NCBI GenBank assembly: GCA_964627205.1
Contig: CAZVHI010000003.1
Span: forward strand, 4,830 to 68,829
Reading direction: 5' to 3'
Length of the DNA: 64,000 nucleotides
Origin: an uncultured bacterium
GTDB lineage: Bacteria > Krumholzibacteriota > Krumholzibacteriia > JACNKJ01
The translations under genes were made by a program, and so were the position numbers. The notes under the pieces were generated by a model that made no database searches, was not told the origin of the DNA, and saw nothing but the letters and a program-made list of their open reading frames with translations. Position 1 is the first letter of the stretch. Each line of letters opens with the position of its first letter. Of this stretch, positions 1 to 64,000 are shown one piece after another.

Positions 1-872
1 CGGACACGCTGCTGCCGGGCCAAGGATACTGGATGGACCTGAGCGAGCCCTGCGAGATCACCGTGGACCTGGACATCTGGGGCAAGAAGGTCGGCGGCGG
101 CGACGAGCTCGCCGGGGAGTCGACTTCCCCGAGCGTGGTATGGGAGCTGCCCATCACGGTGACGCCAGCCGCGGAATACGGGAGCATCGCCCAGGAGCTC
201 TCCATCGGCGCGGCGACGGGCGCCAGCGCAGGGCTGGACCCGGCGCTGGGCGAACGCGAGGCCCCACCGAAACCTCCCCGCAGCGTCTTCGAGGCGCGCC
301 TCGCGGGCGAGGGCAACGGCCTCTACCGCGACCTGCGCGACCCCACAAGCGGCAGCTCGGTCTACACCCTGAGCTGGCAGGGCCCGAACGAGATCTTCCC
401 CTTGAGTCTCGTCTGGGATCCAGCGGAGCTCCCCGCGGGAGGTGCGGCGACCCTGAGCGACCCCGCGGGAGGTGCGCTCCTGCCTCCGGTGAACATGCGC
501 GAGACCGATCACGTGCTGATCCCCGCGGAGCTGGCGGAGGTCGGCGCGATTCTCGTCACGGTCGAGCACGGCACGCCGGGCGCCGACCTGCCCGCGGTCC
601 TCGCCCTGCACCACAACGTGCCGAATCCCTTCAACCCGAACACGATGATCCGCTTCGACCTCCCGCGGCCCTGCGGAGTCGAGCTCGCCGTCTTCGACCT
701 CACCGGTCGACTGGTGCGAAACCTGGTCTCCGGGCCCATGGAGGCGGGACGGCAAACGATCGAGTGGGATGGCCGCGACGGGCGAGGCCGCCAGGTCGCG
801 TCGGGAGTCTACTTCTCCCGCCTGAAGGCGGAGGATCGGGTGCTCACACGGAAGATGATGCTCGTCAAGTAG
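1..872 (+). CDS. Secreted repeat protein, 5'-truncated by the window edge, with an NPFNPxT-type (T9SS/FlgD-like) C-terminal sorting domain
   Basis: The frame is open from the window start. The C-terminus reads HHNVPNPFNPNTMIRFDL...GVYFSRLKAEDRVLTRKMMLVK, matching the C-termini of the 887-2764 and 9062-10672 products. It also carries a GLDPALGEREAPPKPPRSVFEAR module like the downstream paralog. Confidence 0.55.
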   Translation, partial: DTLLPGQGYWMDLSEPCEITVDLDIWGKKVGGGDELAGESTSPSVVWELPITVTPAAEYGSIAQELSIGAATGASAGLDPALGEREAPPKPPRSVFEARLAGEGNGLYRDLRDPTSGSSVYTLSWQGPNEIFPLSLVWDPAELPAGGAATLSDPAGGALLPPVNMRETDHVLIPAELAEVGAILVTVEHGTPGADLPAVLALHHNVPNPFNPNTMIRFDLPRPCGVELAVFDLTGRLVRNLVSGPMEAGRQTIEWDGRDGRGRQVASGVYFSRLKAEDRVLTRKMMLVK

Positions 873-886
873 AGAGGAGGAAGGTC

Positions 887-2764
887 ATGAGAACACGCTT
901 TGCACGACACTGCCCGGCCGTTCTTCTCTCGCTGTTGCTCGTCTGGGGGACGGCTCCGCCCGCAGCCGCGAGCGAGTGGACCGTCCTCCTGGACATCGAC
1001 AACGGCGGCGGGGCCGAGCAGGAACTGATCTTCGGCATCCACCCGGACGGCACGGACGGCGTCGACCCTGAACTCGGGGAGGTGGGGCTGCCCCCCTGGC
1101 CCCCGAGCTCGGTCTTCGACGCGCGCTTCATGATCGACGGCATCGAGGGCCTCCGCATCGACATCCGCGACGACAGTCCCACCGAACGTCTGCACGAGAT
1201 CCGGTGGCAGGCCGGCGAAGGGGGTTATCCCATCACGCTGCGCTGGGACCGCGAGACGCTGACGGCGGCGCTGCTGACCCTGATGGATGGCTTCACCGGG
1301 GACTTCATCGAGCCCTTCGACCTGTCGGAGGCCGACAGCCTCGTCATTCCGCCGGAGCTTTCGTTCATCGACAGGCTGGACCTGGTGGTCCTGCCCGACT
1401 CGGTCCTGCCGCGGCCGCCGGTCATCGATCCTCCGGTTCCGGATCTCCTCGCCTACGTGGGCCAGCAGTTCCTGGAGGTCGCCCTCGACGAGCACGTCGT
1501 CGATCCCGACACCCCCGCGGAGGAACTCACGTGGCTGGTCAGCGGGGACAACCCGCCTTGGATCCTGATCACCGCGGACAGGATTCTCCGCGTGGAGGTC
1601 CCGGCCGGCTGGTCCGGGTCCCAGGTCTTCCATCTGCGCGTGCTCGACCCGGGTGGGCTGGAGGACGGGCAGGACTTCCTGGTGAGCGCCGTGCCCGGCG
1701 GGCTGCCGACCTGGACCGTGAGGCTGACCCTGGAAAACGGCATTGGTGACCTGCAGCACGGCTACTTCGGCCTGCACCCCAATGCCACGGACGGCATCGA
1801 TCCCGATCTCGGCGAGGTGGCCCTGCCCCCCTGGCCCCCCGCCGAGATCTTCGATGCGCGTATGCTCCTTCCCGATGAGCTGACCCACTCCCAGCGCGAC
1901 CTCCGGCTCAGCGAGCCGGGGTCTGTGGAGTACCACGTCCAATGGCAGGCGGGAGACGGCGGATATCCCATCACCGTGTCCTGGGCAGAGGACCTGCCCC
2001 TCGGCGAGTTCCTCATCCGCGACGACATCGACGGCAGCTTCCTGCCGGAGCTCGACATGAACACGGCCCAGGTCCTGGTGGTGCCGGATTCCTTGGACTT
2101 CGTCACGGGCCTGATCATCTCCGTGGATCCCGTGGTGGACACGACCCCTCCCTTGGGTCCCTTCGACCTGAGGCTCACTGGTTACGCGCCGGGCGTGTCC
2201 GCCGGCCTGGAGTGGTCGGCCTGCGAGGAGGAGCACTTCGCCTACTACGAGGTGCTCTACGACTCGCTCTACTTCACGACCGAGTCGGATTTCGTTTGGG
2301 ACTGGACGGAGGATGCGGACCTGGGCCTGCAACAGACCACGACGACGACCGTGCTCCTGCCCGGTGACGCCGCAAGCTGGAACTTCCGCATCCGGGCCTG
2401 GGACGCATTCGGGAATCCGGGCGCCCTCTCACACCTCGTCTCGGCGGGAGATCCCGTGGGCGTGGAGGTCGAGACGCCGGGCACTCGAGCGACGCTCCTA
2501 CGGAACCACCCCAACCCCTTCAATCCGAGAACCCGCATCAGCCTCTCATTGAACGAGGAGACTTCCGTCTCCGTGGACATCTACGACCTCTCTGGCCGCA
2601 GGGTCCGCGTGCTCGCGCCCGAGGATCGCCTCCCGCCGGGGGTTCATCGACTGACCTGGGATGGAAAGGACGACGAGGGGAGGTCCCTGCCCTCGGGCGT
2701 CTACCTCTGCAGAGCCCAGGCGGGATCTAGCATCGTTACACGGAAGATGGTCCTATTGAGATAG
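887..2764 (+). CDS. Secreted repeat protein with internal duplicated modules and an NPFNPxT-type C-terminal sorting domain
   Basis: GGAGGA-type RBS before the ATG at 887. Signal peptide MRTRFARHCPAVLLSLLLVWGTAPPAAASEW. Two internal modules (GIHPDGTDGVDPELGEVGLPPWPPSSVFDARF and GLHPNATDGIDPDLGEVALPPWPPAEIFDARM). C-terminus HPNPFNPRTRISLSL...GVYLCRAQAGSSIVTRKMVLLR. The longer ORF-track call 140-2764 is a frame overrun upstream of the true start. Confidence 0.65.
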   Translation: MRTRFARHCPAVLLSLLLVWGTAPPAAASEWTVLLDIDNGGGAEQELIFGIHPDGTDGVDPELGEVGLPPWPPSSVFDARFMIDGIEGLRIDIRDDSPTERLHEIRWQAGEGGYPITLRWDRETLTAALLTLMDGFTGDFIEPFDLSEADSLVIPPELSFIDRLDLVVLPDSVLPRPPVIDPPVPDLLAYVGQQFLEVALDEHVVDPDTPAEELTWLVSGDNPPWILITADRILRVEVPAGWSGSQVFHLRVLDPGGLEDGQDFLVSAVPGGLPTWTVRLTLENGIGDLQHGYFGLHPNATDGIDPDLGEVALPPWPPAEIFDARMLLPDELTHSQRDLRLSEPGSVEYHVQWQAGDGGYPITVSWAEDLPLGEFLIRDDIDGSFLPELDMNTAQVLVVPDSLDFVTGLIISVDPVVDTTPPLGPFDLRLTGYAPGVSAGLEWSACEEEHFAYYEVLYDSLYFTTESDFVWDWTEDADLGLQQTTTTTVLLPGDAASWNFRIRAWDAFGNPGALSHLVSAGDPVGVEVETPGTRATLLRNHPNPFNPRTRISLSLNEETSVSVDIYDLSGRRVRVLAPEDRLPPGVHRLTWDGKDDEGRSLPSGVYLCRAQAGSSIVTRKMVLLR

Positions 2765-2789
2765 CTGTCAGACGGGGCGTGCGGCGACT

Positions 2790-2832
2790 TGTTGCCACGT
2801 GGCAAAACGGCGGCCGGGGGGCCGCCGTTTGG
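2790..2832. terminator. Two adjacent perfect palindromes between convergent genes, a candidate bidirectional terminator
   Basis: ttgccacgtggcaa (14-nt palindrome) followed by aaacggcggcc-gggg-ggccgccgttt (11-bp stem), with a T-run on the minus-strand reading. Lies between the + gene ending 2764 and the - gene ending 2866. Coordinates approximate. Confidence 0.45.
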
Positions 2833-2865
2833 TAAACCGACAGGTAGGGGCGCGCGGGCCCCGGG

Positions 2866-3534
2866 TCAGGCGGGGCCGGCGCCGTTGCCGATGCCGAGCC
2901 ACTGGCTGAGCAGGAAGATCACGCGCCCGATGAGGATCGAGATGCGGCCCATGATCGTGTAGCCGAACGCGGCGCCGAAGGAGATCATCAGGAACCAGAT
3001 GCCCACCTTGCTGACGCCGCCCACGAAGCCCTTGTGTTCGGCCGAGAAGAAGAAGTAGACGAGCACCGCCAGCACGCCGACCGTGATCACGATCATGCTG
3101 ATCCAGGCGCCGAAATCGCCCCAGTCCTGTGTCAGACGCACGATGGTGTCCGCCGACTGAGGCAGCACCTCGCCCTGCAGCTTCTGCATCATCTCGATGG
3201 CCGCATAGTAGCCCACGTAGATCGCCAGGGCGAAACGGTTCACCCAGGAGATCTTCCCGATGTAGCGCGCGTAGAGCACCAGACCCAGCACGATGGGAAT
3301 GATCAGCTCCCACCAGCGCCAGCTGAGGAACATGGTCGGACTCTCGTTGCGCAACGGATCGATGACGTTGGGCACGATGGTCTGGTCGAAGGTCTGGCCG
3401 ATGTAGTAGCCCAGGCTGACGCCCGCGAAGACGCTTTCGGCGAAACGGAAGAAGGGGTTGTCCTTGTAGAGGAAGCTGAAGATGCTGAGCGTGAAGAAGG
3501 CCCCCAGCCAGATGCCGATGGTTTCCAGTGTCAT
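2866..3534 (-). CDS. Polytopic membrane protein (about 6 TM), unknown function
   Basis: 222-aa ORF with multiple hydrophobic helices. Last gene of a co-directional five-gene membrane operon (7164 down to 2866) with 1-15 nt gaps. Confidence 0.55.
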   Translation of the reverse strand: MTLETIGIWLGAFFTLSIFSFLYKDNPFFRFAESVFAGVSLGYYIGQTFDQTIVPNVIDPLRNESPTMFLSWRWWELIIPIVLGLVLYARYIGKISWVNRFALAIYVGYYAAIEMMQKLQGEVLPQSADTIVRLTQDWGDFGAWISMIVITVGVLAVLVYFFFSAEHKGFVGGVSKVGIWFLMISFGAAFGYTIMGRISILIGRVIFLLSQWLGIGNGAGPA

Positions 3535-3547
3535 TGGCCGGCCCCCT

Positions 3548-4453
3548 TTACATCCGGCTCTTACGCCGGCGTTCCATGAGGAAGCCGACGTTGCCGAGAA
3601 TAATGAAGAGTGTGATCACCGTATAGACGAAGGCCTGCACGTTGGAGCCCTTGCCCGCATAGTAGACCGCCGAAGTGGTCAGCTCGTCGAGACGGGGGCT
3701 CCGTTCGCGCACCAGACGCTCGTACTCGGCGGCGCCCTTGAGGCCCCCGAGCAGGGCGAACATCTGCCCTGCGTTGTAGTAGGCGAAGTACTTGGGCGCG
3801 CTCACCGCCGTGCAGCCCACCGCCACCGGCAGGCCGTACTGGGCGTTGACCAGGTTGGCCCACCACTCGCCGATGATGCCGGTCGCCACGCTGAAGCAGA
3901 ACTTCACGTCTGCGTAGCCCCGTACCTCGCTGCTGAGAGGGTATTCCGTCAGCGGCGTGCCGAAGAAATCCACGGGGAAGACCGTGTGGATGTTCTCGTT
4001 CATCTGGCGCATGGTGGCCAGGCCACCATCCTTGTAGCCCAGGTAGACGAAGTCCGTGCCGTAGAACTTGCCCGGGAAGTGCGTACTCTCCAGAACGCCG
4101 TTAGGCGGGTCGATCTCGCCCACGCACAACTCGAGTTCCTGAATGCCCTCGTTGCGCCCGCCGATGGGATAGAGGGCCAGGGCCACGATCTTGAGGTCGC
4201 GATCTAGGGCGTGCCTGATCAGCGCGTCGGCCATGGGATCGTTCTCGGGCGCGGTCGATGGACCGTAGTCGAAGGACACCATGATCACCTCGCCCGGCGC
4301 CATCGCCTCGACGTAATCGTAGAGGGCCTGCACCTCGTCGCCCACCCGCACGGGCAGGGAAACGTCGACGATAATGAAGGTGACGGTGATCGCGCCCACG
4401 AAGAGGTAGATCCAGCGACGGTCCAGGTTCATGATCCGTTCGAAGATGTTCAT
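3548..4453 (-). CDS. Membrane-anchored protein: N-terminal TM helix, large soluble domain, C-terminal TM helix; unknown function
   Basis: 301-aa ORF. N-terminal hydrophobic helix YLFVGAITVTFIIV and C-terminal helix VYTVITLFIILGNVGFL. Tightly packed in the operon (ends 1 nt after the upstream gene). Confidence 0.55.
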   Translation of the reverse strand: MNIFERIMNLDRRWIYLFVGAITVTFIIVDVSLPVRVGDEVQALYDYVEAMAPGEVIMVSFDYGPSTAPENDPMADALIRHALDRDLKIVALALYPIGGRNEGIQELELCVGEIDPPNGVLESTHFPGKFYGTDFVYLGYKDGGLATMRQMNENIHTVFPVDFFGTPLTEYPLSSEVRGYADVKFCFSVATGIIGEWWANLVNAQYGLPVAVGCTAVSAPKYFAYYNAGQMFALLGGLKGAAEYERLVRERSPRLDELTTSAVYYAGKGSNVQAFVYTVITLFIILGNVGFLMERRRKSRM

Positions 4454-4454
4454 C

Positions 4455-5135
4455 CTATTCCCCCTTCTGCAGGCCCAGCCAAGACCGCTCGATGCCGAGC
4501 AGGATCCGCAGGGTCATGGAGGCGGCGCCCAGGGCGGCGCCGATGATGATGCCCCGCTGAGCGGCGGCATTGGGAACGTTCATGATCCAGTTGGTCGCAT
4601 CGGACATGAAGGGTAGGGCCCCCTGCGTGAGGGGATTCACGCCCAGCATGATGATCAGGGCCGAGCCCAGCAGCATGCCCGCCTCCAGGTTGCGCACCCG
4701 GAAGGCGCGAAAGGCGGCCGAGGCCACGTAGAAGGCCAGCAGGCTGAACATGGTGGCCTGCAGGGGTTGGAAGATGTAGTCGAAGACCCAGTCGAAGGCG
4801 GACTCGCCGCTCATGGTGCCGATGCCGCCGTCGAAGGCGTTCATCAGGCCGAAGATGGCCATGATGATCATCGACAGCAGCAGCCAGATGGCGTTGAGCC
4901 AGCCTGACGAGCGCTGCGAGATCTTCTTCATGTTCACCTGGAAGACGCTCACCACGCCCAGCAGCAGGGCGAAGCCGGAGACGATCACCAGCCACTGCTC
5001 GAGCGTGTCGTTGGACTTGGCCAGGAAACCCTCGGGGTTGTCGGTGCCCCCCATGGGCGTCGTGAAGAAGAAGGAGATGATCGGGAGCAATCCCGCCAGG
5101 AAGCACAGGAGAATCGGAATCCGTTTCTTAAGCAT
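4455..5135 (-). CDS. Polytopic membrane protein, unknown function
   Basis: 226-aa ORF with several predicted TM helices (LLCFLAGLLPIISFFF, WLVIVSGFALLLGVVSVF and others). Operon context. Confidence 0.55.
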   Translation of the reverse strand: MLKKRIPILLCFLAGLLPIISFFFTTPMGGTDNPEGFLAKSNDTLEQWLVIVSGFALLLGVVSVFQVNMKKISQRSSGWLNAIWLLLSMIIMAIFGLMNAFDGGIGTMSGESAFDWVFDYIFQPLQATMFSLLAFYVASAAFRAFRVRNLEAGMLLGSALIIMLGVNPLTQGALPFMSDATNWIMNVPNAAAQRGIIIGAALGAASMTLRILLGIERSWLGLQKGE

Positions 5136-5150
5136 CTCGCCTCACCTCCC

Positions 5151-6038
5151 TCATGATCCGCTGCCAGGTAGCAGCAGGTTCTGGAAGAAGGGATTCCCCG
5201 TGAAAGTGTAGAAGAGGATTCCCAGGATGATGACCATCAGCAGGACGAACTTGACGAAGTCCTGCCCCTTGATACAACCGAGCATCACCGGTTCCCGCGA
5301 CAGGTAGGCGCTGGCCGCGTAGAGCTCCTCGCCGATCAGCGTGTAGTCGCAGGTGGTGACGAAGAAGGGCAGCTGCGCCACTTGGGCCGTGCCCGCGATC
5401 TGGATGGCGCCGGTGGACTGCCCCGCCTCGGCCAGGAGCAGGCTCTCGGCGAAGAAGGAGCCGATCAGGAAGTTGGCCGCCGGCTTCTCGCGCACCATGC
5501 GTCCGGTCACCTGCGCCGTGTAGGCGAACTGGTCGTAGGTGAGGTAGGGCACCATCTCCTCGTGGAAGAGATCGGGACGGCCGGCCTCCAGGTAGGCCTC
5601 CTTCACCGTTTCCCGCGCCGCCGCATAGGTGAGCGGATCCTTCTGCGGGCTCTCCAGGGGCGTGCCGTACTCGGCGGTGTGCTTGGCCACGTGCTTGAGC
5701 ACGGCCAGGGCCGAGAGAGTCTCCACCTCGCCAACGGTACCGATGCCGGGGATGAACATCACCTTCCTGCCCAGCTCGGTGGAGCGGCCGATCGCCTCCT
5801 CCACGGCGTTGAGACCGGCGATGCGTCGCACGTAGAGTTCACGCCCGCTGCGAGCCATGCGGATACTGAACAGGATGACGATGGAGAAGAAGGCGAACAG
5901 GACGAAGGCGGAGACGTTCTCCGGCTTGAGCCCCCAGCCGGCCGGCTCCACCTCCTGGGCCAGCGCCGGTGCCGCCGTGCAGAGCAAGGCTGACAGCGCC
6001 GCGGCCGTGCGCAGTATCTTCAGGCATTGAATGATCAT
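5151..6038 (-). CDS. Secreted/membrane protein, paralog B of a tandem-duplicated pair, unknown function
   Basis: Start chosen at MIIQCLKILRTAAALSALLCTAAPALAQE (signal peptide) rather than the ORF-track start at 6092. About 85% aa identity to the 6247-7164 product, with long near-identical DNA stretches. Has a C-terminal hydrophobic helix. Confidence 0.55.
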   Translation of the reverse strand: MIIQCLKILRTAAALSALLCTAAPALAQEVEPAGWGLKPENVSAFVLFAFFSIVILFSIRMARSGRELYVRRIAGLNAVEEAIGRSTELGRKVMFIPGIGTVGEVETLSALAVLKHVAKHTAEYGTPLESPQKDPLTYAAARETVKEAYLEAGRPDLFHEEMVPYLTYDQFAYTAQVTGRMVREKPAANFLIGSFFAESLLLAEAGQSTGAIQIAGTAQVAQLPFFVTTCDYTLIGEELYAASAYLSREPVMLGCIKGQDFVKFVLLMVIILGILFYTFTGNPFFQNLLLPGSGS

Positions 6039-6990
6039 GGATCTCCTTGGAGTGACGAGGCAAGCAACGGGATTCGCCCTGGCCAAGCGCAAAACCCCGC
6101 TCCGGCGTAGGGCTGGATCCTAGCGAGCCACACCGGGCCGGGCAAGGAAAACCGGGTTCGGCGGCGCCCGCTGGGCGCGGTGGGGCCTGCCGGCGCGACG
6201 CAAAGCCCGGCACGGCGCGCCGGCGCAGCGAAATACCCGGCGCGCATCAGCCGCGCCCCAGCTGCAGCAGCTCGCGAACGACGGGATCTCCCGTCAGGGT
6301 GTACCAGAGGATGCCCGCGAGGATCAGGATCAGCAGCAGGAATTTCACCAGATCCTGCCCCTTGATGCAGCCCAGCATCACCGGTTCCCGCGACAGATAG
6401 GCGCTGGCCGCGTAGAGTTCCTCGCCGATCAGCGTGTAGTCGCAGGTGGTGACGAAGAAGGGCAGCTGTGCCACCTGGGCCGTGCCCGCGATCTGGATGG
6501 CGCCGGTGGACTGCCCCGCCTCGGCCAGGAGCAGGCTCTCGGCGAAGAAGGAGCCGATCAGGAAGTTGGCCGCCGGCTTCTCGCGCACCATGCGTCCGGT
6601 CACCTGCGCCGTGTAGGCGAACTGGTCGTAGGTGAGGTAGGGCACCATCTCCTCGTGGAAGAGATCGGGGCGGCCGGCCTCCAGGTAGGCCTCCTTCACC
6701 GTCTCCCGGGCGGCGGCGTAGGCCAGGGGGTCGCGGTTGGGCACCTCGAGCGGCGTGCCGTACTCGGCGGTGTGCTTGGCCACGTGCTTGAGCACGGCCA
6801 GCGACGAGAGAGTCTCTACCTCGCCCACGCTGCCGATGCCGGGGATGTACATCACCTTCTTGCCCAGCTCGGTGGAACGGCCGATCGCCTCTTCCACCGC
6901 ATTGAGCCCGGCGATGCGCCGCACGTAGAGCTTCCGACCCCGGCGGGCCAGCTGGATACTGACCAGAATCACGCCCGTGAAGACGATGAA
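5270..6990 (-). repeat. Tandem duplication: two roughly 0.9-kb units, each carrying one paralogous gene, with a near-identical central stretch
   Basis: DNA at about 5281-5790 and about 6367-6870 aligns with only scattered substitutions (for example agcatcaccggttcccgcgacag...gcgctggccgcgtagag in both), then diverges toward the ends. Confidence 0.8.
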
Positions 6991-7164
6991 GAGCACCAGG
7001 GCCGCGGCGTTCTCCGCCTTGACGCCCCAGCCCGCCGCTGTCTGGTCCTGGGCCAGGACGGGACTCGCCGTCGCGGCCAGGCAGAGTCCGGCCAGGCCGC
7101 AGCCGGCGGCGCGGGAACCGATGAGACCGCTGCGGCGCTTGCGCGACAAGAGCAACTCCCGCAC
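6247..7164 (-). CDS. Secreted/membrane protein, paralog A of the tandem-duplicated pair, unknown function
   Basis: 305-aa ORF. Signal/TM region, then a conserved GLNAVEEAIGRSTELG...TCDYTLIGEELYAASAYLSREPVMLGCIKGQD domain, then a C-terminal helix. Its start codon overlaps the hisC stop by 1 nt (TGATG). Confidence 0.6.
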   Translation of the reverse strand: MRELLLSRKRRSGLIGSRAAGCGLAGLCLAATASPVLAQDQTAAGWGVKAENAAALVLFIVFTGVILVSIQLARRGRKLYVRRIAGLNAVEEAIGRSTELGKKVMYIPGIGSVGEVETLSSLAVLKHVAKHTAEYGTPLEVPNRDPLAYAAARETVKEAYLEAGRPDLFHEEMVPYLTYDQFAYTAQVTGRMVREKPAANFLIGSFFAESLLLAEAGQSTGAIQIAGTAQVAQLPFFVTTCDYTLIGEELYAASAYLSREPVMLGCIKGQDLVKFLLLILILAGILWYTLTGDPVVRELLQLGRG

Positions 7165-8252
7165 TAGGAGACCACCGCCAGCGCGGCCAGGAAGATGGCG
7201 TTCTCCTCCGGCGTGCCCACTGTGACGCGAAAAAGCTCCGGGAAGGCGAAGGCCCCGAGCGGTCGCACGAAGACCCCGCGCCGGGCGAGGCCGTCGCAGA
7301 TCTCCTCGCAGCGCTCGGGGCTGCCCGCCTGGACCGCCACGAAGTTGGCGTGGCTATCCAGGCAGTCGAGGTCGAGGGCGGCCAGCCCATCGCGCAGGGT
7401 GGCGAGACCCTCTGCTGTGCCACGGAGCGTGTCCGCCAGAAAGCCCTGGTCCTCCAGGGCCGCGATCCCGGCGACCTGGGCCGGCAGGCTGGGCTCGAAG
7501 GTGAGCTTGACCTTCATCAGGTTGCCGATCAGCTCCTCGTGGGCGAAGCCGTAGCCGATGCGGACGCCGGCCAGCCCGTAGGCCTTCGAGAAGGTACGCA
7601 GCGTGATGATGTTGTCGTGGCGGTAGGTCAGCGAGTCGGGGAAGCTGTCCGCGGCGCTGGTGAACTCGAAGTAGGCCTCGTCGTAGATGACAAGGCAGCG
7701 CTCGGGCACGCGGGCCATGAAGGCGTCGAACTCGTCGCGCGTGAAGATGGTGCCCGTCGGGTTGTCGGGGTTGGCTAGGTAGACGATCTTCGTGTACTCG
7801 TTGATCTCGTCCGCCATGGCGGCGAGGTCGTAGCGGTAGTCGGGCGTGCGCGGGACGAGGTTCAGCTTCCTGCCGCTGCCGCGGGCCAGCACCATGAAGC
7901 CCACGAAGGTGCCCTCGGCCGTGAGGATCTCGTCCTCGTCGCAGAGGAAGGTGCGCATGATGGTGGCCATGATGCCTTCGCTGCCGCTGCCCACCACCAC
8001 GTTCTCGAGCTTCACGTCGTTGCGCAACGCCAGCAGTTCCCGCAGGCGCGTGGCGGCCATGTCCGGATAGCGGTGCAGCCCGTCCAGGCAGTCCCGGATC
8101 GCCAGCAGCGCCTTGGGCGACGGCCCCCAGGGATTTTCGTTGCTGGCCAGCTTGACGATGCGATCCAGGCCGAGTTCCGCGGCCCGCATGTCCTGGGGCT
8201 TGCCGGGGGAGTAGGGCTTCAGGCTCTTGATGGCTTTCGGGACCAGAGGCAT
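7164..8252 (-). CDS. hisC: Histidinol-phosphate aminotransferase
   Basis: 362 aa with class II aminotransferase signatures LASNENPWGPSP and TFSKAYGLAGVRIGYG (PLP lysine region). Confidence 0.85.
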   Translation of the reverse strand: MPLVPKAIKSLKPYSPGKPQDMRAAELGLDRIVKLASNENPWGPSPKALLAIRDCLDGLHRYPDMAATRLRELLALRNDVKLENVVVGSGSEGIMATIMRTFLCDEDEILTAEGTFVGFMVLARGSGRKLNLVPRTPDYRYDLAAMADEINEYTKIVYLANPDNPTGTIFTRDEFDAFMARVPERCLVIYDEAYFEFTSAADSFPDSLTYRHDNIITLRTFSKAYGLAGVRIGYGFAHEELIGNLMKVKLTFEPSLPAQVAGIAALEDQGFLADTLRGTAEGLATLRDGLAALDLDCLDSHANFVAVQAGSPERCEEICDGLARRGVFVRPLGAFAFPELFRVTVGTPEENAIFLAALAVVS

Positions 8253-8452
8253 GGCGTCCTCCGTGGATCGGGGTCTCGTCTTCGTGTCTCGTCTCCGCGG
8301 GCGCGGCCGCCAGGCAGCGCCGGTGGCAGATTAGTCATGGAAACTGGCGCGAGCAAGCCTGTTGGCCAGACTGAATTTCGGGACTAGAATCCTGATATAG
8401 CCTCCGCGGCCCCATGAAACACCGCCACCCATCGATCGCCAGAGGGAAGGTC

Positions 8453-8902
8453 ATGCAGCCGAAAGCAAAGAGCCTTACGGAAGCCTGGGGGGAGTGGGCC
8501 GTGCCGGGCGAGATCATCCAGATCCAGGGCGATAATGTCTTGTTCCGCCCCGGAGTGTCCACGCGCCCCTTCTGGCTCTACCTCGCGGAGGGGAGCCCTC
8601 ATCCGGAGGCGGTCGGGGTCGCCAACTTCATCATCCAGGCCGCTATCTTCAACTGCCAGAGGCTCTTCCCTCGCCGAGGCGAGGAGGTCAAGGTCCCCGA
8701 TCTGAGCTACCACAGCGACGAGCTGGAGCGGGCGCGGGGCCGGCTCCTGCGCGTCGGCGAGGTGGACGGCTCCTTCGTCCTGGACCTGGGGTTTCCGGTC
8801 GTGGTCGATCCGCTCGAGCAATGTCCGGAGCTGGGTAGGGCCCAGGAGGGTGACATCCTGGAGGCGGAGCTGATCCCACCCACGCGCGCCTATCTCGTGT
8901 AA
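8453..8902 (+). CDS. Hypothetical protein
   Basis: ORF with an agagggaagg RBS-like sequence 6 nt before the ATG at 8453. Codon usage matches neighbours. No recognisable domain. Confidence 0.35.
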   Translation: MQPKAKSLTEAWGEWAVPGEIIQIQGDNVLFRPGVSTRPFWLYLAEGSPHPEAVGVANFIIQAAIFNCQRLFPRRGEEVKVPDLSYHSDELERARGRLLRVGEVDGSFVLDLGFPVVVDPLEQCPELGRAQEGDILEAELIPPTRAYLV

Positions 8903-9061
8903 ATCAAAAAGTTAACGTCAATTACCGGAACACCCGCATGACCGGTGTGGAACGTTTTCGATCAAGTCCCCCTACATGAGCCGCCTGCGATTTGGTATAA
9001 TTAAGGGCGATCTCCCTAATATCCGCTGTCGATCCCCTGCTACTTCAACAGGACGGTTCTC

Positions 9062-10672
9062 ATGACACGCATGGAAATCCGGATCAAAGGCATACTGTGC
9101 GTCGCGGCGCTCGGTCTGCTCCTGGCCGGCCCGGCAATCGCCTCTGAGCTCGCCACTGCACCTTCGCATCAGCAGGCCGAGCAGATGATCGAGAACATGG
9201 TCGCGCGCATCGTGCTCAACGATGTCGGCCGGCTCTTCGGCGAGGAGGCTGGCGTGGGCTGCCTCGAAACCGCCAAGGTCTCGCTCTGCCTCGACCCCGC
9301 CACGCCCAAGGACGTATACGACGAACTCCTCCGTAGCCTGCCCACCTGGGAAGGCGACGACCGCTACCAGCGCCTCTACCGCTGGACCGTCACCGCCACC
9401 GACGGTTACACCGGTATCATCGGCGATCCCGTCACGATCACCTACAGCTTCATCCCCGACGGGACCTGGATCCCGCCCGGTGCGGGCGAGCCCGGCAGCG
9501 CCAGCTCCCTCTACGCCGAGATGAACGGCCACTTCGGCAGCGAGGCCGTCTGGAAGCCGATGTTTGCCTCCCACCTTGCCCTCTGGGGCAACCACATCGG
9601 TATCACCTACGTCGAGGTCTCCGACGATGGCGCCAACTTCCCCAACTCCACCGGCATCCTCGGCAGCCGCGGCGACGTGCGCATTGGCGCCCACAACATC
9701 GACGGCGGCAGCAACATTCTCGCCTACAACTACTTCCCCAACACGGGCGACATGGTGCTGGACACAAGCGAGAACTGGGGCAACCCGTCGAACGACTACA
9801 TCTTCTTCACGAACATCGTCGCGCACGAGCACGGCCACGGCCACGGCCTCGGCCACGTGCTGCCCACGAGTTGCACGAAGCTCATGGAGCCGAACTACTG
9901 CAACAACTTCCGCGGCCCCCAGGATGACGACATCCGTGGCGGCATGCGCAACTACGGCGACTTCCTCGAGGAGAACAACAGCGGTGCCGAAGCCACGGAC
10001 CTCGGCGTGCTCAATGGCGAGTACGACATCGAGACCGTTTCGCTGACCTATTCGGCCGACCACGACTGGTTCCACTTCTCGGTCGGCGGCGACACCCCGC
10101 TGGACGTCACCATGCATCCGGTGGGCTCGGCCTACCAGGTGGACGGCGTGGTCGTCTTCACGAACAAGATCATGGACCTGGCCTTCGAGCTCCGCACGGG
10201 AGTGGACGGCGGGACCTTGCTGATCGAGGTCAACGACGAGATCGAAGGAGTCGACGAGGTCCTGGTCGACTACCCCCTGACGGCGGGCGACTACTGGATC
10301 CACGTGAAGCGCGCCGCGGGTGCCAGCGACGTGCAGCGCTACAACCTGCACCTGAACGTCGACGAGACCGCGGTGCCGGACGGGGAGATGGCCATCGCGG
10401 GCCTGAACCTGCGGAACTATCCCAACCCCTTCAACCCGAAGACCACCGCTCGCTTCTACGCGCCGGCGGCCGGTCACGTCAGCCTGGACGTCTACAACGT
10501 CGCGGGTGGGCTGGTCCGCAGCTTCGAGACCGAAGCCGCGACGGCGGGTTGGATGGAGATCGTGTGGAACGGCAAGGACGATCACGGCCAGGCCGTTCCC
10601 AGCGGCATCTACTTCATGCAGGCCCAGGCCAGCGGCGAGAAGGAGACCGTCCGCGCCGTTCTCCTGAAGTAG
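9062..10672 (+). CDS. Secreted metzincin-type zinc metalloprotease (matrixin/M10-like) with a pre-peptidase C-terminal domain and an NPFNPxT sorting domain
   Basis: Signal peptide. VAHEHGHGHGLGH fits the HExxHxxGxxH metzincin motif. ITYSF is matrixin/serralysin-like. C-terminus NYPNPFNPKTTARFY...SGIYFMQAQASGEKETVRAVLLK. Confidence 0.8.
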   Translation: MTRMEIRIKGILCVAALGLLLAGPAIASELATAPSHQQAEQMIENMVARIVLNDVGRLFGEEAGVGCLETAKVSLCLDPATPKDVYDELLRSLPTWEGDDRYQRLYRWTVTATDGYTGIIGDPVTITYSFIPDGTWIPPGAGEPGSASSLYAEMNGHFGSEAVWKPMFASHLALWGNHIGITYVEVSDDGANFPNSTGILGSRGDVRIGAHNIDGGSNILAYNYFPNTGDMVLDTSENWGNPSNDYIFFTNIVAHEHGHGHGLGHVLPTSCTKLMEPNYCNNFRGPQDDDIRGGMRNYGDFLEENNSGAEATDLGVLNGEYDIETVSLTYSADHDWFHFSVGGDTPLDVTMHPVGSAYQVDGVVVFTNKIMDLAFELRTGVDGGTLLIEVNDEIEGVDEVLVDYPLTAGDYWIHVKRAAGASDVQRYNLHLNVDETAVPDGEMAIAGLNLRNYPNPFNPKTTARFYAPAAGHVSLDVYNVAGGLVRSFETEAATAGWMEIVWNGKDDHGQAVPSGIYFMQAQASGEKETVRAVLLK

Positions 10673-10725
10673 CAGCCTGCATCGCGGCCCTGCGCCGCAC
10701 GATCGACGAACGATAGCATCACCCA

Positions 10726-10762
10726 CCGGGGTCCTCCACGAGGAGGACCCCGGTTCTTTGTT
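10726..10762 (+). terminator. Rho-independent terminator after the metalloprotease gene
   Basis: ccggggtcctcc-acga-ggaggaccccgg (12-bp perfect stem) followed by ttctttgtt. Confidence 0.65.
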
Positions 10763-10882
10763 ATGTGTGTCCTGAATTCACGGAATGCAGATCAGGCTGG
10801 AATCCTTCTCGCACCATGAGTACGCTGCCGCAATACGAAGGAGAAACACCGACCCGGGAATCGTTGCCCGGAAAACCCAAGG

Positions 10883-11917
10883 ATGAAGAAGATGAGGAAT
10901 GCTGTTCTGTCCCTGCTCGCCCTGGCGATGCTGTGCACAGCCGTGCCCGCGTTAGCGGGCGGCGAGGAAAGCTTGAAGTTCGGCAGCAGGTTCTACTTCG
11001 ACTACTTCGTCGACCTCACCGACTACGAGACGGACGACCAGACCCCCACCCGCGGCTTCGAGTTCCGTCGCGTCTACGCCACGGTGAAGAAGAGCTGGGG
11101 CGACATGCTCCTGCGCTACACCACCGACATCGACTACAAGTACGGCACCGGCAACCTGAACGTCTGGACCAAGTACGCCTACCTGCAGCACTCGGGCCTG
11201 ATCCCGAACGCCAAGATCCTCCTGGGCCAGCACAGCCCCAAGACCCACGGCTGGGTGGAGAAGATCTGGCACTACCGCTCGATGGCCAAGACCATGGGCG
11301 ACACGAACAAGTGGTCCGAGTCTGCCACGCTCGGCCTCGGCGTGCAGGGCAAGACGGGGGACGGGATGCTCGAGTACTACCTCGACCTGAACAACGGCAT
11401 TGGCTACAAGAAGGCCCTGCGCAAGGACGGCATGGGCTTCGCGGCCCGGGCGGTGGCCAGGCCCGCCGGTGGCATCGTCCTCTCCGGCTGTTTCACCAGC
11501 AACACGCGGGGCACCTACGAGGACGAGGATGACATGGGCGATCCTGTCATCGCCGGCTCGGATCAGGCGATCACCTACATCGAGGGCGTGGCCGGATTCG
11601 AGCACGATCGCTTCAGCGTCTACGGGCAGTATGGCCTGAACACCGCGCCCGGCGAGGACGCGGACACGAAGTCCTCGGGGCTCTCGGTCTTCGGCCGCGC
11701 CGAGCTGGTCGAGGGCACCTACGCCCTCGCACGCTTCGACAAGATCGACCCGGACACCGACGCCGATGACGACGGCCACAACTGGATCCTCGTGGGCCTC
11801 GATCACGAGATCCACGACGGCTTCTTCTTCCAGCCCAGCGTCCGCATCACCAGCTATCAGGTGGCGGGCGCCGACAGCGAGAAGGAGATCGTGCTCACCT
11901 TCTACGGGAAGATCTAG
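10883..11917 (+). CDS. Outer-membrane beta-barrel porin-like protein
   Basis: Signal peptide MKKMRNAVLSLLALAMLCTAVPALA. Alternating amphipathic beta-strand pattern rich in Y/G/D/T. C-terminus ends in an aromatic-x-hydrophobic segment (LTFYGKI). Confidence 0.55.
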   Translation: MKKMRNAVLSLLALAMLCTAVPALAGGEESLKFGSRFYFDYFVDLTDYETDDQTPTRGFEFRRVYATVKKSWGDMLLRYTTDIDYKYGTGNLNVWTKYAYLQHSGLIPNAKILLGQHSPKTHGWVEKIWHYRSMAKTMGDTNKWSESATLGLGVQGKTGDGMLEYYLDLNNGIGYKKALRKDGMGFAARAVARPAGGIVLSGCFTSNTRGTYEDEDDMGDPVIAGSDQAITYIEGVAGFEHDRFSVYGQYGLNTAPGEDADTKSSGLSVFGRAELVEGTYALARFDKIDPDTDADDDGHNWILVGLDHEIHDGFFFQPSVRITSYQVAGADSEKEIVLTFYGKI

Positions 11918-12792
11918 GCCGGCTTACCCTCGGTGCGCAGACGGCGCAGCTCGGCCACGAAGGCCCGCACGCGGTCGGGATCCACGGGCTCGCGCCAGTC
12001 GCCGTCCTTCTTGAAGTGGCTGCCGACGATGAAGGCGTCGGCGAGGGGAAAGTAGTCGGGCAGGTTGCCAACCGTCACGCCGCTGCCGAGGATCACGGGC
12101 AGCTCCGTGTGCGCGCGGACCTCCGCGATGTCCTCCGCCAACGGAGCGTCCCCCGTCACGCGGCCCGTGACCACGGCGCCATCGGAGCGGTGCAGCGCGA
12201 GCAGGCCCGCCATCTCGCCGAGGCCGAGGTCGGCGGTGAGCGCGTGGCTCGCATGCTTCTTCTTCACGTCCGTGAAGACCCGGATCCCGCCCGCGCCGAT
12301 GCCCTGCTGGTAGCGCTTGACCCGTCCGCCCTGGGCGTCGACCAGGCCCTTGTCGCTGACATGGGCATGGGTCCAGGCCTCCGCCCGGATGAACTGCAGC
12401 CCGGCCGCCTGGGCTACGGCCAGGGCCGTGCGGTTGGCGGCGAAGAGCACCTGCACGCCTAGCGGGAGGGGGCGCGCCGCGCCGCCGGCGAATTCGTCGC
12501 AGAGGGTCCGTGCGGCGACGGCCATGCGCGTCATGTAGGCCCCGACCTCGGGGCCCATCTCGTCTTCGCGCACGCAGGGAAAGTCGTGCATGTTCTCGAG
12601 CAGGAGGGCATCGACCCCGGCGGACAGGCAGGCCTGCAGGTCGCGCCCCATCGTCTCCAGCGCGCCCATGATGCCGGGAAAACCACTCACGCCCGGGCTG
12701 GGCGCGAGGTGCAGCATGGCAATGACGGGACGGTCGACGTCGAAGAGCTTTGCCAATTCAACACCCTCCGCGATTCGAGCGGGCGCCTTCAC
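11914..12792 (-). CDS. btpA: BtpA/SgcQ family protein (TIM-barrel)
   Basis: AMLHLAPSPGVSGF resembles the conserved BtpA-family LHLxPLPGSP motif. About 290 aa, typical for the family. Confidence 0.65.
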   Translation of the reverse strand: MKAPARIAEGVELAKLFDVDRPVIAMLHLAPSPGVSGFPGIMGALETMGRDLQACLSAGVDALLLENMHDFPCVREDEMGPEVGAYMTRMAVAARTLCDEFAGGAARPLPLGVQVLFAANRTALAVAQAAGLQFIRAEAWTHAHVSDKGLVDAQGGRVKRYQQGIGAGGIRVFTDVKKKHASHALTADLGLGEMAGLLALHRSDGAVVTGRVTGDAPLAEDIAEVRAHTELPVILGSGVTVGNLPDYFPLADAFIVGSHFKKDGDWREPVDPDRVRAFVAELRRLRTEGKPA

Positions 12793-12815
12793 GCCCGCCC
12801 GGCAGTTTCAGCGGC

Positions 12816-13325
12816 TCAATAGAAGATCAAGCCGACAGCCACGGCGCCCAGCACGACCCAGGCGGGATCCACCCGGAGCAGCAGTGCCGCCAGGGCCACG
12901 GCGCCCAGCAGCAGCGTGTCCCAACTGGGACGGAGCCCGCGCGTCGAGTTCAGCGCCAGAAAGAGGAAGATCGCGACCACGACAGGACGCAGGGCCCGCA
13001 GCGCCGCGGCCACGCGGGGCTGGTCGCGGTACTCCATCACGAAACGCGCGAGGATCAGGATTGCCACCGTGCTCGGCACGAGCATCGCCACCAGCGAAAC
13101 GGCGGCGCCGGGAATCCCGGCGGCCGAGTAGCCACAGTAGAGGGCCATCTTGGTGGCGAGCGGGCCGGGGAGCCCCGTGCTGAGGGCCACGGCGTCGGAG
13201 AACTGAGCGGGGCTCATCAGGCCCAGGTCGGCCATCTCCCGCTCGATGAGGACCAGCATCGCGGGACCGCTGCCGAAGCCGAGCGCGCCCACCTTCAGGA
13301 AGGCCAGGAAGAGTTTGAGAATCAC
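12816..13325 (-). CDS. chrA: Chromate transporter family protein (single CHR domain, short-chain type)
   Basis: 169 aa. LKVGALGFGSGPAMLVLIEREMADLGLMSPAQFSDAVALSTGLPGP matches the ChrA domain consensus (GFGGGxAMLPLLxxExV...ALSQxxPGP). Confidence 0.7.
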   Translation of the reverse strand: MILKLFLAFLKVGALGFGSGPAMLVLIEREMADLGLMSPAQFSDAVALSTGLPGPLATKMALYCGYSAAGIPGAAVSLVAMLVPSTVAILILARFVMEYRDQPRVAAALRALRPVVVAIFLFLALNSTRGLRPSWDTLLLGAVALAALLLRVDPAWVVLGAVAVGLIFY

Positions 13326-13338
13326 GTCCGCCTCCTCC

Positions 13339-15336
13339 CTAGCTCCCCGCGGAACGGCTCCGCCCGTTCGCCTTCAGCCAGAGGGCCACGAAGAGCACGC
13401 CGAAGAAGAGTAAAGGCCAGCCGCCGCCGAGCCCATCGGTGAGGCCGCGGATACCGCTGCCCGGGATGCCGGCCGCCGGGTCGCCGTCGGTGCCGACGAG
13501 CGTGCCGAGTGGCCCCCAGAACTCCGCCGCCCCCACCAGGATGCTGATGATCACGCCCACGATGGCCGCGCCGGCGATGAGCCCGCTGCCGTAGAGCACG
13601 CCCCGCTCGCGGCGCTCCAGCTTCTCGTTGCCGGTGAAGCGCTTCTCAGTAAAGGCGCGGATCAACCCCCCCGCCATGATGGGCGTCGACAGCTCGATGG
13701 GCAGGTAGAGGCCAACCGCGAAGGCAAGGCTGTTCGCGCCGAGCAGCTCCACGACGATCGCCGCGAAGGCGCCGATCGAGAGCAGGGTCCAGGGCATGTC
13801 GCCCTCCATGACCCCGTCGATGACCGTGCGCATGAGGTTGGCCTGGGGCGCTAGTAGCTCGCCGCTGACGATGTCGCTCTTGAAGACGTAGATCACGAAG
13901 GCGATGGCGATGGCGCTCGTCACGACGCCGACGAACTCGCCGAGCTGCTGCCGTCGCGGCGTGGCGCCGACGAGGAAGCCTGTCTTGAGGTCCTGGCTCG
14001 TATCACCGCCGATGGCCGCCGCGATGCAGACCACCGCGCCGACCGAGAGCACGCCGTACTTGGCCTCCGCCCCCGCGCCGAAGGCGACGAAGAGCGCCGC
14101 GGTGATCAGCAGCGTGGCGATGGTCATGCCGCTGACGGGATTGCTCGTCCCGCCGATCAGGCCCACGATGCGGCTGGAGACCGTGACGAAGATGAAGGCG
14201 AAGACCAGCACCGCCACCGCGCCGCCGAGCCCCACGGGCAGGATCGAATCCGGCAGCGCCCACATCAGAACGATGAGCGCCAGCGCGCCGAGCATGACGG
14301 CAGGCAGGGGCAGGTCGCGCTGCGTGCGCCGCACGCCGCTCGCGTCGGCGGCGGCCGAGTTGCTGAGCCCTGCCACGCCCGAACGGAAGCTGCTCAGGAT
14401 CGTCGGCAGGCTCTTACCCAGGGTCACCAGGCCGCCGAAGGCCACCGCCCCCGCGCCGATGAGCTTCACGTACTCGCCGCGGATCGCGTTCGCATCCATG
14501 AAGGTCATGCCGCCCAGCTCGCGGAAGTAGCTGATCAGCGGCACGAGCACGAGCACACCCAGGATCGCGCCGCCGAGCATGAGGCCCGCGATGCGCGGGC
14601 CGATGATGTAACCAACGCCAAGCAGCTCGGGCGTGACCTCCATGCCGATGTGATAGCGGTTGCGGAAGGTCGCCCCCGGGTCCTTCCCCCAGAAGCTGAG
14701 CCACTTGTCGTGCATGAGGAACATGTAGAGCCCGCCGAGGCCGAGGCCCTGGAAGAGCTGCTTTGCCTTGTTGGCGCCAGCCTGGCTGGAGACGAGCACC
14801 TCGGCGCAGGCCGTGCCCTCCGGGTAGAGGAGTTTGCCGTGCTCCTTCACGATGAGGTGACGCCGGAGCGGGATCATGAAGAGCACGCCCAGGAGGCCGC
14901 CGGTCAGGGCCAGCATGAAGATCTTCAGCCGCCCCGGATCGGCGGCGGGGTCCGATTGCATCCAGAGGAAGAAGGCGGGGATGGTGAAGACAACCCCTGC
15001 GGCCACCGACTCACCCGCCGAGCCCACGGTCTGCACCATGTTGCTCTCGAGCAGCGTGGCCCCCTTTGCGACGCGGAAGAAGAACACGGCGATCACGGCC
15101 GCGGGGATCGACGCCGCCACGGTGATGCCGACCTTGAGGGCGAGGTAGGCGTTCGCGGCGCCGAAGATCACCCCCAGGACCACGCCCATGAGCACCGCGC
15201 GCATGGTGAGCTCGGTGGGCGACTGGCTGTGCGGCACCACGGGTTCGTAGCGGTCGCCGTCCATGGGCTCGTAGGCGCTGGGGTCGAGGCCCCGCGTCTC
15301 GGGGGCGCGCTCGTCGCTCACGGCGTCTCCTCGCAT
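13339..15336 (-). CDS. OPT-family oligopeptide transporter
   Basis: 665-aa polytopic membrane protein resembling the bacterial OPT family (TIGR00733-like). The start may instead be the internal Met MDGDRYEP or MRAVLMG. Confidence 0.8.
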   Translation of the reverse strand: MRGDAVSDERAPETRGLDPSAYEPMDGDRYEPVVPHSQSPTELTMRAVLMGVVLGVIFGAANAYLALKVGITVAASIPAAVIAVFFFRVAKGATLLESNMVQTVGSAGESVAAGVVFTIPAFFLWMQSDPAADPGRLKIFMLALTGGLLGVLFMIPLRRHLIVKEHGKLLYPEGTACAEVLVSSQAGANKAKQLFQGLGLGGLYMFLMHDKWLSFWGKDPGATFRNRYHIGMEVTPELLGVGYIIGPRIAGLMLGGAILGVLVLVPLISYFRELGGMTFMDANAIRGEYVKLIGAGAVAFGGLVTLGKSLPTILSSFRSGVAGLSNSAAADASGVRRTQRDLPLPAVMLGALALIVLMWALPDSILPVGLGGAVAVLVFAFIFVTVSSRIVGLIGGTSNPVSGMTIATLLITAALFVAFGAGAEAKYGVLSVGAVVCIAAAIGGDTSQDLKTGFLVGATPRRQQLGEFVGVVTSAIAIAFVIYVFKSDIVSGELLAPQANLMRTVIDGVMEGDMPWTLLSIGAFAAIVVELLGANSLAFAVGLYLPIELSTPIMAGGLIRAFTEKRFTGNEKLERRERGVLYGSGLIAGAAIVGVIISILVGAAEFWGPLGTLVGTDGDPAAGIPGSGIRGLTDGLGGGWPLLFFGVLFVALWLKANGRSRSAGS

Positions 15337-15398
15337 GGAAGGATGGAATCGACGGGTTTGGCGGAGGCTATCACCCTGCGGCGAGAAGGGTCAATGCT

Positions 15399-16760
15399 TC
15401 AGCGGGGTGAGAGCAGCGCCGCGCCCCGGGGATGAGCTGATCTCTCCGAACGCAGGATGGAAGTCATCGCGCCGAGCAGGCCGAGAACGAGCCAGAACTG
15501 GTTGTCCATCATTGATGCACCGAAGATCCAGTCAACGAGCTTGACCGCGAGGAAGACCCAGATGCCGGTCATCATGGCGCGTGGCAGGTCTTCCAGCTCA
15601 TGGGAGAAGACGTAGCGCATCTCTCGAAAGACGGCGCGTAGAAAGGCGAGAAAGAGGAGCACGCCGAGCAGTCCACCCTCGGCGATGATCGTGGCGTAGA
15701 GGGTGTGACTGAGGGTCGTCCCAGAGTGGTAGATCATGTCGTGGTTCATGAAATACTGCCAATGCTCGACGACGAGACGCGAAAAGGACTGGTAACCGCC
15801 GCCCCAGAGCCAGTGCATTCCATCCGCCCAGATCTGGAGACCCCCGAAAGCCAGCAGGGTTCGGAAGCGGCCCGAGAAGTCGCTTCCAAGTGATCCGAAG
15901 GTCTGCAGTCGGTCAAGCAGGGCGACACCATAAGGCGTGAAGAAGGCCATGTAAATCGCACCGACAGTTCCCACGAGGAGGAAGATCCCCACCACGCGAC
16001 GCGTCTCGGCGAAGCGGAGGAAGAAGAGCTGAGCTACCACGAGAGTTAGCCATGCGCCGCGCGAGAAGCTCAGCAGGATCGCGCCGAAGCTGAGGAAGAG
16101 GACGAGCAGGATGCCTGCTCCCCAGTATCTGCGGAGCCCGCGCAACGAGAGTGTTGCGATCATGAACAGCGAGAGGGTCGTAAGGAACTGTGCCATGCGA
16201 TTCGAATCCCAGAACGTGCTCATGGCGCGAACGCCGCTCGCCTCGGGTCCGTGTTTCTGAAAGGCCTCCACGGCACCCAGGGTAAAGGCGTTCAGCGTCT
16301 GCATGTGGGCCAGGACGCTGACGACCAGCGCCGTCGCCACCATGGAGACCAGCACGATCACCATGTCGCTGCGCTTCTCCACGAAATTTGCCACGATCAA
16401 GGCGTAGAGCCAAACGACCGCCAGACGCGTGAAGTAGAACGACCCGCGGAGGAGGTCGGGACTGTAGAAGGTCGAGACGCCGCAGAAGACGAGGAAGGGT
16501 AGGAACCAGAGCAGATGTCGCGGGAGACGGAGCCGTTTCCCGGAGAGGGCCATCCAAAGGAGGAACACGCCGAATAAAACGAGCTTCAGAAGATTGTTCG
16601 CTGTGAGAGCGCTTCCCTGGACGCGACCCATGTGATCGAGGCTCACTGTGTAGACGCTGAGCCCGATCAGCAGAGCGGGCCTGCGGAGGCTTTGGAAGAA
16701 GAGGTAAAGAACCAGGCTCAGGATCAGGACGATCGCCGGCAGCCAGACGAGCTTTTCCAT
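15399..16760 (-). CDS. O-antigen ligase / Wzy-family polysaccharide polymerase-like membrane protein
   Basis: Start at MEKLVWLPAIVLILSL, overlapping the upstream stop (TGATG). Polytopic protein with the LLSFSRGAWLTLVV motif typical of the O-antigen ligase domain. The ORF-track N-terminal extension to 17231 overlaps the upstream gene and was rejected. Confidence 0.65.
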   Translation of the reverse strand: MEKLVWLPAIVLILSLVLYLFFQSLRRPALLIGLSVYTVSLDHMGRVQGSALTANNLLKLVLFGVFLLWMALSGKRLRLPRHLLWFLPFLVFCGVSTFYSPDLLRGSFYFTRLAVVWLYALIVANFVEKRSDMVIVLVSMVATALVVSVLAHMQTLNAFTLGAVEAFQKHGPEASGVRAMSTFWDSNRMAQFLTTLSLFMIATLSLRGLRRYWGAGILLVLFLSFGAILLSFSRGAWLTLVVAQLFFLRFAETRRVVGIFLLVGTVGAIYMAFFTPYGVALLDRLQTFGSLGSDFSGRFRTLLAFGGLQIWADGMHWLWGGGYQSFSRLVVEHWQYFMNHDMIYHSGTTLSHTLYATIIAEGGLLGVLLFLAFLRAVFREMRYVFSHELEDLPRAMMTGIWVFLAVKLVDWIFGASMMDNQFWLVLGLLGAMTSILRSERSAHPRGAALLSPR

Positions 16761-17956
16761 CACGATTCCTCGAGCAATCGTCGGAATCCGCTGGATGCGG
16801 AGCCGTCGCCCAGGGTCTTCAAGGCCTCCAGACCGAAGAGAGAGAAACAGACGATCAGCAGAGCAATAGTAGCCATGAGGAGTGTGATCAGCTTGCGTCG
16901 GGGCCAGTCGGGCTCTGCCGGCGCGTGAGCTCGGTCCAGAACGGTAAAGGTCTCGACGTCGATGCTCGTCTGTAGACGCGCTGACTCCCGCTCCTGCACG
17001 AGGGCGATCTCGAGCTGGCGCAGCGTTTCGAGTCCGCGATCGAGTCTCGCCAGCGTCTGCTCCAGTTCTGTACTCTTGCCCGGCGGCAGCCCGGAGATCG
17101 GAGAAGCAGAATCTCTCTCCTCTGATTCGCCCTCGAGAGTCGCCAGCATGTGGGAGTAGACGTCCCGCTCGGCCTGCAGGGCCAGCAGCCGTGGACTGTC
17201 CGACGCGAGATCCAGTGCCAGGCGCTCGCAATCCAGCTGCTTCTCGAGCAACCCGCCGCGCACGCGCTGGGTCAGGGCGAGGATCTGATCCCTTTCCGTG
17301 TCGAAGTGGACGAGGCCGTGCTTGGTCAAGAAGCGCGATTTCTCCCGCTCGGCGTTCAGGATCTCCTCCTCGAGAACCACCAGATGCTCGTCGAGGAAGC
17401 GTACCTTCTGGTCGGCGTAGCGGTGATAGCGCTCGAGGTTCACTACCTGGAGAAGCTCCAGGTAGTGGTTGGCAATGCGTGCACTCATCTGGGGATCGCC
17501 GGTCGTCACGTGCGTGAAGAGGATCTGGATCTGGAATGAGAGCTCGAAGTGGGTCGCGCGCCGCAGCCGATCAATGCTCTTGGCCAGAGCAAGGGCGGAA
17601 TCTTCCTCGACGATCCCGAAGAACTTGGCAAGGCCGAGGTCCTCGACCATGGTGCTTTGAACCCTGTGGCTGGCCATGATCTCGAGGTTGTGGCTGTTGC
17701 GCTTGGTGACGTTCCCCATGCGGAAGCTACGCCGGAAGCTTCCCTTCTCCCGGCTGAGCTTGTAGCTGGACACAACATCCGAACGGCCTGGCAGCAACGT
17801 GGCGGTGGCCCGATAGCGGGGGGTGATCAGGAAGGAGGCACAGAATCCGAGGAGCCCCGCAAAGAGGGTCACGCCCAGGATCAGCCAAGCACGCCGCCGG
17901 AAGATATTGACGAGATCCAACAACGAGAAGTCGATATCCTTGCGCAGGCTGCTCAT
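16760..17956 (-). CDS. Polysaccharide chain-length determinant (Wzz/GumC-like), no kinase domain
   Basis: N-terminal Wzz-type segment LDLVNIFRRRAWLILGVTLFAGLLGFCASFLITPRYRATATL, a long coiled-coil periplasmic region, and a C-terminal TM helix. Start overlaps the trpA stop (ATGA). Confidence 0.65.
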   Translation of the reverse strand: MSSLRKDIDFSLLDLVNIFRRRAWLILGVTLFAGLLGFCASFLITPRYRATATLLPGRSDVVSSYKLSREKGSFRRSFRMGNVTKRNSHNLEIMASHRVQSTMVEDLGLAKFFGIVEEDSALALAKSIDRLRRATHFELSFQIQILFTHVTTGDPQMSARIANHYLELLQVVNLERYHRYADQKVRFLDEHLVVLEEEILNAEREKSRFLTKHGLVHFDTERDQILALTQRVRGGLLEKQLDCERLALDLASDSPRLLALQAERDVYSHMLATLEGESEERDSASPISGLPPGKSTELEQTLARLDRGLETLRQLEIALVQERESARLQTSIDVETFTVLDRAHAPAEPDWPRRKLITLLMATIALLIVCFSLFGLEALKTLGDGSASSGFRRLLEES

Positions 17957-18801
17957 GACCTCGTCGCTTTCTTCATGGCCGTCACGAAGTTCCGCACCTC
18001 GCCGGCGAGTCGCTCCCGCGCGGCTCTGCTGAGGGCCCGACCCCCGTCGCTCGCGTGTTGCGCGATGATCTCCACCACCGCGCTGCCGCTGATCGCGCCG
18101 TCGGCGCCCGCTGCGAGGGCTAGGCGGACATGCTCGGGTTTGCCCACGCCGAAGCCCAGTAGTGTCGGGATGCGGCTCCGCCGCCGGATACGCCGCAGGA
18201 GCGGAGCGGCGCTGCGGGCGAGGTTGTGGTCGCGACCCGTCACGCCCGTGCGGCTGACCACGTAGAGGTAGGGCCCCTCCTCGGCGAGGATGCGCTCCAG
18301 GCGCTCCTCGCTGGTCGTGGGAGTCGCCATCAGCACGCTGCCCACGCCTGCTTTTTCCGCGGCCTCCTTGAAAGGCGCGGACTCCTCCCAGGGCAGGTCG
18401 GCCACGAGCACGCTGTCGGCCCCCGCCCGCCCGACGCGGCGGTAGAAGGTCGCCGGGCCCGGCCGGCGCACGAGGTTGGCGTAGAGCAGGAGGCCGATGG
18501 GAATCTCCGTCCGCTCCTCACGGAAGCGCGCCAGGATCTCCAGCGCGACGACGGGATCCACCCCGGCGTCCAGCGCGCGCAGGTCCGCGGCCTGGATGGT
18601 CGGCCCGTCGGCCAGGGGATCGCTGAAAGCGATGCCCAGCTCCAGCATGTCGGCGCCGCCGTCCGCGAAGGCTCGCAGGATCGCCAGACTGCTCTCGGGA
18701 TCGGGATCGCCCAGCACCGTGAAGGGCACGAAGGCGCCTTCGCCGCGTTCGCGGAGCCGCCGGAAGGCCGTCTCGTATCGTTGATCGTGCATGAGTGTCA
18801 T
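17953..18801 (-). CDS. trpA: Tryptophan synthase alpha subunit
   Basis: Start at MTLMHDQRYETAF. Classical TrpA motifs LELGIAFSDPLADGPTIQ and GFGVGKPEHV. The ORF-track upstream extension to 19083 was rejected. Confidence 0.85.
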   Translation of the reverse strand: MTLMHDQRYETAFRRLRERGEGAFVPFTVLGDPDPESSLAILRAFADGGADMLELGIAFSDPLADGPTIQAADLRALDAGVDPVVALEILARFREERTEIPIGLLLYANLVRRPGPATFYRRVGRAGADSVLVADLPWEESAPFKEAAEKAGVGSVLMATPTTSEERLERILAEEGPYLYVVSRTGVTGRDHNLARSAAPLLRRIRRRSRIPTLLGFGVGKPEHVRLALAAGADGAISGSAVVEIIAQHASDGGRALSRAARERLAGEVRNFVTAMKKATRS

Positions 18802-18899
18802 TCTAGGCCCACCCTCCGCTGGCGCGCAAGAGAGGAGCCGGCGCTCGGTGATGCCGCAGCGGAAGCATGCCTTCTGGCACTGCGCCAGCCATGGCGATC

Positions 18900-19796
18900 C
18901 TACTCCGGCCGCCGGAAGGCGCAGAGGAGCTTGGCCTCCATGCCCAGAGCCCGGTCGAGCAGGCTCACGGCGCGGATGGCGGTGCGGGCGGGCTGCCGGT
19001 AGCGCCCGATGCCGAAACGTGTGACGTGCGCCTCCTTGCTCGTCATGGCGATCCGTTCCGCGCCGAGCTGCTCCAGCAGGCACCTCAGACTGCCAGCCGT
19101 GAAGTAGGAGACGTGGGTCGGATGGTAGAGGCGCGCGAGGGGGCGGCGCAGCCTGCCTGCCGTGAGGCGATAGCCCGCCCGGGAGAGGACACGGAAGAGC
19201 GTGGTCTCCGACGGCACTTCGACGATCCCCCAGCCACCCGGCCGGAGGAGCCCCAGCATCTGCCGCAGCACCTCCCGGGGAAAGGGGACGTGCTCGAGGA
19301 CGTCGAAGATGGTCACGAGGGCGAAGTGCCCGACGGGGAGATTCGCCTCCTCGATGGGCAGGCCGCGCAGGTCGAGCCCGTGCTCCTCGCGTCCCCAGGC
19401 GGTCATGGGTTCGGAGATGTCCACGCCGACCAGCTCGCCCGTAAAGCCGTGCTCCCGCATCTCGTTCAGGAAGAAGCCCCGACCGCAGCCGATGTCCAGC
19501 ACCGGTGCGCCGTGATCGATCTCGGCCAACGAGGCGCCCGCTCGCGTAAGGATGCGGTCAACGCTCTCGCGTTGCTCCGCTACGATCTGCCGCACGTCGA
19601 AGTGCTGCATGTAGCCGTCGGTGTACTGGTCCTTGCGGTAACGCTCGTGTTCGACCTCGCGGTCGCGCAGACCACTGAGGTAGACGAAACCGCAACCCGT
19701 GCAGCGCGTGACGCTGTAGTCGTCCAGGTCGGCGACGATCCGGGCGTGGGTGTCGCTCTCGCAGACCTGGCAGGGCCCGGCGACTCGATCCGTCAA
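18900..19796 (-). CDS. Class I SAM-dependent methyltransferase with an N-terminal Cys4 zinc ribbon
   Basis: CQVCE...CTGCG zinc ribbon. Motif I LDIGCGRGFF. DVLEHVP motif. Sits between trpB and trpA. Confidence 0.75.
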   Translation of the reverse strand: MTDRVAGPCQVCESDTHARIVADLDDYSVTRCTGCGFVYLSGLRDREVEHERYRKDQYTDGYMQHFDVRQIVAEQRESVDRILTRAGASLAEIDHGAPVLDIGCGRGFFLNEMREHGFTGELVGVDISEPMTAWGREEHGLDLRGLPIEEANLPVGHFALVTIFDVLEHVPFPREVLRQMLGLLRPGGWGIVEVPSETTLFRVLSRAGYRLTAGRLRRPLARLYHPTHVSYFTAGSLRCLLEQLGAERIAMTSKEAHVTRFGIGRYRQPARTAIRAVSLLDRALGMEAKLLCAFRRPE

Positions 19797-19815
19797 GTCG
19801 ATTTCCTCCCTTGCG

Positions 19816-21030
19816 TCAGCCCAGCTCGGGGAAGCAGTGCCGCGCGGTCTCCATGTCCTTGTCGCCGCGGCCGGAGAGGCCGACCAGGATGGCCTGCCGC
19901 GTGCGCTTCCGCCAGGCGGCGCGGCCGCCCTTCGCGGCGCGGGCGTAGCGGCGCGCGAGCTTCACGGCCCCCGCCAGCGCGTGCGCGCTCTCCAGGGCGG
20001 GCACGATGCCCTCGGTCTCGCTGAGCAGCTGAAAGGCACGCAAAGCCTCGCGGTCGCTCACCGACCAGTAGCTCACGCGACCGCTGTCCCTGAGCGCCGA
20101 GTGCTCCGGGCCGACGCCGGGGTAGTCCAGCCCCGCGCTCACGCTGTGGGTTTCGGTGATCTGCCCGTGGCGGTCCTGGAGCACGTAGCTCAGCGCGCCG
20201 TGGAGGATGCCCGGGCTGCCCTTCGTCAGCGTGGCGCCATGGCGGCCGCTGCCGAGCCCCTCGCCGCCCGCCTCGATGCCGTGGATCTCGGCCTTGGTGT
20301 TCAGGAAGTCCTTGAAGAGCCCGATGGCGTTGCTGCCCCCGCCCACGCAGGCGACCAGCGCTCGCGGCGCGCCGCCGTAGCGGCGCCGGAACTGCGCCCG
20401 CGCCTCGCGCCCGATCACTCGTTGGAAGTCGGCGACCATCTTCGGGTAGGGGTGCGGCCCAGCCACGGTTCCCAACAGGTAGTGCGTGTCCGCCACGTTC
20501 GTCGCCCAGTCGCGCAGGGCCTCGTTGATGGCGTCCTTGAGCGTGCGGCTCCCGCTGTCGACCGGAATCACTCGCGCGCCCATGAGCCGCATACGGAAGA
20601 CGTTCAGCGCCTGTCGTTCCACGTCCAGCGCGCCCATGTAGACGTCCGTGGGCAGGTCGAAGAGCGCACCCATCATGGCCGTTGCCACGCCGTGCTGGCC
20701 GGCGCCCGTCTCGGCGATGAGGCGCCGCTTGCCCATGCGCCTGGCCAGCAGCGCCTGGCCGAGCACCTGGTTGGTCTTGTGCGCGCCGCCGTGCACCAGG
20801 TCCTCGCGCTTGAGGACGATCGGCCAGCCCACGCGCTCGCTCAGGTTCTCGCAGAGTGTGAGCGGCGTGGGGCGCCCGGCGTACTCGTGCAGCAGGCGCC
20901 GCAGCTCGCGGCGAAACTCCGGATCCCGCCGCGCGTCCAGCCAGGACGCCTCGAGCTCCTCGAGCGCGGGCATGAGGATCTCCGGCACGTAGAAGCCGCC
21001 GAAGTCGCCGAAGCGTCCTTTTTCTCGCAT
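19816..21030 (-). CDS. trpB: Tryptophan synthase beta subunit
   Basis: Start at [20 protein letters not shown]-site HGGAHKTNQ and GGGSNAIG motifs. Confidence 0.9.
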
Positions 21031-21116
21031 GAACTCTCCACGGAACGGGTCGGAGCGCCAGCCTAACCGAATTGCACCCGGGTGCAAAACCCGATTTCAG
21101 CGAGGTGGAGTGAGCG

Positions 21117-22508
21117 CTAGCGCAGCGCGGCGAAGAGGCGTTGCAGTTTCTCCGGGTCCTTGCGGCCCGGCTCGGCCTCGACGCCGCTGGCCAGGTCCAG
21201 GGCGAAGGGCCCCAGGGCGGTCGCCTCGGCCGCGTTCTCCGGTGTCAGCCCGCCAGCCACGATCACCTGTGCCGCGAAGCGCTCGGGCGCGGCGGCGCGC
21301 AGGCCGCCCAAGAGTGACCAGTCGAAGCGGCGGCCCGTGCCGCCGTGCTTGCCGGGCGAGAAGGCGTCGAAGAGGTAGTAGTCAGCCGGAAAGTCTGCGG
21401 GCGGCAGCTCGGGCGCCGCGTCTGCCACGGGCAGGGCCCGGACGAGGAACACGTCCTCGAGTTGCCGCTTCAGATCGGCCAGCGCGCGCTCGTCGTAGTC
21501 GCCGTGGAGCTGCAGGCCGTGCAGGCCGCAGCGCCGCGCCACGGCGATAAGCTCGTCCACGGGAAGCTCGACGAAGACACCGACCTTCACGCCGGCCAGC
21601 CCCCGCACGATCTCCTCGCAGGCCTCGGGGCTCACGCTGCGCGGGCTCTCCGGGTGGAAGACGAAACCCAGCCAGCTCGCGCCCGCGTCCAGCGCCGCCT
21701 GGGCATCGGCGCGGCTGGTGATGCCGCAGATCTTCACGCGGCCGTAGGTCAGCTCCTTGACCTTGCCCGCCATGTCCGGTGCGGCGAGGATGGCGCTGCC
21801 GATCAGGAAGGCCTGCGCGCTGCCGCACAGCCGCAGCACGTCCGCCCGCGTCTCCACACCCGACTCGCTCACGAGCACGATCCCCTCCGGCACGCGCGCT
21901 GCCAGGCGCTCGGTGGTCGCGAGGTCGATGCTCAGGTCGCGCAGGTTGCGGTTGTTGATGCCGATCAGGCCTGCGCCCGCGGCCAGGGCCCGCTCCAGCT
22001 CCGCCTCGTCGTGGACCTCCACCAGTGCGTCCATGCAAAGCGCTTCGGCGGCCGTGCGCAGCTCGCGCAGTCGTGTGTCGTCCAGCGCGGCTGCGATGAG
22101 CAGCACGGCGTCCGCGCCGAGCCAGCGCGCCTCGGCCACCTGGTAGGGGTCGACGATGAAGTCCTTGCGCAGCAGCGGCCGGCTCGTGAGCCGCTGCGCA
22201 CGGCTCAGGTCCTCGCCCCGGCCGCCGAAGAACTCCGCGTCGGTGAGTACGCTGATCGCATCCGCGTGGCGCTCGTAGACCGCGAGCAGCTCGTCCAGTT
22301 GGAGGTCCGGACGGATGGACCCCCGCGAAGGGCTAGCCTTCTTCACCTCCAGCACGAAGCGGCGGCCCGGCGCGGCCAGCGCGCCGCGGAAGTCCCGGTC
22401 CGACGGCGCCAGCTCGGCCTCGATCTCCGGCAGCGGCCGCGCGCGCTTGGCGCGCGCCACCTCCTCGGCCTTGGTGGCCAGGATCCGTTGCAGGACGGAC
22501 TCGCTCAT
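21117..22508 (-). CDS. trpCF: Bifunctional indole-3-glycerol-phosphate synthase / phosphoribosylanthranilate isomerase
   Basis: Start at MSESVLQRILATKAEEV. N-terminal IGPS domain (FVLEVKKASPSRG, LIGINNRNLRDL). C-terminal PRAI domain (VKICGITSRADA, LHGDYDE). ATGA overlap with the trpD stop. Confidence 0.85.
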   Translation of the reverse strand: MSESVLQRILATKAEEVARAKRARPLPEIEAELAPSDRDFRGALAAPGRRFVLEVKKASPSRGSIRPDLQLDELLAVYERHADAISVLTDAEFFGGRGEDLSRAQRLTSRPLLRKDFIVDPYQVAEARWLGADAVLLIAAALDDTRLRELRTAAEALCMDALVEVHDEAELERALAAGAGLIGINNRNLRDLSIDLATTERLAARVPEGIVLVSESGVETRADVLRLCGSAQAFLIGSAILAAPDMAGKVKELTYGRVKICGITSRADAQAALDAGASWLGFVFHPESPRSVSPEACEEIVRGLAGVKVGVFVELPVDELIAVARRCGLHGLQLHGDYDERALADLKRQLEDVFLVRALPVADAAPELPPADFPADYYLFDAFSPGKHGGTGRRFDWSLLGGLRAAAPERFAAQVIVAGGLTPENAAEATALGPFALDLASGVEAEPGRKDPEKLQRLFAALR

Positions 22509-23518
22509 TTCAGGTCCCTGCTGGCCTGCGCCCAACGCTCCAGGAAGCCCTCGGCCTCGCCGGAGGCCAGGTGCTCGAGCACGCGCCGGTAGGCCACGTT
22601 CCAGTCGTCCTCCTCGCCGACGAGGATCAACCCCGCCGCGGCGTTCAGCGCCACGGCCCGTGCCCGCGGCCCGCTGTCGCGGCCGCCGAGGATCGCGCGC
22701 AGGATCTCCGCGTTCTCGCCCGCGTCGCCGCCGGCGAGCTCGTCGGGCTCGGCAGGCTCGATGCCCAGCACCTGCGGGTCCACCTCGAGACCGCGCAGCC
22801 CGCCGCCGTCCAGCGCGATGACCTGGCTCGGACCGTGCAGGGCCAGCTCGTCCATGCCGGATCCGAAGACGACGAAGGCTCGCTCCACGTCGAGGTCCAA
22901 GAGCGCCTGGGCCATGGGCTCGAGCAGCGCCTCGTCGTAGACGCCCAGCACCTGGGCCGTGGGCCGCGCCGGGTTGCTCAGGGGGCCGATCAGGTTGAAG
23001 AGCGTGCGCGTGCCGAGCGCGCGGCGCACGGGCATGACGTGCTTCATCGCCGGGTGGTAGCGCGGCGCGAAGAGGAAGGCGATGCCCAGCTCGCCTAAAA
23101 GTTTGGCGTTGGCCTCGGGGCCGAGGTCGAGCTCCACGCCCAGCGCCTCGAGGACGTCGGCGCTGCCCGCCCGGCTGGAGACGGCGCGGTTGCCGTGCTT
23201 GGCCACGGCCACGCCCGCGCTGGCCAGCGCGATCGCGGAGGCCGTGGAGATGTTGAAGCTGTGCCGGCCGTCGCCGCCGGTGCCGCAGGTATCCAGCAGG
23301 GGACGCCTCTCCGTCTCCACCGCCAGCGCGGCCTCCTGCAGGGCGCGGGCGGCGCCTCCGATCTCGGGCGGGCTCTCGCCCTTGATCTTCAGGGCCATCA
23401 GGACGCCGGCGATCACGACCGGGTCCAGCTCCCCCTTCATGATCTCCCCGATGACGATCCGGGTCTCCTCGAAGCTCAGGTCGCCACCTTCGTAGAGCTT
23501 GCGCAGGATCAGCTCCAT
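22505..23518 (-). CDS. trpD: Anthranilate phosphoribosyltransferase
   Basis: Start at MELILRKLYEGG. Motifs DTCGTGGDGRHSFNISTA and KHGNRAVSSRAGSADVLEALG. Confidence 0.85.
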   Translation of the reverse strand: MELILRKLYEGGDLSFEETRIVIGEIMKGELDPVVIAGVLMALKIKGESPPEIGGAARALQEAALAVETERRPLLDTCGTGGDGRHSFNISTASAIALASAGVAVAKHGNRAVSSRAGSADVLEALGVELDLGPEANAKLLGELGIAFLFAPRYHPAMKHVMPVRRALGTRTLFNLIGPLSNPARPTAQVLGVYDEALLEPMAQALLDLDVERAFVVFGSGMDELALHGPSQVIALDGGGLRGLEVDPQVLGIEPAEPDELAGGDAGENAEILRAILGGRDSGPRARAVALNAAAGLILVGEEDDWNVAYRRVLEHLASGEAEGFLERWAQASRDLK

Positions 23519-23553
23519 GTCGCTCCCTTTCTCGCTACGTGGTATCCCGGCAC

Positions 23554-24147
23554 TCAGCCCGTCTGCGGCGCGTGCTCGTGCGCCCAAGCGATAAGGTTCT
23601 CGATCAGGCGTCCGCCCTCCGGCGTCAAGATGCTCTCGGGATGGAACTGCACTCCCTCGATCGCCAGCGTCTCGTGGCGCAGGCCCATCACGATGTCCCC
23701 GCAGCGCGCGCTTATCTCGAGGCAAGTGGGGATCTCCACGCCCACGAGGCTGTGGTAGCGGCCCACGGCCATCGGGCTCGGCAGGCCCGCGAAGAGCGTG
23801 CGGGCGTCGTGCTCCACGAGGTTCGCCTTGCCGTGCACGGGCAGGGGCGCGCGGTCCACGCGTCCGCCGAAGACCTCGACGATGACTTGGTGGCCGAGGC
23901 AGACGCCGAAGATGGGCAGCTTGCCGGCCAGCTCGCGCACGGCCTCCAAGCAGACGCCCGCGCGGGCGGGCGTGGCGGGGCCCGGCGAGACGACCAGCAG
24001 GTCCGGCCGCTCCGCGGTGACTATGCCCACGCAGTCACTCAGGGCGATGTCGTTCCGGTAGACGAGCACCTCTGCTCCGCGCTTGGCGAACTCGTCCACC
24101 AGGTTGTAGGTGAACGAGTCGAAGTTGTCGATGAAGAGCACCTTCAC
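23554..24147 (-). CDS. trpG: Anthranilate synthase component II (glutamine amidotransferase)
   Basis: GTG start overlapping the trpE stop (GTGA). Class I GATase motifs GVCLGHQ and VQFHPES. Confidence 0.85.
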   Translation of the reverse strand: MKVLFIDNFDSFTYNLVDEFAKRGAEVLVYRNDIALSDCVGIVTAERPDLLVVSPGPATPARAGVCLEAVRELAGKLPIFGVCLGHQVIVEVFGGRVDRAPLPVHGKANLVEHDARTLFAGLPSPMAVGRYHSLVGVEIPTCLEISARCGDIVMGLRHETLAIEGVQFHPESILTPEGGRLIENLIAWAHEHAPQTG

Positions 24148-25805
24148 GGGCCACCCTCCTCGTCGGACGCCGCCGCGGCGCCACCGGAGCGCGTCTCCAG
24201 CCCCAGGGCGGCCAGGGGCGCGCGGGCCTTACTGACCGTCTCCTCGGCCTCCCGTGCTGGCACCGAGTCGTAGACTACGCCCGCGCCCGCTCGCGCCACC
24301 GCGCTGCCGCCCGCGAGGAGCAGCGAGCGGATGACGATGCAGGTGTCGAATTGCCCGTCCAGTAGATAATAGCCCACCGCACCGCCGTAGAACCCGCGGC
24401 GGCTCTTCTCGTACTGCCTGAGCAGGCGCATGGCCTCCACCTTGGGCGCGCCGGTGAGCGTGCCCATGTTCATGGTGGCGAGATAGGCGTGAAGCGGATC
24501 GAGCTCGTCCGACAGCACGCCGCTGACGTGGCTGACCATGTGCTGCACGTGGCTGTACTTCTCCACGACGAAGAGCCGCTCGGCCCGGCGGCTGGCGGGC
24601 AGCGACACGCGCGCGACGTCGTTGCGGGCCAGGTCCACGAGCATCACGTGCTCGGCGAGCTCCTTGGCGTCCAGCTTGAGCTCGGACTCGTAGCGCGAGT
24701 CGAGGTCGCTGTCCAGCACGCCGCCCCGCAGGCCGCGTGGCTTGGTGCCCGCGATGGGACGGATGGCCACGCGCCGCTCCTCCCCCGCGCGGCCGGTGAC
24801 TTTGAGCGCCGTCTCGGGGCTGGCGCCCAGCAGGGTCATCTCCCCCAGGCGCAGGTAGAACATGTAGGGGCTGGGGTTGAGCTCGCGCAGGCGGCGGTAG
24901 ACGGCGAGCGGCTCCTCCCGTAGCGGCGCGTGGAAGCTGCGGCTCGGGACGATCTGGAAGACGTCGCCGGCGAGAATGTGCTCCTTCATGCGGACGACCA
25001 CCTCGGCGTAGGCCGCGTCGTCGAGGTCGGTCTCCACCTCGCCCTGCGTCAGGGCCGGCGGTGGAGGCAGCTCCGCCAGGGCCGGTGCGTCGGCGATCGT
25101 TTCCGCGCAGCGCCGCATGAAGTCCTGGGCCGCGTGGTACTCCTCTTCGTATTCGCGCTCGTCCTCGCCCGCGGCGAGGACCGTGGCGATGATCGTGCAG
25201 CGGTCGTGGATGTGGTCCACCTGGAAGAGGCGGTCGGCGAGGTAGAAGACGTAGTCGGGCACGGGCAGGGGGTCCGCCTGCTCGTCCACGGAAGGCAGGG
25301 ACTCGAAGCAATCCACGAAGTCGTAGGAGAAGGCGCCGAAGAGGCCGCCGGGCGGGAAGCTGCCGCCGGCCTCCACCGGGAAGGTCCGCTGCACCGCGCG
25401 CAGGAGATCCATGGGCCCCGGCTCGCGCAGGCGGGCCCTTTCCTCGAGGCCGGGCCGCGGGTCGGGCAGCTCGCCGCCCAGCAGGGCGTAGCCGTGCTCG
25501 CCGGCAACCTCGCTACCCAGGCCCAGCTCGTCGAGGGCCGGCCGGAGCCGGCGCAGCGCGCGCTCGCCCGTGGGGCGCAGGGCCTCCATGCTCCAGATCC
25601 CGTCCCGCCCGCTGATGCGGAGGCAGGGCTCGCCGCAGCCGAGGCTGCGTACCGCGTTGCGGCGGTGCACGTCCGCGCTCTCGAGGAGGAAGGCGTGAGG
25701 GGCGCGGCCCTCGTCGGACAGCGCGCTGAAGATCCGTAGCGGATCGACAGCCCCCGGCAGGACCTTGACGAGAGGGCGCGCCCGACCTGCCGCGCCGCCC
25801 GTCAC
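24144..25805 (-). CDS. trpE: Anthranilate synthase component I
   Basis: Chorismate-binding family motifs (LESAD, IAGTKPRG, GGAVGY). There is no in-frame ATG upstream of the conserved region, so a GTG start overlapping the aroF stop (GTGA) is proposed. The ORF-track 905-aa call 24144-26861 is an out-of-frame overrun across aroF. Confidence 0.75.
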   Translation of the reverse strand: MTGGAAGRARPLVKVLPGAVDPLRIFSALSDEGRAPHAFLLESADVHRRNAVRSLGCGEPCLRISGRDGIWSMEALRPTGERALRRLRPALDELGLGSEVAGEHGYALLGGELPDPRPGLEERARLREPGPMDLLRAVQRTFPVEAGGSFPPGGLFGAFSYDFVDCFESLPSVDEQADPLPVPDYVFYLADRLFQVDHIHDRCTIIATVLAAGEDEREYEEEYHAAQDFMRRCAETIADAPALAELPPPPALTQGEVETDLDDAAYAEVVVRMKEHILAGDVFQIVPSRSFHAPLREEPLAVYRRLRELNPSPYMFYLRLGEMTLLGASPETALKVTGRAGEERRVAIRPIAGTKPRGLRGGVLDSDLDSRYESELKLDAKELAEHVMLVDLARNDVARVSLPASRRAERLFVVEKYSHVQHMVSHVSGVLSDELDPLHAYLATMNMGTLTGAPKVEAMRLLRQYEKSRRGFYGGAVGYYLLDGQFDTCIVIRSLLLAGGSAVARAGAGVVYDSVPAREAEETVSKARAPLAALGLETRSGGAAAASDEEGGP

Positions 25806-26818
25806 GAGAGGACCCTCCCCTCCAGCTCCGCGTAGCGCCTCACCTGCTCGATGAGCCGCGCGAACTGGTCGGGGTAGAGGGACTGCTGACCGTCGCTCAG
25901 CGCCTGGTCGGGCTGGGGGTGCACCTCCACGATCAGGCCGTCCGCGCCCGCAGCCGTGGCGGCCTTGGACATGGGGATGACCATGTCGCGGATGCCCGTG
26001 CCGTGGCTGGGATCGACGATGATCGGCAGGTGCGTCCGCTCGCGCAGGTAGGGCACGGCGTTCAGGTCCAGGGTGTTGCGCGTGCCCGACTCGAAGGTGC
26101 GGATGCCCCGCTCGCAGAGGACCACCTGCTTGTTGCCCTCGCTGAGGATGTACTCCGCGCTCATGAGCAGGTCGTTGTAGGTGGCGCTCATGCCGCGCTT
26201 GAGCAACACGGGCTTGCCGCTGCGGCCCACCTCGCGCAGCAGGCGGAAGTTCTGCATGTTGCGCGCACCGACCTGGAACATGTCCGCGTGCTCGGCGATG
26301 AGGTCGAGCTCGTGCACGTCCGTGATCTCGGTGACGACGGGCAGGCCCGTCTCCTTGGACGCCAGGGAGAGGAGCTTCAGGCCTTCCCGCTCCAGGCCCT
26401 GGAAGCTGTAGGGGCTGGTGCGCGGCTTGTAGGCGCCGCCGCGGAGGATCTTGCCGCCCGCTTCCTTCACGATGCGCGCGCTCGCGACGATCTGCTCCTC
26501 GCTCTCCACGGCGCAGGGCCCCGCGATGACGGTGAAGTGCCCCGGACCGATGCTGACGCCCCTTACCGTCACGGCGGTGTCGTGGGTCTGCAGCTCGCGG
26601 CTGGCCCGCTTGTAGGGGCTGAGGATCGGCAGGACGCGGTCGACGAAGGGGTAGGCCTCGAGGGAGAGGTTGGCCAGGACGCGCTCGTCTCCCAGGGCGC
26701 CGAGGACCGTGCGCTCGCTGCCGGGCATGTAGAGGGGCTCGAGGCCCTGCTCCTCGATGACCTTGAGGAGCTTCTCCGCGTCGGCCTTCGTGGCTTCCTT
26801 CTTGAGGATGATGATCAT
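25802..26818 (-). CDS. aroF: 3-deoxy-7-phosphoheptulonate (DAHP) synthase, class I-beta with an N-terminal regulatory domain
   Basis: 338 aa. [19 protein letters not shown] and DPSHGTG motifs of the KDO8P/DAHP synthase family, plus a roughly 70-aa N-terminal extension. Confidence 0.8.
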
Positions 26819-26868
26819 GATCCGCCTGTCTCTCCACTCTCCGCCGCCCGGGGCGGCTCATGACTGTT

Positions 26869-28542
26869 TCAGGTCTTGTGCAGGACGAGCACGGTGACGT
26901 CGTCGCCCGGGGCTTCCGGGGCGCTAAAGCGGCGGATCTCGTCGATGATTGCTTCCGCCAGCGCCTCGGGGGCCAGATCCCGGTGCTCCCGCAGGAAAGC
27001 GAGCAGCCGCTCCTCCTCGTAGAACTCCTCGGTCCCCGCTTCGGCCTCCGTGACGCCGTCGCTGTAGACGAGCAGGACGTCCCCGCTCGACAGCTCCGTC
27101 TCCTTCATCTCGTACTCGGCCTCGGGGAAGGCGCCCAGCATCAGGCCGCCCGTGGACAGCTCCTCCACCTCCCCCGCGGCCCGGAGGAGCAGCGGGTAGT
27201 TGTGGCCGGCGTTGACGTAGCGAAGCCGGCCCGAGTCCGGGTCGAAGCGGGCGAGGAAGAGGGTGACGAAGCGCCGCCCCTGGGTGCTGCGGTGCATCGC
27301 GCGATTGAGGGTGACGGACATCTGCGGCAGGTCGCAGCCCGTGCCGGCGCAGGCGTGGACGTTGGCGTGCAGGCTGGCCATCAGCAGCGCGGCCGACATG
27401 CCCTTGCCCGAGACGTCCCCCAGCGCCAGGGTGATGCGGCCGTCCTCGCCCGTCAGGTAATCGAAGTAGTCGCCGCCGACGCCGAGGCAGGGGATGTTCC
27501 GGCCGGCGATCTCGCAGCCCCCGCCCACGAGGGGCTCGGCCGGAAGGAGCTGCTCCTGGATCTTGGCAGCGTTCTTCAGCTCCTCCTCGATCTGCTGGCG
27601 ACGGCGCAATTCCTCCTGGGCCTGGGTTTCCCTCACCTTCACCGCGGCCAGGTGCCCGATCAGGGTGAGCAGGCGCAGGTCGTCCTCCTCGAAGGGAGCG
27701 ATGGGCGAGCGCTTGTCCGCGTAGAGCAGGCCGATGACCTCGTGGTCGTCCCAGAGCGGCACGCAGAGGGCCGACTGGATGCGCTGGAGGATGACGCTCT
27801 TCTGCTCCTGGAAGCGCGCATCATGCTGCGCGTCGGCGACGAGGATGGCGTGGCGGTCCTGGATGACCCGCTGTGCGATGCTACGGCTCACGAGGATCTC
27901 GTCCCCCGACTGGCCTTCCGACACGTAGATCGCTCCCGGGAGCAGCTCGTCGTCCCCCTCGGGGAAGAGCAGGGTCGCGCGCTCGGCCTCGAGGATCTCG
28001 CCCACGAGGTCCACGATCTTCTGGTAGAGCTCGCCCAGGGGGCAGTGGACGAGCAGCGACTGCCCCACGCGATCGATCGTGCGGAAGAACTCGTCCTCGC
28101 GCGACGGGGCGACCGCCGCCGCCTGCTGCACCGGCGTCATCTTCCCGGAGCTCAGGAGCGAGATCAGGTCCACCGCGTGGACCGTGAGGGGGCGGTCCGG
28201 CTCCGAGAGCCGCAGCGAGCCGCTGCCCGTCTCCGCTGCGAAGCGGATGCGACTGGAGCCTGCCGTGATCCGGTCCCCCACCTCCAGGCGGCGGGGGGCG
28301 TCGAGGCGGTCGTCGTTGAGCAGGGTGCCGTTGCTGCTGCCGAGATCCTCGACCCAGTAGCCGCCGTCCCGGAAGAAGACCCGGCAGTGCTGGCGGGAAG
28401 CGGCGGGATCGGACAGGACCACGCAGTTGTCCGGGGCCCGGCCGATGGTGCAGGCTCGGTCCTCGCAGAGCTCGATCCGGCGCGGCTCGGGGCCGCCGGT
28501 GTCGATGATGAGCGCTGGTTTGCCTTGATTCATGGGCGCCAT
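26869..28542 (-). CDS. FHA-GAF-PP2C (SpoIIE/RsbU-type) serine phosphatase signalling protein
   Basis: Start at MAPMNQGK (28533 is an alternative). N-terminal FHA domain (TIGRAPDNCVVLSDPAASRQHCRV...GSSNGTLLN), central GAF domain, C-terminal PP2C domain (GDVSGKGMSAALLMASLHA). The longer N-terminal extension to 28809 was rejected. Confidence 0.7.
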   Translation of the reverse strand: MAPMNQGKPALIIDTGGPEPRRIELCEDRACTIGRAPDNCVVLSDPAASRQHCRVFFRDGGYWVEDLGSSNGTLLNDDRLDAPRRLEVGDRITAGSSRIRFAAETGSGSLRLSEPDRPLTVHAVDLISLLSSGKMTPVQQAAAVAPSREDEFFRTIDRVGQSLLVHCPLGELYQKIVDLVGEILEAERATLLFPEGDDELLPGAIYVSEGQSGDEILVSRSIAQRVIQDRHAILVADAQHDARFQEQKSVILQRIQSALCVPLWDDHEVIGLLYADKRSPIAPFEEDDLRLLTLIGHLAAVKVRETQAQEELRRRQQIEEELKNAAKIQEQLLPAEPLVGGGCEIAGRNIPCLGVGGDYFDYLTGEDGRITLALGDVSGKGMSAALLMASLHANVHACAGTGCDLPQMSVTLNRAMHRSTQGRRFVTLFLARFDPDSGRLRYVNAGHNYPLLLRAAGEVEELSTGGLMLGAFPEAEYEMKETELSSGDVLLVYSDGVTEAEAGTEEFYEEERLLAFLREHRDLAPEALAEAIIDEIRRFSAPEAPGDDVTVLVLHKT

Positions 28543-28654
28543 TCTCCGCGATCGGGGGCTCCGGCGCAAGCCCTGGGGCTTCCAAGCCCTGGGGAAAGGT
28601 GCTAGGGTGATTCGCCTCGTTACTCCCTCACATCGATCCACTTGGAGTTCGATC

Positions 28655-31600
28655 ATGAAAAGCAGTCTCGGAGTTCCGCTCGTCCTGACCGCTCTCCTCG
28701 TACTGTTGGCGCAGGCTGGCCCGGCCCACGCCGTGCCCGCCTTCGGCGCCCGGCACCCGGCGCTGAGCCCCGACGGAACGCAGCTGGCCTTCAGCTGGCG
28801 GGGCGACATCTGGGTCGTGCCCTCGGGCGGCGGTCAGGCACGGCGCCTGACCGTGCACCTCTCCCACGAGAGCATGCCCCGCTGGTCGCCCGACGGCGCC
28901 GAGATTGCGTTCGTCAGCAACCGTCACGGCAACGCCGACCTCTTCGTGCTGGCCGCCGGCGGCGGCAGCCCCGAGCGCCTCACCTTCCACAGCGACGGCG
29001 ACTGGCTCTTCGACTGGAGCCCCGACGGCCAGACCCTCTACTTCGGGAGCCGCCGCGAGTCCCGATACGACCTGGTCTACGCCGTGCCCCGTTCCGGTGG
29101 CCGACCCAAGCGCGTGACCGGCGACTATGCCTTCAATGCTGCCGTCAGCCCGGACGGACGCTGGCTCGCCTACGTCCGGGGCTACACGAACTGGTGGCGC
29201 AAGGGCTACCGGGGACCCGCCAGCCGCGACATCTGGATCCGCGCCCTCGCGGGCGGCCCGAGCTACCACCTCGTCGCCTGGCCCGGCGACGACGACCACC
29301 CCCAGTGGAGCGCCGGCAGCGATGCGATCTTCTTCCAGAGCGAGCGGGACGAGGGCGTGAAGAACCTCTGGCGCCAGGATTTGCGCTTCACCGAGAACCG
29401 GGTGGAGCCCGGCGGCCCGCCGGTGCAGCTCACGCAGCTGCGCGCCGACGGCATGCAGTTCCTCACGGCGAGCCGGGACGGGCGTTGGGTCGTCTTCGAG
29501 TCGGAGGGCCGGCTGTGGCGGGTGCCCGCGAACGGCGGCGCGCCCGAGGCCATCGAGATCGACTGCCCGGGCGACGCGAAGGCCAACACGGTCACCCGCC
29601 GCGTGCTCTCCCGCGGCGCCACGGAGTTCGCCTTCTCTCCGGGGGAGAAGCAGATCGCCTTCGTCGTGGAGGGGGAGATCTACGCGGCGCTCGTCAAGGA
29701 CGACGAACTAAAGAACCCTGTGCGTATAACCAAGACGGACGCCCGCGAGAAGGACCTCGCCTGGCTGGGCGAGGACGAGCTGCTCTACGTCAGCGACCGC
29801 CACGGCGGCGACGACCTCTTCAAGCTGCGCAGCACCGACGAGGACGAGCCCCGCCTGGGCCGGAGCCGCTACCGCGAGGAGATCCGCCTCACGGACGACC
29901 CCGCCTCCGAGCGTCACCCCCAGGTCGCGCCCGACGGCGAGACGATCCTCTACCGCAAGGGCACGGGCTTCCTCTGGGCCATGGAGCCCGACGCCACAGA
30001 TCAGCGACTATTAATAGACGAGCCCGTGGTGCTCCACAGCTCCTGGTCCCCCGACTCCCGCTATATCGCATACAGCTACACCACCCTCGGCCACGCGGAG
30101 GACATCTTCATCCACGAGATCGATAGCGGCGAGTCGGTGAACGTGTCCAACCACCCCAACGACGACTTCCATCCCCTCTGGACCGACGACGGCAAGCGCC
30201 TGAGCTGGGCCAGCCGCACCGAGGACGGCTTCTACAGCGTCAAGTATCTCTGGCTCACGCAGGAGGAGGCGGCCAAGAGCCGCAGCGAGCGCGAGCGCGA
30301 GGAGGAGGCCGCCGAGACCGAGGACTCCGAGGACGACGAGGAAGAGGAGCCCGCGGTCGAGGTGCGCATCGACTGGGAGGACGTCCCCGACCGCATCCGC
30401 ACGGTGGCGACCGTGCGCGGATACTACTGGGACTACGACCAGAGCCCCGACGGCGAACACTACGCCCTGCGCACCGATGTCCTGGAGAACGAGATGGAGC
30501 TCTGGACGGTCGACTGGGACGGCGACAACCTGCGCCGGCTGACCACCGGCGGCAGCAACCCGCGGCGGATGCTCTGGAGCGAGGACAGCGAGAAGGTGCG
30601 CTATATCAGCGGCGGGCGAATCCAGGAGATCGAGAACGAGGCGGACGCGAGCCCGTCGACGCTCGGCTTCTCCGTGGATCTGACCAGTGATGCCCGGGCG
30701 CGGCGGCGGCAGAAGTTCCACGAGGCCTGGCGCCTGTTGACCGACGGCTTCTACGACGAGAACTTCCATGGCGTCGACTGGGTGGCCATGCGGGACAAGT
30801 ACGAGCCCCTGGCCGTCGAGGCCGTCATGTACGAGGACTTCAAGGACATCGTGCGCGAGCTGATCGGCGAGCTGAACGCGAGCCACCTCGGCACCTGGGG
30901 CGGACCCAGCAACGCCGAAGGCGACGACCGCACCGGACTCCTGGGCTTCACGCCCGATGACGGCCACGAGGGGCCCGGCGTCCGCGTCGCGGCGGTGCTG
31001 CCTCGCGGCCCGCTCGACCGCGAGGGGCGCCGTGTCGAAGCTGGCGAGATCATCCTGGCCATCGACGGGCGGGCGATCGCCGCGGGCGAGAACCACTACC
31101 CTCTGCTCAATCGCAAGGTCGGCGAGGAGGTGGACCTGCTCGTGGCTTCGGCGGGCGGGAAGGAGCGCACGATCACGGTGGAGCCGCGCGGGAGCGTCTG
31201 GTGGTACGCCTACCGGCACTGGATGGACGAGAACCGCGCCATGGTCGACGATCTCTCCGACGGCCGCCTGGGCTACGTGCACATGAGCGCCATGGGCGAC
31301 GGCAACTGGGACCAGTTCATCGAGGACGTCTTCAGCCGCGCCAAGGGCAAGGCCGGCCTCATCCTCGACGTGCGCTACAACAACGGCGGCAGCATCCACG
31401 ACCGGGTGCTGACCTTCCTCAGCCGCCGGCCCTACGCCTACACGAAGAGCCGCGGCGATCGCGACATCACCTACGACGCCCGCTGGCGCTGGGACGGCCC
31501 CATCGTCCTGCTAACCAACGAGCGCTCCTACAGCGACGGTGAGATCTTCCCCTGGGGTTTCAAGGCCCTGGAGCTGGGGCGGATCGTGGGCATGCCGACC

Positions 31601-31822
31601 TTCGGCGCCGTCATCGGCACGAACAACGTGCAGCTCATCGACGGGACGGTCTTCCGCGTGCCCAGCGCGGGCTGGTATCGGATGGATGGCCGTAACCTGG
31701 AGAACGGCCCGGTGATGCCGCACATCCTGGTGCCCGACGTGCCCGAGGAGAACCTGCGCGGCCGCGACGCCCAGGTCGAGGCCGGCGTGGCCGAGTGCCT
31801 GCGCCTGCTCGAGGGGGACTAG
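28655..31822 (+). CDS. Tricorn-protease-like S41 family peptidase (beta-propeller + PDZ + S41 domain), secreted
   Basis: Start at MKSSLGVPLVLTALLVLLAQAGPAHA (signal peptide). Repeated TolB-like blades (SPDGTQLAFSWRGDIWVV, SPDGAEIAFVSNRHGNADLFV). PDZ segment. C-terminal S41 motifs IVLLTNERSYSDGEIF and GMPTFG. About 1056 aa, the size of tricorn protease. Confidence 0.7.
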   Translation: MKSSLGVPLVLTALLVLLAQAGPAHAVPAFGARHPALSPDGTQLAFSWRGDIWVVPSGGGQARRLTVHLSHESMPRWSPDGAEIAFVSNRHGNADLFVLAAGGGSPERLTFHSDGDWLFDWSPDGQTLYFGSRRESRYDLVYAVPRSGGRPKRVTGDYAFNAAVSPDGRWLAYVRGYTNWWRKGYRGPASRDIWIRALAGGPSYHLVAWPGDDDHPQWSAGSDAIFFQSERDEGVKNLWRQDLRFTENRVEPGGPPVQLTQLRADGMQFLTASRDGRWVVFESEGRLWRVPANGGAPEAIEIDCPGDAKANTVTRRVLSRGATEFAFSPGEKQIAFVVEGEIYAALVKDDELKNPVRITKTDAREKDLAWLGEDELLYVSDRHGGDDLFKLRSTDEDEPRLGRSRYREEIRLTDDPASERHPQVAPDGETILYRKGTGFLWAMEPDATDQRLLIDEPVVLHSSWSPDSRYIAYSYTTLGHAEDIFIHEIDSGESVNVSNHPNDDFHPLWTDDGKRLSWASRTEDGFYSVKYLWLTQEEAAKSRSEREREEEAAETEDSEDDEEEEPAVEVRIDWEDVPDRIRTVATVRGYYWDYDQSPDGEHYALRTDVLENEMELWTVDWDGDNLRRLTTGGSNPRRMLWSEDSEKVRYISGGRIQEIENEADASPSTLGFSVDLTSDARARRRQKFHEAWRLLTDGFYDENFHGVDWVAMRDKYEPLAVEAVMYEDFKDIVRELIGELNASHLGTWGGPSNAEGDDRTGLLGFTPDDGHEGPGVRVAAVLPRGPLDREGRRVEAGEIILAIDGRAIAAGENHYPLLNRKVGEEVDLLVASAGGKERTITVEPRGSVWWYAYRHWMDENRAMVDDLSDGRLGYVHMSAMGDGNWDQFIEDVFSRAKGKAGLILDVRYNNGGSIHDRVLTFLSRRPYAYTKSRGDRDITYDARWRWDGPIVLLTNERSYSDGEIFPWGFKALELGRIVGMPTFGAVIGTNNVQLIDGTVFRVPSAGWYRMDGRNLENGPVMPHILVPDVPEENLRGRDAQVEAGVAECLRLLEGD

Positions 31823-31898
31823 GCGGGGACGGTCGAGGTGTTCTGAGCCTGGACCGCAGGGTTGCCAGAATCTCGGGTTCGACCTATGCTCGCCCGCC

Positions 31899-33287
31899 AT
31901 GGAACGTCTCATCCACAAGATCGCGGACGAGATCGCGACGGCGGGCGGCAGCGCCTACTACGTGGGCGGCTACGTGCGCGACCGCATCCGGGGCCTGGCC
32001 AGCGAGGACTTCGACATCGAGGTCTACGGCCTCGACCTCGCTTCCCTGGAGGAGATCCTCCGCCACCACGGCCGTTGCGAGGCCGTGGGCCGCGCCTTCG
32101 GCGTGCTGAAGTTCAGCACGACCCGGGGCGACGCGGACTTCAGCCTTCCCCGCCGCGAGAGCAAGTCCGGCTCCGGCCACCGGGGTTTCCTCGTCGACCT
32201 CGACCCCAGCATCACCCCCGAGGAGGCCTGCGCGCGCCGGGACTTCTCGATCAACGCTATGCTGATGAGCATCCCCGCCGGCGAGATCCTCGACTTCCAC
32301 GGAGGCCGCGAGGACCTCGAGGCTGGCCGGCTCCGCCACACGAGTCCCGCCTTCGTCGAGGATCCCCTCCGCGCCTACCGCCTCATGCAGTTCGCCGCGC
32401 GCTTCGAGATGACAGCGGATCCCGGGACCCTTACCCTCTGCGGGGAGATGGAGCTGGGCGACCTCGCACCGGAGCGCGTCTTCGCCGAGTTCGAGAAGCT
32501 TCTGCTCCTGGCCGAGCGGCCCGGCCACGGCCTGGCCGTCGCGCGGGAGGCGGGGATCCTGGATTACCATCCCGAGCTGGAAGCCCTGGTCGACTGTCCC
32601 CAGGACCCCACATGGCACCCCGAGGGCACGGTCTGGGAGCACACCCTCATGGTGCTGGACGCCGCAGCAGCCCTTCGCAACGGCGACCGTCGCCGGGACC
32701 TGGCCCTCATGTTCGGCGCCCTCTGCCATGACTTCGGCAAGCCCCTCTGCACGCGCAGAAAACAGGGCCGCATCGTGAGTCCGGGGCATTCGGAGCTGGG
32801 CATCGAGCCGACCCGGCGCTTCCTGGGCCGCATGAGCCGGGATCGCGCCCTCCTCGACGAGGTCGAGCGCTTCGTGCTCTATCATCTGCGCCCCGCCGAC
32901 TTCTACCGTGTCCGCGAGCAGATCCGGGACAGCTCCATCCGCCGTCTCGCCCTGCAGGTGAACATCCAGGAGTTGGTGGAGGTGGCCCGCGCCGACCATC
33001 TGGGGCGAACCACGCCCGAAGCCCTTGCCAGCGAGTTCCCCGCCGGGGAATGGCTCCTGGCGAAGGCGGAGTCCCTGCAGGTGGAACGGGAGGCGCCGGC
33101 GCCCATCCTCATGGGACGGCATCTGCTGGAGCGAGGCTGGCGCGAAGGCCCCGAGATGGGAGCCCTGCTGAAGCAGGCCTACGAGGCCCAGCTCGACGGC
33201 GCCTTCGCGGACATCGACGGCGCGCTGCGCTGGCTGGCCACCCACGACCCACAGTCCCCCCTCACCCCCCCCGAAATGGACAACTGA
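31899..33287 (+). CDS. cca: CCA-adding tRNA nucleotidyltransferase with HD domain
   Basis: Pol-beta-type head domain GGYVRDRIRG...DFDIEV and RDFSINAM. C-terminal HD motif (LCHDFGK). Confidence 0.8.
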   Translation: MERLIHKIADEIATAGGSAYYVGGYVRDRIRGLASEDFDIEVYGLDLASLEEILRHHGRCEAVGRAFGVLKFSTTRGDADFSLPRRESKSGSGHRGFLVDLDPSITPEEACARRDFSINAMLMSIPAGEILDFHGGREDLEAGRLRHTSPAFVEDPLRAYRLMQFAARFEMTADPGTLTLCGEMELGDLAPERVFAEFEKLLLLAERPGHGLAVAREAGILDYHPELEALVDCPQDPTWHPEGTVWEHTLMVLDAAAALRNGDRRRDLALMFGALCHDFGKPLCTRRKQGRIVSPGHSELGIEPTRRFLGRMSRDRALLDEVERFVLYHLRPADFYRVREQIRDSSIRRLALQVNIQELVEVARADHLGRTTPEALASEFPAGEWLLAKAESLQVEREAPAPILMGRHLLERGWREGPEMGALLKQAYEAQLDGAFADIDGALRWLATHDPQSPLTPPEMDN

Positions 33288-33991
33288 TGCCGAACGCGCT
33301 GCTCTACCTCACGCAGACCCTGGTCACATTGCTCCTGGTGCTCGTCTGCTTCCGGCTGGGCAGGGCCTGGTTGACGGGCTACGTGGCCATGGCCGCCGTC
33401 CTGATGAATCTCCTCGTGATGAAACAGATGCGCCTGTTCGGCCTGGATGCCACGGGCGGCAATGTGCTCTACGCGTCAATCTTCCTGGCCACCGACCTCC
33501 TGGCCGAGCACTGGGGCACCCGCGATGCACGGCGCGCGGTGCGCATCGGCTTCCTGGGCGGCCTGCTCTTCCTGGTCAGCACGCAGTTCATCCTCCGCTA
33601 CGCGCCCCTTCCTGTCGACCCGGCTGTTCCCGGCAGCGGCGACTTCGCCCAGCCGCACATGGAGGCCCTCTTCGGCTTCCTGCCGCGGATCGTCCTGGGA
33701 AGCCTCACGGCCTACCTGCTCTCGCAGCATCTGGACGTCTGGCTCTTCGAGCGCATCCGCCAGCGGACCGGCGGCCGCCATCTCTGGCTGCGCAACAACG
33801 GCTCCACCTGGATCAGCCAGGCCGTGGACACAGTGGTCTTCTACGGGATCGCCTTCTACGGGATCTTCCCCATCGCCGCGCCGATCCTCTTCACCTGGCT
33901 GCTCAAGATCGTCGTGGCCGCCATCGACACGCCCTTCATCTACCTGAGCCACCGACTCGTCCCCGCGCGGGAAGGTTCGGGATCGGACTGA
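33287..33991 (+). CDS. yhhQ: Queuosine-precursor transporter family (YhhQ/DUF165) membrane protein
   Basis: Start MPNALLYL overlaps the cca stop (TGATG). LSQHLDVWLFERIRQRTGGRHLWLRNNGSTWISQAVDTVVFY matches the YhhQ-family pattern. Confidence 0.65.
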   Translation: MPNALLYLTQTLVTLLLVLVCFRLGRAWLTGYVAMAAVLMNLLVMKQMRLFGLDATGGNVLYASIFLATDLLAEHWGTRDARRAVRIGFLGGLLFLVSTQFILRYAPLPVDPAVPGSGDFAQPHMEALFGFLPRIVLGSLTAYLLSQHLDVWLFERIRQRTGGRHLWLRNNGSTWISQAVDTVVFYGIAFYGIFPIAAPILFTWLLKIVVAAIDTPFIYLSHRLVPAREGSGSD

Positions 33992-34081
33992 TAGGCATAT
34001 AAATAGCTCTATTGCAACGAATTATAAAGGCGAAGAAATCAGGCCCATGACCCCTTGACAACTAATTCACAAGCTTAGTAT

Positions 34082-34098
34082 GTTAACGCTCGTTAACG
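34082..34098 (+). promoter_or_regulatory. Direct repeat of palindromic GTTAAC hexamers upstream of the TetR gene, a candidate operator
   Basis: gttaacg-ctc-gttaacg lies 33-49 nt upstream of the TetR ATG in an AT-richer intergenic region. Confidence 0.35.
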
Positions 34099-34130
34099 AC
34101 ACTTACTGACCTGAAATTCCGATTAGGCCA

Positions 34131-34778
34131 ATGAACCCACCCAACAGAACCCGGAGCGATGGCGGACCCACTCCCCCGAGTCGCCGGGAGTGCCTGATCC
34201 AGAACGCTTGCCAGCTCTTCTCCGAGGCCGGCTTCGAGGGCACGACCGTCCGGCAGATCGCCCGCCAGTGCGGGATCACCGAGGCGGCCATCTACAAGCA
34301 CTTCGACAGCAAGAAGCACCTCTACGAAGAGGTGATCCACAGCAAGTCCCACCAGCACCAGATCGCGGCGCATCTCAAGGCGAAGCGCGGAGAAGGCGAC
34401 ATCGAGGGCGTTCTCTACACCGTTGCGCGGCACATCCTGGACACGGCCCGCAACGATCCCGAGCTGATCCGCATGCTGCTGTTCAGCAGCCTCGAAGGCT
34501 TCCGCAGCTCAACGCTCCTCTATAAGGAGTTCCGCCAGCCCTACATCCTCTTTCTCCGCGAGGAGCTCAAGGAGAGGATGGTTGCGGGCGAGATCCGCGA
34601 GGTCAATCCCTTCATCACCAGCCGCTGCTTCGTGGGCATGGTGATGGACTGCGCGCTGAACGTGGAACTGTGGAACAACCTCGAGAGCACGACCTACTCG
34701 GCGGAAAACGTGATGCACAACAACGTGCCGATCTTCGCCAAGGGGCTGAGGGTAGATGGATCCGCGCCAGGCGCGTAG
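34131..34778 (+). CDS. TetR/AcrR-family transcriptional regulator
   Basis: N-terminal HTH TTVRQIARQCGITEAAIYKHFDSKKHLY. 215 aa. Directly upstream of the cytochrome cluster, like the TetR-family OrfR/OrfS of Geobacter pcc clusters. Confidence 0.8.
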   Translation: MNPPNRTRSDGGPTPPSRRECLIQNACQLFSEAGFEGTTVRQIARQCGITEAAIYKHFDSKKHLYEEVIHSKSHQHQIAAHLKAKRGEGDIEGVLYTVARHILDTARNDPELIRMLLFSSLEGFRSSTLLYKEFRQPYILFLREELKERMVAGEIREVNPFITSRCFVGMVMDCALNVELWNNLESTTYSAENVMHNNVPIFAKGLRVDGSAPGA

Positions 34779-34796
34779 CGGACCCGAGCACGGAGG

Positions 34797-36218
34797 ATGA
34801 GAAGCATGAAGAGAATCCTGCCGGCACTGGCCGTCCTAGCCCTGATCGCAGCCGGAATCCACGGCTGCACCAAGGAGCGCGACAGCAATCCCTTCGGCAC
34901 GGGGAACGGCGACGGCGGCGAGGTGGACTGCCTCGCCTGCCACGGGGACGAGGAAATGCTGCGCGAGCTCTTGCCCGTGGAGGAAGGCCGCGCCGCGGTC
35001 TACACCAGGGGGGATGGCTGAGGCGGCGAGGTTCCCCCGCTGGAAGCGTGGGAGAAGGTCTACATCGGCGGCGCCAACGGGAACGCCTTCCTGAACGACG
35101 AGCGTCACGGCCCCGGCGCCCTGAGCTGCCTGAACTGCCACGGGAGCGAGAACACGGTCGGCGACTACGGCGAGCAGGTCGACATCCACGAGGGCGTGGT
35201 GAACGACCCCAGCGCCATCGGCGCCTGCGACGACTGCCACTCGTCGATCGCGGCCGCCACCGCGAACAGCCTGCACACGAACCTCTGGGGCGAGAGGAAG
35301 CTCATCGAGCAACGCGGTCAGTGCAACATCGCCGACTACGAGGACGGCTTCAACGCCAAGTGCAACGGCTGCCACACCACCTGCGGCCAGTGCCACATCA
35401 GCCGGCCCAACAGCGTGGCCGGCGGCTTCGTCAGCGCGCACAAGTTCCGCCCGACGCCCCACATGACCGACCAGTGCACGGCCTGCCACGGCAGCCGCGT
35501 CGGCATCGACTACCTTGGCGAGGCGGGCGGCGGCCTCGAAGGGAACGCGCCCGACGTGCACCGCAACCTGGGCTACCGCTGCGAGTACTGCCACAGCGCC
35601 GAGGAGATCCACGGCGACGGCCAGAGCACGAACGCCTCCGGCCACTACGAGCACCGCTACGAGGTGGCTACCATGCCCCGCTGCGAGGACTGTCACGGCG
35701 ACCAGCAGGGCGGGAACGACTACCATGGCGCCACGCACTGGGGCGCGCTCCAGTGCCAGGCCTGCCACTCGCAGCCCTACAAGAACTGCAGCAACTGCCA
35801 CCTGGAGACAGCCTGGGCGCGGGGCTTCACCATCGATCCCAGCGTCGCGATGCTCAAGATTGGCCTGAACACCCAGCCCGAGCTGCGCGACTACGAGTAC
35901 ACGATCGTGCGCCACGTGCCCGTCGCGCACGACACCTACGAGGCCTGGGGCCTGACGCTGCCGGCCTACGACGACATCCCGAGCTGGAAGTACGCCTCCC
36001 CGCACAACATCCAGCGCTGGACGGCCCAGACCGACACCACCGGCATGGCGGTGGGCGACGTCACCTGCGCCACGGCCTGCCACGGCAGCGGCAACGGCAC
36101 CGACAGCTTCTTCCTGCGGGAGGTCGACCTCTACGAGGAGGACGGGACGACGCCCCTGCCAGACTACGGGGCCAATCTGCCATACGTCGTGGCGGACGAC
36201 TGGCCGCCGGAGTTCTGA
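34797..36218 (+). CDS. Lipoprotein multiheme cytochrome c (about 11 CxxCH/CxxxCH motifs) with one in-frame TGA at 35019-35021; either a selenocysteine recoding site or a nonsense mutation
   Basis: Signal peptide with lipobox LIAAGIHGC and the first CxxCH (CLACH) precede the TGA. The same frame stays open through CLNCH and CDDCH into the ORF-track ORF 35196-36218 (whose GTG start is internal). No ATG/GTG/TTG start exists between the TGA and the CLNCH heme motif, and the downstream part has no signal peptide of its own. Confidence 0.55.
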
Positions 36219-36331
36219 TCGCTTTGCGGCCCGGCGACGGGTCGCGGGTCTGCGGCTGCGCTAGTAAGCGGACCCGAACGTCGATGTGAACGAGAAGGGC
36301 CCGGGAAGGGCCTAACAAAGGAGAGAAAGCG

Positions 36332-38215
36332 ATGCGAATGCGTTGGAGCCTTCTTCTGCTGCCCTTGCTGGCTCTGGGTCTGACGATGGGTTGCTCCGAG
36401 AGCACGACCCCGGTCGACACGCTCACCCCCGCGGAGCAGTTCGACGCCATGGTCGCCGCGGCGGAGACCTACATCAACGACGATACCCAGTGCCCCGGCG
36501 TGATGGCCGCCACCGCGCTGCAGGCGGACCTGGACAACTACACGGTCATCGACATCCGCTCCGAGGCCGACTACGACGCGGGCCATATCCCGGGGGCCTA
36601 CCACTCGTCCTTGGGCACCCTGCTCGCCGACCTCGGCACGCGGGCCATCCCCACGGACCAGAACATCGTGGTGGCCTGCTACACGGGACAGACGGCCGGT
36701 CACGCCAAGATCGCCCTGGAGATGCTCTACCCCGCCATAGACATCTTCAGCCTCAAGTTCGGGATGGCCGCCTGGAACGAGACGCTCACCGCCAAGTGGG
36801 ACAACAACTGCAAGGATGAGCTGACCAATCCCGACCAGACCGACGAGAATGGCAATCTCACGACCCACGACTTCCCCGGTTTCGATACGGGCGTGACGAA
36901 CGTGGACGAAGTGGTCCCCGCCCGCGTGGCCTGGATGCTCGGCGAGGGATTCAAGGCCAAGTCCTTCGACCAGATCAAGGACAACCTCGACGACTACTTC
37001 ATCATGAACTACTTCGGCCAGGCGGACTACCTGGGCCAGGGCGGCAGCGGCGTGCCGGGACACATCCCCGGCGCCTTCCAGTTCACGCCCTACGCGAGCC
37101 TGGGCAATGAGCAGATGCTGAACAACCTGCCCACGGAGCAGGACATCGTCGTCTACTGCTGGACGGGGCAGCACAGCAGCCAGGTCACGGCCTACCTGAA
37201 CATGCTGGGCTACACGGCCTTCAGCCTCAAGTTCGGATCCAACTACCTCTTCCACAGCGACCTGACCGGCCACAAGTGGAGCGCGGGCGCGACCAACGCC
37301 TTCACGCTCGAGAACACGGTCACGGCGCCCTTCAGCGGTATGGCGACGCCCGGCGGCGCCTACGTCAACGGCGGCACCTGCCCCGGCGTGATACTGGCCA
37401 CCGACCTCCAGGCCGACCTGGAGAACTATACGGTGGTCGACATCCGTGACGCGGCCGACTACGACGCGGGTCACATCGAGGGTGCCATCAACTCCTCGCT
37501 GGGCACGCTGCTGGCCGACATCGACGCGGGCACGATCCCGACCGACCAGGACATCGTCGTGGCCTGCTACTCCGGCCAGACGGCGGGCATCGCCAAGATC
37601 GCCCTGGACCTGCTCTACGACGACATCGACATCTTCAGCCTCAAGTGGGGCATGGCCTCCTGGAACTCCAGCCTCACCGGTCCCTGGGACGGCAAGACCG
37701 GCGCCAACGGCAACAACCTGGGCAACCCCAGCCAGGATGACGAGAACTCGAACCTGACCCGTCACGGCTTCCCGAAGCTGGAGGGCTACGACGCGGCGAC
37801 GGTGCTGGAGGAGCGCGTGGCCTGGATGCTCGCGGAGGGTCTCCAGGGCGTGCTGTACGCGAACATCGACCCGGACGACTACTTCATCGTCAACTACTTC
37901 GGCTACGACGACTACATGGGCCAGGGCGGCAGCGGCGTGCCGGGGCACATCCCGGGCGCCTACCAGTTCACGCCGGCCGCCAGCCTCGAGATGGACCAGA
38001 TGCTCTACAACCTGCCCCTGGACGAGCAGATTCTCGTCTACTGCTGGACGGGTCAGACGAGCGCTCAGATCACGGGCTACTTGCGCATGTTGGGTTACGA
38101 TGCATATAGTCTGAAATTCGGCTCGAACAACCTGTTCTACGACGACCTGACGGGCCACAAGTGGAGCGCAGCGCAGACCAACGACTTCCCGCTCGTCCCC
38201 ACGGCGCTGCCCTAG
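36332..38215 (+). CDS. Lipoprotein with four rhodanese-like (sulfurtransferase) domains arranged as an internal tandem duplication
   Basis: Lipobox LGLTMGC. Two roughly 300-aa repeats, each with two rhodanese modules. Active-site loops CYTGQTA, CWTGQHS, CYSGQTA and CWTGQTS. Rhodanese signature DIRSEADYDAGHIPGA. Confidence 0.75.
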   Translation: MRMRWSLLLLPLLALGLTMGCSESTTPVDTLTPAEQFDAMVAAAETYINDDTQCPGVMAATALQADLDNYTVIDIRSEADYDAGHIPGAYHSSLGTLLADLGTRAIPTDQNIVVACYTGQTAGHAKIALEMLYPAIDIFSLKFGMAAWNETLTAKWDNNCKDELTNPDQTDENGNLTTHDFPGFDTGVTNVDEVVPARVAWMLGEGFKAKSFDQIKDNLDDYFIMNYFGQADYLGQGGSGVPGHIPGAFQFTPYASLGNEQMLNNLPTEQDIVVYCWTGQHSSQVTAYLNMLGYTAFSLKFGSNYLFHSDLTGHKWSAGATNAFTLENTVTAPFSGMATPGGAYVNGGTCPGVILATDLQADLENYTVVDIRDAADYDAGHIEGAINSSLGTLLADIDAGTIPTDQDIVVACYSGQTAGIAKIALDLLYDDIDIFSLKWGMASWNSSLTGPWDGKTGANGNNLGNPSQDDENSNLTRHGFPKLEGYDAATVLEERVAWMLAEGLQGVLYANIDPDDYFIVNYFGYDDYMGQGGSGVPGHIPGAYQFTPAASLEMDQMLYNLPLDEQILVYCWTGQTSAQITGYLRMLGYDAYSLKFGSNNLFYDDLTGHKWSAAQTNDFPLVPTALP

Positions 38216-38331
38216 GAAGTCCGATCCCCGGCCTCGCGCCGGCGATCGTGGTTTAGGATTTGGCTATAGCTGTCGACGGAAGAAGGGGGGCTCTGCCCCC
38301 CTTCTCTCCGGCACAAGGATAGGGTGCAAGA

Positions 38332-40314
38332 ATGCGAAACGGCGACACTCATCTGAAAACTGTTCTGGCGCTTCTGCTCGTGTCCATCATGTTCGCTCTC
38401 GCAGGCACGTCCGTGAGCGCGGAGGAGTGGAGCACCGACGACTGCGTGGACTGCCACGCGGAGCCCGACGAGGACACCGTCGAGGTGACGCGGGCACACC
38501 TGGCGGACGGCGTTCACGCCGACTTCGAGTGCATGGACTGCCACACGGAGATCGACGACCTGCCCCACGAGGAGGAGCTCGCACCCACCGACTGCGGCGA
38601 ATGCCACGAAGACGAGGAGGAGGTCTACACGAAGCACGGCCGCGGCGTCATCGGCGTGGACGACACCATCCCCACTTGTGTGGAATGCCACGGCACCCAC
38701 GACATCCGCGAAGTCGAGGACAAGGGATCGCTGGTCAACCCGCTGAACCTTCCCTCCACTTGCGGCACTTGCCACGAGGACGAGGCCTTCACCGAGGAGC
38801 AGCAGATCCGCTTCAAGCACCCGGTGCGGGTCTACGCCAACAGCGTCCACGGCCGCGCGGCCGTGGGCGGCATCTACTCGGCGGCCACCTGCAACGACTG
38901 CCACTCCACGGACGGCAGCGCGCACCAGATCCTGTCGCCCGGCGACATCCGCTCGACGATCAACCACTTCAACATCTCGGCGACCTGCGGGCGCTGCCAC
39001 AAGTACATCGAGCAGGACTACCGCGAGGGCATCCACGGCGAACTGACCGAGCGCGGCCAGGTGGAGTCGCCCATCTGCACGACCTGCCACGGCGAGCACA
39101 ACATCCTCCCCACCGACGACCCGCGCTCGCCGGTCAGCGCCCATCGTCTCGCCGAGGCCACCTGCACCCCCTGCCACGAGTCGGCCTCCCTGAACGAGAA
39201 GTACGAGCTGCCCACGGGCCGCCTACACTCCTTCCAGGACTCCTATCACGGGCTCAAGAGCAAGGCGGGCGATGTAACGGTGGCCAACTGCGCCTCCTGC
39301 CACGGCGCGCATCGCATCCTTCCGTCCACCGACGAGACGTCCACGATCTTCCCGGCCAACCTGCAGCGCACCTGTGGCGGCTGCCACCCCGAGATCTCGA
39401 TGGAGATCGCCCAGATGTCCATCCACGAGGCCGCGGGCCTGCATACGGGCATCGCGGGGCTCGTGCGCAAGATCTACCTCATCCTGATCTTCGTCGTGAT
39501 CGGCAGCATGGCCATCCACTGGCTCATCGACCTGCGCCACCAGATCAAGCAGGTCATGAACAAGAAGAACCAGGTGCGGCGCATGGACGGGGACGAGGTG
39601 GTCCAGCACTTCATCCTGGCCCTGTCCTTCACCGTTCTCGTGGTGACGGGCTTCTCCCTGCGCTTCTATGACTCCTGGTGGTCGGAGATGATGTTTGGCT
39701 GGGAGGGCGGCTACACCTTCCGCGGGACCGTGCACCGCTTCGCGGGCGTGGTGCTGCTGCTGGCATCAGTCTGGCACACGATCTTCCTGTTGACTGCGCG
39801 CGGGAGGATCTTCCTGAAGGACATGTGGCCGAGCTTCAAGGACTTCAAGCAGTTCATGCAGATGAATGCCTACAATCTCGGAGTGAGCAAGGACCACCCC
39901 CAGTTCGCGCGCTTCTCCTACGTGGAGAAGGCCGAGTACTGGGCGCTGGTCTGGGGCACCGTGGTGATGGGGATCACGGGCCTGTTGCTCTGGTTCGACA
40001 ACGTCGCGGTCAACTGGATGCCCAAGGGTGTGCTGGACGTGATGCTCGTGATCCACTACTACGAGGCCTGGCTGGCCTTCCTGGCCATTCTCATCTGGCA
40101 CATGTACTCGACTGTCTTCAGTCCCAAGGTCTACCCGATGAATCCCTCCTGGCTGACGGGCAAGATGCCGGAGTCCCAGTTCCTGGCTGAGCATCCCCTG
40201 GCAGTGGCGGCGAGCAACATCGACAAGATCGACTACATCAAGGCCCACCCCGAAGAGGGACGGGCCGGTACTGGCAATCCGGAGGGGAAGTCCGAGGAAG
40301 ACGCCGTCGACTGA
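38332..40314 (+). CDS. CbcL-like fusion: periplasmic multiheme cytochrome c domain (11 CxxCH) plus C-terminal membrane di-haem cytochrome b (FdnI/HydC-like) domain
   Basis: Signal/anchor LKTVLALLLVSIMFALAGTSVSA. Eleven CxxCH motifs from CVDCH to CGGCH. Then 4-5 TM helices with conserved His (HFILALSFTVLVVTGF, HRFAGVVLLLASVWH, VIHYYEAWLAFLAILIWH). Confidence 0.75.
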   Translation: MRNGDTHLKTVLALLLVSIMFALAGTSVSAEEWSTDDCVDCHAEPDEDTVEVTRAHLADGVHADFECMDCHTEIDDLPHEEELAPTDCGECHEDEEEVYTKHGRGVIGVDDTIPTCVECHGTHDIREVEDKGSLVNPLNLPSTCGTCHEDEAFTEEQQIRFKHPVRVYANSVHGRAAVGGIYSAATCNDCHSTDGSAHQILSPGDIRSTINHFNISATCGRCHKYIEQDYREGIHGELTERGQVESPICTTCHGEHNILPTDDPRSPVSAHRLAEATCTPCHESASLNEKYELPTGRLHSFQDSYHGLKSKAGDVTVANCASCHGAHRILPSTDETSTIFPANLQRTCGGCHPEISMEIAQMSIHEAAGLHTGIAGLVRKIYLILIFVVIGSMAIHWLIDLRHQIKQVMNKKNQVRRMDGDEVVQHFILALSFTVLVVTGFSLRFYDSWWSEMMFGWEGGYTFRGTVHRFAGVVLLLASVWHTIFLLTARGRIFLKDMWPSFKDFKQFMQMNAYNLGVSKDHPQFARFSYVEKAEYWALVWGTVVMGITGLLLWFDNVAVNWMPKGVLDVMLVIHYYEAWLAFLAILIWHMYSTVFSPKVYPMNPSWLTGKMPESQFLAEHPLAVAASNIDKIDYIKAHPEEGRAGTGNPEGKSEEDAVD

Positions 40315-40335
40315 CGGGCCGCTCGAGGGTCTACG

Positions 40336-40378
40336 AAAAACCGGGTTCGGCCAGCGTGGCCGAGCCCGGTTTTTCTTC
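40336..40378. terminator. Bidirectional rho-independent terminator between convergent cytochrome genes
   Basis: aaaaa-ccgggttcggcc-agcgt-ggccgagcccgg-ttttt: a 12-bp stem with one G-U pair, flanked by an A-run and a T-run. Confidence 0.65.
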
Positions 40379-40396
40379 GCCTGTCAAGAGCGGAGC

Positions 40397-40993
40397 CTAC
40401 TTGTCGTCGGCGGCCTTCCTCGTCTCGGCGTAGTTCTCGGGATAGGGGTGGGCGATCTCCTCCGACCGCTTCTCGTAGTCGAACTCCTTGAAGGTCGGGC
40501 TGTCGGAGTTGTGACAGGCCGTGCAGGTCTCCTCGGTCACCTCGAGGAGCCCCACCGAGGCGGCCTCGATCGCGCCATCGTAGATGCCCTTCATGGTCTT
40601 CTTCTTTTTGTAGCCGCTACCGGGACCGTGGCAGCTCTCGCAGGAGACGCCCTCCTCGAGCGTGATCTTCTGGGTCGCCAGGTCGGCCATGACGGGGAAC
40701 GCCGTCACGTGGCACTTCAGGCAATCCGCCTCTTCCTGCGGATTGCCGAGCCCCAATTCCGCGGCGATGGTCTTGGACTCTTCGCTGGCCAGGGTCGCGT
40801 AGGCGCCGGCGTGCACACCCTCGGACCAGGACAGGTACTGGGCACCAATCTTCTCCTTTTTGTGGCACATCTTGCACTTCTTGACGCCGACGTAGTTGTA
40901 CTCCTCCTCGGCCGCGAAGGCGAATCCAGCCAGTAGCCAGGTCAGAGCCAGGGCGCCAGTGAGAAGCGCCATGAGTGTTTTCTTCGCAGACAT
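40397..40993 (-). CDS. Periplasmic tetraheme cytochrome c
   Basis: Start at MSAKKTLMALLTGALALTWLLAGFAFAAEEEY (signal peptide). Four CxxCH motifs (CKMCH, CLKCH, CESCH, CTACH). The ORF-track extension to 41374 was rejected. Confidence 0.7.
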   Translation of the reverse strand: MSAKKTLMALLTGALALTWLLAGFAFAAEEEYNYVGVKKCKMCHKKEKIGAQYLSWSEGVHAGAYATLASEESKTIAAELGLGNPQEEADCLKCHVTAFPVMADLATQKITLEEGVSCESCHGPGSGYKKKKTMKGIYDGAIEAASVGLLEVTEETCTACHNSDSPTFKEFDYEKRSEEIAHPYPENYAETRKAADDK

Positions 40994-41061
40994 CACTTGC
41001 AGTCCTTTCTTCTCGAGTTCTCCCGCTCTCCCCGCGGGTCGCTTGCCCCGCCCGTCCCGTC

Positions 41062-41706
41062 TTATTCGCCCATGCCCGGATGGCAGCCGCCGCAGAGACT
41101 CGGGGGCAAGCCCTCGTGACAGAGGATGCAGCTCCCGAGATCCGCCCGGCCCTCCATCGCGTGCCGGCCGCCGCTGCCGGAGACCCACTCCGCGGAGTAG
41201 TGGTCGCTCGGCTGAATGCCGAAGCTGGCGTGGCAGTCCGTGCAGTAGCTTCGCAGGTCGTGGCAGCTCGCGCAGTCCTCGCTTCCCTTTAGCGCCGTCA
41301 TGGCGTGCGTGTAGAACCAGTTGCGGTCGTGCGCCAGGAAGTCCACGTTCTCGCCGTGGTGGCACATGCTGCACTCCTCCGACTCGCGATGACAGAGGGC
41401 GCAGTCCATGTCTCCGCCGCGCACATTATACTGATGTCCGTGCAGAAAGTCTCCCCAGTGGCTGCTGGGCCTCTCGGGCAGTGTCACCAGCACGTTCTCG
41501 TCCTCGTCGTGGCAGTCCAGGCAGACGCCGGGGCCGGGCAGCGCCGCTCGCCGCGGCAGCCCGCCGCCCGCGAGGGAGTGGCATTCGGTGCAGTCCATCT
41601 CCGCGTCTTCGAGATGAACCTGATGGTCGAAGACATCGGCACCGATGCCGCCGACGGGAACGAGCATCAGGAGCGCGGCCGCCAAGATCCAGGCTGTCTT
41701 ACTCAT
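41062..41706 (-). CDS. Periplasmic octaheme cytochrome c
   Basis: Signal peptide MSKTAWILAAALLMLVPVGGIGA. Eight CxxCH motifs (CTECH, CLDCH, CALCH, CSMCH, CASCH, CTDCH, CILCH, CGGCH) in 214 aa. Confidence 0.75.
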   Translation of the reverse strand: MSKTAWILAAALLMLVPVGGIGADVFDHQVHLEDAEMDCTECHSLAGGGLPRRAALPGPGVCLDCHDEDENVLVTLPERPSSHWGDFLHGHQYNVRGGDMDCALCHRESEECSMCHHGENVDFLAHDRNWFYTHAMTALKGSEDCASCHDLRSYCTDCHASFGIQPSDHYSAEWVSGSGGRHAMEGRADLGSCILCHEGLPPSLCGGCHPGMGE

Positions 41707-43060
41707 CGCTCACCTCCTGCCCCGGCGCGACTCGGAAGCGATAAGCGACGCGGCCGAGGAACCTCAGCTGGTGCTCGGCCCGTGGGTTCCTGAGCAACTC
41801 GACGGCGGTGGTGACATCGAAGCGGTCCGCGAGAGTGGCATCCAGCCCCAGGCGCGTGGCCAGGGACTCGTCGTCGACCACGAGCTCGTCCTCGAGGTCG
41901 TCGACCTCGCCGTAGCGATAGTAGACCTTGTTCAGGTCCAGCCAGAGGGCGACGCCATCGGTCAGTTCGTAGCGGACCTTGCCGTAGATCCCGTCCTGGT
42001 CGCCCCCGAAGCCGCGCTGCAGGCGGTAGCCGAAGGCGTAGCCGGGCCGCGAGAGGCCAATGCTGAGGCCGTCTCCACGCTTTTCGCCCTCGGGGAAGAC
42101 CTCGATCAGGTGCAGGTTGATCGTCCAGCCCGGAAGCAGGCGGCAAGGCTGCGACATGTGGGCGCGGACCTCGTCGGTGAGCTGTAGAAAGTTGCCCGTG
42201 AACCAGATCCGATCCTGGAAATATCGGGCGATGTAGGACTGGTCGGCCGACGGCGCGAGGCCCTCGCGCCGGTTCCACGCCAGGCTCGCCGAGCCCTGCT
42301 TAAATCGGTAGTCGAGGCGCAGGTGACGGTGGTAGGCCACCTCCTGCCCCAGGTCGTAGCGGTGCTCGTAGCGCAGGGCCACCGAATCGCGGGGACGCCA
42401 CAGGGCCAGCAGGCCCAGGCGGCGCCCCTCCTCCTCGCCCCCGCGGAAGAGACGGGCGGCGCTGACGCCGAAGCCCAGCCCCGCGGGCAGGGCGGCGCTG
42501 CGATAGGCGGCGCCCCAGAGGCCCGACTCGTCGAAGGCGTCGGTTGCCAGACCCTCGAAGCCGTCGCCCGCGGGATCCAGGAAGCCCCGCGTGCCGCCGA
42601 AGAGGGTCAGACGCCCCAGCCGCGCGTCGGTGAGCTGGAGGCGCGCCCCGTCGAGGCGACCGCTGCCGACGCCTGCGTAGACCCACTGGCGCCCCAGCGC
42701 CAGCAGCGCGTTCGGCCGGGGCCGAAAGCGCAGGTAAGCATGGTAGGCGCGCGCGCGCGACTTGCCGATCCCCTCTTCCAGCACCTCGCCCCGGTGCGTA
42801 CCCAGCCAGTGCAGCGAGAGCGAGGGGTGTCCCAGCTCACGCGCGTCGAGGGAGACGCGCTGGATGAAGTCCCAGTGCTTCTCCTGACCGGGCGGGAAGG
42901 TCTCGTAGACGAAGGACGAACTGGTGACGCGACCGTCCAGCTCCAGGGCCTTCGCCCCGCCGAAGGTCATGGCCCCCGCCGCGATTGCGAGCAGGAAGAC
43001 CGTGCGCCGTTTTCGCCAGGCCCCCGCGGGCGACGGATCGTATCGTTTCAACATCCTCAT
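41699..43060 (-). CDS. Predicted outer-membrane beta-barrel protein, a candidate porin partner of the cytochromes
   Basis: Signal peptide. 453 aa rich in alternating aromatic/Gly/Arg beta-strand-like segments. Its stop overlaps the octaheme cytochrome start by 8 nt. No named domain recognised. Confidence 0.5.
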   Translation of the reverse strand: MRMLKRYDPSPAGAWRKRRTVFLLAIAAGAMTFGGAKALELDGRVTSSSFVYETFPPGQEKHWDFIQRVSLDARELGHPSLSLHWLGTHRGEVLEEGIGKSRARAYHAYLRFRPRPNALLALGRQWVYAGVGSGRLDGARLQLTDARLGRLTLFGGTRGFLDPAGDGFEGLATDAFDESGLWGAAYRSAALPAGLGFGVSAARLFRGGEEEGRRLGLLALWRPRDSVALRYEHRYDLGQEVAYHRHLRLDYRFKQGSASLAWNRREGLAPSADQSYIARYFQDRIWFTGNFLQLTDEVRAHMSQPCRLLPGWTINLHLIEVFPEGEKRGDGLSIGLSRPGYAFGYRLQRGFGGDQDGIYGKVRYELTDGVALWLDLNKVYYRYGEVDDLEDELVVDDESLATRLGLDATLADRFDVTTAVELLRNPRAEHQLRFLGRVAYRFRVAPGQEVSDE

Positions 43061-43171
43061 TGCCCCCTTCGCTTATCCAGGACCAGGATTATGGCAACAA
43101 TATAAGCCCGGTCGACGGCAGGTCCAGGGATTTCGAACACATTGAGTGAACAGGACTTACCACCGCGCCAC

Positions 43172-44047
43172 TCAGGATGCGGACGCCGCGACGCGGTTCT
43201 CCAGGGTGCCGATGCCCTCGATGCTCAGCGTCATCAGATCGCCCGGCCGCAGGAAGACCGGCGGCTCGCGGAAGACCCCCACGCCGCCCGGGGTGCCGGT
43301 GCTGATCACGTCGCCGGGCTCGAGGGTCATCGCGCGAGAGATGTACTCCACGAGAAAGGGTAGGTCGAAGATCAGTTCGCGCGTGTTGCTGCGCTGGCGC
43401 AGCTCGCCGTTGACCCGACACTCCAGCGCGAGCGCGTGTGGATCGGGGATCTCGTCGCGCGTTACGAGCCAGGGGCCCATTGGCCCGAAGGTCTCGAAGC
43501 CCTTGGCGCGCAGCCACTGGCGTTCGTTACGCTGGGCCTGGCGTCCCGAGACGTCGTTCAGGATCGTGTAGCCGAGCACGTAGTCGTAGGCTTCCGCGGC
43601 GGGCACCTTGCGCGCGCGGCGCGAGATCACGAAGGCCAGCTCCACCTCGTAGTCCACCTCGGGCTCATCCTCAGGCAGCACGATCTCCTCCCCGTGGCCG
43701 ACGAGCGCGCTGGGCACCTTGGGAAAGAGCAGGGGCTTTCCCGGCAGGGGACGATTCTGCTCCTCCGCGTGGTCGCGGTAGTTGAGCCCCAGGCAGATCA
43801 CCTTGCTGGGATCGGGGATCGGCGGCGCGAGGCGCTGCGCATTCAGCTCCACGACATCCCCGGCCCCGCCATCCGCGCGGGCCGCAGCAAGGACCTCCTC
43901 GAGCCGGCCGTCCTCCAGGATCCGCCGCCAGGAGCCCGGGGCCCCCGGCAGGGAGGCCGTCAGGTCCAGCGCGCTCCGGTCGTCCAGCATGATGCCCGGT
44001 CGCTCCCGGTAGCGCTCTCCGTAGCTGATCAGCCTCATCGCCATTCC
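43172..44047 (-). CDS. Fumarylacetoacetate hydrolase (FAH) family protein
   Basis: Start at MAMRLISYGER. FAH-fold motifs KVICLGLNYRDHAEE, DYEVELAFVI and GDVISTGTPGGVG. Confidence 0.8.
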   Translation of the reverse strand, partial: GMAMRLISYGERYRERPGIMLDDRSALDLTASLPGAPGSWRRILEDGRLEEVLAAARADGGAGDVVELNAQRLAPPIPDPSKVICLGLNYRDHAEEQNRPLPGKPLLFPKVPSALVGHGEEIVLPEDEPEVDYEVELAFVISRRARKVPAAEAYDYVLGYTILNDVSGRQAQRNERQWLRAKGFETFGPMGPWLVTRDEIPDPHALALECRVNGELRQRSNTRELIFDLPFLVEYISRAMTLEPGDVISTGTPGGVGVFREPPVFLRPGDLMTLSIEGIGTLENRVAASAS

Positions 44048-44211
44048 CTTCCAGTGGCTCTTTGCAGGGATGAAACAGTCAAGTTGCGCCGCATTGCGGC
44101 CGATTTCACATAGGGACGCCCATGTGTTAGAATAGCACTTCGGTTGAGTCGAACGCCCGTTGCTGCAGATTCGCGCACCTGGGTATGGGACAGCATCCGA
44201 CAACGGGAGCC

Positions 44212-44301
44212 ATGATGGGTCTGCGTAACATCCAATCCGTGCTGGGCGCGATCGGCCTGCTCATCTTCCTGCTCTTCCTGGCAATGGTCATCAAGACCTA
44301 G
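44212..44301 (+). CDS. Possible small hydrophobic peptide (29 aa)
   Basis: MMGLRNIQSVLGAIGLLIFLLFLAMVIKT, a single TM-like helix, in the 160-nt gap between two minus-strand genes. Below the ORF-track length cutoff. Confidence 0.2.
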   Translation: MMGLRNIQSVLGAIGLLIFLLFLAMVIKT

Positions 44302-44364
44302 GGCAGTTCCCCCCACCTTTCCACTTCAGTGTCCACGGGATCGGGCCGGAAGCCTGGCATGCTG

Positions 44365-45411
44365 CTAAAGCTTGAACTGCCCCTCCTCGCAGTCCTCGAT
44401 CAGGGCGGCCAGAAGATCGATGGAGGCCTGGATATCCGTCGGGTGCAGCATCTCGATCACAGAGTGCACGTAACGCGTGGGCACGCTGATGCAACCCGCC
44501 GCCGCGCCGCCGCCGGCGCGCTGGATGGCGGCCGTGTCCGTGCCACCGCGGGGCAGCACCTCCATCTGCCAGGGGATCTTCCGCTTCTCGCAGGTCTCGC
44601 GCATGAAGTCCACGAGCTTCCAGTTCGGCACGACGCTGCTGTCGTAGGCCTTGATGGCCGTACCCTTGCCCATCTCGCTGATGAACTGGTGGGGCTCGGT
44701 GAAGGGCACGTCGTTGGCGAGGGTCACGTCGAGCGCCACACCCACGTGCGGATCGATGTTGCGCGCGGCCACGGTCGCGCCGCGGATGCCGATCTCCTCC
44801 TGCGCGCTGCCCACGGCGTAGACATCCATCTTGTTGGCCTTCGCCTTGCGCAGGCCCTCGATCATGACGAAGACCCCCACGCGGTCGTCGAAGCTCTTGC
44901 CGTTGATCATCTCTCCTAGCTCGACGATCTCGCGCTCGCGCGTGACCACGTCCCCCACGCGCACGAGCTCCTTCACCTTCTTCACCGGCATGCCGAGGTC
45001 GATGTAGAAGTCCTCGATCTTGAGCGGCTTCTTGCGGTCTTCCTCGCTCATGATGTGGATGGGCTTGCTGCCCATCACTCCCAGCAGGTCCTCGCGCCCA
45101 TGCACGATGACGCGCTGGGCCGTCAGCGTCTTGGGATCGAAGCCGCCTAGCGGGACGAAGTGCAGGAAGCCCTTCTCGCCGATGTGGCTGACCATGAAGG
45201 AGATCTCGTCCATGTGCCCGCTGATCATCATGCGCCCGCCCTGGTTGCCCTTCTTCCGGGCGACGACGTTGCCGATCGCATCGACGGACACCTCGTCGCA
45301 GATGGGCTCCAGTTCGCGGATCACGATCTCGCGCACGCGCTCCTCGCGGCCGGGGGCACCGGCCGTCTCGCAGAGCTCCTTCAGAAGCGGCAGGTTGATG
45401 GGCATGAGCAC
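44365..45411 (-). CDS. M42-family metallo-aminopeptidase (FrvX/YsdC/glutamyl aminopeptidase-like)
   Basis: Motifs ISGHMDEISFMV, DDRVGVFVMIE and GGTDTAAIQ typical of peptidase family M42. Confidence 0.8.
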   Translation of the reverse strand: MLMPINLPLLKELCETAGAPGREERVREIVIRELEPICDEVSVDAIGNVVARKKGNQGGRMMISGHMDEISFMVSHIGEKGFLHFVPLGGFDPKTLTAQRVIVHGREDLLGVMGSKPIHIMSEEDRKKPLKIEDFYIDLGMPVKKVKELVRVGDVVTREREIVELGEMINGKSFDDRVGVFVMIEGLRKAKANKMDVYAVGSAQEEIGIRGATVAARNIDPHVGVALDVTLANDVPFTEPHQFISEMGKGTAIKAYDSSVVPNWKLVDFMRETCEKRKIPWQMEVLPRGGTDTAAIQRAGGGAAAGCISVPTRYVHSVIEMLHPTDIQASIDLLAALIEDCEEGQFKL

Positions 45412-45502
45412 CTCGCATATTGGGCAGGGTTGGGGACTTGCGGGAACCCGATACTAGCCGGGCGCGGCGCGGCTTGGCAAGTCCCGTGGGGTCCGCGGCG
45501 GG

Positions 45503-47512
45503 CTAGGAGTCACCTGGCGACTCCTGCTCCTCAATCTCCAGGGCGAGCCTCGCCCAGCGCTCCTCCCGCCGGGCGATGGTCTCCAGGATCTCGGCATGGC
45601 GACAGGTGAGGTCCAGGAGCCGCTGGCGGTCCAGCTCGTGGCTGGCCGACAGCTTCGCCTCCATCTCTTCCCTCTCGGCCACGGCCTCCGCGATACGCGC
45701 TTCCAGCTCCGCCAGACTGCGCTGTTTCTGGGCGAACTTGTTCTTGCTCCAGCGCCGCGCCTGGGGCACGCCACCGGACCCGTCCTTCGCGCCGGCGGCC
45801 TTCTCCTCGCCGGCGCCCTTGCGCGCGGCGAGGCCGTTGTCGGATCTCGCGGCTGCGTTGGTCCCGTTCCCCGCAGCGGAGCCTTTCCGCGGCGCCGGAC
45901 CGCCCGGCCCGGCGCTCGCGCGGACCGTGAACTCGCTCCAGCTGCCGGGGTAGTCCGTCAGCTTGCCGCCTTCCACCGACAGCACGCGCTGCGCCAGGCG
46001 TCCCAGGAAGCTGCGATCGTGGCTGATGACCAGGAGCGTCCCCTCGTAGGCCTCGAGGGCCTCCTCCAGGGACTCGGTGGCGGCGATGTCCAGGTGGTTG
46101 GTGGGCTCGTCCAGGACGAGGAAGTTGTGGCGCTGGTAGACGAGCTTGAGCAGGCTGAGGCGGTTGCGCTCGCCCCCGGAGAGCTGTCCGACGCGCTTGT
46201 CCAGGTCGTCGGCGAAGAAGCCGAAGCGCGCGAGCTGCCCCCGGCACTCGCCCTCGCTCATGAAGGGGTCCACCGTGCGGAATTCCTCCTCGACCGTGTG
46301 GCCGTCGCTGACCAGGTCCAGGTGCTGGTCGAAGAAGCCGAGGTCGATATCCTTGCCGAGCCGCACCGAACCTGCGTCCGGCGGCAGCTGTCCCATGAGG
46401 ATGCGTACGAGGGTCGTCTTACCGGCGCCGTTTGGGCCCACCAGGCCGATCTTCTCCCCGCGGGCAACATGTAGATCCACCCCCGCGAAGAGCCGCTTCT
46501 CGCCGAAGGCCTTGGCGAGCTTGTCGGCCGCCAGGACCGTGTTGCCGCCCCGGCGGGCGGGGCTGAGGCGCACCCGCAGCGTGCGCTCCTCGCTGGGCCG
46601 GGTCAGACGCTCCATCTTCTCCAGGCGCTTGCGGCGGCTCTGCGCCTGCTTGGTCTTCTGGCCGACGATGTTGCGGCGGATGTACTCCTCCATCCGCGCG
46701 ATCTCCTCCTGCTGGCGCTCATAGGCGAGGTGGCCCAGCCGCTCGCGCTCCTGCCGCTCCTTCTCGTAGAAGCTGTAGTTGCCGCTATAGCGGGTGAGGA
46801 CGGCGTCGCGGAGGTGGAAGGTGAGGCGGCTGACCTTGTTCAGGAAGGCGCGGTCGTGGCTGACCATGAGCAGCGCGGCCTTCTGCTGGAGCAGGTGCTC
46901 CTCGAGCCATTCGATGGCGGGCAAGTCCAGGTGGTTGGTGGGCTCGTCCAGCAGCAGGAGGTCGGCCTTCTGGAGCAGCACGCCGGCCAGGGCGGCGACC
47001 CTCTGCTCGCCCCCGGAGAGCTGGGCGACCGGGCGCTCGAAGTCCCCTGCCGCGAAGCCCAGCCCGCTGAGCGTGGCAGCCACGCGCTGGTCGAGGTCGT
47101 AGCCGCCGAGGGCCTCGAAGCGGTGCTGCAGCTCGCCGTGCTCGTGGGCGCTCCGCTCGTGCTTCGGGCTGTCGTGCGGGAGAGCCTCCATCTCCGCCAG
47201 CAGCACGCCGAGCCGCGCCTCGATCTCCACGAGCTCGCGGCACTCGTCGCGCACCGACTGGAAGAGCGTCTTGCCCTCGGCCAGCGCGTGGTCCTGGCGC
47301 AGGTAGGCGACGCGAAGGCGTCGGCTGCGCTCCAGGCGCCCGTCGTCGGGACGCAGCTCGCCCGAGATGAGCGCGAAGAGGGTGGACTTGCCCACGCCGT
47401 TGCGGCCCACGATGGACGCCCTCTCCTCGGGCTCGAGGGAGAGGTCCACGTCCTTCAGGATGGGCACGCGGCCATAGTCGAAGCTGATTCCGGTCAGGCT
47501 GAAGAGCGGCAT
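45503..47512 (-). CDS. ABC-F family ATPase (two ABC domains, no TMD), with a C-terminal coiled-coil/basic tail
   Basis: Two Walker A motifs (GRNGVGKST, GPNGAGKTT) and two ABC signatures (LSGGE). Uup/YheS-like architecture. Confidence 0.85.
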   Translation of the reverse strand: MPLFSLTGISFDYGRVPILKDVDLSLEPEERASIVGRNGVGKSTLFALISGELRPDDGRLERSRRLRVAYLRQDHALAEGKTLFQSVRDECRELVEIEARLGVLLAEMEALPHDSPKHERSAHEHGELQHRFEALGGYDLDQRVAATLSGLGFAAGDFERPVAQLSGGEQRVAALAGVLLQKADLLLLDEPTNHLDLPAIEWLEEHLLQQKAALLMVSHDRAFLNKVSRLTFHLRDAVLTRYSGNYSFYEKERQERERLGHLAYERQQEEIARMEEYIRRNIVGQKTKQAQSRRKRLEKMERLTRPSEERTLRVRLSPARRGGNTVLAADKLAKAFGEKRLFAGVDLHVARGEKIGLVGPNGAGKTTLVRILMGQLPPDAGSVRLGKDIDLGFFDQHLDLVSDGHTVEEEFRTVDPFMSEGECRGQLARFGFFADDLDKRVGQLSGGERNRLSLLKLVYQRHNFLVLDEPTNHLDIAATESLEEALEAYEGTLLVISHDRSFLGRLAQRVLSVEGGKLTDYPGSWSEFTVRASAGPGGPAPRKGSAAGNGTNAAARSDNGLAARKGAGEEKAAGAKDGSGGVPQARRWSKNKFAQKQRSLAELEARIAEAVAEREEMEAKLSASHELDRQRLLDLTCRHAEILETIARREERWARLALEIEEQESPGDS

Positions 47513-47626
47513 GGACGCAATCTAGCAACGCCGGGGCCCCTTGTCATCGGGCGTTGTGCTTTCCGCCTCACAAGGGGCGTGGCGCGGCGGGTGCCGCCGG
47601 GCTTGATTCCCCCGCGGCAGGGGGCG

Positions 47627-47657
47627 CGAAAAAGGCGGCGGGCTGCTCGCCCGCCGC
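47627..47657 (-). terminator. Rho-independent terminator after the giant lipoprotein gene
   Basis: ggcggcgggc-tgctc-gcccgccgcc (10-bp perfect stem), followed by a T-run on the minus strand. Confidence 0.6.
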
Positions 47658-47703
47658 CTGAGTTAATCCTATCGCGGCGCTTGCCGCGAACCGGGCCGAT
47701 TTG

Positions 47704-50700
47704 CTACTTCGCGCCCACCTTCGTCACTCCGATGGTCTCGTAGACCGACATCTTGCCCTCGGTGTCCCAGACCAGGACGCCGATGCGGTGATCGCCGTCC
47801 TCCCAGCCGTTGATGTTGAAGGTGGTCATGAAGTAGCCGTCGTACTGGCCGCCGACCTCGGGATCCCACGCGATGTCGAAGGGCGGGTCGGCCGGCATCG
47901 GCCAGCCGTAGTCGTCGATGTAGAACTCCACGTAGTCGATCTCGGTGCAGTGCCAGTCGGAGGGGTTCACGACGATGTCGATCACGGACTGCTCGTCGGC
48001 GTTGAGCTCGTCACCCTGCTGCGGGGTGATCCAGTCCTCGGGAGCCATGAAGGGTCCCTCGCCGTCGACGATGTTGATCGTGTGCGTCACCTGCGCCGTG
48101 TTGCCCTCGGTGTCCTGCACCCAGACCGTGGCTTCCAGGATGGTCCCGGCCGCCAGGCACTCGGTGGAGAGCATGTAGTCGAAGCCCTCCAAGACTTCCG
48201 GAGGCGCCGCGTCGTTCACCGGGTTCGGATAGTTCGAAACGAAGACCTGGCTCAGGAGCACCGGCGGAATCCCGGTGACGTCGACCACCTCGAAGGTGCC
48301 GTCGGTCCAGTACCAGATGTCGCTCACGTCGAAGCTGAACTCGATCTCCGTGCCGCCCTCGTCGCTGAGGTCGGCGGGCAGGAAGTCGGTGATATCGGGC
48401 GGGTCGTCGCCGTAGATGTGCAGCTCGTTGTCGGTCGAGCTGATCCCGCACTCGTCCTCGATGGCGTACTGGACGCAGAGGTCACCCACGCCGTAGTCCT
48501 CGGTGTGGATGATCACCGGGATGTTGTCCGGGTTGTCCTCCTCCCAGGGCATCACGCAACCCCAATCCCAGTAGTAGTTCGAGATGAGGTCGCCGTCGTT
48601 GGAGAAGCTGCCCTGATAGGTGACGTCGGTCCCGAACAGCACCCAGGCTTCCGGGCCGCCACTGACGTTGGTCCAGAAGGCCAGATCCCATGGCACGTCG
48701 TTCTTCGTCACGCAGATGCTGCCGTCGAAGCCGACCTCGTAGGAGTTGCCGTTGGGCTGCGCGAGGTCCCAGACCCTGGCGCCGAAGCAGAACTCCGTAC
48801 CCGCGGGATAGATCATCGGGTCGTAGCTCCACATGTAGAACGCTTCGCCGCCGATGATCGAGTTGTCCGTGCCGACCAGAGTGTAGCCCCCGCCGTCGAT
48901 GGAGACGTAGAAGTCCACGCGGTCGAGATTGCCATCACCGTAGTTGTCCGCGATGCCGTCGACCATGAGCCCCAGTGGCGAGCTGATGCAGGTCGTGCCG
49001 TCAGGCGGTCCGACCCAGCCCATCGTCGGCGGTGTGTTGTCGATGTAGATGTCGGAGGTGTCGAAGGCGCCCTCGCCGATGTTGCCGGGCGTGGTGCCGT
49101 CGCCGGTGTACTCGTCCTCCACCGTCACCCCGATGGTGTAGACACCCTCGCTGGCGTAGGCGTGGGTGGCCGCGAAGACGTCCTCGCCGAGGTACTCCGT
49201 CCCCGTGCCGTCATCCCAGTCGACCCAGATGTAGATGTGCTCGTTGTCGTCCGAGATGTAAGGCCCGAAGTCCACCACCGCCTGGTAGGGGCTCGGCTGG
49301 AACACACCGTAGTCGCCCGGCAGGTTCACCACCGGCGCGTCCGACTTGTAGACGATGAAGGTATCCGACCCGGTCAGGCCGCCGAGGTCGTAGGCACGGG
49401 CCTCGATCTCCACGAGACCGCCGGGGTAGCCGGTGAAATCGATGTCGACCGGGAAGTTGGGCTGGGTCCAGGACTCGCCCATCTTCACGCCGCCGACGTA
49501 GTACTCCACCTTCTCGACCTCGGGCATCGTGCCGCGGTCGTAGGTGCCGGCCGGATCCACCTCGAAGGGCTCGAGGCCGGTCAGCACGTCGCCCGGACGC
49601 GGCACCAGGAAGAGCACGTCGGGCGTCGTCACGTCCTCGATCTCCACGTAGACGGAGGTGGTCCGCTCCAGGTCCGTGTTGTCCCTCACGAGGAGAGTGA
49701 CCCAGTAGCCGCCGTAGCCGTCGCCGGAGGCGAAGTAGTCCCAGTCCACCGGATCCGGATCGGTCGTGTCCAGATCGTAGGAGCCGTCGCCGTTGAAGTC
49801 CCACCGATAGAGGTCGATGGCGCCGCCCGCGCCGCCGTTCTCGTCGTCGTGGGACGCGAAGGCGGAGAAGGACAGCTGCAGGGACGTCTCGTCGGTCCAG
49901 TCGCCGTTCACCGGCTCCGGATCGATCTCCGCGTGGGGCGGATCGCTCTTGTAGACGTTGATCGTCACGAGCGGGAAGGACATGTTCGGCGGCGGTACCG
50001 TGAAGTCGTAGGCGATGGCGGTCATCGAGTACGGGCCGCTGTCCATGCCGTCCCAGTCGAAGTCGAAGCCGTGGACGACCGCGTTGTCCCACGGATCGGG
50101 GTTCGTCCAGCTCAGGGTCTCCGAGAAGCTCCCGCCGTCCTCGATGACCAGCTCCAGCATGTCCAGGATGCCGGCGTCGCCGTCGTGCTCGTCGATGGCG
50201 TCGACGATGTAGTCCATGTTCGCGCCGTACTGGGCGCCCCAGCCCTCGATGTCGAGCGCCAGATCCATGGGCTCGCCGTCATCGGCCTCCAGGCTGTTGA
50301 CCACGGGGTTCGTGGTGTCGGCGATGGAAACGCGGCAGACCGCCTCGTCGGTGAAGCCCGCGCTGTTCTCCACGGTCACGCGGCAGTCGTACATGCCGAT
50401 CGCGTAGGTGTTGGTCGCCGTGGGAAGGGTCGTGGTCTCGTCGATCACGCCGTTGTCGTCGAAGTCCCAGTGGTAGAAGTCGATCTGGTCGCAGTCGTCG
50501 TAAGCCGTCACCGTGAATGTGATGTCGCTCGGGTTGGTCTCGCCCGCATAGCGGTCGGAGCCGAACTCCGTGCCGTAGGGAGGCCCGCCGAGCTTGGTCA
50601 CGAGGATCTGGTTCACGCCGCCGGCGCTGGTGTTCCCGTTCACGTCAGTGACCGTGGCCCAGAGGTAGTACTCCTGGCAGTCCCAGCCGGCCGTGTTCCA

Positions 50701-53700
50701 GATGAAGCACCAGCCGTGCTCCCACTCGTCGTCCGCGTACAGGGTCTCGATGACCGTGCCGGCCGCGTAGAAGGTGATGTAGTCGACCTCGGGGCCGCTG
50801 TCGCGGTCGATGATCGGGCCGATCACACAGATCTCGGTGGTGAGCTGGAACTCGTCGGGAGTGGCCTTGATCTCCACCGCGTCCGGTGCAGTGCAGTCGG
50901 AGATCTCTACCACCACCGGGTCGCTCCAGGCGATGCGGCCGGTCGCGTCGGTGCCGATGAGCCGCGCCGAGTAGAAGCCGTACTCGGGGAAGTGCCAGAC
51001 CCAGGGCAGCTCCGGCATGTTCTCGATCGACTCCTCCGGGAGCTCGTCCGCGTCCACCCAGTTGGGATCGCCGAGACCCGTGAAGGGACCGGAGAAGCTC
51101 CAGCCGTAGCCGAACTCCGCGACGCCGTTGTCGTCGACGATCGACCAGCCGTCGAAGGCGACCGGGATGCCGCCGTTGACGTAGTCGTAGGGCGCGCAGT
51201 CGTTCGTGTAGGTGATGTCCGGCAGGGTCACGCAGGGCAGGTCGCTTTTCACGACCTCATCACTCGCCTGGGTCCAGTTACCGGCCACGTCGTAGATGCG
51301 GTAGTAGATCTCCCAACCCGCGGCCGAATCGACCCAGTTCTCGCCGCAGTACGGCTCGTAGTCGAAGGGCTCGACGCCGTCGATCTGCCAGACGTAGGGG
51401 CTCGACGTGTGGGAGAAGTCCCCGAACTCGCCATTTGCCCAGCCATAGTAAGTGAGCGTGCCGAAGTCGAGGTCCGAATAGCAGGCCCATCCCATCCAGT
51501 CCTCGGCGGCGTGGATCACGTCGGCCGTCCCGCTGACCAGGTGGGTCCCGGGGTAGCCCTCGAAGTCCACCACGTCGAAGTCGGTGATGACGGGCGCGTC
51601 GTTCTCCATCGTCAGCGTCCAGGTCTGCATGACGTAGGGCAGCTGGTAACCGGTGTCGGTCGTCTCGCGGACGCGAACGGCCAGCGTGTAGTCCACGCAC
51701 CACTCGTCGTAGTAGTCGAGCCACACGTTCTCGCCCGTCTCGTCCACCGAGAAGCTGCCGCTGTACTCGAGGTCCCACTCCACCAGGTAGCTGCTGGGCG
51801 TCGGGTTGCCGCCCCAGACGTTGTCGTCGGTGTAGTTCAGGCTGAAGTTGGGCTCGAGCTCGTTGGCCCAGGCGTGCTCGCCCACCGCGAAGCCGCGATC
51901 GGGCTGTCCGCCGATGTGGCGCGTGATGCCGGTGATGACCGGCAGGTCGGACTTGTAGATCCGGCGCGTCGCCATCGGGCCGTTGTTGCCCGAGTTGTCG
52001 GTGGGCAGGGCCAGGAGATCGTAGTAGTCGCCGGTCGCCGGCAGGTCCTCGCCCTCGAAGTTGCAGGTCCAGGCCGCGCCGTCGGCGTCCGTGCAGATCT
52101 CGCCGGTCGCGCCGCCGTTGACCTGGTCGTAGCTGAAGGCCACCTGCGCGATCGCGGGGAACCAGTTGTCACGGTCGGAGCCGGACACGGCGAGGGCCAC
52201 AGGCACGTTGTGGTCGCCGATCACCGAGTCGACCGCCGGGGCCGTGAACCAGATATCCGGGCCGATCACGTCTTCGATGAAGATGTCCTGACAGCCGGAA
52301 CCCACGATGTCGTAGATGTCCCGGACGTCGACGCAGACCTGGTAGTCCCCGTAGCCGAGCGTGAAGTCGAAGTCGACCATGTTGTAGGAGTCGCCCTCGT
52401 ACCACACGCCCTGCTCGAGCTCGAGGCCGCCGGTCGTGTAGACCGTGGCCGCGGGATCGGTGGGGCAGGTCCACATGAAGTCCAGCGGCGCCTGCTGCTC
52501 GTGGTTGTCGTCCCAGGACTCGTGGGCGTCGATCCGGACGATCCATTCCTCCGGATCGAGCACGGTGTAGGGACCAAAGAAGGGCACCGGCGCGCAGGTC
52601 TTGATGAAGTCGACCAGCGAGCTCAGGTCCGTCTGTCCGTTGGACAGGTAGGCCTTGGCGTAGATGCGAAGCTCGCCGCCCTCCATGTCGGTGATGTCGT
52701 AGGCCACGCTCCAGCCGCCGGCCTCGCTCGTATCCTCGCCGAAGTAGGTCTCGTCACCGGCGAAGAAGAACTGCACCTTGTCGACGGTGATGTCGCGCTG
52801 GGCGATGGCCGCCTTGGGGTCCTCGCTGCGCGTGGGCGGCAGGAACTCGACGGTGGCCGTGAAGTCCACGGGGCCGCAGAGCAGCTCGTCCGGCGCGGGC
52901 GTGGTCACTGTGACGAGGATGTCCGCGAAGCAGTCCACGATGAAGGGCACCGCGGCGCTGTTGTAGCTGGCCTCGTCGGAGAGGTAGGCCACCGCGTGCA
53001 CGTTGTGGCCGCCCTCGGGCATCTGCGCGGCGCAGGGATCGTACTGGAAGGTCCACTCGGGGCCCTCGTAGTCGATGCCGAAGGGGGCGGTCTCGGAGTC
53101 GAAGTAGAACTCGACCCGCTCGACGTCGGGCAGCTCGCGCGTGTCGAAGGTCACGCTCGCGGTGAAGATGAAGCTGCCGCTGATGTCATGGTTCTCGATG
53201 GGCGCGATGATCGCCACGACCGGCTCCGGACAACTGTAGGCGATGTCAGTGAGCTCGTCGTTGCCGACGTTGCCGCACTGGTCCGTGGCCGCCGCGCCGA
53301 TGGTGTAGTCGCCATCGCCGTCGAACCAGGCCGCGTCGACGACGAAGGAGTAGGTGTTCTCGCCGAGATCCGTGTAGTCGCAGGACACCGAGTCGGCATC
53401 GACGAAGAGGACGAGGCTCGCGAGAGTGTTCGCTTCCACCACCTCGACGAGCAGTTCGTCGCCGGAGCAGAAGAGCTGATCACCCTCGGGCGGCGTGATC
53501 GCCACCACCGGCGCCGTCTCGTCGTTCCAGACATCCACCGTGAACACGGGGTTGTCCGCGTCGCCGTGGTTGCCGGCCGTGTCGAAGGCATCGATCGTGA
53601 TCTCGACCCCCAGAGCCGCGGCGATCGGGTCGATGCCGGTGAAGGTAAAGTCGTATGCGCTGTCGCTCGTCCCGGGCTCGTCGACCGCAACCTCGACGCC

Positions 53701-53940
53701 GTCCACGTAGAGGACGACCTTGTCGATGTTGGATGCTTCGTCGGTCGCCGTGCCTGTGATCTCGAGCGGCTCACAGAGCAGGTCGCCTTGCCTGGCGGGC
53801 GAGTAGAAGTTGGTCTGCACGTTGCTGATCACCGGGGGGGTGTCGTCCGTCGGCCCAGTGACCTCGTCGTCACTGCACCCCCAGACCAGCAGAGCTACGG
53901 CCAGGATGGTGACAAAGCCGAAAAGTAGTTTTCGTGCCAT
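47704..53940 (-). CDS. Giant (about 2078 aa) cell-surface lipoprotein with multiple PKD/Ig-like repeats
   Basis: Start at MARKLLFGFVTILAVALLVWGCSDD (signal peptide with Cys lipobox). PKD-like signatures YHWDFDDNGVIDETTTL...YDCRVTVEN, YRWDFNGDGSYD and WVDWDDGTGTEY...YTIGVTVED. Extremely Asp/Gly/Thr/Tyr-rich. Antisense ORFs of more than 2000 aa on the + strand are GC artefacts. Confidence 0.7.
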   Translation of the reverse strand: MARKLLFGFVTILAVALLVWGCSDDEVTGPTDDTPPVISNVQTNFYSPARQGDLLCEPLEITGTATDEASNIDKVVLYVDGVEVAVDEPGTSDSAYDFTFTGIDPIAAALGVEITIDAFDTAGNHGDADNPVFTVDVWNDETAPVVAITPPEGDQLFCSGDELLVEVVEANTLASLVLFVDADSVSCDYTDLGENTYSFVVDAAWFDGDGDYTIGAAATDQCGNVGNDELTDIAYSCPEPVVAIIAPIENHDISGSFIFTASVTFDTRELPDVERVEFYFDSETAPFGIDYEGPEWTFQYDPCAAQMPEGGHNVHAVAYLSDEASYNSAAVPFIVDCFADILVTVTTPAPDELLCGPVDFTATVEFLPPTRSEDPKAAIAQRDITVDKVQFFFAGDETYFGEDTSEAGGWSVAYDITDMEGGELRIYAKAYLSNGQTDLSSLVDFIKTCAPVPFFGPYTVLDPEEWIVRIDAHESWDDNHEQQAPLDFMWTCPTDPAATVYTTGGLELEQGVWYEGDSYNMVDFDFTLGYGDYQVCVDVRDIYDIVGSGCQDIFIEDVIGPDIWFTAPAVDSVIGDHNVPVALAVSGSDRDNWFPAIAQVAFSYDQVNGGATGEICTDADGAAWTCNFEGEDLPATGDYYDLLALPTDNSGNNGPMATRRIYKSDLPVITGITRHIGGQPDRGFAVGEHAWANELEPNFSLNYTDDNVWGGNPTPSSYLVEWDLEYSGSFSVDETGENVWLDYYDEWCVDYTLAVRVRETTDTGYQLPYVMQTWTLTMENDAPVITDFDVVDFEGYPGTHLVSGTADVIHAAEDWMGWACYSDLDFGTLTYYGWANGEFGDFSHTSSPYVWQIDGVEPFDYEPYCGENWVDSAAGWEIYYRIYDVAGNWTQASDEVVKSDLPCVTLPDITYTNDCAPYDYVNGGIPVAFDGWSIVDDNGVAEFGYGWSFSGPFTGLGDPNWVDADELPEESIENMPELPWVWHFPEYGFYSARLIGTDATGRIAWSDPVVVEISDCTAPDAVEIKATPDEFQLTTEICVIGPIIDRDSGPEVDYITFYAAGTVIETLYADDEWEHGWCFIWNTAGWDCQEYYLWATVTDVNGNTSAGGVNQILVTKLGGPPYGTEFGSDRYAGETNPSDITFTVTAYDDCDQIDFYHWDFDDNGVIDETTTLPTATNTYAIGMYDCRVTVENSAGFTDEAVCRVSIADTTNPVVNSLEADDGEPMDLALDIEGWGAQYGANMDYIVDAIDEHDGDAGILDMLELVIEDGGSFSETLSWTNPDPWDNAVVHGFDFDWDGMDSGPYSMTAIAYDFTVPPPNMSFPLVTINVYKSDPPHAEIDPEPVNGDWTDETSLQLSFSAFASHDDENGGAGGAIDLYRWDFNGDGSYDLDTTDPDPVDWDYFASGDGYGGYWVTLLVRDNTDLERTTSVYVEIEDVTTPDVLFLVPRPGDVLTGLEPFEVDPAGTYDRGTMPEVEKVEYYVGGVKMGESWTQPNFPVDIDFTGYPGGLVEIEARAYDLGGLTGSDTFIVYKSDAPVVNLPGDYGVFQPSPYQAVVDFGPYISDDNEHIYIWVDWDDGTGTEYLGEDVFAATHAYASEGVYTIGVTVEDEYTGDGTTPGNIGEGAFDTSDIYIDNTPPTMGWVGPPDGTTCISSPLGLMVDGIADNYGDGNLDRVDFYVSIDGGGYTLVGTDNSIIGGEAFYMWSYDPMIYPAGTEFCFGARVWDLAQPNGNSYEVGFDGSICVTKNDVPWDLAFWTNVSGGPEAWVLFGTDVTYQGSFSNDGDLISNYYWDWGCVMPWEEDNPDNIPVIIHTEDYGVGDLCVQYAIEDECGISSTDNELHIYGDDPPDITDFLPADLSDEGGTEIEFSFDVSDIWYWTDGTFEVVDVTGIPPVLLSQVFVSNYPNPVNDAAPPEVLEGFDYMLSTECLAAGTILEATVWVQDTEGNTAQVTHTINIVDGEGPFMAPEDWITPQQGDELNADEQSVIDIVVNPSDWHCTEIDYVEFYIDDYGWPMPADPPFDIAWDPEVGGQYDGYFMTTFNINGWEDGDHRIGVLVWDTEGKMSVYETIGVTKVGAK

Positions 53941-54402
53941 CTTTTCTCTCCTTACCACAGTCCTTGAGCTTCGGTAGCTCTTAGTGGAACTCCGGCAACT
54001 TTCCCTCACCCGTCCGGGAGAAGGTGTAATTGTATTCCCGTGCAACTCGTTATCTGCGGGCTCTAAACCCGCGTATCTCCTCGCCACATACCGGCATGGC
54101 AGAAGGCGCCACCCGCCGAGTGGACGCTAACCTGGACAGCAAACTCCTTTGAAAAACCTTTGTCAAGGAGTTTAGGACCCGGCGGTTGCCATTCATGATC
54201 CCGCTGGGATCGGGCTCTCCGCCCTCTCGGGTCGTTCCCGTTTCTAGCGGATGAAATGAATTCAAGCAACTGTTTTCGTCCCTAGTTAAGCCGGCGTAAA
54301 AGATGCGGAATACGCACTTGCTCCCCGCCGCGCTCAGGCGCTAAGTATGTCTCGTGGCGCCGAGTTCCCCGGCGTCGAATCCAAGCCCGGGAGCTGCGTC
54401 CG

Positions 54403-55776
54403 ATGTCCGAAGCCCTGCGTCTCGAGATCTTCTCCGCCAGCGATTCTCCCTCCGCCGCCTCCTTCCCCACAAGCACCGAGCTGGAACAACTGACCGGCGA
54501 AGCACTCGCCGCCCGCGCATCCCTGCTCGCCGGTAACTGCCCGGGTGCAGACTTCCTCGGCTGGCTCGATCTTCCTATCAGCGCGGAGGCCTGGATTCCC
54601 GAGATCCTGGATCTCTCCCTGCAGCTCGTCGAGGACGTAGACCATCTGCTCGTCGCGGGCATCGGCGGCAGCTACCTCGGGGCGCGAGCCCTTTTGGAGG
54701 CCTTCTCCGTGCCGGGTCCCTGCGGCGGGCGGATCGTTCTCGACCAGGCCGGCTGGGAACCAGTCGGCCCGGAGATCCACTTCACCGGGGAGCACCTGGG
54801 AGGCGCCGAGATCGCAGAGCTTATGCGCCGCTTACGGGGACGCAACTTCGCGGTCAACGTCATCAGCAAGAGCGGTACCACCATGGAGACCGCCCTGGCG
54901 TTTCGCCTCCTCCGGCAGGAGCTGGAGGAGCGGCACGGCGATCAGGCGGACCGCTACATCATCGCGACCACCGACCCCGAACGCGGCGCGCTGCGCTCCC
55001 TCGCCGAGGAGCGGGGTTGGAACACCTTCCCCATCCCCGCCGACGTGGGTGGGCGTTTCAGCGTCCTCAGCCCGGTGGGGCTGCTGCCGCTGGCCGCCGC
55101 GGGCTTGCACGTCGAGGCGCTCCTGGAGGGCGCGCGTGTCGCGCGCGAGCGCTTCCGCGGGGACGCGCAGGTCGCCACCGACGCGCGCGGCGGAGTCGAC
55201 CTACTGCTGAACAATCCGGCCCTTCACTACGCGGCCCTACGCAAACATTTCCATGCGACGGGGAAAAAGGTGGAGGTGCTGGCCTGCTTCGAGCCCTCCC
55301 TGACGCGCCTGGGCGACTGGTGGGTGCAGCTCTTCGGCGAGAGCGAGGGGAAGGACGGCAAGGGCCTCTTCCCGGCCCGCGCCGCCTACAGCACGGACCT
55401 CCACAGCCTCGGCCAGTACATGCAGGAGGGCCCGCGGCAGCTCGTCGAGACATTCGTCTCCGTGGACGAGGTGCCGCGCGGGCCCGTCGTCCCCCGCCGG
55501 GACGACGACCTGGACGGCCTGAACCGCCTCGCCGGCCGCAGCCTGGCCGAGATCAACCGCGCCGCAGAGCTGGGCACCATGGTCGCCCACGACTCAGGCG
55601 GGGTGCCCGTGCTCCGCGTGGGGCTCTCCTGCATCGACGAGGCCTGCCTGGGCGAACTGATCTACTTCTTCGAGGCGGCCTGCGCGGTCAGCGCGCTGAT
55701 GCTGGGTGTGAATCCCTTCGACCAGCCGGGCGTGGAGGCCTACAAGCGCGAGATGCGGGAGCGCCTCGAGGACTAG
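54403..55776 (+). CDS. pgi: Glucose-6-phosphate isomerase
   Basis: 457 aa. SIS-domain motifs GIGGSYLGARA, VISKSGTTMET and GESEGKDGKGLFP. Confidence 0.85.
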   Translation: MSEALRLEIFSASDSPSAASFPTSTELEQLTGEALAARASLLAGNCPGADFLGWLDLPISAEAWIPEILDLSLQLVEDVDHLLVAGIGGSYLGARALLEAFSVPGPCGGRIVLDQAGWEPVGPEIHFTGEHLGGAEIAELMRRLRGRNFAVNVISKSGTTMETALAFRLLRQELEERHGDQADRYIIATTDPERGALRSLAEERGWNTFPIPADVGGRFSVLSPVGLLPLAAAGLHVEALLEGARVARERFRGDAQVATDARGGVDLLLNNPALHYAALRKHFHATGKKVEVLACFEPSLTRLGDWWVQLFGESEGKDGKGLFPARAAYSTDLHSLGQYMQEGPRQLVETFVSVDEVPRGPVVPRRDDDLDGLNRLAGRSLAEINRAAELGTMVAHDSGGVPVLRVGLSCIDEACLGELIYFFEAACAVSALMLGVNPFDQPGVEAYKREMRERLED

Positions 55777-55987
55777 AAGCCCGTCGCCGCACTCACTCGA
55801 TCGCTCTGCAGGCCGGCGCAGGATCCGCCACTGAGGCTCTACGGCGTGCAATCCCCGTGCCGTGATATCTGCGCAACTCGTTAATATTAAACAATTTAAC
55901 CCTTGATTCGCCCGCTCGGATGTACTATCTTGAGAGCCTCCCCCTCGAGTCCCGCCTCCCTCGATTTCCATTAAAAGCGATTCCATC

Positions 55988-57106
55988 ATGGACAAGATCC
56001 GTGCGGGCCTGCCCGTCCGCGAGGCGCACGAGCAGCTCCTGTGCGCGCTCGCCGAGCTGCGCCGGGCCGAGCGCGGCGCCCTGCTCTGCTTCGCCGAGAT
56101 CCAGGAGCGCAAGCTCTACCGGGAGCTGGATTACTCCTCGATACAGCTCTATGCCCAGGAGGCTTTGGGCTTTTCCCGCAGCAAGACCTTTCAGTTCCTG
56201 AGGCTGGCCGAGTCCTTCGATCGCTTGCCGAAGCTCAAGAGCGCCGTGGCGAAGGGCGAGGTCTCCTGGACCAAGGCGAGGGAAGTAGTGAAAGTCGCCT
56301 CGCGCAGGATCGAAGCGCGCTGGATCCGGGAGGCGAAGACATGCAGCAGCCGCCAGCTGGAGCGCAAGGTCGTGGCAGCGAAGGCGGCCAGCGAGGCGAA
56401 GAGCTCTCCCCAGACCTCCTTGCTCGACTGTCATAGAGCGGAGGAAGGGACGAGTCCGCCGGCATCGGGGCCGCTGCCGCTCGAGGCGCAGTCTGTGAAG
56501 CTGAGCCTGAGCTTCACCGCGGAGCAGTTCGGACAATTCGAGTCTCTGCTGGAGACTCTTCGCAAGCGGGGGGAGAAGGGCAGCCGCGAAGAGCTGATCC
56601 TTGCGGCTCTGGATGCCATGGGGCATGGGCACTCGGGGAGCGCCCCTGGCGAGCGCGCGGCAGGATCGCCGAGCGAGGAGGCCGGCCGTAAGCGTCGGGA
56701 GTCGCCATGTGGCGACTTTTCAAGTCCAAGGCAGATCATCATCTACCGCTGTGAGGACTGCGGAAAGGCGAGCGTGCAGAGCTCGCGGGGACTCTTGCCC
56801 ATGAGCTCGGCGGAAGCGGCGGTCGCCGAGTGCGATGCGAGGGTGCTCGTGCCCGGCGAGAGGAACCGCGCGACGATTCCCCCGGCCCTACGGCGGGAGG
56901 TGCTCGCACGGGACCGTCACCGCTGCCGGGTGAAGGGCTGCGGACGCGCCCACTTCTTGGAAGTCCATCACTTGGTCCCACGCAGCGCGGGGGGAGAGAA
57001 CCGACCCGAGAACCTGGTCACGCTCTGCGCGAGCTGTCACCGCCTCCTGCACGAGCGCGGGCTGGCGGAGGACGCGCTGGATGGACTCCTGCGCGCGAGT
57101 CCCTAG
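55988..57106 (+). CDS. DUF222 (13E12-repeat-like) N-terminal domain plus C-terminal HNH endonuclease domain protein
   Basis: C-terminal HNH motif CRVKGCGRAHFLEVHHLVPRSAGGENRPENLVTLCASCHRLLHE. N-terminal helical domain resembling actinobacterial REP13E12/DUF222. Preceded by an unusually AT-rich pocket (about 55860-55990). Confidence 0.7.
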   Translation: MDKIRAGLPVREAHEQLLCALAELRRAERGALLCFAEIQERKLYRELDYSSIQLYAQEALGFSRSKTFQFLRLAESFDRLPKLKSAVAKGEVSWTKAREVVKVASRRIEARWIREAKTCSSRQLERKVVAAKAASEAKSSPQTSLLDCHRAEEGTSPPASGPLPLEAQSVKLSLSFTAEQFGQFESLLETLRKRGEKGSREELILAALDAMGHGHSGSAPGERAAGSPSEEAGRKRRESPCGDFSSPRQIIIYRCEDCGKASVQSSRGLLPMSSAEAAVAECDARVLVPGERNRATIPPALRREVLARDRHRCRVKGCGRAHFLEVHHLVPRSAGGENRPENLVTLCASCHRLLHERGLAEDALDGLLRASP

Positions 57107-57223
57107 CCGCGCTCGTTCGGTGGGTCGACTGGGTTGGGTACTTTACCGCGCTCGCGGCGGAACCTGAGCGTTCCCATGCATTGGCCGCGCGCGTGACAGC
57201 GCCCGGCGCGATGTGAAGCCCGA

Positions 57224-58714
57224 TCAGCGCAGGCGACCCTCCACGGCGACGCGTGCTGCGAATCCCCCGAAGACGAAGCGTTCCGGCGCCGGCCCCTCGC
57301 CGTCGTCGCCGCCCGCGCCGTCTTTGCCCGCGCTTCTCAGCGGCGCGTGCTGCGTCACCGCGGCGCGCAGGCGCCAGCCGCCCGGGAGTGGCGCGGCGAG
57401 ATCCAGATCGAGACGCAGGGCGCTGCGGGCCGGCAATGGCAGCTCCTCGTGATGTGCTTCCCAGTCGAAGATGAAGGGAGGCAGGATGGGAATCCGCTCC
57501 CGCCAGTCCACCGACCCGCCGCCGTCCAGCCAGAGGTGGCGCAGGGCGAAGCCCGCGCGCCAGCTCCCCGTACGGGCGAGCAGATCCCTGCCGTAGCCCG
57601 CCGACCAGATCCGCAGACGGTAGTGCAGGCCGTCCAGCGAGTAGCGGCTGTTGACGAAGATGTCCCAGAGCGAAAAGGGCCAGGGCTCGAACCAGCCGTC
57701 CTCCGCGCCGAGGCGGGTCTCCCGGTGCCCCAGCAGCGCGCGCCCGCCGCCGGCGAAGGGCGGCAGCGCGAGGGACAGGTCGAGGCGCTGCTCACGGAAG
57801 TCGAGGCGGGGCAGGCGCAGGTAGGCCGATCCGTCGGCGAACATGCCCAGGGCGAGGTAGCCGAAGTCGACACGCAGGTCGACGCGCAGCGGCACCGCCC
57901 CCGTTGCCCGCGCGTCGGTTCCTTCGCCGGCCTCGCGGGTGGGCGGCCAGCTCGCCGCGAAACCGTGGCGCAGGCCGTAGAGCTGGTTCCAGTCGTCCTC
58001 CTCGCCGGACTTGCCGGGCTCGCCGGCCGTCACCTCGCGGAGGAGGGCGCAGGCGGGTAGACACCGTGACACGGGGTCGAAGGAGCCGTGCAGGATCTCC
58101 CGGCGGAAGGGAAAGGGGAAGCGGTAACGCTTTCCGGAGAAGCTCTGATCGAGGGTCCAGCGCGAGCGCTCGAGGCCTGCGCCCACGCGGGCGAGGCCGA
58201 AGCCGAAGCGGCGGGACAGGGCCAGCGCTCCCTCCCAGCCGCGGGCGCGCCCGAGGGCCAGCGCGAGCGTCCACGGACCCTGGCGGCCGGCCGCGCCGAG
58301 GCGGAAGAAGTCCGCCTCCAGGTCGGCGAGCAGGGCGTCCGAATCGGAGTAGAGGTCCCGCTGGCGGAGCTCGCTGCGGGGCCGTCCCGTTTCGACCCGC
58401 AGCTCCAGGCCCCGCCAGGGGCCATGGGCCGAGGCCGTCAGGGAGTGGCGGCGGTAGTCCTGGCTGCGATCGGGTCCGCGGTCGCGCAGGAGGAGCTCGT
58501 GCTCGCCCGCGAGGCGGAAGCGCCAGACACCGTCAAGGCCTGGCTGCGGACAGGCCAGCTCGGAGGCGGCAGGCATGGCCGCCCGGCCCAGCAGCCAGGC
58601 CTCCCAGGGCAGAAAGGACCGAAGGGGCTCTCCCCGCGCGGGAGAAGCCCCTCCGGTGACGATCGCGATCAGCAGCGGGAGCGCGCGCCGCGTCGACAGG
58701 ATCCGTGCCCGCAT
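57224..58714 (-). CDS. Hypothetical secreted Arg/Trp-rich protein
   Basis: Signal peptide MRARILSTRRALPLLIAIVTGGASPARG. 496 aa. Starts 8 nt after the upstream lipoprotein gene. No recognisable domain. Confidence 0.45.
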   Translation of the reverse strand: MRARILSTRRALPLLIAIVTGGASPARGEPLRSFLPWEAWLLGRAAMPAASELACPQPGLDGVWRFRLAGEHELLLRDRGPDRSQDYRRHSLTASAHGPWRGLELRVETGRPRSELRQRDLYSDSDALLADLEADFFRLGAAGRQGPWTLALALGRARGWEGALALSRRFGFGLARVGAGLERSRWTLDQSFSGKRYRFPFPFRREILHGSFDPVSRCLPACALLREVTAGEPGKSGEEDDWNQLYGLRHGFAASWPPTREAGEGTDARATGAVPLRVDLRVDFGYLALGMFADGSAYLRLPRLDFREQRLDLSLALPPFAGGGRALLGHRETRLGAEDGWFEPWPFSLWDIFVNSRYSLDGLHYRLRIWSAGYGRDLLARTGSWRAGFALRHLWLDGGGSVDWRERIPILPPFIFDWEAHHEELPLPARSALRLDLDLAAPLPGGWRLRAAVTQHAPLRSAGKDGAGGDDGEGPAPERFVFGGFAARVAVEGRLR

Positions 58715-58721
58715 GGCGCTC

Positions 58722-60317
58722 CTAATACCCGAAGATGGCCTCCCAGTCCGCCCGCGTCATGCCGGGGAACAGCCCGCCCATCTCGTAGTCCTGGAAGTGG
58801 GGCATCACGAACTCGGGATCGATGGGAACGCCCTGCGGATCGGTGAGCTCGGCCGGCTCGACCGTCTGGTTCCATTCGAAGACCTCCACCCAGCCGATGT
58901 TCTCGAAGACCGCGTTGTAATCCGAGTCCTCCCAGTCGTAGTAGTAATAGGGCCAGGCGGGGTCGTTCGGGAAGGCCCCGTAACCGATCAGTTCCTCGTG
59001 GTGCCACTGCTCGTGGGGGAGCCACTGGTAGTAGGGCAGTTTCGTCTTCCAGTCCTGAATGGGGTCGTTGAAGAGCACGGACAGGTCCACCGTGAGCGTG
59101 ACCTGCTGCCCGTCGATCATCTCGTCGATGAAGTAGGGACCGCTGATCACCTCCTCGATCCAGGCGATCAGATCGTGGATGGTCTCCATCTCCTCGATGA
59201 AGCTCGGGCAGTCCTCGCAGTCGTCGATGTCGGCGTTCAGCTCGTCGATGTCGCCGATCTTGATGATGTCGTCGTCCTGGGGATCTCCCTCGGCCTCGAT
59301 GAAGTCGACGGCGTCTTCCATCTTGCCGAGCATGACCGCCAGGTCCACGGAGGCCAGGCCGAGCTGGGTCTCGCCGGAGTAGGGATCCGTGCGCAGGGTC
59401 AGGAACTCGCTGCCCGGCACGCTCTGGTACTGCAGCATCTCGAAGACGAGCATCTCGGTGGTGTTGTTCCAGACCCGGTAGACGCGCAGCGTGTCGCCCG
59501 ATGCATCGCCCGGCGCGATCTGGAAGCTGACGCCGTAGTCGTCCTCGAGCAGCTCGAGCCAGTCGTAAGTGCCGTCGGGGCCCTCGATGTCCAGGTTGTA
59601 GGCCGTCATGATCCGCAGCCCCGCGCGGAGCGCGCGCAGCATGCCGTCGAAGAAATAGAGCTCGCCGCGGTCGATTTCCATCTCGTGCTCCACTCCGCCT
59701 CCGTCGACGATCGTGACGACCGCGCCGAAGTCCGCGTCCGCCTCGGCGCTCTCCACGTGACCGATCGCCGAGGCAAGGGGAGGCAGGATGGACTCGATGA
59801 TCAGCTCCTGGAGGTAGGGAACGGTCAGGTTCGCGGGGAACTCCCTCGTCTGCTGGGCCAGCATGTACGGCGCTTCTGCGAGGATCAGGAGCTGCCGGCC
59901 GATCAGGCGGTTCCGGAAGGGGTTGATCCGGCCCTCGCCGCCGCCGCCCATGGCGTAGAGCTGGTCGACGATCTCCCAGAGGTCCTCGTCGTAGTTCAGC
60001 TCGCAGAAGTCCACGAGACCCAGGCCGAGATGGGAGAGCCCGTGACCGGTGTGCGCCGCCAGGACATCGTCGAAGCCGTCGCGGATCTCGTCGAATCGGA
60101 CCTGCTTGACATAGTCGAAGTCAGGCTCGCCCTCGCCGGGATCGAGAGCGTCCCCGATGTTGTGCAAGGTGTCGGCGAGAGCCTGGAACCAGTAGACGGC
60201 GGCGGAGTCGGCGTCCGTCACGCCGTTACCATTGTCGCCCTCGTCCAGGGCGTTCTCGCTGCAGCCCAGGAAAGCGGCGAGCAGCGCTGCAAGCGTGAAC
60301 ATGAGTAGCTTCTTCAT
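58722..60317 (-). CDS. Hypothetical acidic lipoprotein
   Basis: Lipobox LLAAFLGCSEN. 531 aa, Asp/Glu-rich. No recognisable domain. Confidence 0.5.
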   Translation of the reverse strand: MKKLLMFTLAALLAAFLGCSENALDEGDNGNGVTDADSAAVYWFQALADTLHNIGDALDPGEGEPDFDYVKQVRFDEIRDGFDDVLAAHTGHGLSHLGLGLVDFCELNYDEDLWEIVDQLYAMGGGGEGRINPFRNRLIGRQLLILAEAPYMLAQQTREFPANLTVPYLQELIIESILPPLASAIGHVESAEADADFGAVVTIVDGGGVEHEMEIDRGELYFFDGMLRALRAGLRIMTAYNLDIEGPDGTYDWLELLEDDYGVSFQIAPGDASGDTLRVYRVWNNTTEMLVFEMLQYQSVPGSEFLTLRTDPYSGETQLGLASVDLAVMLGKMEDAVDFIEAEGDPQDDDIIKIGDIDELNADIDDCEDCPSFIEEMETIHDLIAWIEEVISGPYFIDEMIDGQQVTLTVDLSVLFNDPIQDWKTKLPYYQWLPHEQWHHEELIGYGAFPNDPAWPYYYYDWEDSDYNAVFENIGWVEVFEWNQTVEPAELTDPQGVPIDPEFVMPHFQDYEMGGLFPGMTRADWEAIFGY

Positions 60318-60367
60318 CCCTCTCCCTCCTTGATTGCTCGTTCGGCTCTGCCGACGAATCGCCTCCG

Positions 60368-61651
60368 TCAGCTGCTCGTCTTCATCCTTGCGATCAGAGC
60401 GTCCACCATCTCCTCGAAGGCCTGCTCGTCACCCGGCCGATAGCCGACCGTCTTGAACATGATCCGGCCCTGGTGGTCGACGAAGATGTTCATGGGGACG
60501 CCTTGCACGCCGAAGCGCTCGCCGGCGACGTCCTGGTCGTCCATCAGATGGGGCCAGACGTCGGCGCCGATGCTCTCCACGTACTCCCGCGACATCTCCG
60601 CGCGGTTCGTGGTTTCGATGCCGATGAGCGCGAAGTCCTGATCGCTGTACTTCTTCACCATCTCTACGAGATGGGGCATCTCGTGCTTGCAGTAGCTTCA
60701 GGTCGGGTGCCAGAAGTTGATCATCAGCACCTTGCCCCGGTAGTCCGAGAGACGGTGCGAGACGCCATCGAGGTCGGCCAGCGTGAAGTCGGGCGCGTCG
60801 GTCGCCCGCGTAAGCCGTCTTTCCCAGAGGCCGGCGCGATAGGCCTCCACGTCGCGGCCGGTCTTCGCGACCATGGTCTCGGCCTTGGTCTGCAGCCGGC
60901 TGTCGACGCGGAACTCGAGCTGCAGGCTGTAGAGGGCCAGGAGCTTGGGCTCCTCGCCCATCGCGAGGTAGACCTCCTCCAGGTGATGCGCCAGGTCGCC
61001 GTCCGGCTCGGCGAGTTCCTCCATGGCCGTCTCCAGGTGCAGCGAGGCCAGGTCGTAGCGGCCCAGCTTGAAGTTGCCCCAGCCCGCGGTGTCGAGGGCC
61101 ATGGCCTTGTAGATGCCCGGCTCGGCCGTCTTCGCGGCCCGCTCGGCCATCTGCGCGCCCAGCTCGGGATCCCAGCCACTCTCCTCGACGAGGTTCCAGG
61201 CGACGGCATTCAGTGCGTTCGATGCCTCCAGCCCAGAATCCCAGAACTCCTTCGCGAGCACCAGGGCGGCCTCCCTGTCCTCCTTCCCCGCGGCCTGGTC
61301 GAAGAGGACCTTGTAGAGCTCGCCCTTACCGTTTGCGCTCGGCTCGGTCGCGAGGGTCGCGCGCGCCCACGCGGCCGCCGCGTCCCCGTCCGCCTCGCTC
61401 TTCAGCTTCCAGAGCCCCGACAGGGCCGACCGGCGGTACTCGGACTCGGGGAAGTCGGCGAGGAAGGCCGAAAAGGCGGCCTCGCGCTCGGCCGCGTCCT
61501 CGAGGCCGTAGGCCGCGCTGATGGCCTCCATGTCGGCCGGGGTGGTCTCGGTCGTGGCCTGCTCCGCCTGGCCCGCCTCCTCGCCACCACCGCAACCCAG
61601 GATCGAGACGAGGAGAAGAAGCAGTGCGCTGATCGTGATTCCCGCTCTCAT
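60368..61651 (-). CDS. Lipoprotein with helical/TPR-like region and C-terminal TlpA/ResA-type thioredoxin domain; candidate selenoprotein with in-frame TGA (60698-60700) giving a UxxC active site
   Basis: Lipobox LLVSILGC. ORF-track ORFs 60698-61651 and 60368-60679 are in one frame separated only by TGA. Read through, the active site is VLMINFW-HPT-U-SY-C-KHEMPHLVEMVKKY, which aligns to the TlpA motif FWASWCGPCRxEMP with TGA at the first Cys. An 8-bp hairpin lies 13 nt downstream of the TGA. Confidence 0.6.
60666..60684 (-). other. Stem-loop immediately 3' of the in-frame UGA, a candidate bacterial SECIS-like element
   Basis: On the mRNA: acgagaug-ccc-caucucgu, an 8-bp perfect stem starting 13 nt after UGA. 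The apical loop lacks the canonical G/U, so it needs model-based verification. Confidence 0.3.
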
Positions 61652-61664
61652 CGTGCGCTCCTTT

Positions 61665-62435
61665 CTAGTCGCCGCTGATGATGTCCTTGAGAATGTTGCC
61701 GCCCAGGCCGGCGATTCCCTTCCGCTCGCCCTGGGTGCCGCCGTGCTTGAGGCCGCTGGCGTGGATCACACGGTCGGCCAGGCGGCTGAAGGGCAGGGTC
61801 TGCAGGTAGACGGTGCCCGGCCCGCGCAACTGCGCGAAGAAGAACCCCTCGCCGCCGAAGAGGACGTTCCGGAAGCCGCCGATGAACTGGATGTCGTAGT
61901 CCACGCTCTCGTGGAAGGCCACCAGGCAGCCCGTGTCCACGCGGAGCGTCTCGTCGGGCTTCAGCTTGCGCTCGATCACGGTGCCGCCCGCGTGCACGAA
62001 GGCCAGGCCATCACCGCTGAGGCGCTGGAGGATGAAGCCCTCGCCGCCGAAGAGGCCCGCGCCGAGCTTCTTGGTGAACGCGATGGAGATGTCGATGCCG
62101 TAAGCGCTGCAGAGGTAGGCGTCCTTCTGGCAGAGGTAGTTGCCCCGGTCGGCGAGGTCCAGGGGGATGATCTTGCCGGGATAGGGCGCGGCGAAAGCCG
62201 CGGCGGCGCGGCGGCGGGCCTTGTTCTCGAAGGTGGTGATGAAGAAGCTCTCGCCCACGATGGCCCTCTTCAGGCCCTTGAGGAGTCCGCCCTGGGTGGA
62301 CGTATCCATCGTGATGCCGTCCTCGAGGTAGAGCATCGCGCCCGCCTCGGCGTGGACGGCCTCCTCGGGGTCCAGCGTGATCACCACGGCCTGCATGTCG
62401 TCGCCGCGGATCTCGTAGTCTACTTCGTGGACCAT
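61665..62435 (-). CDS. AIM24/TIGR00266-family protein (DUF124)
   Basis: Start at MVHEVDYEIRGDDMQAVVITL. Repeated GGEGF segments and overall pattern like the AIM24 family. About 256 aa. Confidence 0.6.
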   Translation of the reverse strand: MVHEVDYEIRGDDMQAVVITLDPEEAVHAEAGAMLYLEDGITMDTSTQGGLLKGLKRAIVGESFFITTFENKARRRAAAAFAAPYPGKIIPLDLADRGNYLCQKDAYLCSAYGIDISIAFTKKLGAGLFGGEGFILQRLSGDGLAFVHAGGTVIERKLKPDETLRVDTGCLVAFHESVDYDIQFIGGFRNVLFGGEGFFFAQLRGPGTVYLQTLPFSRLADRVIHASGLKHGGTQGERKGIAGLGGNILKDIISGD

Positions 62436-62526
62436 GACTGCTCCTTTTAGGGACCGGACTGGACGGCCTGCCGCTCGGGCGATGATAAGGCGTCTCTGCT
62501 TGCCAGCGCAATGCCTGCCGTCAGAG

Positions 62527-63804
62527 TCAGGCCCGCTGGCGCCCGACACGCCGGCTTCCCCAGCGGATCAGCTCGTACAGGCAGGCCCCCGCGAGGACGC
62601 AGAAGACGAGCTCGGACACAAAGCGATACCGGGCCTTGCCCCAGAACACGATCGCGTAGCAGACCCAGTTCATGATGACGAAGCCCGCGAGCCCGAGCCA
62701 GGGAACCCGCTCCCAGCGCCGAAGGAAGAGCAGGGAGAGGGCGACGAGGGGAAGCAGCCCCACGTAAAAGGGGGAGATCGTCCCGCGAAGCCGGGACTCC
62801 CCTCCCACGTCTCGACCGGGGAAGCGGCCGCTGGCAGGATCCTTCGGCGCCCGCGTGGCCCAGAAGATCGAATAGTGACCACCCGTGAAAAACAGCGCCC
62901 GCGTCCCCGTCAGGATGCCGGATGTCAGATCTCTCGCGCCGCTAGCCTTGATATGCTCCCAGCCCAGTGCATTCCCCGTCCGGTGCCTTTCCAGCTCGCC
63001 CAGTCCGGCCAGATCGCTTTCTGCAATCGGGTGCCAGCCGTAGCGATGCGCGTTATGGGCGTAGTAGAAGTTCACGCCCGAGCTGGTCGACAACCCGGCA
63101 CCAGGGCCGATGACCTGCTGGTTGCGCAGCGCCCAGGGAAGGACGAGCGCGGCCACGACGACGGTCAGGGCCAGCGGCGCGAGAAGCCGGTCCCTGGAAC
63201 GTCGAGCCGCCAGACTCGAGAGGATGAGGAGAGCGGCCCCGTAGAACAGACCATCGCCGCGAGTCAGGATCGCCAGGCCGAGGCAGGCTCCGCTCAGCAG
63301 GGCGCGGCTCACCGGCGAGCCGCGCCGACCCTGGAGCGTCAGCAAGCTGAGCAGCAGTAGAGGAACGAACAGATTCTCGGACACCAGGAGCGGCGAGAAG
63401 AAGACGAAGGTCGGGTTCAGGGCGCAGAGCGATGCGGCGATCAGGGCGGCTCGCTTCCCATCCGGTACGAGATTGATCGCGAGCAGGTAGACGAGGGGTA
63501 CGAAGGAGGTGGCGAGGAGAACGTTCACCAGGCCGAGCCAGAGATGGGAGTGGTGGACGAGGAGCAAGGCCGCCAGCAGGGCAGGGTAGGCGGGGAGTCG
63601 ATACGCCGTGGGCGTCGGGTCAGAGAAGCTACCGTCGGTCAGCAGGGACTCGGCCAGGCGGAGGTACTGGGCGCAATCGGCTACGGGCACGGGGTGGGAG
63701 TGCAGGAGCCACGCGATCCTGAGAACCAGGGCCACGACAATGATCGCGAGCAGAGGCAGCGCCCGGAGGAGAGTGCGACGCCACCTGCTGCTCGTGCTCA
63801 TCAA
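62527..63804 (-). CDS. Polytopic membrane glycosyltransferase-like protein (GT39/GT83 PMT/ArnT-like fold)
   Basis: 425 aa with about 10 TM helices. N-terminal region LRIAWLLHSHPVPVADCAQYLRLAESL resembles ArnT/PMT-type glycosyltransferases. Assignment tentative. Confidence 0.5.
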   Translation of the reverse strand: MMSTSSRWRRTLLRALPLLAIIVVALVLRIAWLLHSHPVPVADCAQYLRLAESLLTDGSFSDPTPTAYRLPAYPALLAALLLVHHSHLWLGLVNVLLATSFVPLVYLLAINLVPDGKRAALIAASLCALNPTFVFFSPLLVSENLFVPLLLLSLLTLQGRRGSPVSRALLSGACLGLAILTRGDGLFYGAALLILSSLAARRSRDRLLAPLALTVVVAALVLPWALRNQQVIGPGAGLSTSSGVNFYYAHNAHRYGWHPIAESDLAGLGELERHRTGNALGWEHIKASGARDLTSGILTGTRALFFTGGHYSIFWATRAPKDPASGRFPGRDVGGESRLRGTISPFYVGLLPLVALSLLFLRRWERVPWLGLAGFVIMNWVCYAIVFWGKARYRFVSELVFCVLAGACLYELIRWGSRRVGRQRA

Positions 63805-64000
63805 TATGCGATCACCGGTAGCTTGCCTTGATCGCGCTCCAGCTGCATTCCTCTACCGGGATCGTGAAGAGTGCAAAGGCTAGACCCTAAACCGAGGTGA
63901 AACCTGTGGGGCCAATCGTCGTGACCACCCCTGTCGAGGGATCGATCCGAACGAGATCGGAGGGTCCCCCGGTCCCGTCCGGAATGGTCACTCCGAAGAG

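Follow-up and report, generated by a model that had tools for sequence, protein, structure and literature searches.

The closest known system to the locus described here is the extHIJKLMNOPQS cluster of Geobacter sulfurreducens, which encodes MccSep (ExtKL). MccSep is a selenocysteine (Sec)-containing pentahaem polysulfide reductase that is essential for S0 respiration and also reduces selenite (PMC13510729). Beside its gene lie those for ExtH, a rhodanese lipoprotein, and ExtI, a porin; cytochromes with 12, 10, and 4 haems and a cytochrome b are encoded in the cluster as well (PMC5877670; PMC6148476). Reduction of selenite and tellurite requires ExtI, whereas Fe(III) reduction does not (PMC5877670), and a TetR regulator is present in some Geobacter-type ext clusters (PMC6148476). 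NCBIfam gives the Geobacter ext genes the title "selenite/tellurite reduction operon." Sec-containing members also occur in TIGR04315, the octahaem tetrathionate reductase family (PMC13188914).

Gene content of the locus

The window is the whole 64-kb stretch of DNA that was analyzed. A sequence-only reading of it had listed a module of cytochrome, rhodanese, regulator, and barrel genes at 34082-43060, and all of these genes were found by Pfam and motif searches, at or very near the positions that it had given. The features are as follows.

34055..34084, + strand: promoter-like site 5' of the TetR gene (TTGACA, 18-nt spacer, TATGTT; 10/12 matches; consensus scan, pattern match only)
34131..34778, + strand: TetR-family regulator, 215 aa (Pfam TetR_N, E=8e-17)
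34797..36218, + strand: CytA, 473-aa lipoprotein with 11 haem c sites, candidate selenoprotein (haem motifs, lipobox)
35019..35021, + strand: in-frame TGA, putative Sec residue 75 (column conserved among loci)
35032..35054, + strand: SECIS-like hairpin (paired-stem conservation, covariation)
36332..38215, + strand: Rhod4, 627-aa lipoprotein with four rhodanese domains (Pfam Rhodanese, E=3e-43, 4 stretches)
38332..40314, + strand: CbcL-like fusion, 660 aa, periplasmic domain with 11 haem c sites joined to a cytochrome b domain in the membrane (CxxCH, Pfam Ni_hydr_CYTB)
40340..40371, both strands: terminator-like hairpins separating two convergent operons (consensus scan, pattern match only)
40397..40993, - strand: Tetra, 198-aa periplasmic tetrahaem cytochrome, c554 family (Pfam Cytochrome_C554, E=4e-16)
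41062..41706, - strand: Octa, 214-aa periplasmic octahaem cytochrome (8 CxxCH, signal peptide)
41699..43060, - strand: OMP, 453 aa, predicted outer-membrane beta-barrel of ~22 strands (AlphaFold2, Foldseek)
43088..43126, - strand: promoter-like sites 5' of the barrel operon (consensus scan, pattern match only)

The same reading had claimed about 34 haem c sites, and 34 were counted across the four cytochrome genes (11 + 11 + 8 + 4), in addition to the cytochrome b domain. When all six frames of the window were searched, 33 of the 35 CxxCH motifs lay inside these four genes, so the clustering of cytochromes is not due to chance. The NPFNPxT motifs that had been noted were recovered in the ORFs at 2-2764, 3-872, and 9020-10672. 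No further sulfur-metabolism genes were present in the 64-kb window, and the flanks of the module consisted of housekeeping genes.

Comparison with ExtHIJKL and MccSep

The locus shares with the ext cluster a UGA codon, read as Sec, in a multihaem cytochrome c, where it lies in a Gly-containing loop with DGU in both; an adjacent rhodanese lipoprotein; an outer membrane barrel protein of ~45 to 50 kDa; additional cytochromes with 4, 8 to 12, and 10 to 11 haems; and a connection to the quinol pool through a membrane cytochrome b. The neighborhood of MccSep, a rhodanese lipoprotein together with an outer membrane porin, thus has its counterpart around CytA. Although ombB-omaB-omcB had been proposed as the Geobacter analogue of this module, extHIJKL (rhodanese ExtH, porin ExtI, Sec cytochrome ExtKL) fits better because a rhodanese is the most constant partner of CytA among the 80 related loci compared.

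In sequence, the proteins of this module bore no detectable resemblance to MccSep, ExtH, or ExtI. CytA had no match at E<=10 to MccSep (9WT8/9WT9) by phmmer or family profile, with both entries present in the searched copy of the PDB, and none at E<=10 to the ExtKL model NF040886 in NCBIfam. Rhod4 scored 16.7 bits against the ExtH model NF040901 (cut-off, 200) and falls outside that family. MccSep is a soluble periplasmic protein with 5 haems, and its Sec belongs to an Ig-like domain at the C terminus. CytA is a lipoprotein with 11 haems and a putative Sec close to its N terminus, at residue 75. The link to quinol is a cytochrome c/b fusion here versus a Rieske/cytochrome b pair in ext. The haem-ligating Cys of MccSep, C239, has no conserved equivalent in CytA, so the chemistry of CytA may differ from that of MccSep. 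The taxa differ as well, with MccSep found mainly in Desulfobacterota and Nitrospirota and the relatives of CytA carrying the labels Krumholzibacteriia, Fibrobacteraceae (record label), Gemmatimonadota, Calditrichia, and KSB1.

CytA also lies outside TIGR04315, against which it scored 22.5 bits (cut-off, 375). Foldseek and profile searches gave no link between CytA and the octahaem tetrathionate reductase of Shewanella oneidensis (PDB 1sp3), which has 8 haems compared to the 11 of CytA.

CytA as a candidate selenoprotein

The 11-haem lipoprotein cytochrome of the sequence-only reading is present, but it is not a plain ORF, since an in-frame TGA at 35019-35021 had been overlooked. This codon is at residue 75, between haems 1 and 2 of the 473-aa protein, in the context GDG-U-GGEVPPLEAWEKV. 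Among the related loci, a TGA at the same column was found in 72 by motif search and also in L058 and L066, so that at least 74 of the 80, which span many phyla, have it. Its surroundings are conserved as G-[D/E]-G-U-G-G, the motif [DEG]G-U-GG-x-V being present in at least 74 of the 80, and sequence is conserved on both sides of the codon in related loci. None of the 80 closest loci had Cys at this column, and nine distant relatives did (P0131, P0137, P0156, P0185, P0188, P0189, P0203, P0206, and P0166). P0131 reads GEG-C-GG, and the Cys is followed by GG in eight of the nine and by SG (CSG) in P0166. In some other relatives W, Q, R, Y, or yet another residue takes this column, so Sec is dispensable in some members of the family. 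Since TGA is the stop codon of 14 of the 36 predicted genes in the window, it has not been globally reassigned.

A SECIS-like hairpin begins 12 nt past the UGA, with a core stem formed by 35034-35040 and 35046-35052 and a UGGAA loop. Across a 73-sequence alignment, the 7-bp stem was paired in 88.6% of cells, compared to 21 to 52% when one partner was slid along the alignment. One stem pair (29-39) was CG in 31 distinct sequences and AU in 29, demonstrating covariation, and none of 500 shuffled controls attained the observed score. The hairpin was the minimum-free-energy fold in the window; its single-sequence fold energy z-score was not significant.

Taking these features together, we read the in-frame TGA of CytA as a selenocysteine codon, at which Sec would be inserted, and the CytA family as an unannotated, widespread candidate selenoprotein family. 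The family is covered by none of the NCBIfam models and selenoproteome lists that were compared. Most database homologues of CytA begin just past the TGA. That the TGA is instead a true stop, leaving either a pseudogene or a 74-aa monohaem lipoprotein and a separate downstream cytochrome, is very improbable. Gene callers do annotate two ORFs here (71 and 339 aa in public gene calls), the fold energy is undistinctive, and neither selA, selB, selD, nor tRNA-Sec was found in the 64-kb window, which has no tRNA at all. Against this stand the recurrence of the codon at one column across phyla with both flanks conserved, the Cys homologues at that column, and the covarying hairpin. Moreover, the segment of CytA past the TGA contains 10 haem motifs that need export but lacks its own signal peptide, so a downstream-only product could not mature into a c-type cytochrome.

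Other features of CytA are also conserved in the 73 Sec-type sequences. Its haem motifs, 10 CxxCH and a conserved C424xxxCH429, are all retained, and lipobox Cys24 is kept in 99%. No Cys beyond the haem motifs and lipobox was conserved at >=60%, and only 10 non-motif His residues were invariant for the 11 haems. This shortfall fits one haem with unusual ligation and an enzyme-like character.

A second candidate selenoprotein is encoded elsewhere in the window, a member of the AhpC/TSA-Redoxin family with a W-x-x-U-x-x-C motif and a TGA at 60698-60700, and its presence also speaks for the Sec reading of CytA.

The rhodanese partner and recurrence of the module

Rhod4 belongs to rhodanese family PF00581, with four domains that each have a Cys loop (catalytic Cys at C116, C276, C412, and C571), and carries the lipobox LTMGC. 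Its two halves are 65% identical to each other. The rhodanese is no odd extra component of the module: a rhodanese gene is immediately 3' of CytA in 71 of the 80 loci, and in P0196 a CytA-type cytochrome and two rhodanese domains form one polypeptide.

The other genes accompany this pair less often. A TetR homologue is directly 5' of the cytochrome gene in 42 of the 80 loci, and CbcL-like homologues are found alongside CytA in 10 of the 80, as well as in L084. Tetra homologues with 42 to 47% identity lie within the same operons in L039, L049, L062, L075, L076, and L077. In nine other loci (L039, L049, L058, L061, L072, L074, L075, L076, and L084) a barrel gene is beside a homologue of Octa with 11 to 12 haems, and in all nine the Octa-type gene directly follows the barrel gene. 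Within 10 kb of most CytA-rhodanese pairs in the 80 loci there was no barrel, octahaem, or CbcL-like gene, and the block at 38.3 to 43.1 kb was absent altogether from the closest relatives, L001, L003, and L038. The barrel, the 8- to 12-haem cytochrome, the tetrahaem cytochrome, and the c/b fusion nevertheless rejoin the CytA-rhodanese pair in several distant lineages. The grouping of these genes into a recurrent module was borne out by L075 and L076, which are from distant lineages and have CytA, Rhod, OMP, Octa, Tetra, and CbcL-like genes together as operons on one strand, and by variants in L074, L061, L058, L039, L049, L062, and L084. Because the module recurs in distant lineages, the prospect that homologs of its genes are never co-localized does not hold.

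The CbcL-like fusion and the predicted barrel

In Geobacter, FdnI/HydC-type cytochromes b fused to a multihaem c domain are described as quinol oxidases (CbcL), and CbcL has 9 reported CxxCH motifs. The fusion encoded here has the CbcL architecture that had been assigned to it, a periplasmic multihaem c domain followed by a HydC/FdnI-type cytochrome b, and the likeness is one of architecture, with 11 CxxCH motifs versus 9. The cytochrome b domain matched Pfam Ni_hydr_CYTB (PF01292; E=1e-12) over residues 424-597, and the match to the NCBIfam formate dehydrogenase gamma subunit (E=2e-15) was under the cut-off of that model. Tetra has 4 CxxCH motifs and a signal peptide.

Modeling agreed with the prediction that OMP is an outer membrane beta-barrel. 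The AlphaFold2 model, made with an alignment of only 5 sequences, has a signal helix and then 22 strands (pLDDT, 74; pTM, 0.67), and its Foldseek matches were large outer membrane barrels, FimD/PapC ushers and OprD/Occ porins, with E values down to 1e-10 and TM scores of 0.4 to 0.54. The protein had no Pfam or NCBIfam match. The barrel and Octa genes share 8 nt, where the end of the former runs into the start of the latter.

These genes raise the alternative of a Pcc/Mtr-type conduit whose electron acceptors are electrodes or insoluble Fe(III)/Mn(IV) oxides, in which CytA would be an OmcB-like surface wire and the rhodanese an accessory. As in known porin-cytochrome conduits (OmbB-OmaB-OmcB; MtrCAB), the gene for a predicted large barrel (~22 strands) lies beside that of a periplasmic multihaem cytochrome, here an octahaem one, with translational coupling between the two, and another multihaem cytochrome is a lipoprotein. 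The CbcL-like fusion, a putative quinol oxidase, fits a conduit as well. We nonetheless consider a conduit unlikely. The OmcB, OmaB, OmbB, and MtrA, MtrB, and MtrC families were unmatched, the cytochromes giving only sub-threshold MtrC-domain matches in Pfam and NCBIfam. Unlike the conduit cytochromes, CytA has a putative Sec and a rhodanese as its companion, and a conserved catalytic-type Sec/Cys with an obligate rhodanese partner is foreign to wire cytochromes. In the window CytA and the barrel gene belong to separate operons, most CytA-rhodanese pairs have no neighboring barrel, and ExtI is dispensable for Fe(III) reduction.

Proposed function

Reduction of sulfur (polysulfide or elemental sulfur) is likelier than a metal conduit because CytA, a candidate selenoprotein, nearly always has a rhodanese partner. 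We infer the substrate, the direction of electron flow, and the placement of CytA and the rhodanese in the periplasm or at the surface, and give about even chances to the module being a quinol-fed, Sec-dependent reductase of sulfane sulfur in which CytA is the terminal enzyme and works with Rhod4. In such a system, the CbcL-like fusion would draw electrons from the membrane quinol pool, and the tetrahaem and octahaem cytochromes would move them across the periplasm to CytA. The rhodanese Cys residues would be loaded, as persulfides, with sulfane sulfur supplied by polysulfide, elemental sulfur, or thiosulfate, and the Sec75 selenolate, on its flexible Gly-rich loop, would attack the S-S bond of the rhodanese persulfide. 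The haem chain would then reduce the Se-S adduct, and sulfide would be released.

Wolinella succinogenes has a periplasmic rhodanese-like protein, Sud, that serves polysulfide reductase Psr as a polysulfide-sulfur transferase. Like Sud, the exported rhodanese could carry sulfane sulfur to a respiratory reductase, but it is a four-domain lipoprotein, and its partner would be a Sec multihaem cytochrome rather than a molybdoenzyme.

Operation in the oxidative direction, with sulfide, polysulfide, or thiosulfate oxidized at or outside the outer membrane and electrons passed to the quinone pool, is decidedly unlikely. CbcL-type b/c fusions are described as quinol oxidases in Geobacter, although cytochrome b/c fusions could in principle work in either direction. 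The sole characterized Sec multihaem cytochrome is a reductase, and terminal oxidase, Sox, and Sqr genes are absent from the window. On the other side, multihaem sulfur enzymes of the His/Cys type, TsdA among them, work in both directions (cited in PMC13510729), and growth of Acidithiobacillus on metal sulfides induces an exported rhodanese (cited in PMC6148476).

The sequence-only reading had offered metal oxides, polysulfide, and selenium oxyanions among its candidate substrates; the extHIJKL analogy and the rhodanese linkage favor the latter two, and metal oxides are less favored. It is somewhat improbable that the same Sec-cytochrome/rhodanese enzyme acts mainly on selenite or tellurite, in detoxification or respiration, or on tetrathionate or thiosulfate. 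The selenite activity of MccSep, the involvement of ExtI in selenite and tellurite reduction, and the NCBIfam title of the Geobacter genes point to the oxyanions, and the nearest solved fold to CytA, octahaem tetrathionate reductase, along with the weak TIGR04315 match, points to tetrathionate. Rhodaneses are classical thiosulfate sulfurtransferases, and were thiosulfate the substrate, the rhodanese would split it and CytA would reduce the sulfane half.

The cytochrome cluster comprises two convergent operons

Between 34 and 43 kb, the window was found to hold two convergent operons, one on each strand, with the following genes.

34131-34778, plus strand: TetR regulator (gene calls and Pfam)
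34797-36218, plus strand: CytA, lipoprotein cytochrome with ten CxxCH motifs and a conserved CxxxCH
36332-38215, plus strand: Rhod4, rhodanese lipoprotein with four domains
38332-40314, plus strand: CbcL-like fusion of an 11-CxxCH cytochrome c and a cytochrome b domain (Ni_hydr_CYTB)
40397-40993, minus strand: Tetra, tetrahaem cytochrome of the c554 family
41062-41706, minus strand: Octa, octahaem cytochrome, the start of which overlaps the OMP stop by 8 nt
41699-43060, minus strand: OMP, signal-peptide protein

The sequence-only reading had described a Geobacter pcc-like porin-cytochrome electron-transfer module with a CbcL-like quinol oxidase and a quad-rhodanese lipoprotein, and all of its genes were recovered, with 34 haem c sites (11+11+8+4). 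Four cytochrome genes account for 33 of the 35 CxxCH motifs present in all six frames of the window. Promoter-like sites upstream of both operons and terminator-like hairpins in the convergent gap of 82 bp were detected by consensus pattern match only. The flanks consist of housekeeping genes encoding a tricorn-type protease, a CCA/polyA polymerase, an FAA hydrolase, an M42 peptidase, and an ABC-F protein.

The two halves of Rhod4, a tandem duplication, are 65% identical, and the protein has four catalytic Cys loops. OMP had no Pfam or NCBIfam family match; AlphaFold2 predicted 22 beta-strands after a signal helix (pLDDT 74, pTM 0.67, from an alignment of just 5 sequences), and Foldseek matched this model to large outer-membrane barrels, namely, FimD/PapC ushers and OprD/Occ porins, at TM 0.4-0.54. 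The best NCBIfam match of Tetra was to the C-terminal cytochrome domain of "UshA-like (seleno)protein" NF041198 (E=8e-19, below the cut-off), another selenium-linked family.

An in-frame TGA in CytA points to selenocysteine

Residue 75 of CytA is encoded by a TGA at 35019-35021 (context ...YTRGDG-TGA-GGEVPPLEAWEKV...), which was absent from the sequence-only reading. When 80 related loci, all from species-representative genomes, were compared, a TGA was found at the same column in at least 74 of them, within the motif [D/E/G]-G-U-G-G-x-V-x-x-L-E-A-W-E-K-V. Among the labels of these loci are Krumholzibacteriia, "Fibrobacteraceae", Gemmatimonadota, Latescibacterota, Eisenbacteria, Calditrichia, KSB1, Ignavibacteria, Marinimicrobia, Myxococcales, and Phycisphaerae. 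Cys was present at the Sec column in none of these 80 closest loci and at exactly that column in nine more distant full-length relatives, eight of which keep the next Gly-Gly; protein representative P0131 reads GEG-C-GG. The Cys variants were found by exhaustive profile search; when the N-terminal 150 residues were used as query in a word-indexed protein search, nothing matched at an E of ≤0.001.

The signal peptide and the lipobox Cys24, which is 99% conserved, precede the TGA, and the part of CytA after it contains ten haem-attachment motifs and no signal peptide. Because these haem motifs need export and the only signal peptide lies before the TGA, this arrangement points to readthrough as selenocysteine.

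A 7-bp hairpin starts 12 nt past the UGA (stem 35034-35040 with 35046-35052, loop UGGAA). Across 70 distinct sequences, the stem was paired in 88.6% of cells, compared to 21 to 52% when the 3' partner was slid. One stem pair is CG in 31 sequences and AU in 29; in it, the synonymous third base of an Ala codon covaries with the middle base of a variable codon three codons upstream. The observed score was reached by none of 500 shuffles. Single-sequence RNA folds 3' of the UGA had unremarkable energies and no significant z-score, and the case for the hairpin therefore rests on comparative covariation.

Taken together, the conserved TGA, the Cys homologues, the covarying hairpin, and the export logic point to a selenocysteine codon, and we infer that Sec is inserted in CytA. 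That the TGA is instead a true stop codon, or CytA a pseudogene, is very improbable given these four lines, even with public gene calls that present CytA as two ORFs (71 aa and 339 aa) and with no tRNA or Sec-machinery gene found within the window. Global reassignment of TGA (genetic code 4 or 25) was ruled out, since TGA serves as the ordinary stop for 14 of the 36 predicted window genes.

At the Sec column, some CytA relatives have W, Q, R, Y, or another residue; we observed TGG in L040, Q in L041, and R in L072 among the related loci and W in the representatives P0068, P0070, P0152, and P0165. In relatives with Trp or another non-Cys residue, the flanking motif is often degraded, and TGG is one step from TGA. 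At least one W variant is genuine rather than a product of code-4 translation, since L040 has a real TGG. Relatives with neither Cys nor Sec may belong to lineages in which Sec decoding was lost and the protein is kept just as an electron carrier.

The CytA family is conserved and systematically misannotated

In a comparison of 73 Sec-type sequences, the lipobox, Lys87 (90%), and each of the 11 haem motifs proved to be conserved. Ten non-motif His residues are invariant for eleven haems, and no conserved free Cys was found. In the predicted structure of the full-length homologue P0068, residues 1-37 and 60-74 had pLDDT values below 50; these stretches are the N-terminal part and the loop directly before the Sec column.

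At least 531 candidate loci were found in species-representative genomes, mostly from uncultured phyla. Approximately 100 of the best 120 database homologues of CytA begin directly after the TGA, as do many cluster representatives from the exhaustive search, and in public data (loci L081 to L083 and the protein match list) the family appears as an ORF of 71 to 81 aa and another of 340 to 390 aa. This is a systematic annotation error, which would be mended if the Sec assignment is confirmed. Family members are named "hypothetical protein" by NCBI and "thiosulfate/3-mercaptopyruvate sulfurtransferase" by JGI, and as a consequence of this splitting and naming, metabolic reconstructions of sulfur and selenium cycling miss them. 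The JGI name, given to many members, is probably explained by the cytochrome-rhodanese fusion seen in P0196 (715 aa), in which a CytA-type cytochrome carries two rhodanese domains at its C-terminal end (Pfam E=1e-37). In P0165, a fragment resembling a rhodanese active-site loop (VVVCYTGQTAG) lies ahead of the cytochrome, where Pfam made no call. We found no paper describing the CytA family.

A rhodanese gene is the most frequent partner of CytA

To count linkage, the window proteins were compared by tblastn with the 80 related loci. A rhodanese gene lies directly downstream of CytA in 71 of them, and several of the rest are cut off by the end of a contig. On the upstream side, 42 loci have a TetR gene. 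The remaining components were matched in a minority (CbcL-like, 10; Octa, 12; Tetra, 7; OMP, 2), with ORF-level blastp placing OMP in more loci than these two. The loci with extra components come from distant lineages and carry the genes in single-strand operons, with the following orders.

L075 and L076: CytA-Rhod-OMP-Octa-Tetra-CbcL
L074: CytA-Rhod-OMP-Octa-CbcL
L061: CytA-Rhod-OMP-Octa-CbcL, the CbcL-like gene seen as fragments
L058: CytA-Rhod-OMP-Octa, then the contig end
L039 and L049: OMP-Octa-(x)-Tetra-CytA-Rhod-CbcL
L062: as L039 and L049, no OMP ORF matched

In L084, a relative with an OMP 63% identical to that of the window, CytA (TGA-split), Rhod, OMP, and Octa share one strand and the CbcL-like gene is divergent.

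In the closest relatives, L001, L003, and L038 (TetR 67 to 74% identical), the rhodanese gene adjoins the FAA hydrolase gene and the window block 38332-43060 (CbcL-like, Tetra, Octa, and OMP) is missing, indicating that this block is accessory in the lineage of the window; it reflects either an insertion there or a loss in the relatives. In L039, L049, and L062 (approximately 12.5 to 20 kb in each), CytA-rhodanese is followed by far larger CbcL-like proteins, of 860 to 913 aa with 19 CxxCH motifs, and further cytochromes with 17 CxxCH motifs are present. The electron-input side is therefore highly variable.

The module resembles the Geobacter ext cluster in parts and not in sequence

Components of the Geobacter sulfurreducens cluster extHIJKLMNOPQS (PMC5877670; PMC6148476)
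ExtH: rhodanese lipoprotein
ExtI: OM porin-like protein
ExtJ: small protein, function not assigned
ExtKL: pentahaem cytochrome with in-frame UGA
ExtM: 12-haem cytochrome
ExtN: 10-haem cytochrome
ExtO / ExtP: Rieske protein / cytochrome b
ExtQ: membrane protein
ExtS: 4-haem lipoprotein

ExtKL is MccSep, a Sec polysulfide reductase essential for S0 respiration that was published in August 2026 as the first Sec multihaem sulfur reductase described and occurs mainly in Desulfobacterota and Nitrospirota (PMC13510729). Its C-terminal Ig-like domain has a D-G-U-P loop with Sec325, which adjoins a His/Cys-ligated haem (PMC13510729). The window module matches the ext cluster part for part in components but shows no detectable homology to it: models of ExtKL, ExtH, and ExtI had no match to window proteins, and searches of PDB with CytA and its family profile returned no MccSep match at an E of ≤10 with the MccSep entries 9WT8 and 9WT9 present in the searched set. 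CytA differs from MccSep in haem number and Sec position and, unlike MccSep, is lipoprotein-anchored and has no conserved ligating Cys. The two systems would share a logic of Sec, haem chain, rhodanese, OM barrel (predicted in the window), and quinol-linked cytochrome b.

Orthology to ExtH, ExtI, or ExtKL and membership in the octahaem tetrathionate reductase (OTR) family were each ruled out by model scores. OmcB-like identity failed in the same way. The cluster proposed by the sequence-only reading stands, and its interpretation is supported in part. A May 2026 review of selenoproteomes lists only four haem-related selenoprotein families, namely, ExtKL, the GSU2204 family, UshA-like proteins, and the OTR family (PMC13188914), and CytA lies outside all four. 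The principal result is a putative, unannotated Sec multihaem cytochrome family with a rhodanese partner, and the locus points to a second Sec multihaem family with no detectable sequence similarity to MccSep. If this is confirmed, Sec-haem catalysis would have arisen by convergence, and CytA would serve as a sulfur-reduction marker gene in the lineages carrying it.

Proposed function of the module

The most likely reading, to which we give about an even chance, is that the module reduces sulfane sulfur in a Sec-dependent reaction fed by quinol. Quinol would be oxidised by the CbcL-like fusion and the electrons relayed by Tetra and Octa. Sulfur from polysulfide or S0 would be carried as persulfides on the rhodanese Cys residues, comparable to Sud, which reportedly passes polysulfide sulfur to Psr in Wolinella. 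Sec75, on its Gly-rich loop, would attack the S-S bond, and the haem chain would reduce the resulting Se-S adduct, releasing sulfide. Another chalcogen substrate (selenite, tellurite, tetrathionate, or thiosulfate) is unlikely but deserves some weight; MccSep also reduces selenite, less efficiently (PMC13510729). Operation of the same redox chain in the oxidative direction seems to us quite improbable.

We infer the localisation of CytA and Rhod4. With Octa inside it, the barrel may pass electrons to a CytA/Rhod4 pair exposed at the surface, for extracellular S0 reduction; alternatively, by analogy to ExtI, it may be a substrate porin. The metal-oxide conduit of the sequence-only reading would use the same barrel and cytochromes, and with the OmcB-like identity lost and a rhodanese gene next to most CytA genes we hold it to be improbable. 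A fuller version of the sulfane sulfur reading is tentative and rather doubtful: CytA would be a new, widespread family of Sec 11-haem lipoproteins that evolved independently of Geobacter MccSep. Paired with a rhodanese lipoprotein at the surface, it would lie outermost on a barrel-octahaem conduit and carry out extracellular reduction of polysulfide or insoluble elemental sulfur. If true, Sec-dependent sulfur respiration would extend to many uncultured lineages, including MAGs labeled Krumholzibacteriia, Gemmatimonadota, Latescibacterota, Eisenbacteria, Calditrichia, KSB1, Ignavibacteria, and Marinimicrobia.

A second candidate selenoprotein and other features of the window

At 60368-61765 on the minus strand, two same-frame ORFs are parted by a single TGA at 60698-60700 (context ...KVLMINFWHPT-TGA-SYCKHEMPHL...). 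The readthrough product matches AhpC/TSA (E=3e-19) and Redoxin (E=1e-16), the TGA falls at the U position of a classic W-x-x-U-x-x-C redox motif, and an 8-bp hairpin begins 13 nt downstream of it. This protein is the second selenoprotein candidate of the window.

The NPFNPxT motifs noted in the sequence-only reading were found in three plus-strand ORFs (2-2764, 3-872, and 9020-10672), approximately 80 residues ahead of the C-termini, and are a possible sorting signal. An ORF of 2140 aa at 47704-54126 on the minus strand, with only Big_7 and PKD domain matches, probably encodes a cell-surface protein.

Follow-up and report, generated by a model that had tools for sequence, protein, structure and literature searches.

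A probable selenocysteine at an in-frame UGA in an eleven-haem lipoprotein cytochrome c that neighbours a rhodanese in uncultured bacteria

Multihaem cytochrome selenoproteins have only recently been shown to be real enzymes, with the report of MccSep in 2026 (PMC13510729). MccSep, or ExtKL (GSU2937-2936; NF040886), is a pentahaem cytochrome c selenoprotein of Geobacter sulfurreducens that reduces polysulfide and selenite (Mihara et al., Sci Adv 2026, PMC13510729). Its D-G-U loop lies beside a haem, and its gene belongs to the extHIJKL… cluster (PMC13510729). ExtH of this ext operon is named a rhodanese-like protein in NCBIfam. TsdA, SoxAX and DsrJ are sulfur enzymes with His/Cys-ligated haems. 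In the Sud/PsrABC system of Wolinella succinogenes, a periplasmic rhodanese hands polysulfide sulfur to a reductase. Another multihaem enzyme is the octahaem tetrathionate reductase (OTR) of Shewanella oneidensis, SO_4144 (PDB 1sp3; NCBIfam TIGR04315). The unusual active-site ligand of OTR, Lys56, is contributed by a stretch of the protein that precedes the haem-2 motif C74xxC77H78 (PMC3769277), and some members of the OTR family annotated in GenBank were listed as selenoproteins in a 2026 selenoproteome review (PMC13188914).

The DNA analysed here, referred to as the window, is a stretch of 64,000 nucleotides that contains a gene for a multihaem cytochrome c interrupted by a TGA codon. The gene as a whole is best explained if selenocysteine (Sec) is inserted at the UGA at 35019-35021, yielding one 470-residue lipoprotein precursor that binds eleven c-type haems. 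This reading is given a probability of about 0.88, and the insertion of Sec itself is inferred. The features of the gene are as follows.

34806..36218, + strand: coding sequence of the predicted eleven-haem lipoprotein cytochrome c selenoprotein; 470 codons plus stop, Sec at codon 72, a single internal TGA; the architecture is shared by orthologs
34806..34868, + strand: lipoprotein signal peptide and lipobox (…AAGIHG-C21), read from the sequence; lipobox Cys in 99% of 78 orthologs
34929..34943, + strand: haem-binding motif 1 (CLACH), the sole one upstream of the UGA; C42, C45 and H46 invariant in 78 orthologs
35019..35021, + strand: UGA as predicted Sec72, motif G-D-G-U-G-G; TGA in 77 of 79 orthologous loci, Cys in distant homologs
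35034..35052, + strand: SECIS-like hairpin cccccgc-uggaa-gcguggg; stem of 7 positions, one of them a C·U mismatch; loop UGGAA; 12 nt between the UGA and the stem
35127..35141, + strand: haem-binding motif 2 (CLNCH), after the UGA and before any possible restart codon, from the translation

The frame starts at ATG 34806, which has GGAGG 9 nt upstream (an alternative ATG lies at 34797), and its stop is at 36216-36218. An earlier interpretation made without database searches (the sequence-only reading) had described the TGA as the sole stop between two parts of one gene, and a single frame does run from 34806 to 36218. The N-terminal lipoprotein signal reads MKRILPALAVLALIAAGIHG-C, and the predicted peptide around Sec72 is GDG-U-GGEVPPLEAWEK, with …GDGUGGEVPPLEAWEK as its tryptic form. 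Downstream of Sec72 are nine CxxCH sites (CLNCH and eight further ones) and one Cx3CH site, which matches the ten haems previously counted for this part and makes eleven in total with CLACH. The Cx3CH site is replaced by CxxCH in distant homologs. The export signal, the multiple CxxCH motifs and the conserved distal His described below satisfy the criterion for a c-type multihaem cytochrome, and Pfam Cytochrome_C7 matched the protein above its cut-off. Sec72 is placed in a glycine-rich loop (G-[D/E]-G-U-G-G, the motif around the conserved UGA) between haem motifs 1 and 2, where the ordered haem core begins. Ten His residues outside the motifs are invariant in 78 orthologs, against eleven haem sites, and no conserved free Cys that could serve as a resolving or haem-ligating partner was found in these 78 sequences.

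Relatives of the gene were found in at least 553 species-level genomes. From these, the 80 best loci were retained, and 79 of them were informative at the Sec codon. In the alignment of orthologs that the sequence-only reading had called for, TGA was present at the identical codon in 77 of the 79 loci and TAA or TAG in none, which satisfies the selenoprotein criterion of an in-frame UGA conserved across orthologs. Among these best 80 loci, the TGA forms span widely separated phyla; lineages with relatives include Krumholzibacteria, Eisenbacteria, Gemmatimonadota, Calditrichia, KSB1, Ignavibacteria, Neomarinimicrobiota and others. The reconstructed proteins (n = 78, that is, the 77 TGA loci and the window) are uniform, with a lipobox, a CxxCH site, U and then about ten haem sites. 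The argument that the downstream part requires the upstream signal peptide also holds, as the signal and lipobox and the first haem motif lie 5' of the UGA in 78 of 78 reconstructions. Were the gene a pseudogene with a recent nonsense mutation, or the TGA a base-call or assembly error, a single base change from TGG or TGC would suffice, and the public annotation does hold a truncated gene (P0001, 339 aa). Practically nothing is left of this explanation, however, when the same codon is TGA in so many orthologs from many phyla, when both halves are under strong purifying selection (haem motifs, lipobox and ten distal His kept) and when the frame has no other lesion. In addition, the identical TGA appears in contigs from two different samples (L087 and L088), which rules out an assembly error.

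Database homologs of the protein number more than 1,700, and nearly all of them span just 70–83% of the query, beginning right after the UGA at (M/V)PELEAWEKV, which is the signature of gene callers halting at a Sec codon. A word-indexed search with the N-terminal 137 residues gave no match. In the window, gene callers annotate a 71-aa ORF and a 339-aa ORF. These could be taken as two real genes, a small monohaem lipoprotein whose frame closes at the TGA and a ten-haem cytochrome with a start of its own, but this is very improbable. No ATG, GTG or TTG occurs in frame from the TGA to GTG 35196, so that CLNCH (rightly noted before to precede any such codon) and the conserved LEAWEKV segment would remain untranslated. 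Furthermore, the downstream part lacks a signal peptide, which maturation of c-type cytochromes requires, and the homologs with Cys, Trp or Gln at the Sec position are single continuous proteins.

Cys occupies the U column in seven distant homologs, P0125 (TGT), P0130 (TGC), P0151, P0174, P0181, P0186 and P0206. The codons were confirmed in DNA for two of them (TGT and TGC), and the criterion that Cys-containing homologs exist is met. In a few other homologs the position is taken by Trp, Gln, His or Met, which indicates that the Sec residue is dispensable in some lineages; Gly was seen in none. The Trp forms have TGG at the Sec codon (L001, L002, P0142, P0146 and P0161). The idea that they are TGA forms translated with code 4 was rejected, the codons being genuine TGG. 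These full-length Trp homologs are compatible with Sec-independent read-through, in which a near-cognate tRNA, for instance tRNA-Trp, would decode a leaky UGA and the hairpin would be only stimulatory. Near-cognate reading of UGA would also insert Trp, and the Sec machinery was not found in the 64-kb window. Read-through predicts a mixture of a 71-residue monohaem lipoprotein and full-length cytochrome with Trp72. It is considered unlikely, as the 77 loci use TGA alone and never TAG or TAA, and Cys forms occur in several distant lineages; the hairpin and the Sec-related genes described below also speak against it.

If the UGA is decoded as Sec, the hairpin located 9–12 nt past it would act as a bacterial SECIS for SelB·Sec-tRNA(Sec) and would direct the recoding. 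A bacterial SECIS is a stem-loop right after the UGA, with a spacer of about 11 nt and a small apical loop containing G/U, and the hairpin fits this description in position and size. It sits within the codons for V-P-x-L-E-A-W. The copy in the window had been called weak, and it is indeed no better than shuffled sequence (z = -0.03). Across 71 distinct sequences, 84% of the cells in one register (register A) are paired, versus 25–56% when the 3' partner is slid. Alignment pair 23-33 of this register is AU in 27 cases and CG in 26. A synonymous site was tested in the 48 sequences that have at least 6 of the 7 register-A pairs: the third base of an Ala codon complements the opposite arm in 48 of 48, being U opposite A in 26 (GAG or CAG with GCU) and G opposite C in 22 (GCG, CCG or ACG with GCG; one CCG with GUG). 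A second clade has a shifted 8-bp hairpin with compensatory changes of its own, for example CCUCC/GGAGG versus GUUCC/GGAAC (z -2.5 to -3.1). The two registers begin 12 or 9 nt past the UGA and have the loops UGGAA or GUU, and 65 of the 71 distinct sequences show at least 6 of 7 or 7 of 8 pairs. With compensatory changes that include a synonymous site, the criterion for a SECIS (a stem-loop after the UGA that covaries) is met, and a covarying hairpin of SECIS-like position and size argues against mere read-through. The hairpin is degraded in all five non-Sec genes for which DNA was read (Trp TGG, Gln CAA, Cys TGT/TGC). A search of Rfam found no SECIS family in the whole window at gathering thresholds or in 34980-35120 at E <= 10, with two chance matches only. 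The presence of two interchangeable registers in one conserved coding segment shows SECIS evolution under coding constraint.

Elsewhere in the window UGA is a normal stop, in agreement with the sequence-only reading: among 32 Pfam-supported genes, TGA ends 17, TAG 15 and TAA none. This refutes an alternative genetic code in which the whole organism would read UGA as Gly (code 25) or Trp (code 4), even though Gly would look natural in a glycine-rich loop, giving G-D-G-G-G-G. The 67% G+C of the genome, the range of residues other than Gly found at this position in homologs, and the occurrence of the same TGA in phyla that are not known to use codes 25 or 4 leave virtually no support for it.

The second TGA candidate pointed out before, at 60698, also proved real. 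It lies in the following gene.

60368..61651, - strand: second predicted selenoprotein gene, for a ResA/TlpA-like thioredoxin-fold lipoprotein with W-H-P-T-U-S-Y-C; TGA 60698-60700, 8-bp hairpin 60666-60684

An AhpC-TSA/Redoxin domain spans the UGA of this gene, and weak matches were obtained to two families of UxxC selenoproteins already known, WAxxUGC and TUGYCR. The presence in the same window of a thioredoxin-fold Sec gene of the classical UxxC type counts against Sec-independent read-through, as does the tRNA-SeC gene located 1.9 kb upstream of the orthologous cluster in one relative (L080). Within the 64-kb window itself, the roughly 40 ORFs scanned with Pfam included no selA, selB or selD, and ARAGORN found no tRNA, tRNA-Sec included. 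Two adjacent stop-to-stop segments with high third-position G+C, 1453-2181 (-) and 21499-22146 (+), were judged to be non-coding shadow frames and not Sec candidates. Of the two possibilities originally offered, Sec recoding is supported and a pseudogene excluded by the comparative data; the choice rests on the conserved TGA, the covarying hairpin, the Cys homologs, the second selenoprotein gene and the tRNA-Sec in one relative.

The cytochrome gene is flanked by three genes on the same strand.

34131..34778, + strand: TetR-family regulator directly upstream of the cytochrome gene (NCBIfam); a homolog stands at the same place in 41 of 80 loci
36332..38215, + strand: lipoprotein with four rhodanese domains, the conserved partner gene (NCBIfam rhodanese-type matches)
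38332..40314, + strand: CbcL-like fusion of a multihaem cytochrome c with a membrane domain of the dihaem cytochrome b type (Pfam Cytochrome_C7/c3 and Ni_hydr_CYTB)

The four Cys active-site loops of the rhodanese lipoprotein read CYTGQTAG, CWTGQHSS, CYSGQTAG and CWTGQTSA. In 72 of the 80 loci, including a Cys-form locus (L086), the very next gene downstream of the cytochrome gene encodes a rhodanese. The CbcL-like protein, which also matches the NCBIfam formate dehydrogenase gamma-type b subunit, is encoded close to the cytochrome gene in 10 of the 80 and is the probable quinol-side electron donor. The likely function of the cytochrome, inferred only, is the reduction of sulfur or selenium compounds. 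In the proposed model, the cytochrome would serve as catalytic subunit in a respiratory module located in the periplasm. Electrons from the quinol pool would enter through the CbcL-like cytochrome c/b fusion and travel along the haem chain to an active site made up of Sec and a nearby haem. The neighbouring rhodanese lipoprotein may bind sulfane sulfur or selenium as a persulfide and pass it to Sec, which would attack S-S or Se-S bonds, these bonds then being reduced; possible substrates are polysulfide, tetrathionate or thiosulfate, or selenite. This model rests on synteny, fold and analogy; what the enzyme reduces, which way the electrons flow and how Sec is placed relative to the haems are all inferred.

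A more far-reaching proposal is that Sec72 either coordinates one of the eleven haems as its sixth ligand or lies directly above an open haem, forming a selenolate-haem catalytic centre without a partner Cys. In that case the family would represent a class of periplasmic sulfur/selenium respiratory enzymes that is widespread but has gone unrecognised, in the Fibrobacterota-Chlorobiota-Bacteroidota (FCB) group and in uncultured phyla related to it. This is speculative and, on present evidence, doubtful. Ten conserved distal His for eleven haem sites leave room for a non-His ligand, and the proposal cannot be excluded given that shortfall, the lack of a conserved free Cys and the position of Sec in the pre-haem-2 segment, the source of the ligand in OTR. 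We know of no such catalytic centre in nature.

The cytochrome looks like a member of an uncatalogued family of selenium-dependent respiratory enzymes, as neither NCBIfam nor the 2026 selenoprotein catalogue contains the family. It would be the second family of multihaem cytochrome selenoproteins, unrelated to MccSep, with a higher haem count and found mostly in uncultured phyla. In databases its members are labelled as truncated 'hypothetical protein' or, wrongly, as sulfurtransferase; thus, a complete exported enzyme with eleven haems goes unnoticed when the metabolism of these lineages is reconstructed. The constant pairing with a rhodanese and the tentatively OTR-like core suggest, as a hypothesis, selenium-dependent respiration of polysulfide, tetrathionate or selenite in sediments and bioreactors.

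Among known systems, the resemblance to OTR is that of a multihaem enzyme acting on sulfur compounds, a function that is only inferred here. The match to TIGR04315 covered a local stretch with 22.5 bits versus the family cut-off of 375 bits, and the protein is therefore not a member. OTR has eight haems, whereas the window protein is a lipoprotein with eleven haem sites; like Lys56 of OTR, Sec72 is located upstream of its own haem-2 motif. A Cys-form homolog was used for structure prediction, and the fold is provisionally described as OTR-like. Foldseek against the PDB gave no match, and sequence and profile searches of PDB chains gave generic haem-motif matches only, neither MccSep nor OTR. 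The family of the CXXCH (seleno)protein GSU2204 (NF041027) gave no HMM match. TsdA, SoxAX and DsrJ, for which no sequence or fold match to the window protein was found, are multihaem or dihaem proteins that would share with it a chalcogen side chain at a haem for sulfur chemistry, although Sec ligation is only a possibility here. The role proposed for the four-domain rhodanese lipoprotein resembles that in Sud/PsrABC, where a periplasmic rhodanese also serves a respiratory sulfur reductase; that reductase, unlike the one proposed here, is a molybdoenzyme and not a cytochrome.

MccSep differs from the window protein in many respects. No sequence relationship was detectable: NF040886 did not match the window protein at E <= 0.01, nor three of its homologs at E <= 1. 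MccSep is a soluble tetramer and not a lipoprotein, and has five haems against eleven sites. Its Sec lies near the C-terminus on an Ig-like domain, whereas here it is residue 72 of 470, before haem 2. In MccSep, Cys239 lies next to Sec, is strictly conserved and ligates a haem, while the window family has no conserved free Cys. MccSep is found mainly in Desulfobacterota and Nitrospirota, in contrast to Krumholzibacteria, Eisenbacteria, Gemmatimonadota and others for the present family. Nevertheless, both are periplasmic multihaem c-type cytochromes with one Sec, predicted here, specified by an in-frame UGA with a short hairpin downstream. Both place this Sec in D-G-U, both occur in Sec and Cys forms, and in both cases annotation splits the gene into two ORFs. 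Finally, just as the rhodanese-like lipoprotein ExtH is encoded in the MccSep operon, a rhodanese adjoins the cytochrome in most of the 80 loci of the present family, a resemblance that concerns a possible mechanism and not membership.

The Sec cytochrome, an eleven-haem lipoprotein cytochrome c (34806-36218, + strand), is encoded in a single frame that opens at ATG 34806 and ends with the stop codon 36216-36218; a TGA at 35019-35021 (codon 72) is its sole interruption. GGAGG lies 9 nt 5' of this ATG, and a further candidate start is ATG 34797. 5' of the TGA lie 71 codons, for a lipoprotein signal (…AAGIHG-C) and a single haem motif (CLACH); the 398 codons 3' of it hold nine CxxCH motifs and one Cx3CH. 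A reading of the sequence alone had thus been correct in describing one frame split by one TGA, with the signal, lipobox and first haem before it and ten haem sites after it. Translation as two separate genes is very improbable, as no restart codon is found before GTG 35196, which lies past the haem motif CLNCH (35127-35141), the order that had been claimed for these two sites. The window has a G+C content of 67%, and 17 of its 32 Pfam-supported genes end in TGA, 15 in TAG and none in TAA. UGA is therefore an ordinary stop in this organism, as previously proposed, and an alternative genetic code can be set aside almost entirely.

A search with the fused protein returned more than 1,700 homologues, almost all of which cover just 70-83% of its length; the N-termini given in their annotations start at (M/V)PELEAWEKV, 4-6 codons 3' of the TGA position. 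In a genome scan with a single representative per species, 553 genomes contained a relative. Loci were fetched from the best 80 of these, of which 79 were informative for the codon. When read upstream in frame, 77 of these 79 loci carry a stop at the exact homologous codon, always TGA, in the setting G-[D/E]-G-(stop)-G-G-x-V; the other two carry TGG and CAA. On read-through, the architecture is common to every locus: a signal peptide and lipobox, one CxxCH, U (selenocysteine) and about ten further haem sites. The 78 reconstructions show little or no variation at the lipobox Cys, at any haem motif, at U or at ten His outside these motifs. The identical TGA was also found in contigs of two different samples, which across about 3 kb differ from the window at 0 and 1 positions. 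A pseudogene or assembly error cannot yield such a pattern of conserved TGA and shared architecture. The pseudogene that the sequence-only reading had left as an alternative is thus ruled out for practical purposes, and the same alignment of orthologues supports the Sec recoding that it had also proposed.

Many truncated fragments of these cytochromes (e.g. P0013, P0016, P0027) bear the misleading JGI label 'thiosulfate/3-mercaptopyruvate sulfurtransferase', probably carried over from the neighbouring rhodanese gene or produced by fused gene calls. A subclade (proteins P0070, P0105, P0106 and P0109; loci L040, L041 and L045) carries two or three additional CxxCH in an insertion, giving 12-13 CxxCH at its Sec-form loci. 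Sec has been lost in P0070 (Trp) and P0105 (Gln), and the Sec loop is wholly missing in P0106 and P0109.

Distant full-length homologues were obtained by an exhaustive HMMER search with a full-length homologue as query and then aligned. Seven of them (P0125, P0130, P0151, P0174, P0181, P0186 and P0206) have Cys in the column of the window UGA, two being confirmed at the DNA level (TGT and TGC); therefore, the classical Sec/Cys criterion is met. Trp occupies this column in five others, and Gln, His and Met in one each, indicating that certain lineages have abandoned the residue. A single mutation separates TGG, and likewise CAA, from a stop codon. The Trp/Gln-form loci L001-L004 encode a Paired_CXXCH cytochrome of about 300 aa and a Pfam-less protein of about 640 aa upstream of the TetR/cytochrome pair. 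The rhodanese gene is not directly 3' of the cytochrome gene in L002 and L003, and L001 stops just past the cytochrome gene.

The weak hairpin that had been noted just 3' of the TGA is present:

35034-35052, + strand: hairpin cccccgc/uggaa/gcguggg, read from sequence

Alone, the window hairpin was no better than shuffled sequence (z = -0.03). Over the stretch UGA-3 to UGA+47, 71 distinct sequences (those of window 35016-35066 and of 70 loci) formed an alignment free of gaps. Register A, in which 35034-35040 pairs with 35046-35052 (7 bp, loop UGGAA), has 84% of cells paired, vs 25-56% in controls with the 3' partner displaced by 1-3 columns. At one position, 27 sequences have an AU pair and 26 a CG pair; this pair joins the middle base of an E/A/P/T/Q codon to the third base of an Ala/Val codon, a synonymous site in Ala codons. 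In the 48 sequences that form six or more of the seven register A pairs, a 5'-side A always faces U (GAG or CAG with GCU, 26 cases) and a 5'-side C always faces G (GCG, CCG or ACG with GCG, plus one CCG with GUG, 22 cases), without exception (0/48). Eighteen sequences adopt register B, in which each arm is shifted by three bases (8 bp, loop GUU); it has double changes of its own, e.g. CCUCC/GGAGG vs GUUCC/GGAAC, and fold z-scores of -2.5 and -3.1. Both registers sit within the same V-P-x-L-E-A-W coding segment, and which of them is used depends on the clade; six sequences are a poor fit to either. The spacer after the UGA is 12 nt in register A and 9 nt in register B, and, counted from the U of UGA, the G/U-containing loop lies at a distance of about 21-25 nt, as does the loop in the minimal SECIS of E. 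coli fdhF. No Rfam family matches the hairpin. In the five non-Sec genes read at the DNA level (TGG twice, CAA, TGT and TGC), the stem has at least two extra mismatches or is gone.

A second Sec candidate, suggested earlier at 60698, was confirmed as a TGA in a thioredoxin-fold gene with a downstream hairpin:

60368-61651, - strand: ResA/TlpA-like thioredoxin-fold lipoprotein, second selenoprotein gene, TGA 60698-60700

Its redox motif is W-H-P-T-U-S-Y-C, it has a long helical N-terminal domain, and an 8-bp hairpin (60666-60684) lies 16 nt 3' of the TGA. The gene belongs to a well-known selenoprotein type; it matches the curated selenoprotein families WAxxUGC and TUGYCR weakly, with scores under their cut-offs. 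No sel genes or tRNA were found within the 64-kb window. At L080, a locus on the Neomarinimicrobiota MAG contig JACNLB010000053.1, ARAGORN identified a tRNA-SeC (anticodon tca, 4030-4123) 1.9 kb upstream of the orthologous Sec-cytochrome gene. The UGA at 35019-35021 is read as Sec with a probability of about 0.88; that it is read through independently of Sec is unlikely. The L080 cluster runs from HTH and MerR regulators through the Sec cytochrome, rhodanese and a 404-aa Pfam-less protein to three more multihaem cytochromes.

The neighbouring and other genes of the window are as follows:

34131-34778: TetR regulator, first in gene order, before the Sec cytochrome
36332-38215: lipoprotein of 627 residues; four rhodanese domains, all with a Cys loop at the active site
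38332-40314, + strand: multihaem cytochrome c fused to dihaem cytochrome b, directly after the rhodanese gene
40397-41374 and 41699-43060, - strand: c554/MtrC-like multihaem cytochrome and adjoining 453-aa protein
47704-54126, - strand: probable giant surface protein of 2,140 residues, with Big_7 and PKD Ig-like domains
5151-6119 and 6247-7353, - strand: two tandem DUF6754 paralogues, each E ~1e-109
3-872 and 9020-10672, + strand: proteins that end in FlgD_ig or Por_Secre_tail domains, which are type IX secretion sorting signals

Among the best 80 loci from the 553 genomes, a rhodanese gene directly follows the cytochrome gene in 72, TetR precedes it in 41 and a CbcL-like gene is nearby in 10; rhodanese is present also at one Cys-form locus. 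The cytochrome c/b fusion is of the CbcL-like quinol oxidoreductase/formate-dehydrogenase-gamma/Ni-hydrogenase type. The 453-aa protein has no Pfam match, but a signal-like N-terminus and a C-terminal …VAYRFRV; it looks like an outer-membrane barrel and is weakly similar to the unannotated 404-aa protein of L080 (pairwise E = 2e-4). With the c554/MtrC-like cytochrome, it may form a porin-cytochrome conduit like ExtI. The type IX sorting signals at 3-872 and 9020-10672 suggest an organism of the FCB superphylum, which agrees with the labelling of related MAGs as Krumholzibacteria, Eisenbacteria and Fibrobacter.

The AlphaFold2 model of the Cys-form homologue P0125 is confident (pLDDT 82.8, pTM 0.81) and places the Cys where a low-confidence linker passes into the ordered core. 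Neither Foldseek nor sequence searches of the PDB gave a specific match. In the 78 reconstructions, the conserved distal His number only ten for eleven haem sites, and no free Cys is conserved; the eleventh haem ligand could be Met, Lys, Sec or none. By inference, the protein is a periplasmic enzyme that reduces, or possibly oxidises, sulfane-sulfur or selenium compounds. Sec would act as nucleophile beside a haem, the rhodanese as substrate carrier and the cytochrome c/b fusion as link to the quinol pool, an inferred model whose odds as a whole are about even.

The Sec cytochromes are a widespread, hitherto uncatalogued family of multihaem cytochrome selenoproteins. No curated NCBIfam model reached its cut-off for the window protein or its Cys and Trp homologues. 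The only cytochromes listed in a 2026 review of prokaryotic selenoproteins are ExtKL, the GSU2204 family and OTR-family proteins (PMC13188914). A full-text literature search found no description of the family, although its coverage was incomplete and an earlier description elsewhere is not excluded. Membership of the OTR family was rejected (TIGR04315, 22.5 bits vs a 375-bit cut-off), as was membership of MccSep/ExtKL, since the NF040886 model gave no match and haem count and Sec position differ. MccSep/ExtKL also has a partner Cys beside Sec, whereas the Sec cytochrome has none. In MccSep/ExtKL, a selenoprotein with five haems, a D-G-U loop lies next to a His/Cys haem. The enzyme acts as a polysulfide and selenite reductase, and its gene lies in the Geobacter extHIJKL… cluster (PMC13510729). 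ExtH of that operon is a rhodanese-like protein in its NCBIfam description. By mode of action, MccSep/ExtKL is the closest system to the Sec cytochrome.

Follow-up and report, generated by a model that had tools for sequence, protein, structure and literature searches.

A lipoprotein with four predicted active rhodanese domains encoded beside a candidate selenocysteine-containing multiheme cytochrome in an uncultured bacterium of the Krumholzibacteriia

The 64-kb stretch of DNA analysed here (the window) encodes a protein of four rhodanese domains with an extracytoplasmic lipoprotein signal, and its gene lies beside that of an 11-heme lipoprotein cytochrome carrying a candidate selenocysteine (Sec) codon, in the company of other electron-transport genes (Table 1). 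With moderate confidence, we propose that the exported, lipid-anchored rhodanese is a multivalent carrier of zero-valent sulfur serving the Sec/Cys cytochrome, which would act as a chalcogen reductase. Because the pairing of polyrhodanese with Sec multiheme cytochrome is consistent, they most likely constitute an extracytoplasmic sulfur respiration that has not been described before.

The ATG of the rhodanese gene is preceded at 8-9 nt by AGGAG, and the product matched Pfam Rhodanese PF00581 in four stretches (E 3.3e-43). A signal peptide and a lipobox cysteine can be read from its N-terminus, MRMRWSLLLLPLLALGLTMG-C21. The two halves of the protein (aa 31-325 and 328-623) were 61.5% identical in pairwise alignment (score 926), and the repeat DNA (nt 36454-37306 and 37347-38191) was 75% identical over 875 columns. 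Since domains D1 and D3, like D2 and D4, share 73% of their residues, versus 39% for D1 and D2, the layout is A-B-A'-B', and judged from these alignments it is a tandem duplication of a two-domain unit of about 300 aa that gave rise to the four domains. A preliminary description of this DNA had proposed a secreted lipoprotein whose four rhodanese domains arose by internal tandem duplication and which is embedded between cytochrome genes, and had suggested Pfam annotation, structure prediction and gene co-occurrence as checks. The four Pfam stretches, the lipobox and the identity of the halves bear this out, its repeat bounds (about 36420-37290 and 37300-38215) match the aligned halves, and cytochrome genes stand on both sides, the 11-heme lipoprotein upstream and an 11-CXXCH/cytochrome b fusion downstream.

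The catalytic loops were found exactly as quoted in that description, at C116 (CYTGQTA), C276 (CWTGQHS), C412 (CYSGQTA) and C571 (CWTGQTS). It had paired an inactive-like with an active module in each unit, which does not hold, as the loop cysteine is present in the first and second domain of either unit and is invariant in all full-length homologues (98/98 for each of the four), with loop consensus C-Y-[ST]-G-Q-[ST]-A and C-W-T-G-Q-[HT]-S. In the AF2 model (pLDDT 94.2), all four cysteines have a strand before and a helix after them, as in active rhodaneses (strand 111-115, C116, helix 120-132; strand 271-275, C276, helix 279-291). The loops are of the six-residue sulfurtransferase type C-x-x-G-x-x-[A/S], not the seven-residue CX5R phosphatase type, and contain no Arg or Lys, in contrast to the thiosulfate-using TST. 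All four modules are apparently catalytically competent, as predicted from sequence and model, and a dead or phosphatase-like rhodanese was ruled out by the invariant Cys and the six-residue loops. The structural neighbours found with Foldseek were all sulfurtransferases (1yt8, 6mxv, RhdA, TST, MST, YnjE and EanB), and GlpE and PspE are among the closest relatives by sequence with solved structures. In a few divergent T9SS-tailed relatives (P0012, P0052 and P0115), which are not orthologues, Gly replaces Cys.

Table 1. Positions of genes, domains and signals at the rhodanese locus, in window coordinates
Feature	Position	Strand	Basis and remarks
Sigma-70-like promoter match	34055..34084	+	10/12, consensus match only; upstream of TetR gene; possible transcription unit start
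TetR-family regulator	34131..34778	+	Pfam TetR_N E 8e-17
11-heme lipoprotein cytochrome	34797..36218	+	10 CXXCH and 1 CX3CH; lipobox IHGC; in-frame TGA
In-frame TGA, candidate Sec codon	35019..35021	+	Candidate Sec75, motif G-D-G-U-G-G-E-V, between hemes 1 and 2
SECIS-like hairpin	35034..35052	+	15 nt past TGA (+16 to +34); 8-bp stem, GGA loop
Four-rhodanese lipoprotein gene	36332-38215	+	627 aa; ATG start; Pfam, repeat alignment, homologue alignment, model
Signal peptide and lipobox (LTMG-C21)	36332..36394	+	Sequence; Cys column kept in 97/98 homologues
Repeat unit 1	36422..37306	+	Alignment of halves, domain identities, model
Rhodanese D1	36497-36787	+	In repeat unit 1; C116 at 36677-36679
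Rhodanese D2	36947-37267	+	In repeat unit 1; C276 at 37157-37159
Repeat unit 2	37307..38212	+	Alignment of halves, domain identities, model
Rhodanese D3	37385-37675	+	In repeat unit 2; C412 at 37565-37567
Rhodanese D4	37832-38152	+	In repeat unit 2; C571 at 38042-38044
11-CXXCH periplasmic domain and 5-TM cytochrome b fusion	38332..40314	+	Pfam Ni_hydr_CYTB E 1e-12, c7/c3 domains
Terminator-like hairpin	40358..40371	+	After cytochrome b fusion gene
Tetraheme c554-like cytochrome with signal peptide	40397..40993	-	Pfam Cytochrome_C554 E 2e-15; four CXXCH
Octaheme cytochrome	41062..41706	-	Heme motifs; homologues in L014, L015
Probable outer-membrane beta-barrel, 453 aa	41699..43060	-	3' end overlaps octaheme gene start by 8 nt

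In the alignment column of the in-frame TGA of the upstream cytochrome gene, the Krumholzibacteriia-type genes have TGA (7/7) and those of Bacteroidota/Kapaibacteria type have Cys (5/5); every heme motif is kept across the aligned genes. The hairpin behind it is kept in five loci, with two stem pairs compensated (C-G to G-C and C-G to A-U); one stem pair of the window copy (col 19/31) is a C-U mismatch, and a single-sequence fold past the window TGA was no better than shuffles (z -0.08), the case for the hairpin being entirely comparative. Because TGA and Cys alternate in this column and the hairpin carries compensatory changes, the site appears to be a genuine Sec/Cys pair, and the candidate Sec codon is well supported at the sequence level. 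The 11-heme lipoproteins represent a new candidate selenoprotein family with clean Sec/Cys alternation. The window cytochrome had no detectable sequence similarity to solved structures (PDB sequences) or curated families; many of its homologues match the Pfam family of MtrC/MtrF domain II/IV.

No terminator match was found on the + strand between 34131 and 40314, and a TetR gene occupies the equivalent position in five related loci (L001, L003, L005, L039 and L041). The cytochrome b fusion, in which heme motifs and hydrophobic segments were seen and which gave an NCBIfam formate dehydrogenase gamma-like match, is a putative quinol:cytochrome oxidoreductase, CbcL-like by architecture. Homologues of the c554-like cytochrome adjoin the rhodanese-cytochrome gene pair in L011, L014, L015 and L022. 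The 453-aa protein was modelled by AF2 with about 22 strands (pLDDT 60.6), and its top Foldseek matches were all outer-membrane barrels; it had no Pfam or NCBIfam match and only 4 homologues. No MtrA/MtrB-like genes were found in the window by tblastn with the L001 proteins, and the 453-aa protein was rejected as the counterpart of the 637-aa barrel of L001, to which it has no sequence relation.

The rhodanese gene lies directly downstream of the 11-heme Sec/Cys lipoprotein gene in 15 inspected loci from three lineages, and this adjacency persists at 31-57% identity. Multiheme cytochromes or an ExtI-like porin were nearby in 22 of about 30 related loci inspected, so that the association with redox genes is conserved; about a quarter of the related loci (L013, L018, L023, L025, L026 and L037) had no cytochrome nearby. 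In sister loci, genes for a DmsE-family MtrA-like decaheme cytochrome (185 bits) and an MtrB_PioB barrel stand directly upstream of those for TetR, Sec-cytochrome and rhodanese. A second context, in Bacteroidales, Rhodothermaceae and Saprospiraceae, comprises an octaheme tetrathionate-reductase-family (OTR) cytochrome (TIGR04315, 577 bits), cytochrome b, an ExtI-like porin and two other rhodaneses, and the genes flanking the Marinifilum homologue encode a porin like ExtI (E 7e-17) and a rhodanese like ExtH (E 9e-20). Neither the scanned locus genes (34131-43060) nor the inspected related loci yielded a molybdoenzyme; the partners are c-type cytochromes.

Carriers of the rhodanese family belong to Krumholzibacteriia, Bacteroidota and Kapaibacteria, and its members contain 1, 2, 3 or more units, the highest count for a single protein being at least 16 loops. 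This repeated expansion of copy number fits selection for valency, and the family is one in which every domain is predicted to be active, with 2 to at least 16 loops. No earlier description of it was found in the literature on Krumholzibacteria rhodaneses, on OTR with rhodanese, or on selenocysteine multiheme cytochromes with rhodanese. The family consensus after the lipid Cys is C-S-D-D-D-D, with at least two acidic residues in 95/97 homologues. C-SDDDD is a surface-export signal of B. fragilis, the LES consisting of polar and then acidic residues at +2 to +6 (SDDDD, K-(D/E)2) (PMC5080379). For most family members the consensus suggests a location on the outside of the outer membrane, the signal being one defined in Bacteroidota that may not hold in Krumholzibacteriia. 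The window protein, whose sequence here is C-S-E-S-T-T and includes a single acidic residue, may be periplasm-facing because the acidic export signal is missing. Some relatives carry T9SS/FlgD_ig tails instead of the SDDDD signal; one such variant, P0038, had no cytochrome neighbours, and the gene upstream of it encodes a heme-free membrane protein.

In Geobacter, the Sec-containing multiheme cytochrome MccSep (ExtKL) is a proven polysulfide reductase, required for S0 respiration (PMC13510729), and its genes accompany those for the rhodanese lipoprotein ExtH and the porin ExtI (PMC13510729; PMC5877670). It is a soluble periplasmic protein with five conserved CXXCH motifs, a Sec/Cys site after heme 5 (Sec325) and a heme-2-ligating Cys, and was presented in August 2026 as the first Sec-heme polysulfide reductase, its authors leaving the sulfur route and the sulfur-transfer components unknown (PMC13510729). 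The window locus resembles ExtH-ExtI-MccSep in setting a rhodanese lipoprotein by a Sec multiheme cytochrome, with an outer-membrane barrel or porin and an inner-membrane cytochrome b module; lipobox, adjoining Sec/Cys cytochrome and barrel make up an ExtH-like gene set in which the partners are likened to ExtKL and ExtI by arrangement alone. However, the window protein scored 16.7 bits against ExtH (NCBIfam NF040901), versus a cut-off of 200 (E 0.0028, N-terminal 90 residues only), which rules out ExtH membership, and, unlike ExtH, it has four predicted active domains. Compared with the published description of MccSep, the window cytochrome differs in having 11 heme motifs, a lipoprotein signal and its candidate Sec75 just after heme 1, and the conduit in sister loci is MtrA/MtrB-like, unlike the Geobacter ExtI porin.

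In Wolinella succinogenes, Sud is the periplasmic polysulfide-sulfur transferase that serves Psr, and a single Cys carries the polysulfide sulfur. The recall of Sud-type transferases in the preliminary description is reasonable as a mode of action, sulfur carriage to a respiratory reductase by an extracytoplasmic rhodanese being our working model, but not as family membership, which was ruled out (1qxn was distant at E 7e-4 and 21 bits, with GlpE/PspE-type domains closer). Whereas Sud is a soluble single-domain homodimer with the molybdoenzyme partner PsrABC, the window protein has four domains, a lipoprotein signal and cytochrome partners. We regard the locus as an analogue of Geobacter ExtH/MccSep and of Wolinella Sud/Psr, but not as a demonstrable homologue of either.

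Among other rhodaneses, TST, RhdA, SseA/MST and YnjE have their catalytic Cys in the C-terminal domain only, in loops CRKGVT or CG[ST]GVT. Bovine TST, RhdA, SseA/MST and the periplasmic three-domain YnjE share the fold and the tandem domains and are among the structural matches; unlike TST, MST and RhdA, the window protein keeps Cys in every domain, and the domain packing differs from all of these, as the TM-scores are low (0.14-0.18 on query). The best Foldseek match (E 5e-13), which was also the second-best profile match, was 1YT8 from Pseudomonas aeruginosa, with four rhodanese domains per chain but 18% identity and TM 0.17-0.20; to our knowledge, this structural-genomics entry has no known cytochrome link. 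The sister loci are like Shewanella MtrCAB/DmsEFAB in carrying a DmsE-family decaheme and an MtrB_PioB barrel, and unlike them in that the terminal lipoprotein is a Sec/Cys cytochrome plus rhodanese, replacing MtrC or DmsAB.

In the model we propose, the rhodanese would take up sulfur supplied as polysulfide or in elemental form, hold it as persulfide/polysulfide on its four cysteines and present it to the adjoining 11-heme lipoprotein, whose conserved Sec/Cys would cleave the S-S bond with electrons from the quinol pool. These electrons would travel by way of the 11-heme/cytochrome b fusion, the c554-like and octaheme cytochromes and the beta-barrel in the window, and by the MtrA/MtrB-like conduit in sister genomes. 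As the 11-heme cytochrome has no detectable sequence similarity to solved proteins and an architecture unlike that of MccSep, its chemistry is inferred by analogy only. It is possible, though doubtful, that FCB-group bacteria (Krumholzibacteriia, Bacteroidota and Kapaibacteria) respire solid S0 or insoluble chalcogens directly at the cell surface, with an MtrAB-type or porin-cytochrome conduit, an outward-facing 11-heme Sec/Cys lipoprotein reductase, and a surface-anchored, multivalent poly-rhodanese "sulfur antenna" that would open S8 or polysulfide and pass the chains to the Sec site.

The Geobacter comparison also suggests a reading in terms of selenite or tellurite reduction or detoxification, as first proposed for the ext cluster, in which Se, bound by the rhodanese in the form of a perselenide or selenotrisulfide, would be reduced to Se(0) by the cytochrome. 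NCBIfam names the ExtH and ExtI families "selenite/tellurite reduction operon", an ExtI-like porin and an ExtH-like rhodanese flank the Marinifilum homologue, and an ExtI mutant shows a defect in selenite/tellurite reduction (PMC5877670). MccSep also reduces selenite, but less efficiently than polysulfide, its preferred substrate, and its physiological role is S0 respiration (PMC13510729). Selenite is, moreover, scarce for so widely conserved a multi-gene cluster of respiratory type, and the window protein falls far under the ExtH cut-off; we consider this reading unlikely. A low probability is likewise given to the oxidative direction, in which sulfide, thiosulfate, S0 or metal sulfides would be the source of the sulfur mobilised by the rhodanese, with the cytochromes passing electrons inward to the quinone pool. 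Conduits of the Mtr/PioAB type are able to work in this direction, and relatives occur in sulfidic habitats. His/Cys-type heme sulfur chemistry runs oxidatively in TsdA and SoxAX (discussed in PMC13510729). However, the window and the inspected loci yielded no genes for sulfur oxidation (Sox, Sqr, Dsr or others), and MccSep, the closest worked example, is reductive. That the protein is an accessory of thiosulfate or tetrathionate respiration, shuttling sulfane sulfur freed from these anions, is suggested by the OTR-family cytochrome beside family members of the second context; it is quite unlikely, as the OTR-family gene is absent from the window and from all Krumholzibacteriia loci, where the Sec/Cys cytochrome takes its place, and the loops are without the basic residues typical of thiosulfate-binding rhodaneses.

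A general periplasmic rhodanese for thiol/redox or detoxification purposes (PspE-like, cyanide detoxification, help in cytochrome maturation), placed by cytochrome genes incidentally, would agree with PspE and GlpE as nearest characterised sequence relatives and with family members that are not beside cytochromes. We judge it very unlikely, because one specific cytochrome family adjoins the rhodanese across the three lineages and a housekeeping role would hardly account for active domains having expanded repeatedly. The preliminary description had also linked the rhodanese to selenium trafficking for Sec incorporation into the adjoining cytochrome. Its candidate Sec codon has proved credible, and rhodanese domains handle Se in MnmH/SelU, whose loop region the even-numbered domains weakly resemble; the trafficking role, by contrast, is extremely improbable, since the pairing is equally tight with Cys-type cytochromes (L009, L011, L012, L014, L015, L022 and L027). 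Furthermore, Sec insertion is cytoplasmic and co-translational, out of reach of an exported lipoprotein, and no sel genes (selA, selB or selD) or tRNA-Sec were found within the window, a small part of the genome.

How bacteria respire poorly soluble S0 was a question of decades' standing. As a sulfur-carrier system, the locus would be a parallel to MccSep in different phyla, with the sulfur-transfer component explicit, strictly co-located and amplified, and it would tie Mtr-type extracellular electron conduits to sulfur or selenium chemistry. If true, the cell-surface version would be a second Sec-heme sulfur reductase, differing in architecture from MccSep, and the first to be extracellular. 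As a marker, the gene pair would reveal sulfur respiration among uncultured Krumholzibacteriia and among Bacteroidota of sulfidic habitats.

Marinifilum is a cultivable carrier of the family, its locus being of the second (OTR/ExtI) type, without the Sec/Cys cytochrome. According to their record titles (Zod_/ZodW_ and SulCav_), several relatives come from sulfidic springs or caves.

The four-rhodanese ORF is a genuine gene, encoding 627 aa from an ATG start with a ribosome-binding site (AGGAG) 8-9 nt upstream, and its GC3 (0.93) is comparable to that of the remaining genes in the window. Pfam recognised four Rhodanese domains (PF00581, overall E 3.3e-43). Two units of about 300 aa, each a pair of rhodanese domains, were aligned with 61.5% amino acid identity (residues 31-325 and 328-623, score 926), and their DNA (nt 36454-37306 and 37347-38191) is 75% identical over 875 columns. 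Corresponding domains across the units share 73% identity versus just 32-39% between both domains within one unit, indicating an A-B-A'-B' layout. The preliminary description of four domains arisen by internal tandem duplication is thereby borne out; its repeat coordinates agree with these, and the four loops it listed are identical to those read here.

The loop cysteines were examined in homologues and in a structural model. Among 5.8 billion proteins searched, 274 relatives reached E <= 0.001, and 98 of the best 120 were full-length (590-670 aa, 38-64% identity to the query). All four cysteines are invariant in these homologues (98/98), and the loop consensus reads C-Y-[ST]-G-Q-[ST]-A-G-H for the odd domains and Y-C-W-T-G-Q-[HT]-S-S-Q for the even ones. 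The AlphaFold2 model built from the homologue alignment (pLDDT 94.2, pTM 0.75) shows each of the four cysteines flanked by a beta-strand and a helix, as is canonical for the active site of rhodaneses. Therefore, the earlier view of each unit as an inactive-like module joined to an active one was wrong. Foldseek against the PDB returned sulfurtransferases only (four-domain 1yt8, 6mxv, EanB, RhdA, TST, MST and YnjE), with low TM-scores because the domain packing differs. In a profile search of PDB sequences, GlpE (2e-9) and PspE (3e-9) were far ahead of Cdc25 (6e-4) and Sud (1qxn, 7e-4). Arg and Lys are absent from the loops, which have the six-residue sulfurtransferase form, and in both fold and active-site features the protein belongs with the rhodanese superfamily. 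Classical tandem rhodaneses retain the catalytic Cys in the C-terminal domain only; their inactive N-terminal domain sets them apart from this protein, which has Cys in every domain and was not assigned to that group.

A single unit (two rhodanese domains, about 330 aa) is the usual form in Bacteroidota, Kapaibacteria/Chlorobiota and others, while two units predominate in Krumholzibacteriia and also occur in Marinifilum and further Bacteroidales, and three-unit proteins with six loops exist (e.g., P0002, P0003 and P0107). When one unit was used in an exhaustive HMMER scan of 1.84 billion cluster representatives, 1838 matches passed E <= 1e-3 and 140 of them E <= 1e-30. Among the matches are distant relatives (P0245, P0246, P0247, P0248 and P0259), membrane-anchored giants of up to 2327 aa (P0245) with 7-16 near-identical CYTGHTA loops, including 8, 10 and 16. 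In a neighbour-joining tree, units of one protein frequently pair together, and the Marinifilum duplication is separate from that of Krumholzibacteriia. Units 1 and 2 inside one protein share a mean of 66.9% identity (maximum 86.5%), more than same-position units between orthologues (means 57.6% and 53.6%; rhodanese alignment A1), which suggests that the duplication was repeated or that the halves were homogenised by gene conversion. In both cases there seems to be selection on valency.

In the N-terminal sequence, MRMRWSLLLLPLLALGLTMG-C21, a basic start and a hydrophobic core precede a lipobox cysteine. This cysteine is kept in 97/98 full-length homologues, and the sequence marks the protein as extracytoplasmic. 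The family consensus after the lipidated Cys is S-D-D-D-D, and in 95/97 homologues positions +2 to +6 include two or more acidic residues. In Bacteroides fragilis, SDDDD was derived as the surface-export signal of lipoproteins and was shown to drive surface exposure (PMC5080379). Some relatives have an ordinary signal peptide and a FlgD_ig/T9SS tail instead of the lipobox; together with the S-D-D-D-D signal, these tails point to the cell exterior, and the lipid-anchored rhodanese is probably surface-exposed. The window protein, with C-S-E-S-T-T (residues after C21, 36395-36412), is one of just two outliers and may be sorted differently from its orthologues.

Genes of the window locus and active-site loops of the four-rhodanese lipoprotein
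Feature	Position	Strand	Remark
TetR regulator	34131-34778	+	first gene in order
Cytochrome lipoprotein	34797-36218	+	between TetR and rhodanese genes
Four-rhodanese lipoprotein	36332-38215	+	third gene in order
Loop 1	C116		CYTGQTA
Loop 2	C276		CWTGQHS
Loop 3	C412		CYSGQTA
Loop 4	C571		CWTGQTS
11-CXXCH domain fused to five-helix cytochrome b	38332-40314	+	Ni_hydr_CYTB; CbcL-like by architecture
c554-like tetraheme	40397-40993	-	converges on + strand unit
Octaheme	41062-41706	-	converges on + strand unit
453-aa predicted outer-membrane barrel	41699-43060	-	converges on + strand unit; AF2 and Foldseek matches

A promoter-like site lies ahead of the TetR gene, and the sole plus-strand terminator-like hairpin of this gene group lies beyond 40314. 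Between the cytochrome and rhodanese genes, a gap of 113 nt holds a perfect GC-rich inverted repeat (GGCCC-ggaag-GGGCC, 36298-36312) with no T-run on the plus strand, which could form an RNA-stabilising or processing hairpin. The 453-aa protein matched no Pfam or NCBIfam family and has only 4 homologues among 5.8 billion sequences; the AF2 model, of modest confidence (pLDDT 60.6, about 22 strands), gave structural matches to outer-membrane barrels only. The 3' end of its gene overlaps the octaheme gene start by 8 nt, and the two resemble a porin-cytochrome pair, of a family outside Pfam and NCBIfam.

Readthrough of the TGA at 35019-35021 in the upstream gene yields a lipoprotein of 473 aa with lipobox IHG-C and 11 heme motifs, 10 CXXCH and one CX3CH. 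In a 12-sequence alignment with all heme motifs conserved, the Sec/Cys site (G-[U/C]-G-G-[E/D/T]) is occupied by TGA in 7/7 genes of the Krumholzibacteriia type and by Cys in 5/5 of the Bacteroidota/Kapaibacteria type. Gene callers break the Sec-type genes into a 73-77-aa and a 340-400-aa ORF, and the majority of database homologues start right after the TGA. A hairpin at 35034-35052, 16-34 nt past the U of UGA, is shared by five loci, where two of its pairs are maintained by compensatory changes; the window copy has a C-U mismatch in one stem pair, and its single-sequence fold alone is not significant. Five full-length relatives (P0188, P0190, P0225, P0226 and P0229) lack Cys at the Sec site and show Trp (its codon differs from TGA by a single base), Gln or a deletion instead, and may be paralogues without the site or sequencing or assembly variants. 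The cytochrome matched no curated NCBIfam equivalog and no PDB entry, and many of its homologues match the Pfam MtrC/MtrF domain II/IV family. It is a credible and strong new selenoprotein candidate. JGI labels many of its heme-motif-only fragments "thiosulfate/3-mercaptopyruvate sulfurtransferase", probably by spill-over from the adjoining rhodanese gene or a mis-assigned KO.

Two contexts recur among the related loci. In type A (the window and L001, L003, L005, L008, L009, L011, L012, L014, L015, L022, L027, L039, L040 and L041; 15 loci), the rhodanese gene directly follows a homologue of the upstream cytochrome. In Krumholzibacteriia the genes ahead of this homologue are usually those of a DmsE-family decaheme (185 bits), a barrel of 610-646 aa (PF11854 MtrB_PioB in L041) and TetR, and in Bacteroidota and Kapaibacteria c554-like, CbcL-like and octaheme homologues accompany the pair, as in the window. 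Type B covers 7 loci (L002 of Marinifilum, L006, L007, L010, L019, L021 and L024). At its fullest it encodes, besides the family member, two further rhodaneses, one of a single domain and one ExtH/MST-like (E 9e-20), together with a cytochrome b, an ExtI-like porin (E 7e-17) and an octaheme cytochrome of the tetrathionate-reductase (OTR) family (TIGR04315, 577 bits). Individual loci hold subsets in which the porin is the constant element, and other 11-heme cytochromes replace the OTR-family one in L006 and L024. Type B lineages (L002, L006, L010, L019 and L024) are Bacteroidales, Rhodothermaceae and Saprospiraceae, with up to three different rhodaneses per locus; the Marinifilum cytochrome b carries PAS, and Marinifilum is a cultivable carrier. 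About eight further loci, some of them contig ends, had no type A or B neighbours. In a crude independent check, 24 contigs, paired by identical size, were common to the top-120 lists of both families. With these contigs and the cytochromes or ExtI-like porin of both contexts, the possibility that homologues never accompany redox genes is therefore set aside.

Architecture, conservation, export signal, adjacency and the electron-transport gene set were observed; substrate, electron direction, sulfur hand-over and surface location are inferred. In the mechanism that we propose by analogy, zero-valent sulfur would be loaded on the four cysteines as persulfide or polysulfide and passed to the Sec/Cys site of the neighbouring cytochrome. 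Electrons from the quinol pool would reach this cytochrome via the cytochrome b fusion, the cytochromes of the periplasm and the barrel or conduit in the outer membrane. We consider it likely that the protein serves this chain as a functional sulfur carrier, and the specific reading of polysulfide or S0 reduction has roughly even chances. In the older paradigm, Sud of Wolinella is a periplasmic rhodanese carrying polysulfide sulfur to Psr. What the preliminary description saw in the sequence stands, and its interpretation is supported in part; any functional role, the Sud-like one included, is predicted. The protein itself was not assigned to Sud, which is single-domain and soluble with a Mo-enzyme partner. 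The closest worked example, a recent one, is MccSep (ExtKL) of Geobacter sulfurreducens, a pentaheme selenoprotein and polysulfide reductase required for S0 respiration, which uses Sec with a heme-ligating Cys; its gene lies in the ext cluster, which also encodes the porin ExtI and a rhodanese lipoprotein, ExtH (PMC13510729; PMC5877670). The authors of the MccSep study regarded the sulfur supply route and possible sulfur-transfer components as unknown (PMC13510729), and rhodaneses are abundant in sulfur-respiring Desulfurella (PMC6378623).

MccSep also reduces selenite (PMC13510729), and selenite or tellurite reduction, the original reading of the ext cluster, is an unlikely function here; we give operation in the oxidative direction the same low standing. 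The type B context suggests an accessory role in tetrathionate or thiosulfate respiration, which we hold to be rather improbable, and a general periplasmic rhodanese role appears slightly less probable still. Selenium trafficking for Sec insertion, raised in the preliminary description, is disfavoured to the point of being very improbable, since Cys-type cytochromes retain the same rhodanese partner and Sec insertion is cytoplasmic.

The preferred reading is a rhodanese that would act as sulfur carrier attached to a respiratory chalcogen reductase. It is unusual in that every domain is predicted to be active, in its amplified copy number, in its lipid anchor and probable surface exposure, and in having as partner a new candidate selenoprotein that takes the place of MtrC. 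The upstream cytochrome departs from the description of MccSep, a soluble protein of five hemes with Sec after heme 5, and membership of the rhodanese in ExtH was rejected at 16.7 bits versus the 200-bit cut-off. Our literature search found no paper describing this rhodanese family or its gene pair with the cytochrome. The locus is directly testable and bears on the newly opened question of sulfur's route to Sec-heme reductases.

Elsewhere in the window, a matrixin-like peptidase (9062-10672, +) has a C-terminal FlgD_ig, the same tail as the secreted rhodanese relatives. A Big_7/PKD surface protein of 2127 aa (47704-54087, -) and an adjacent pair of DUF6754 paralogues (5151-6092 and 6247-7164, -) were also observed.
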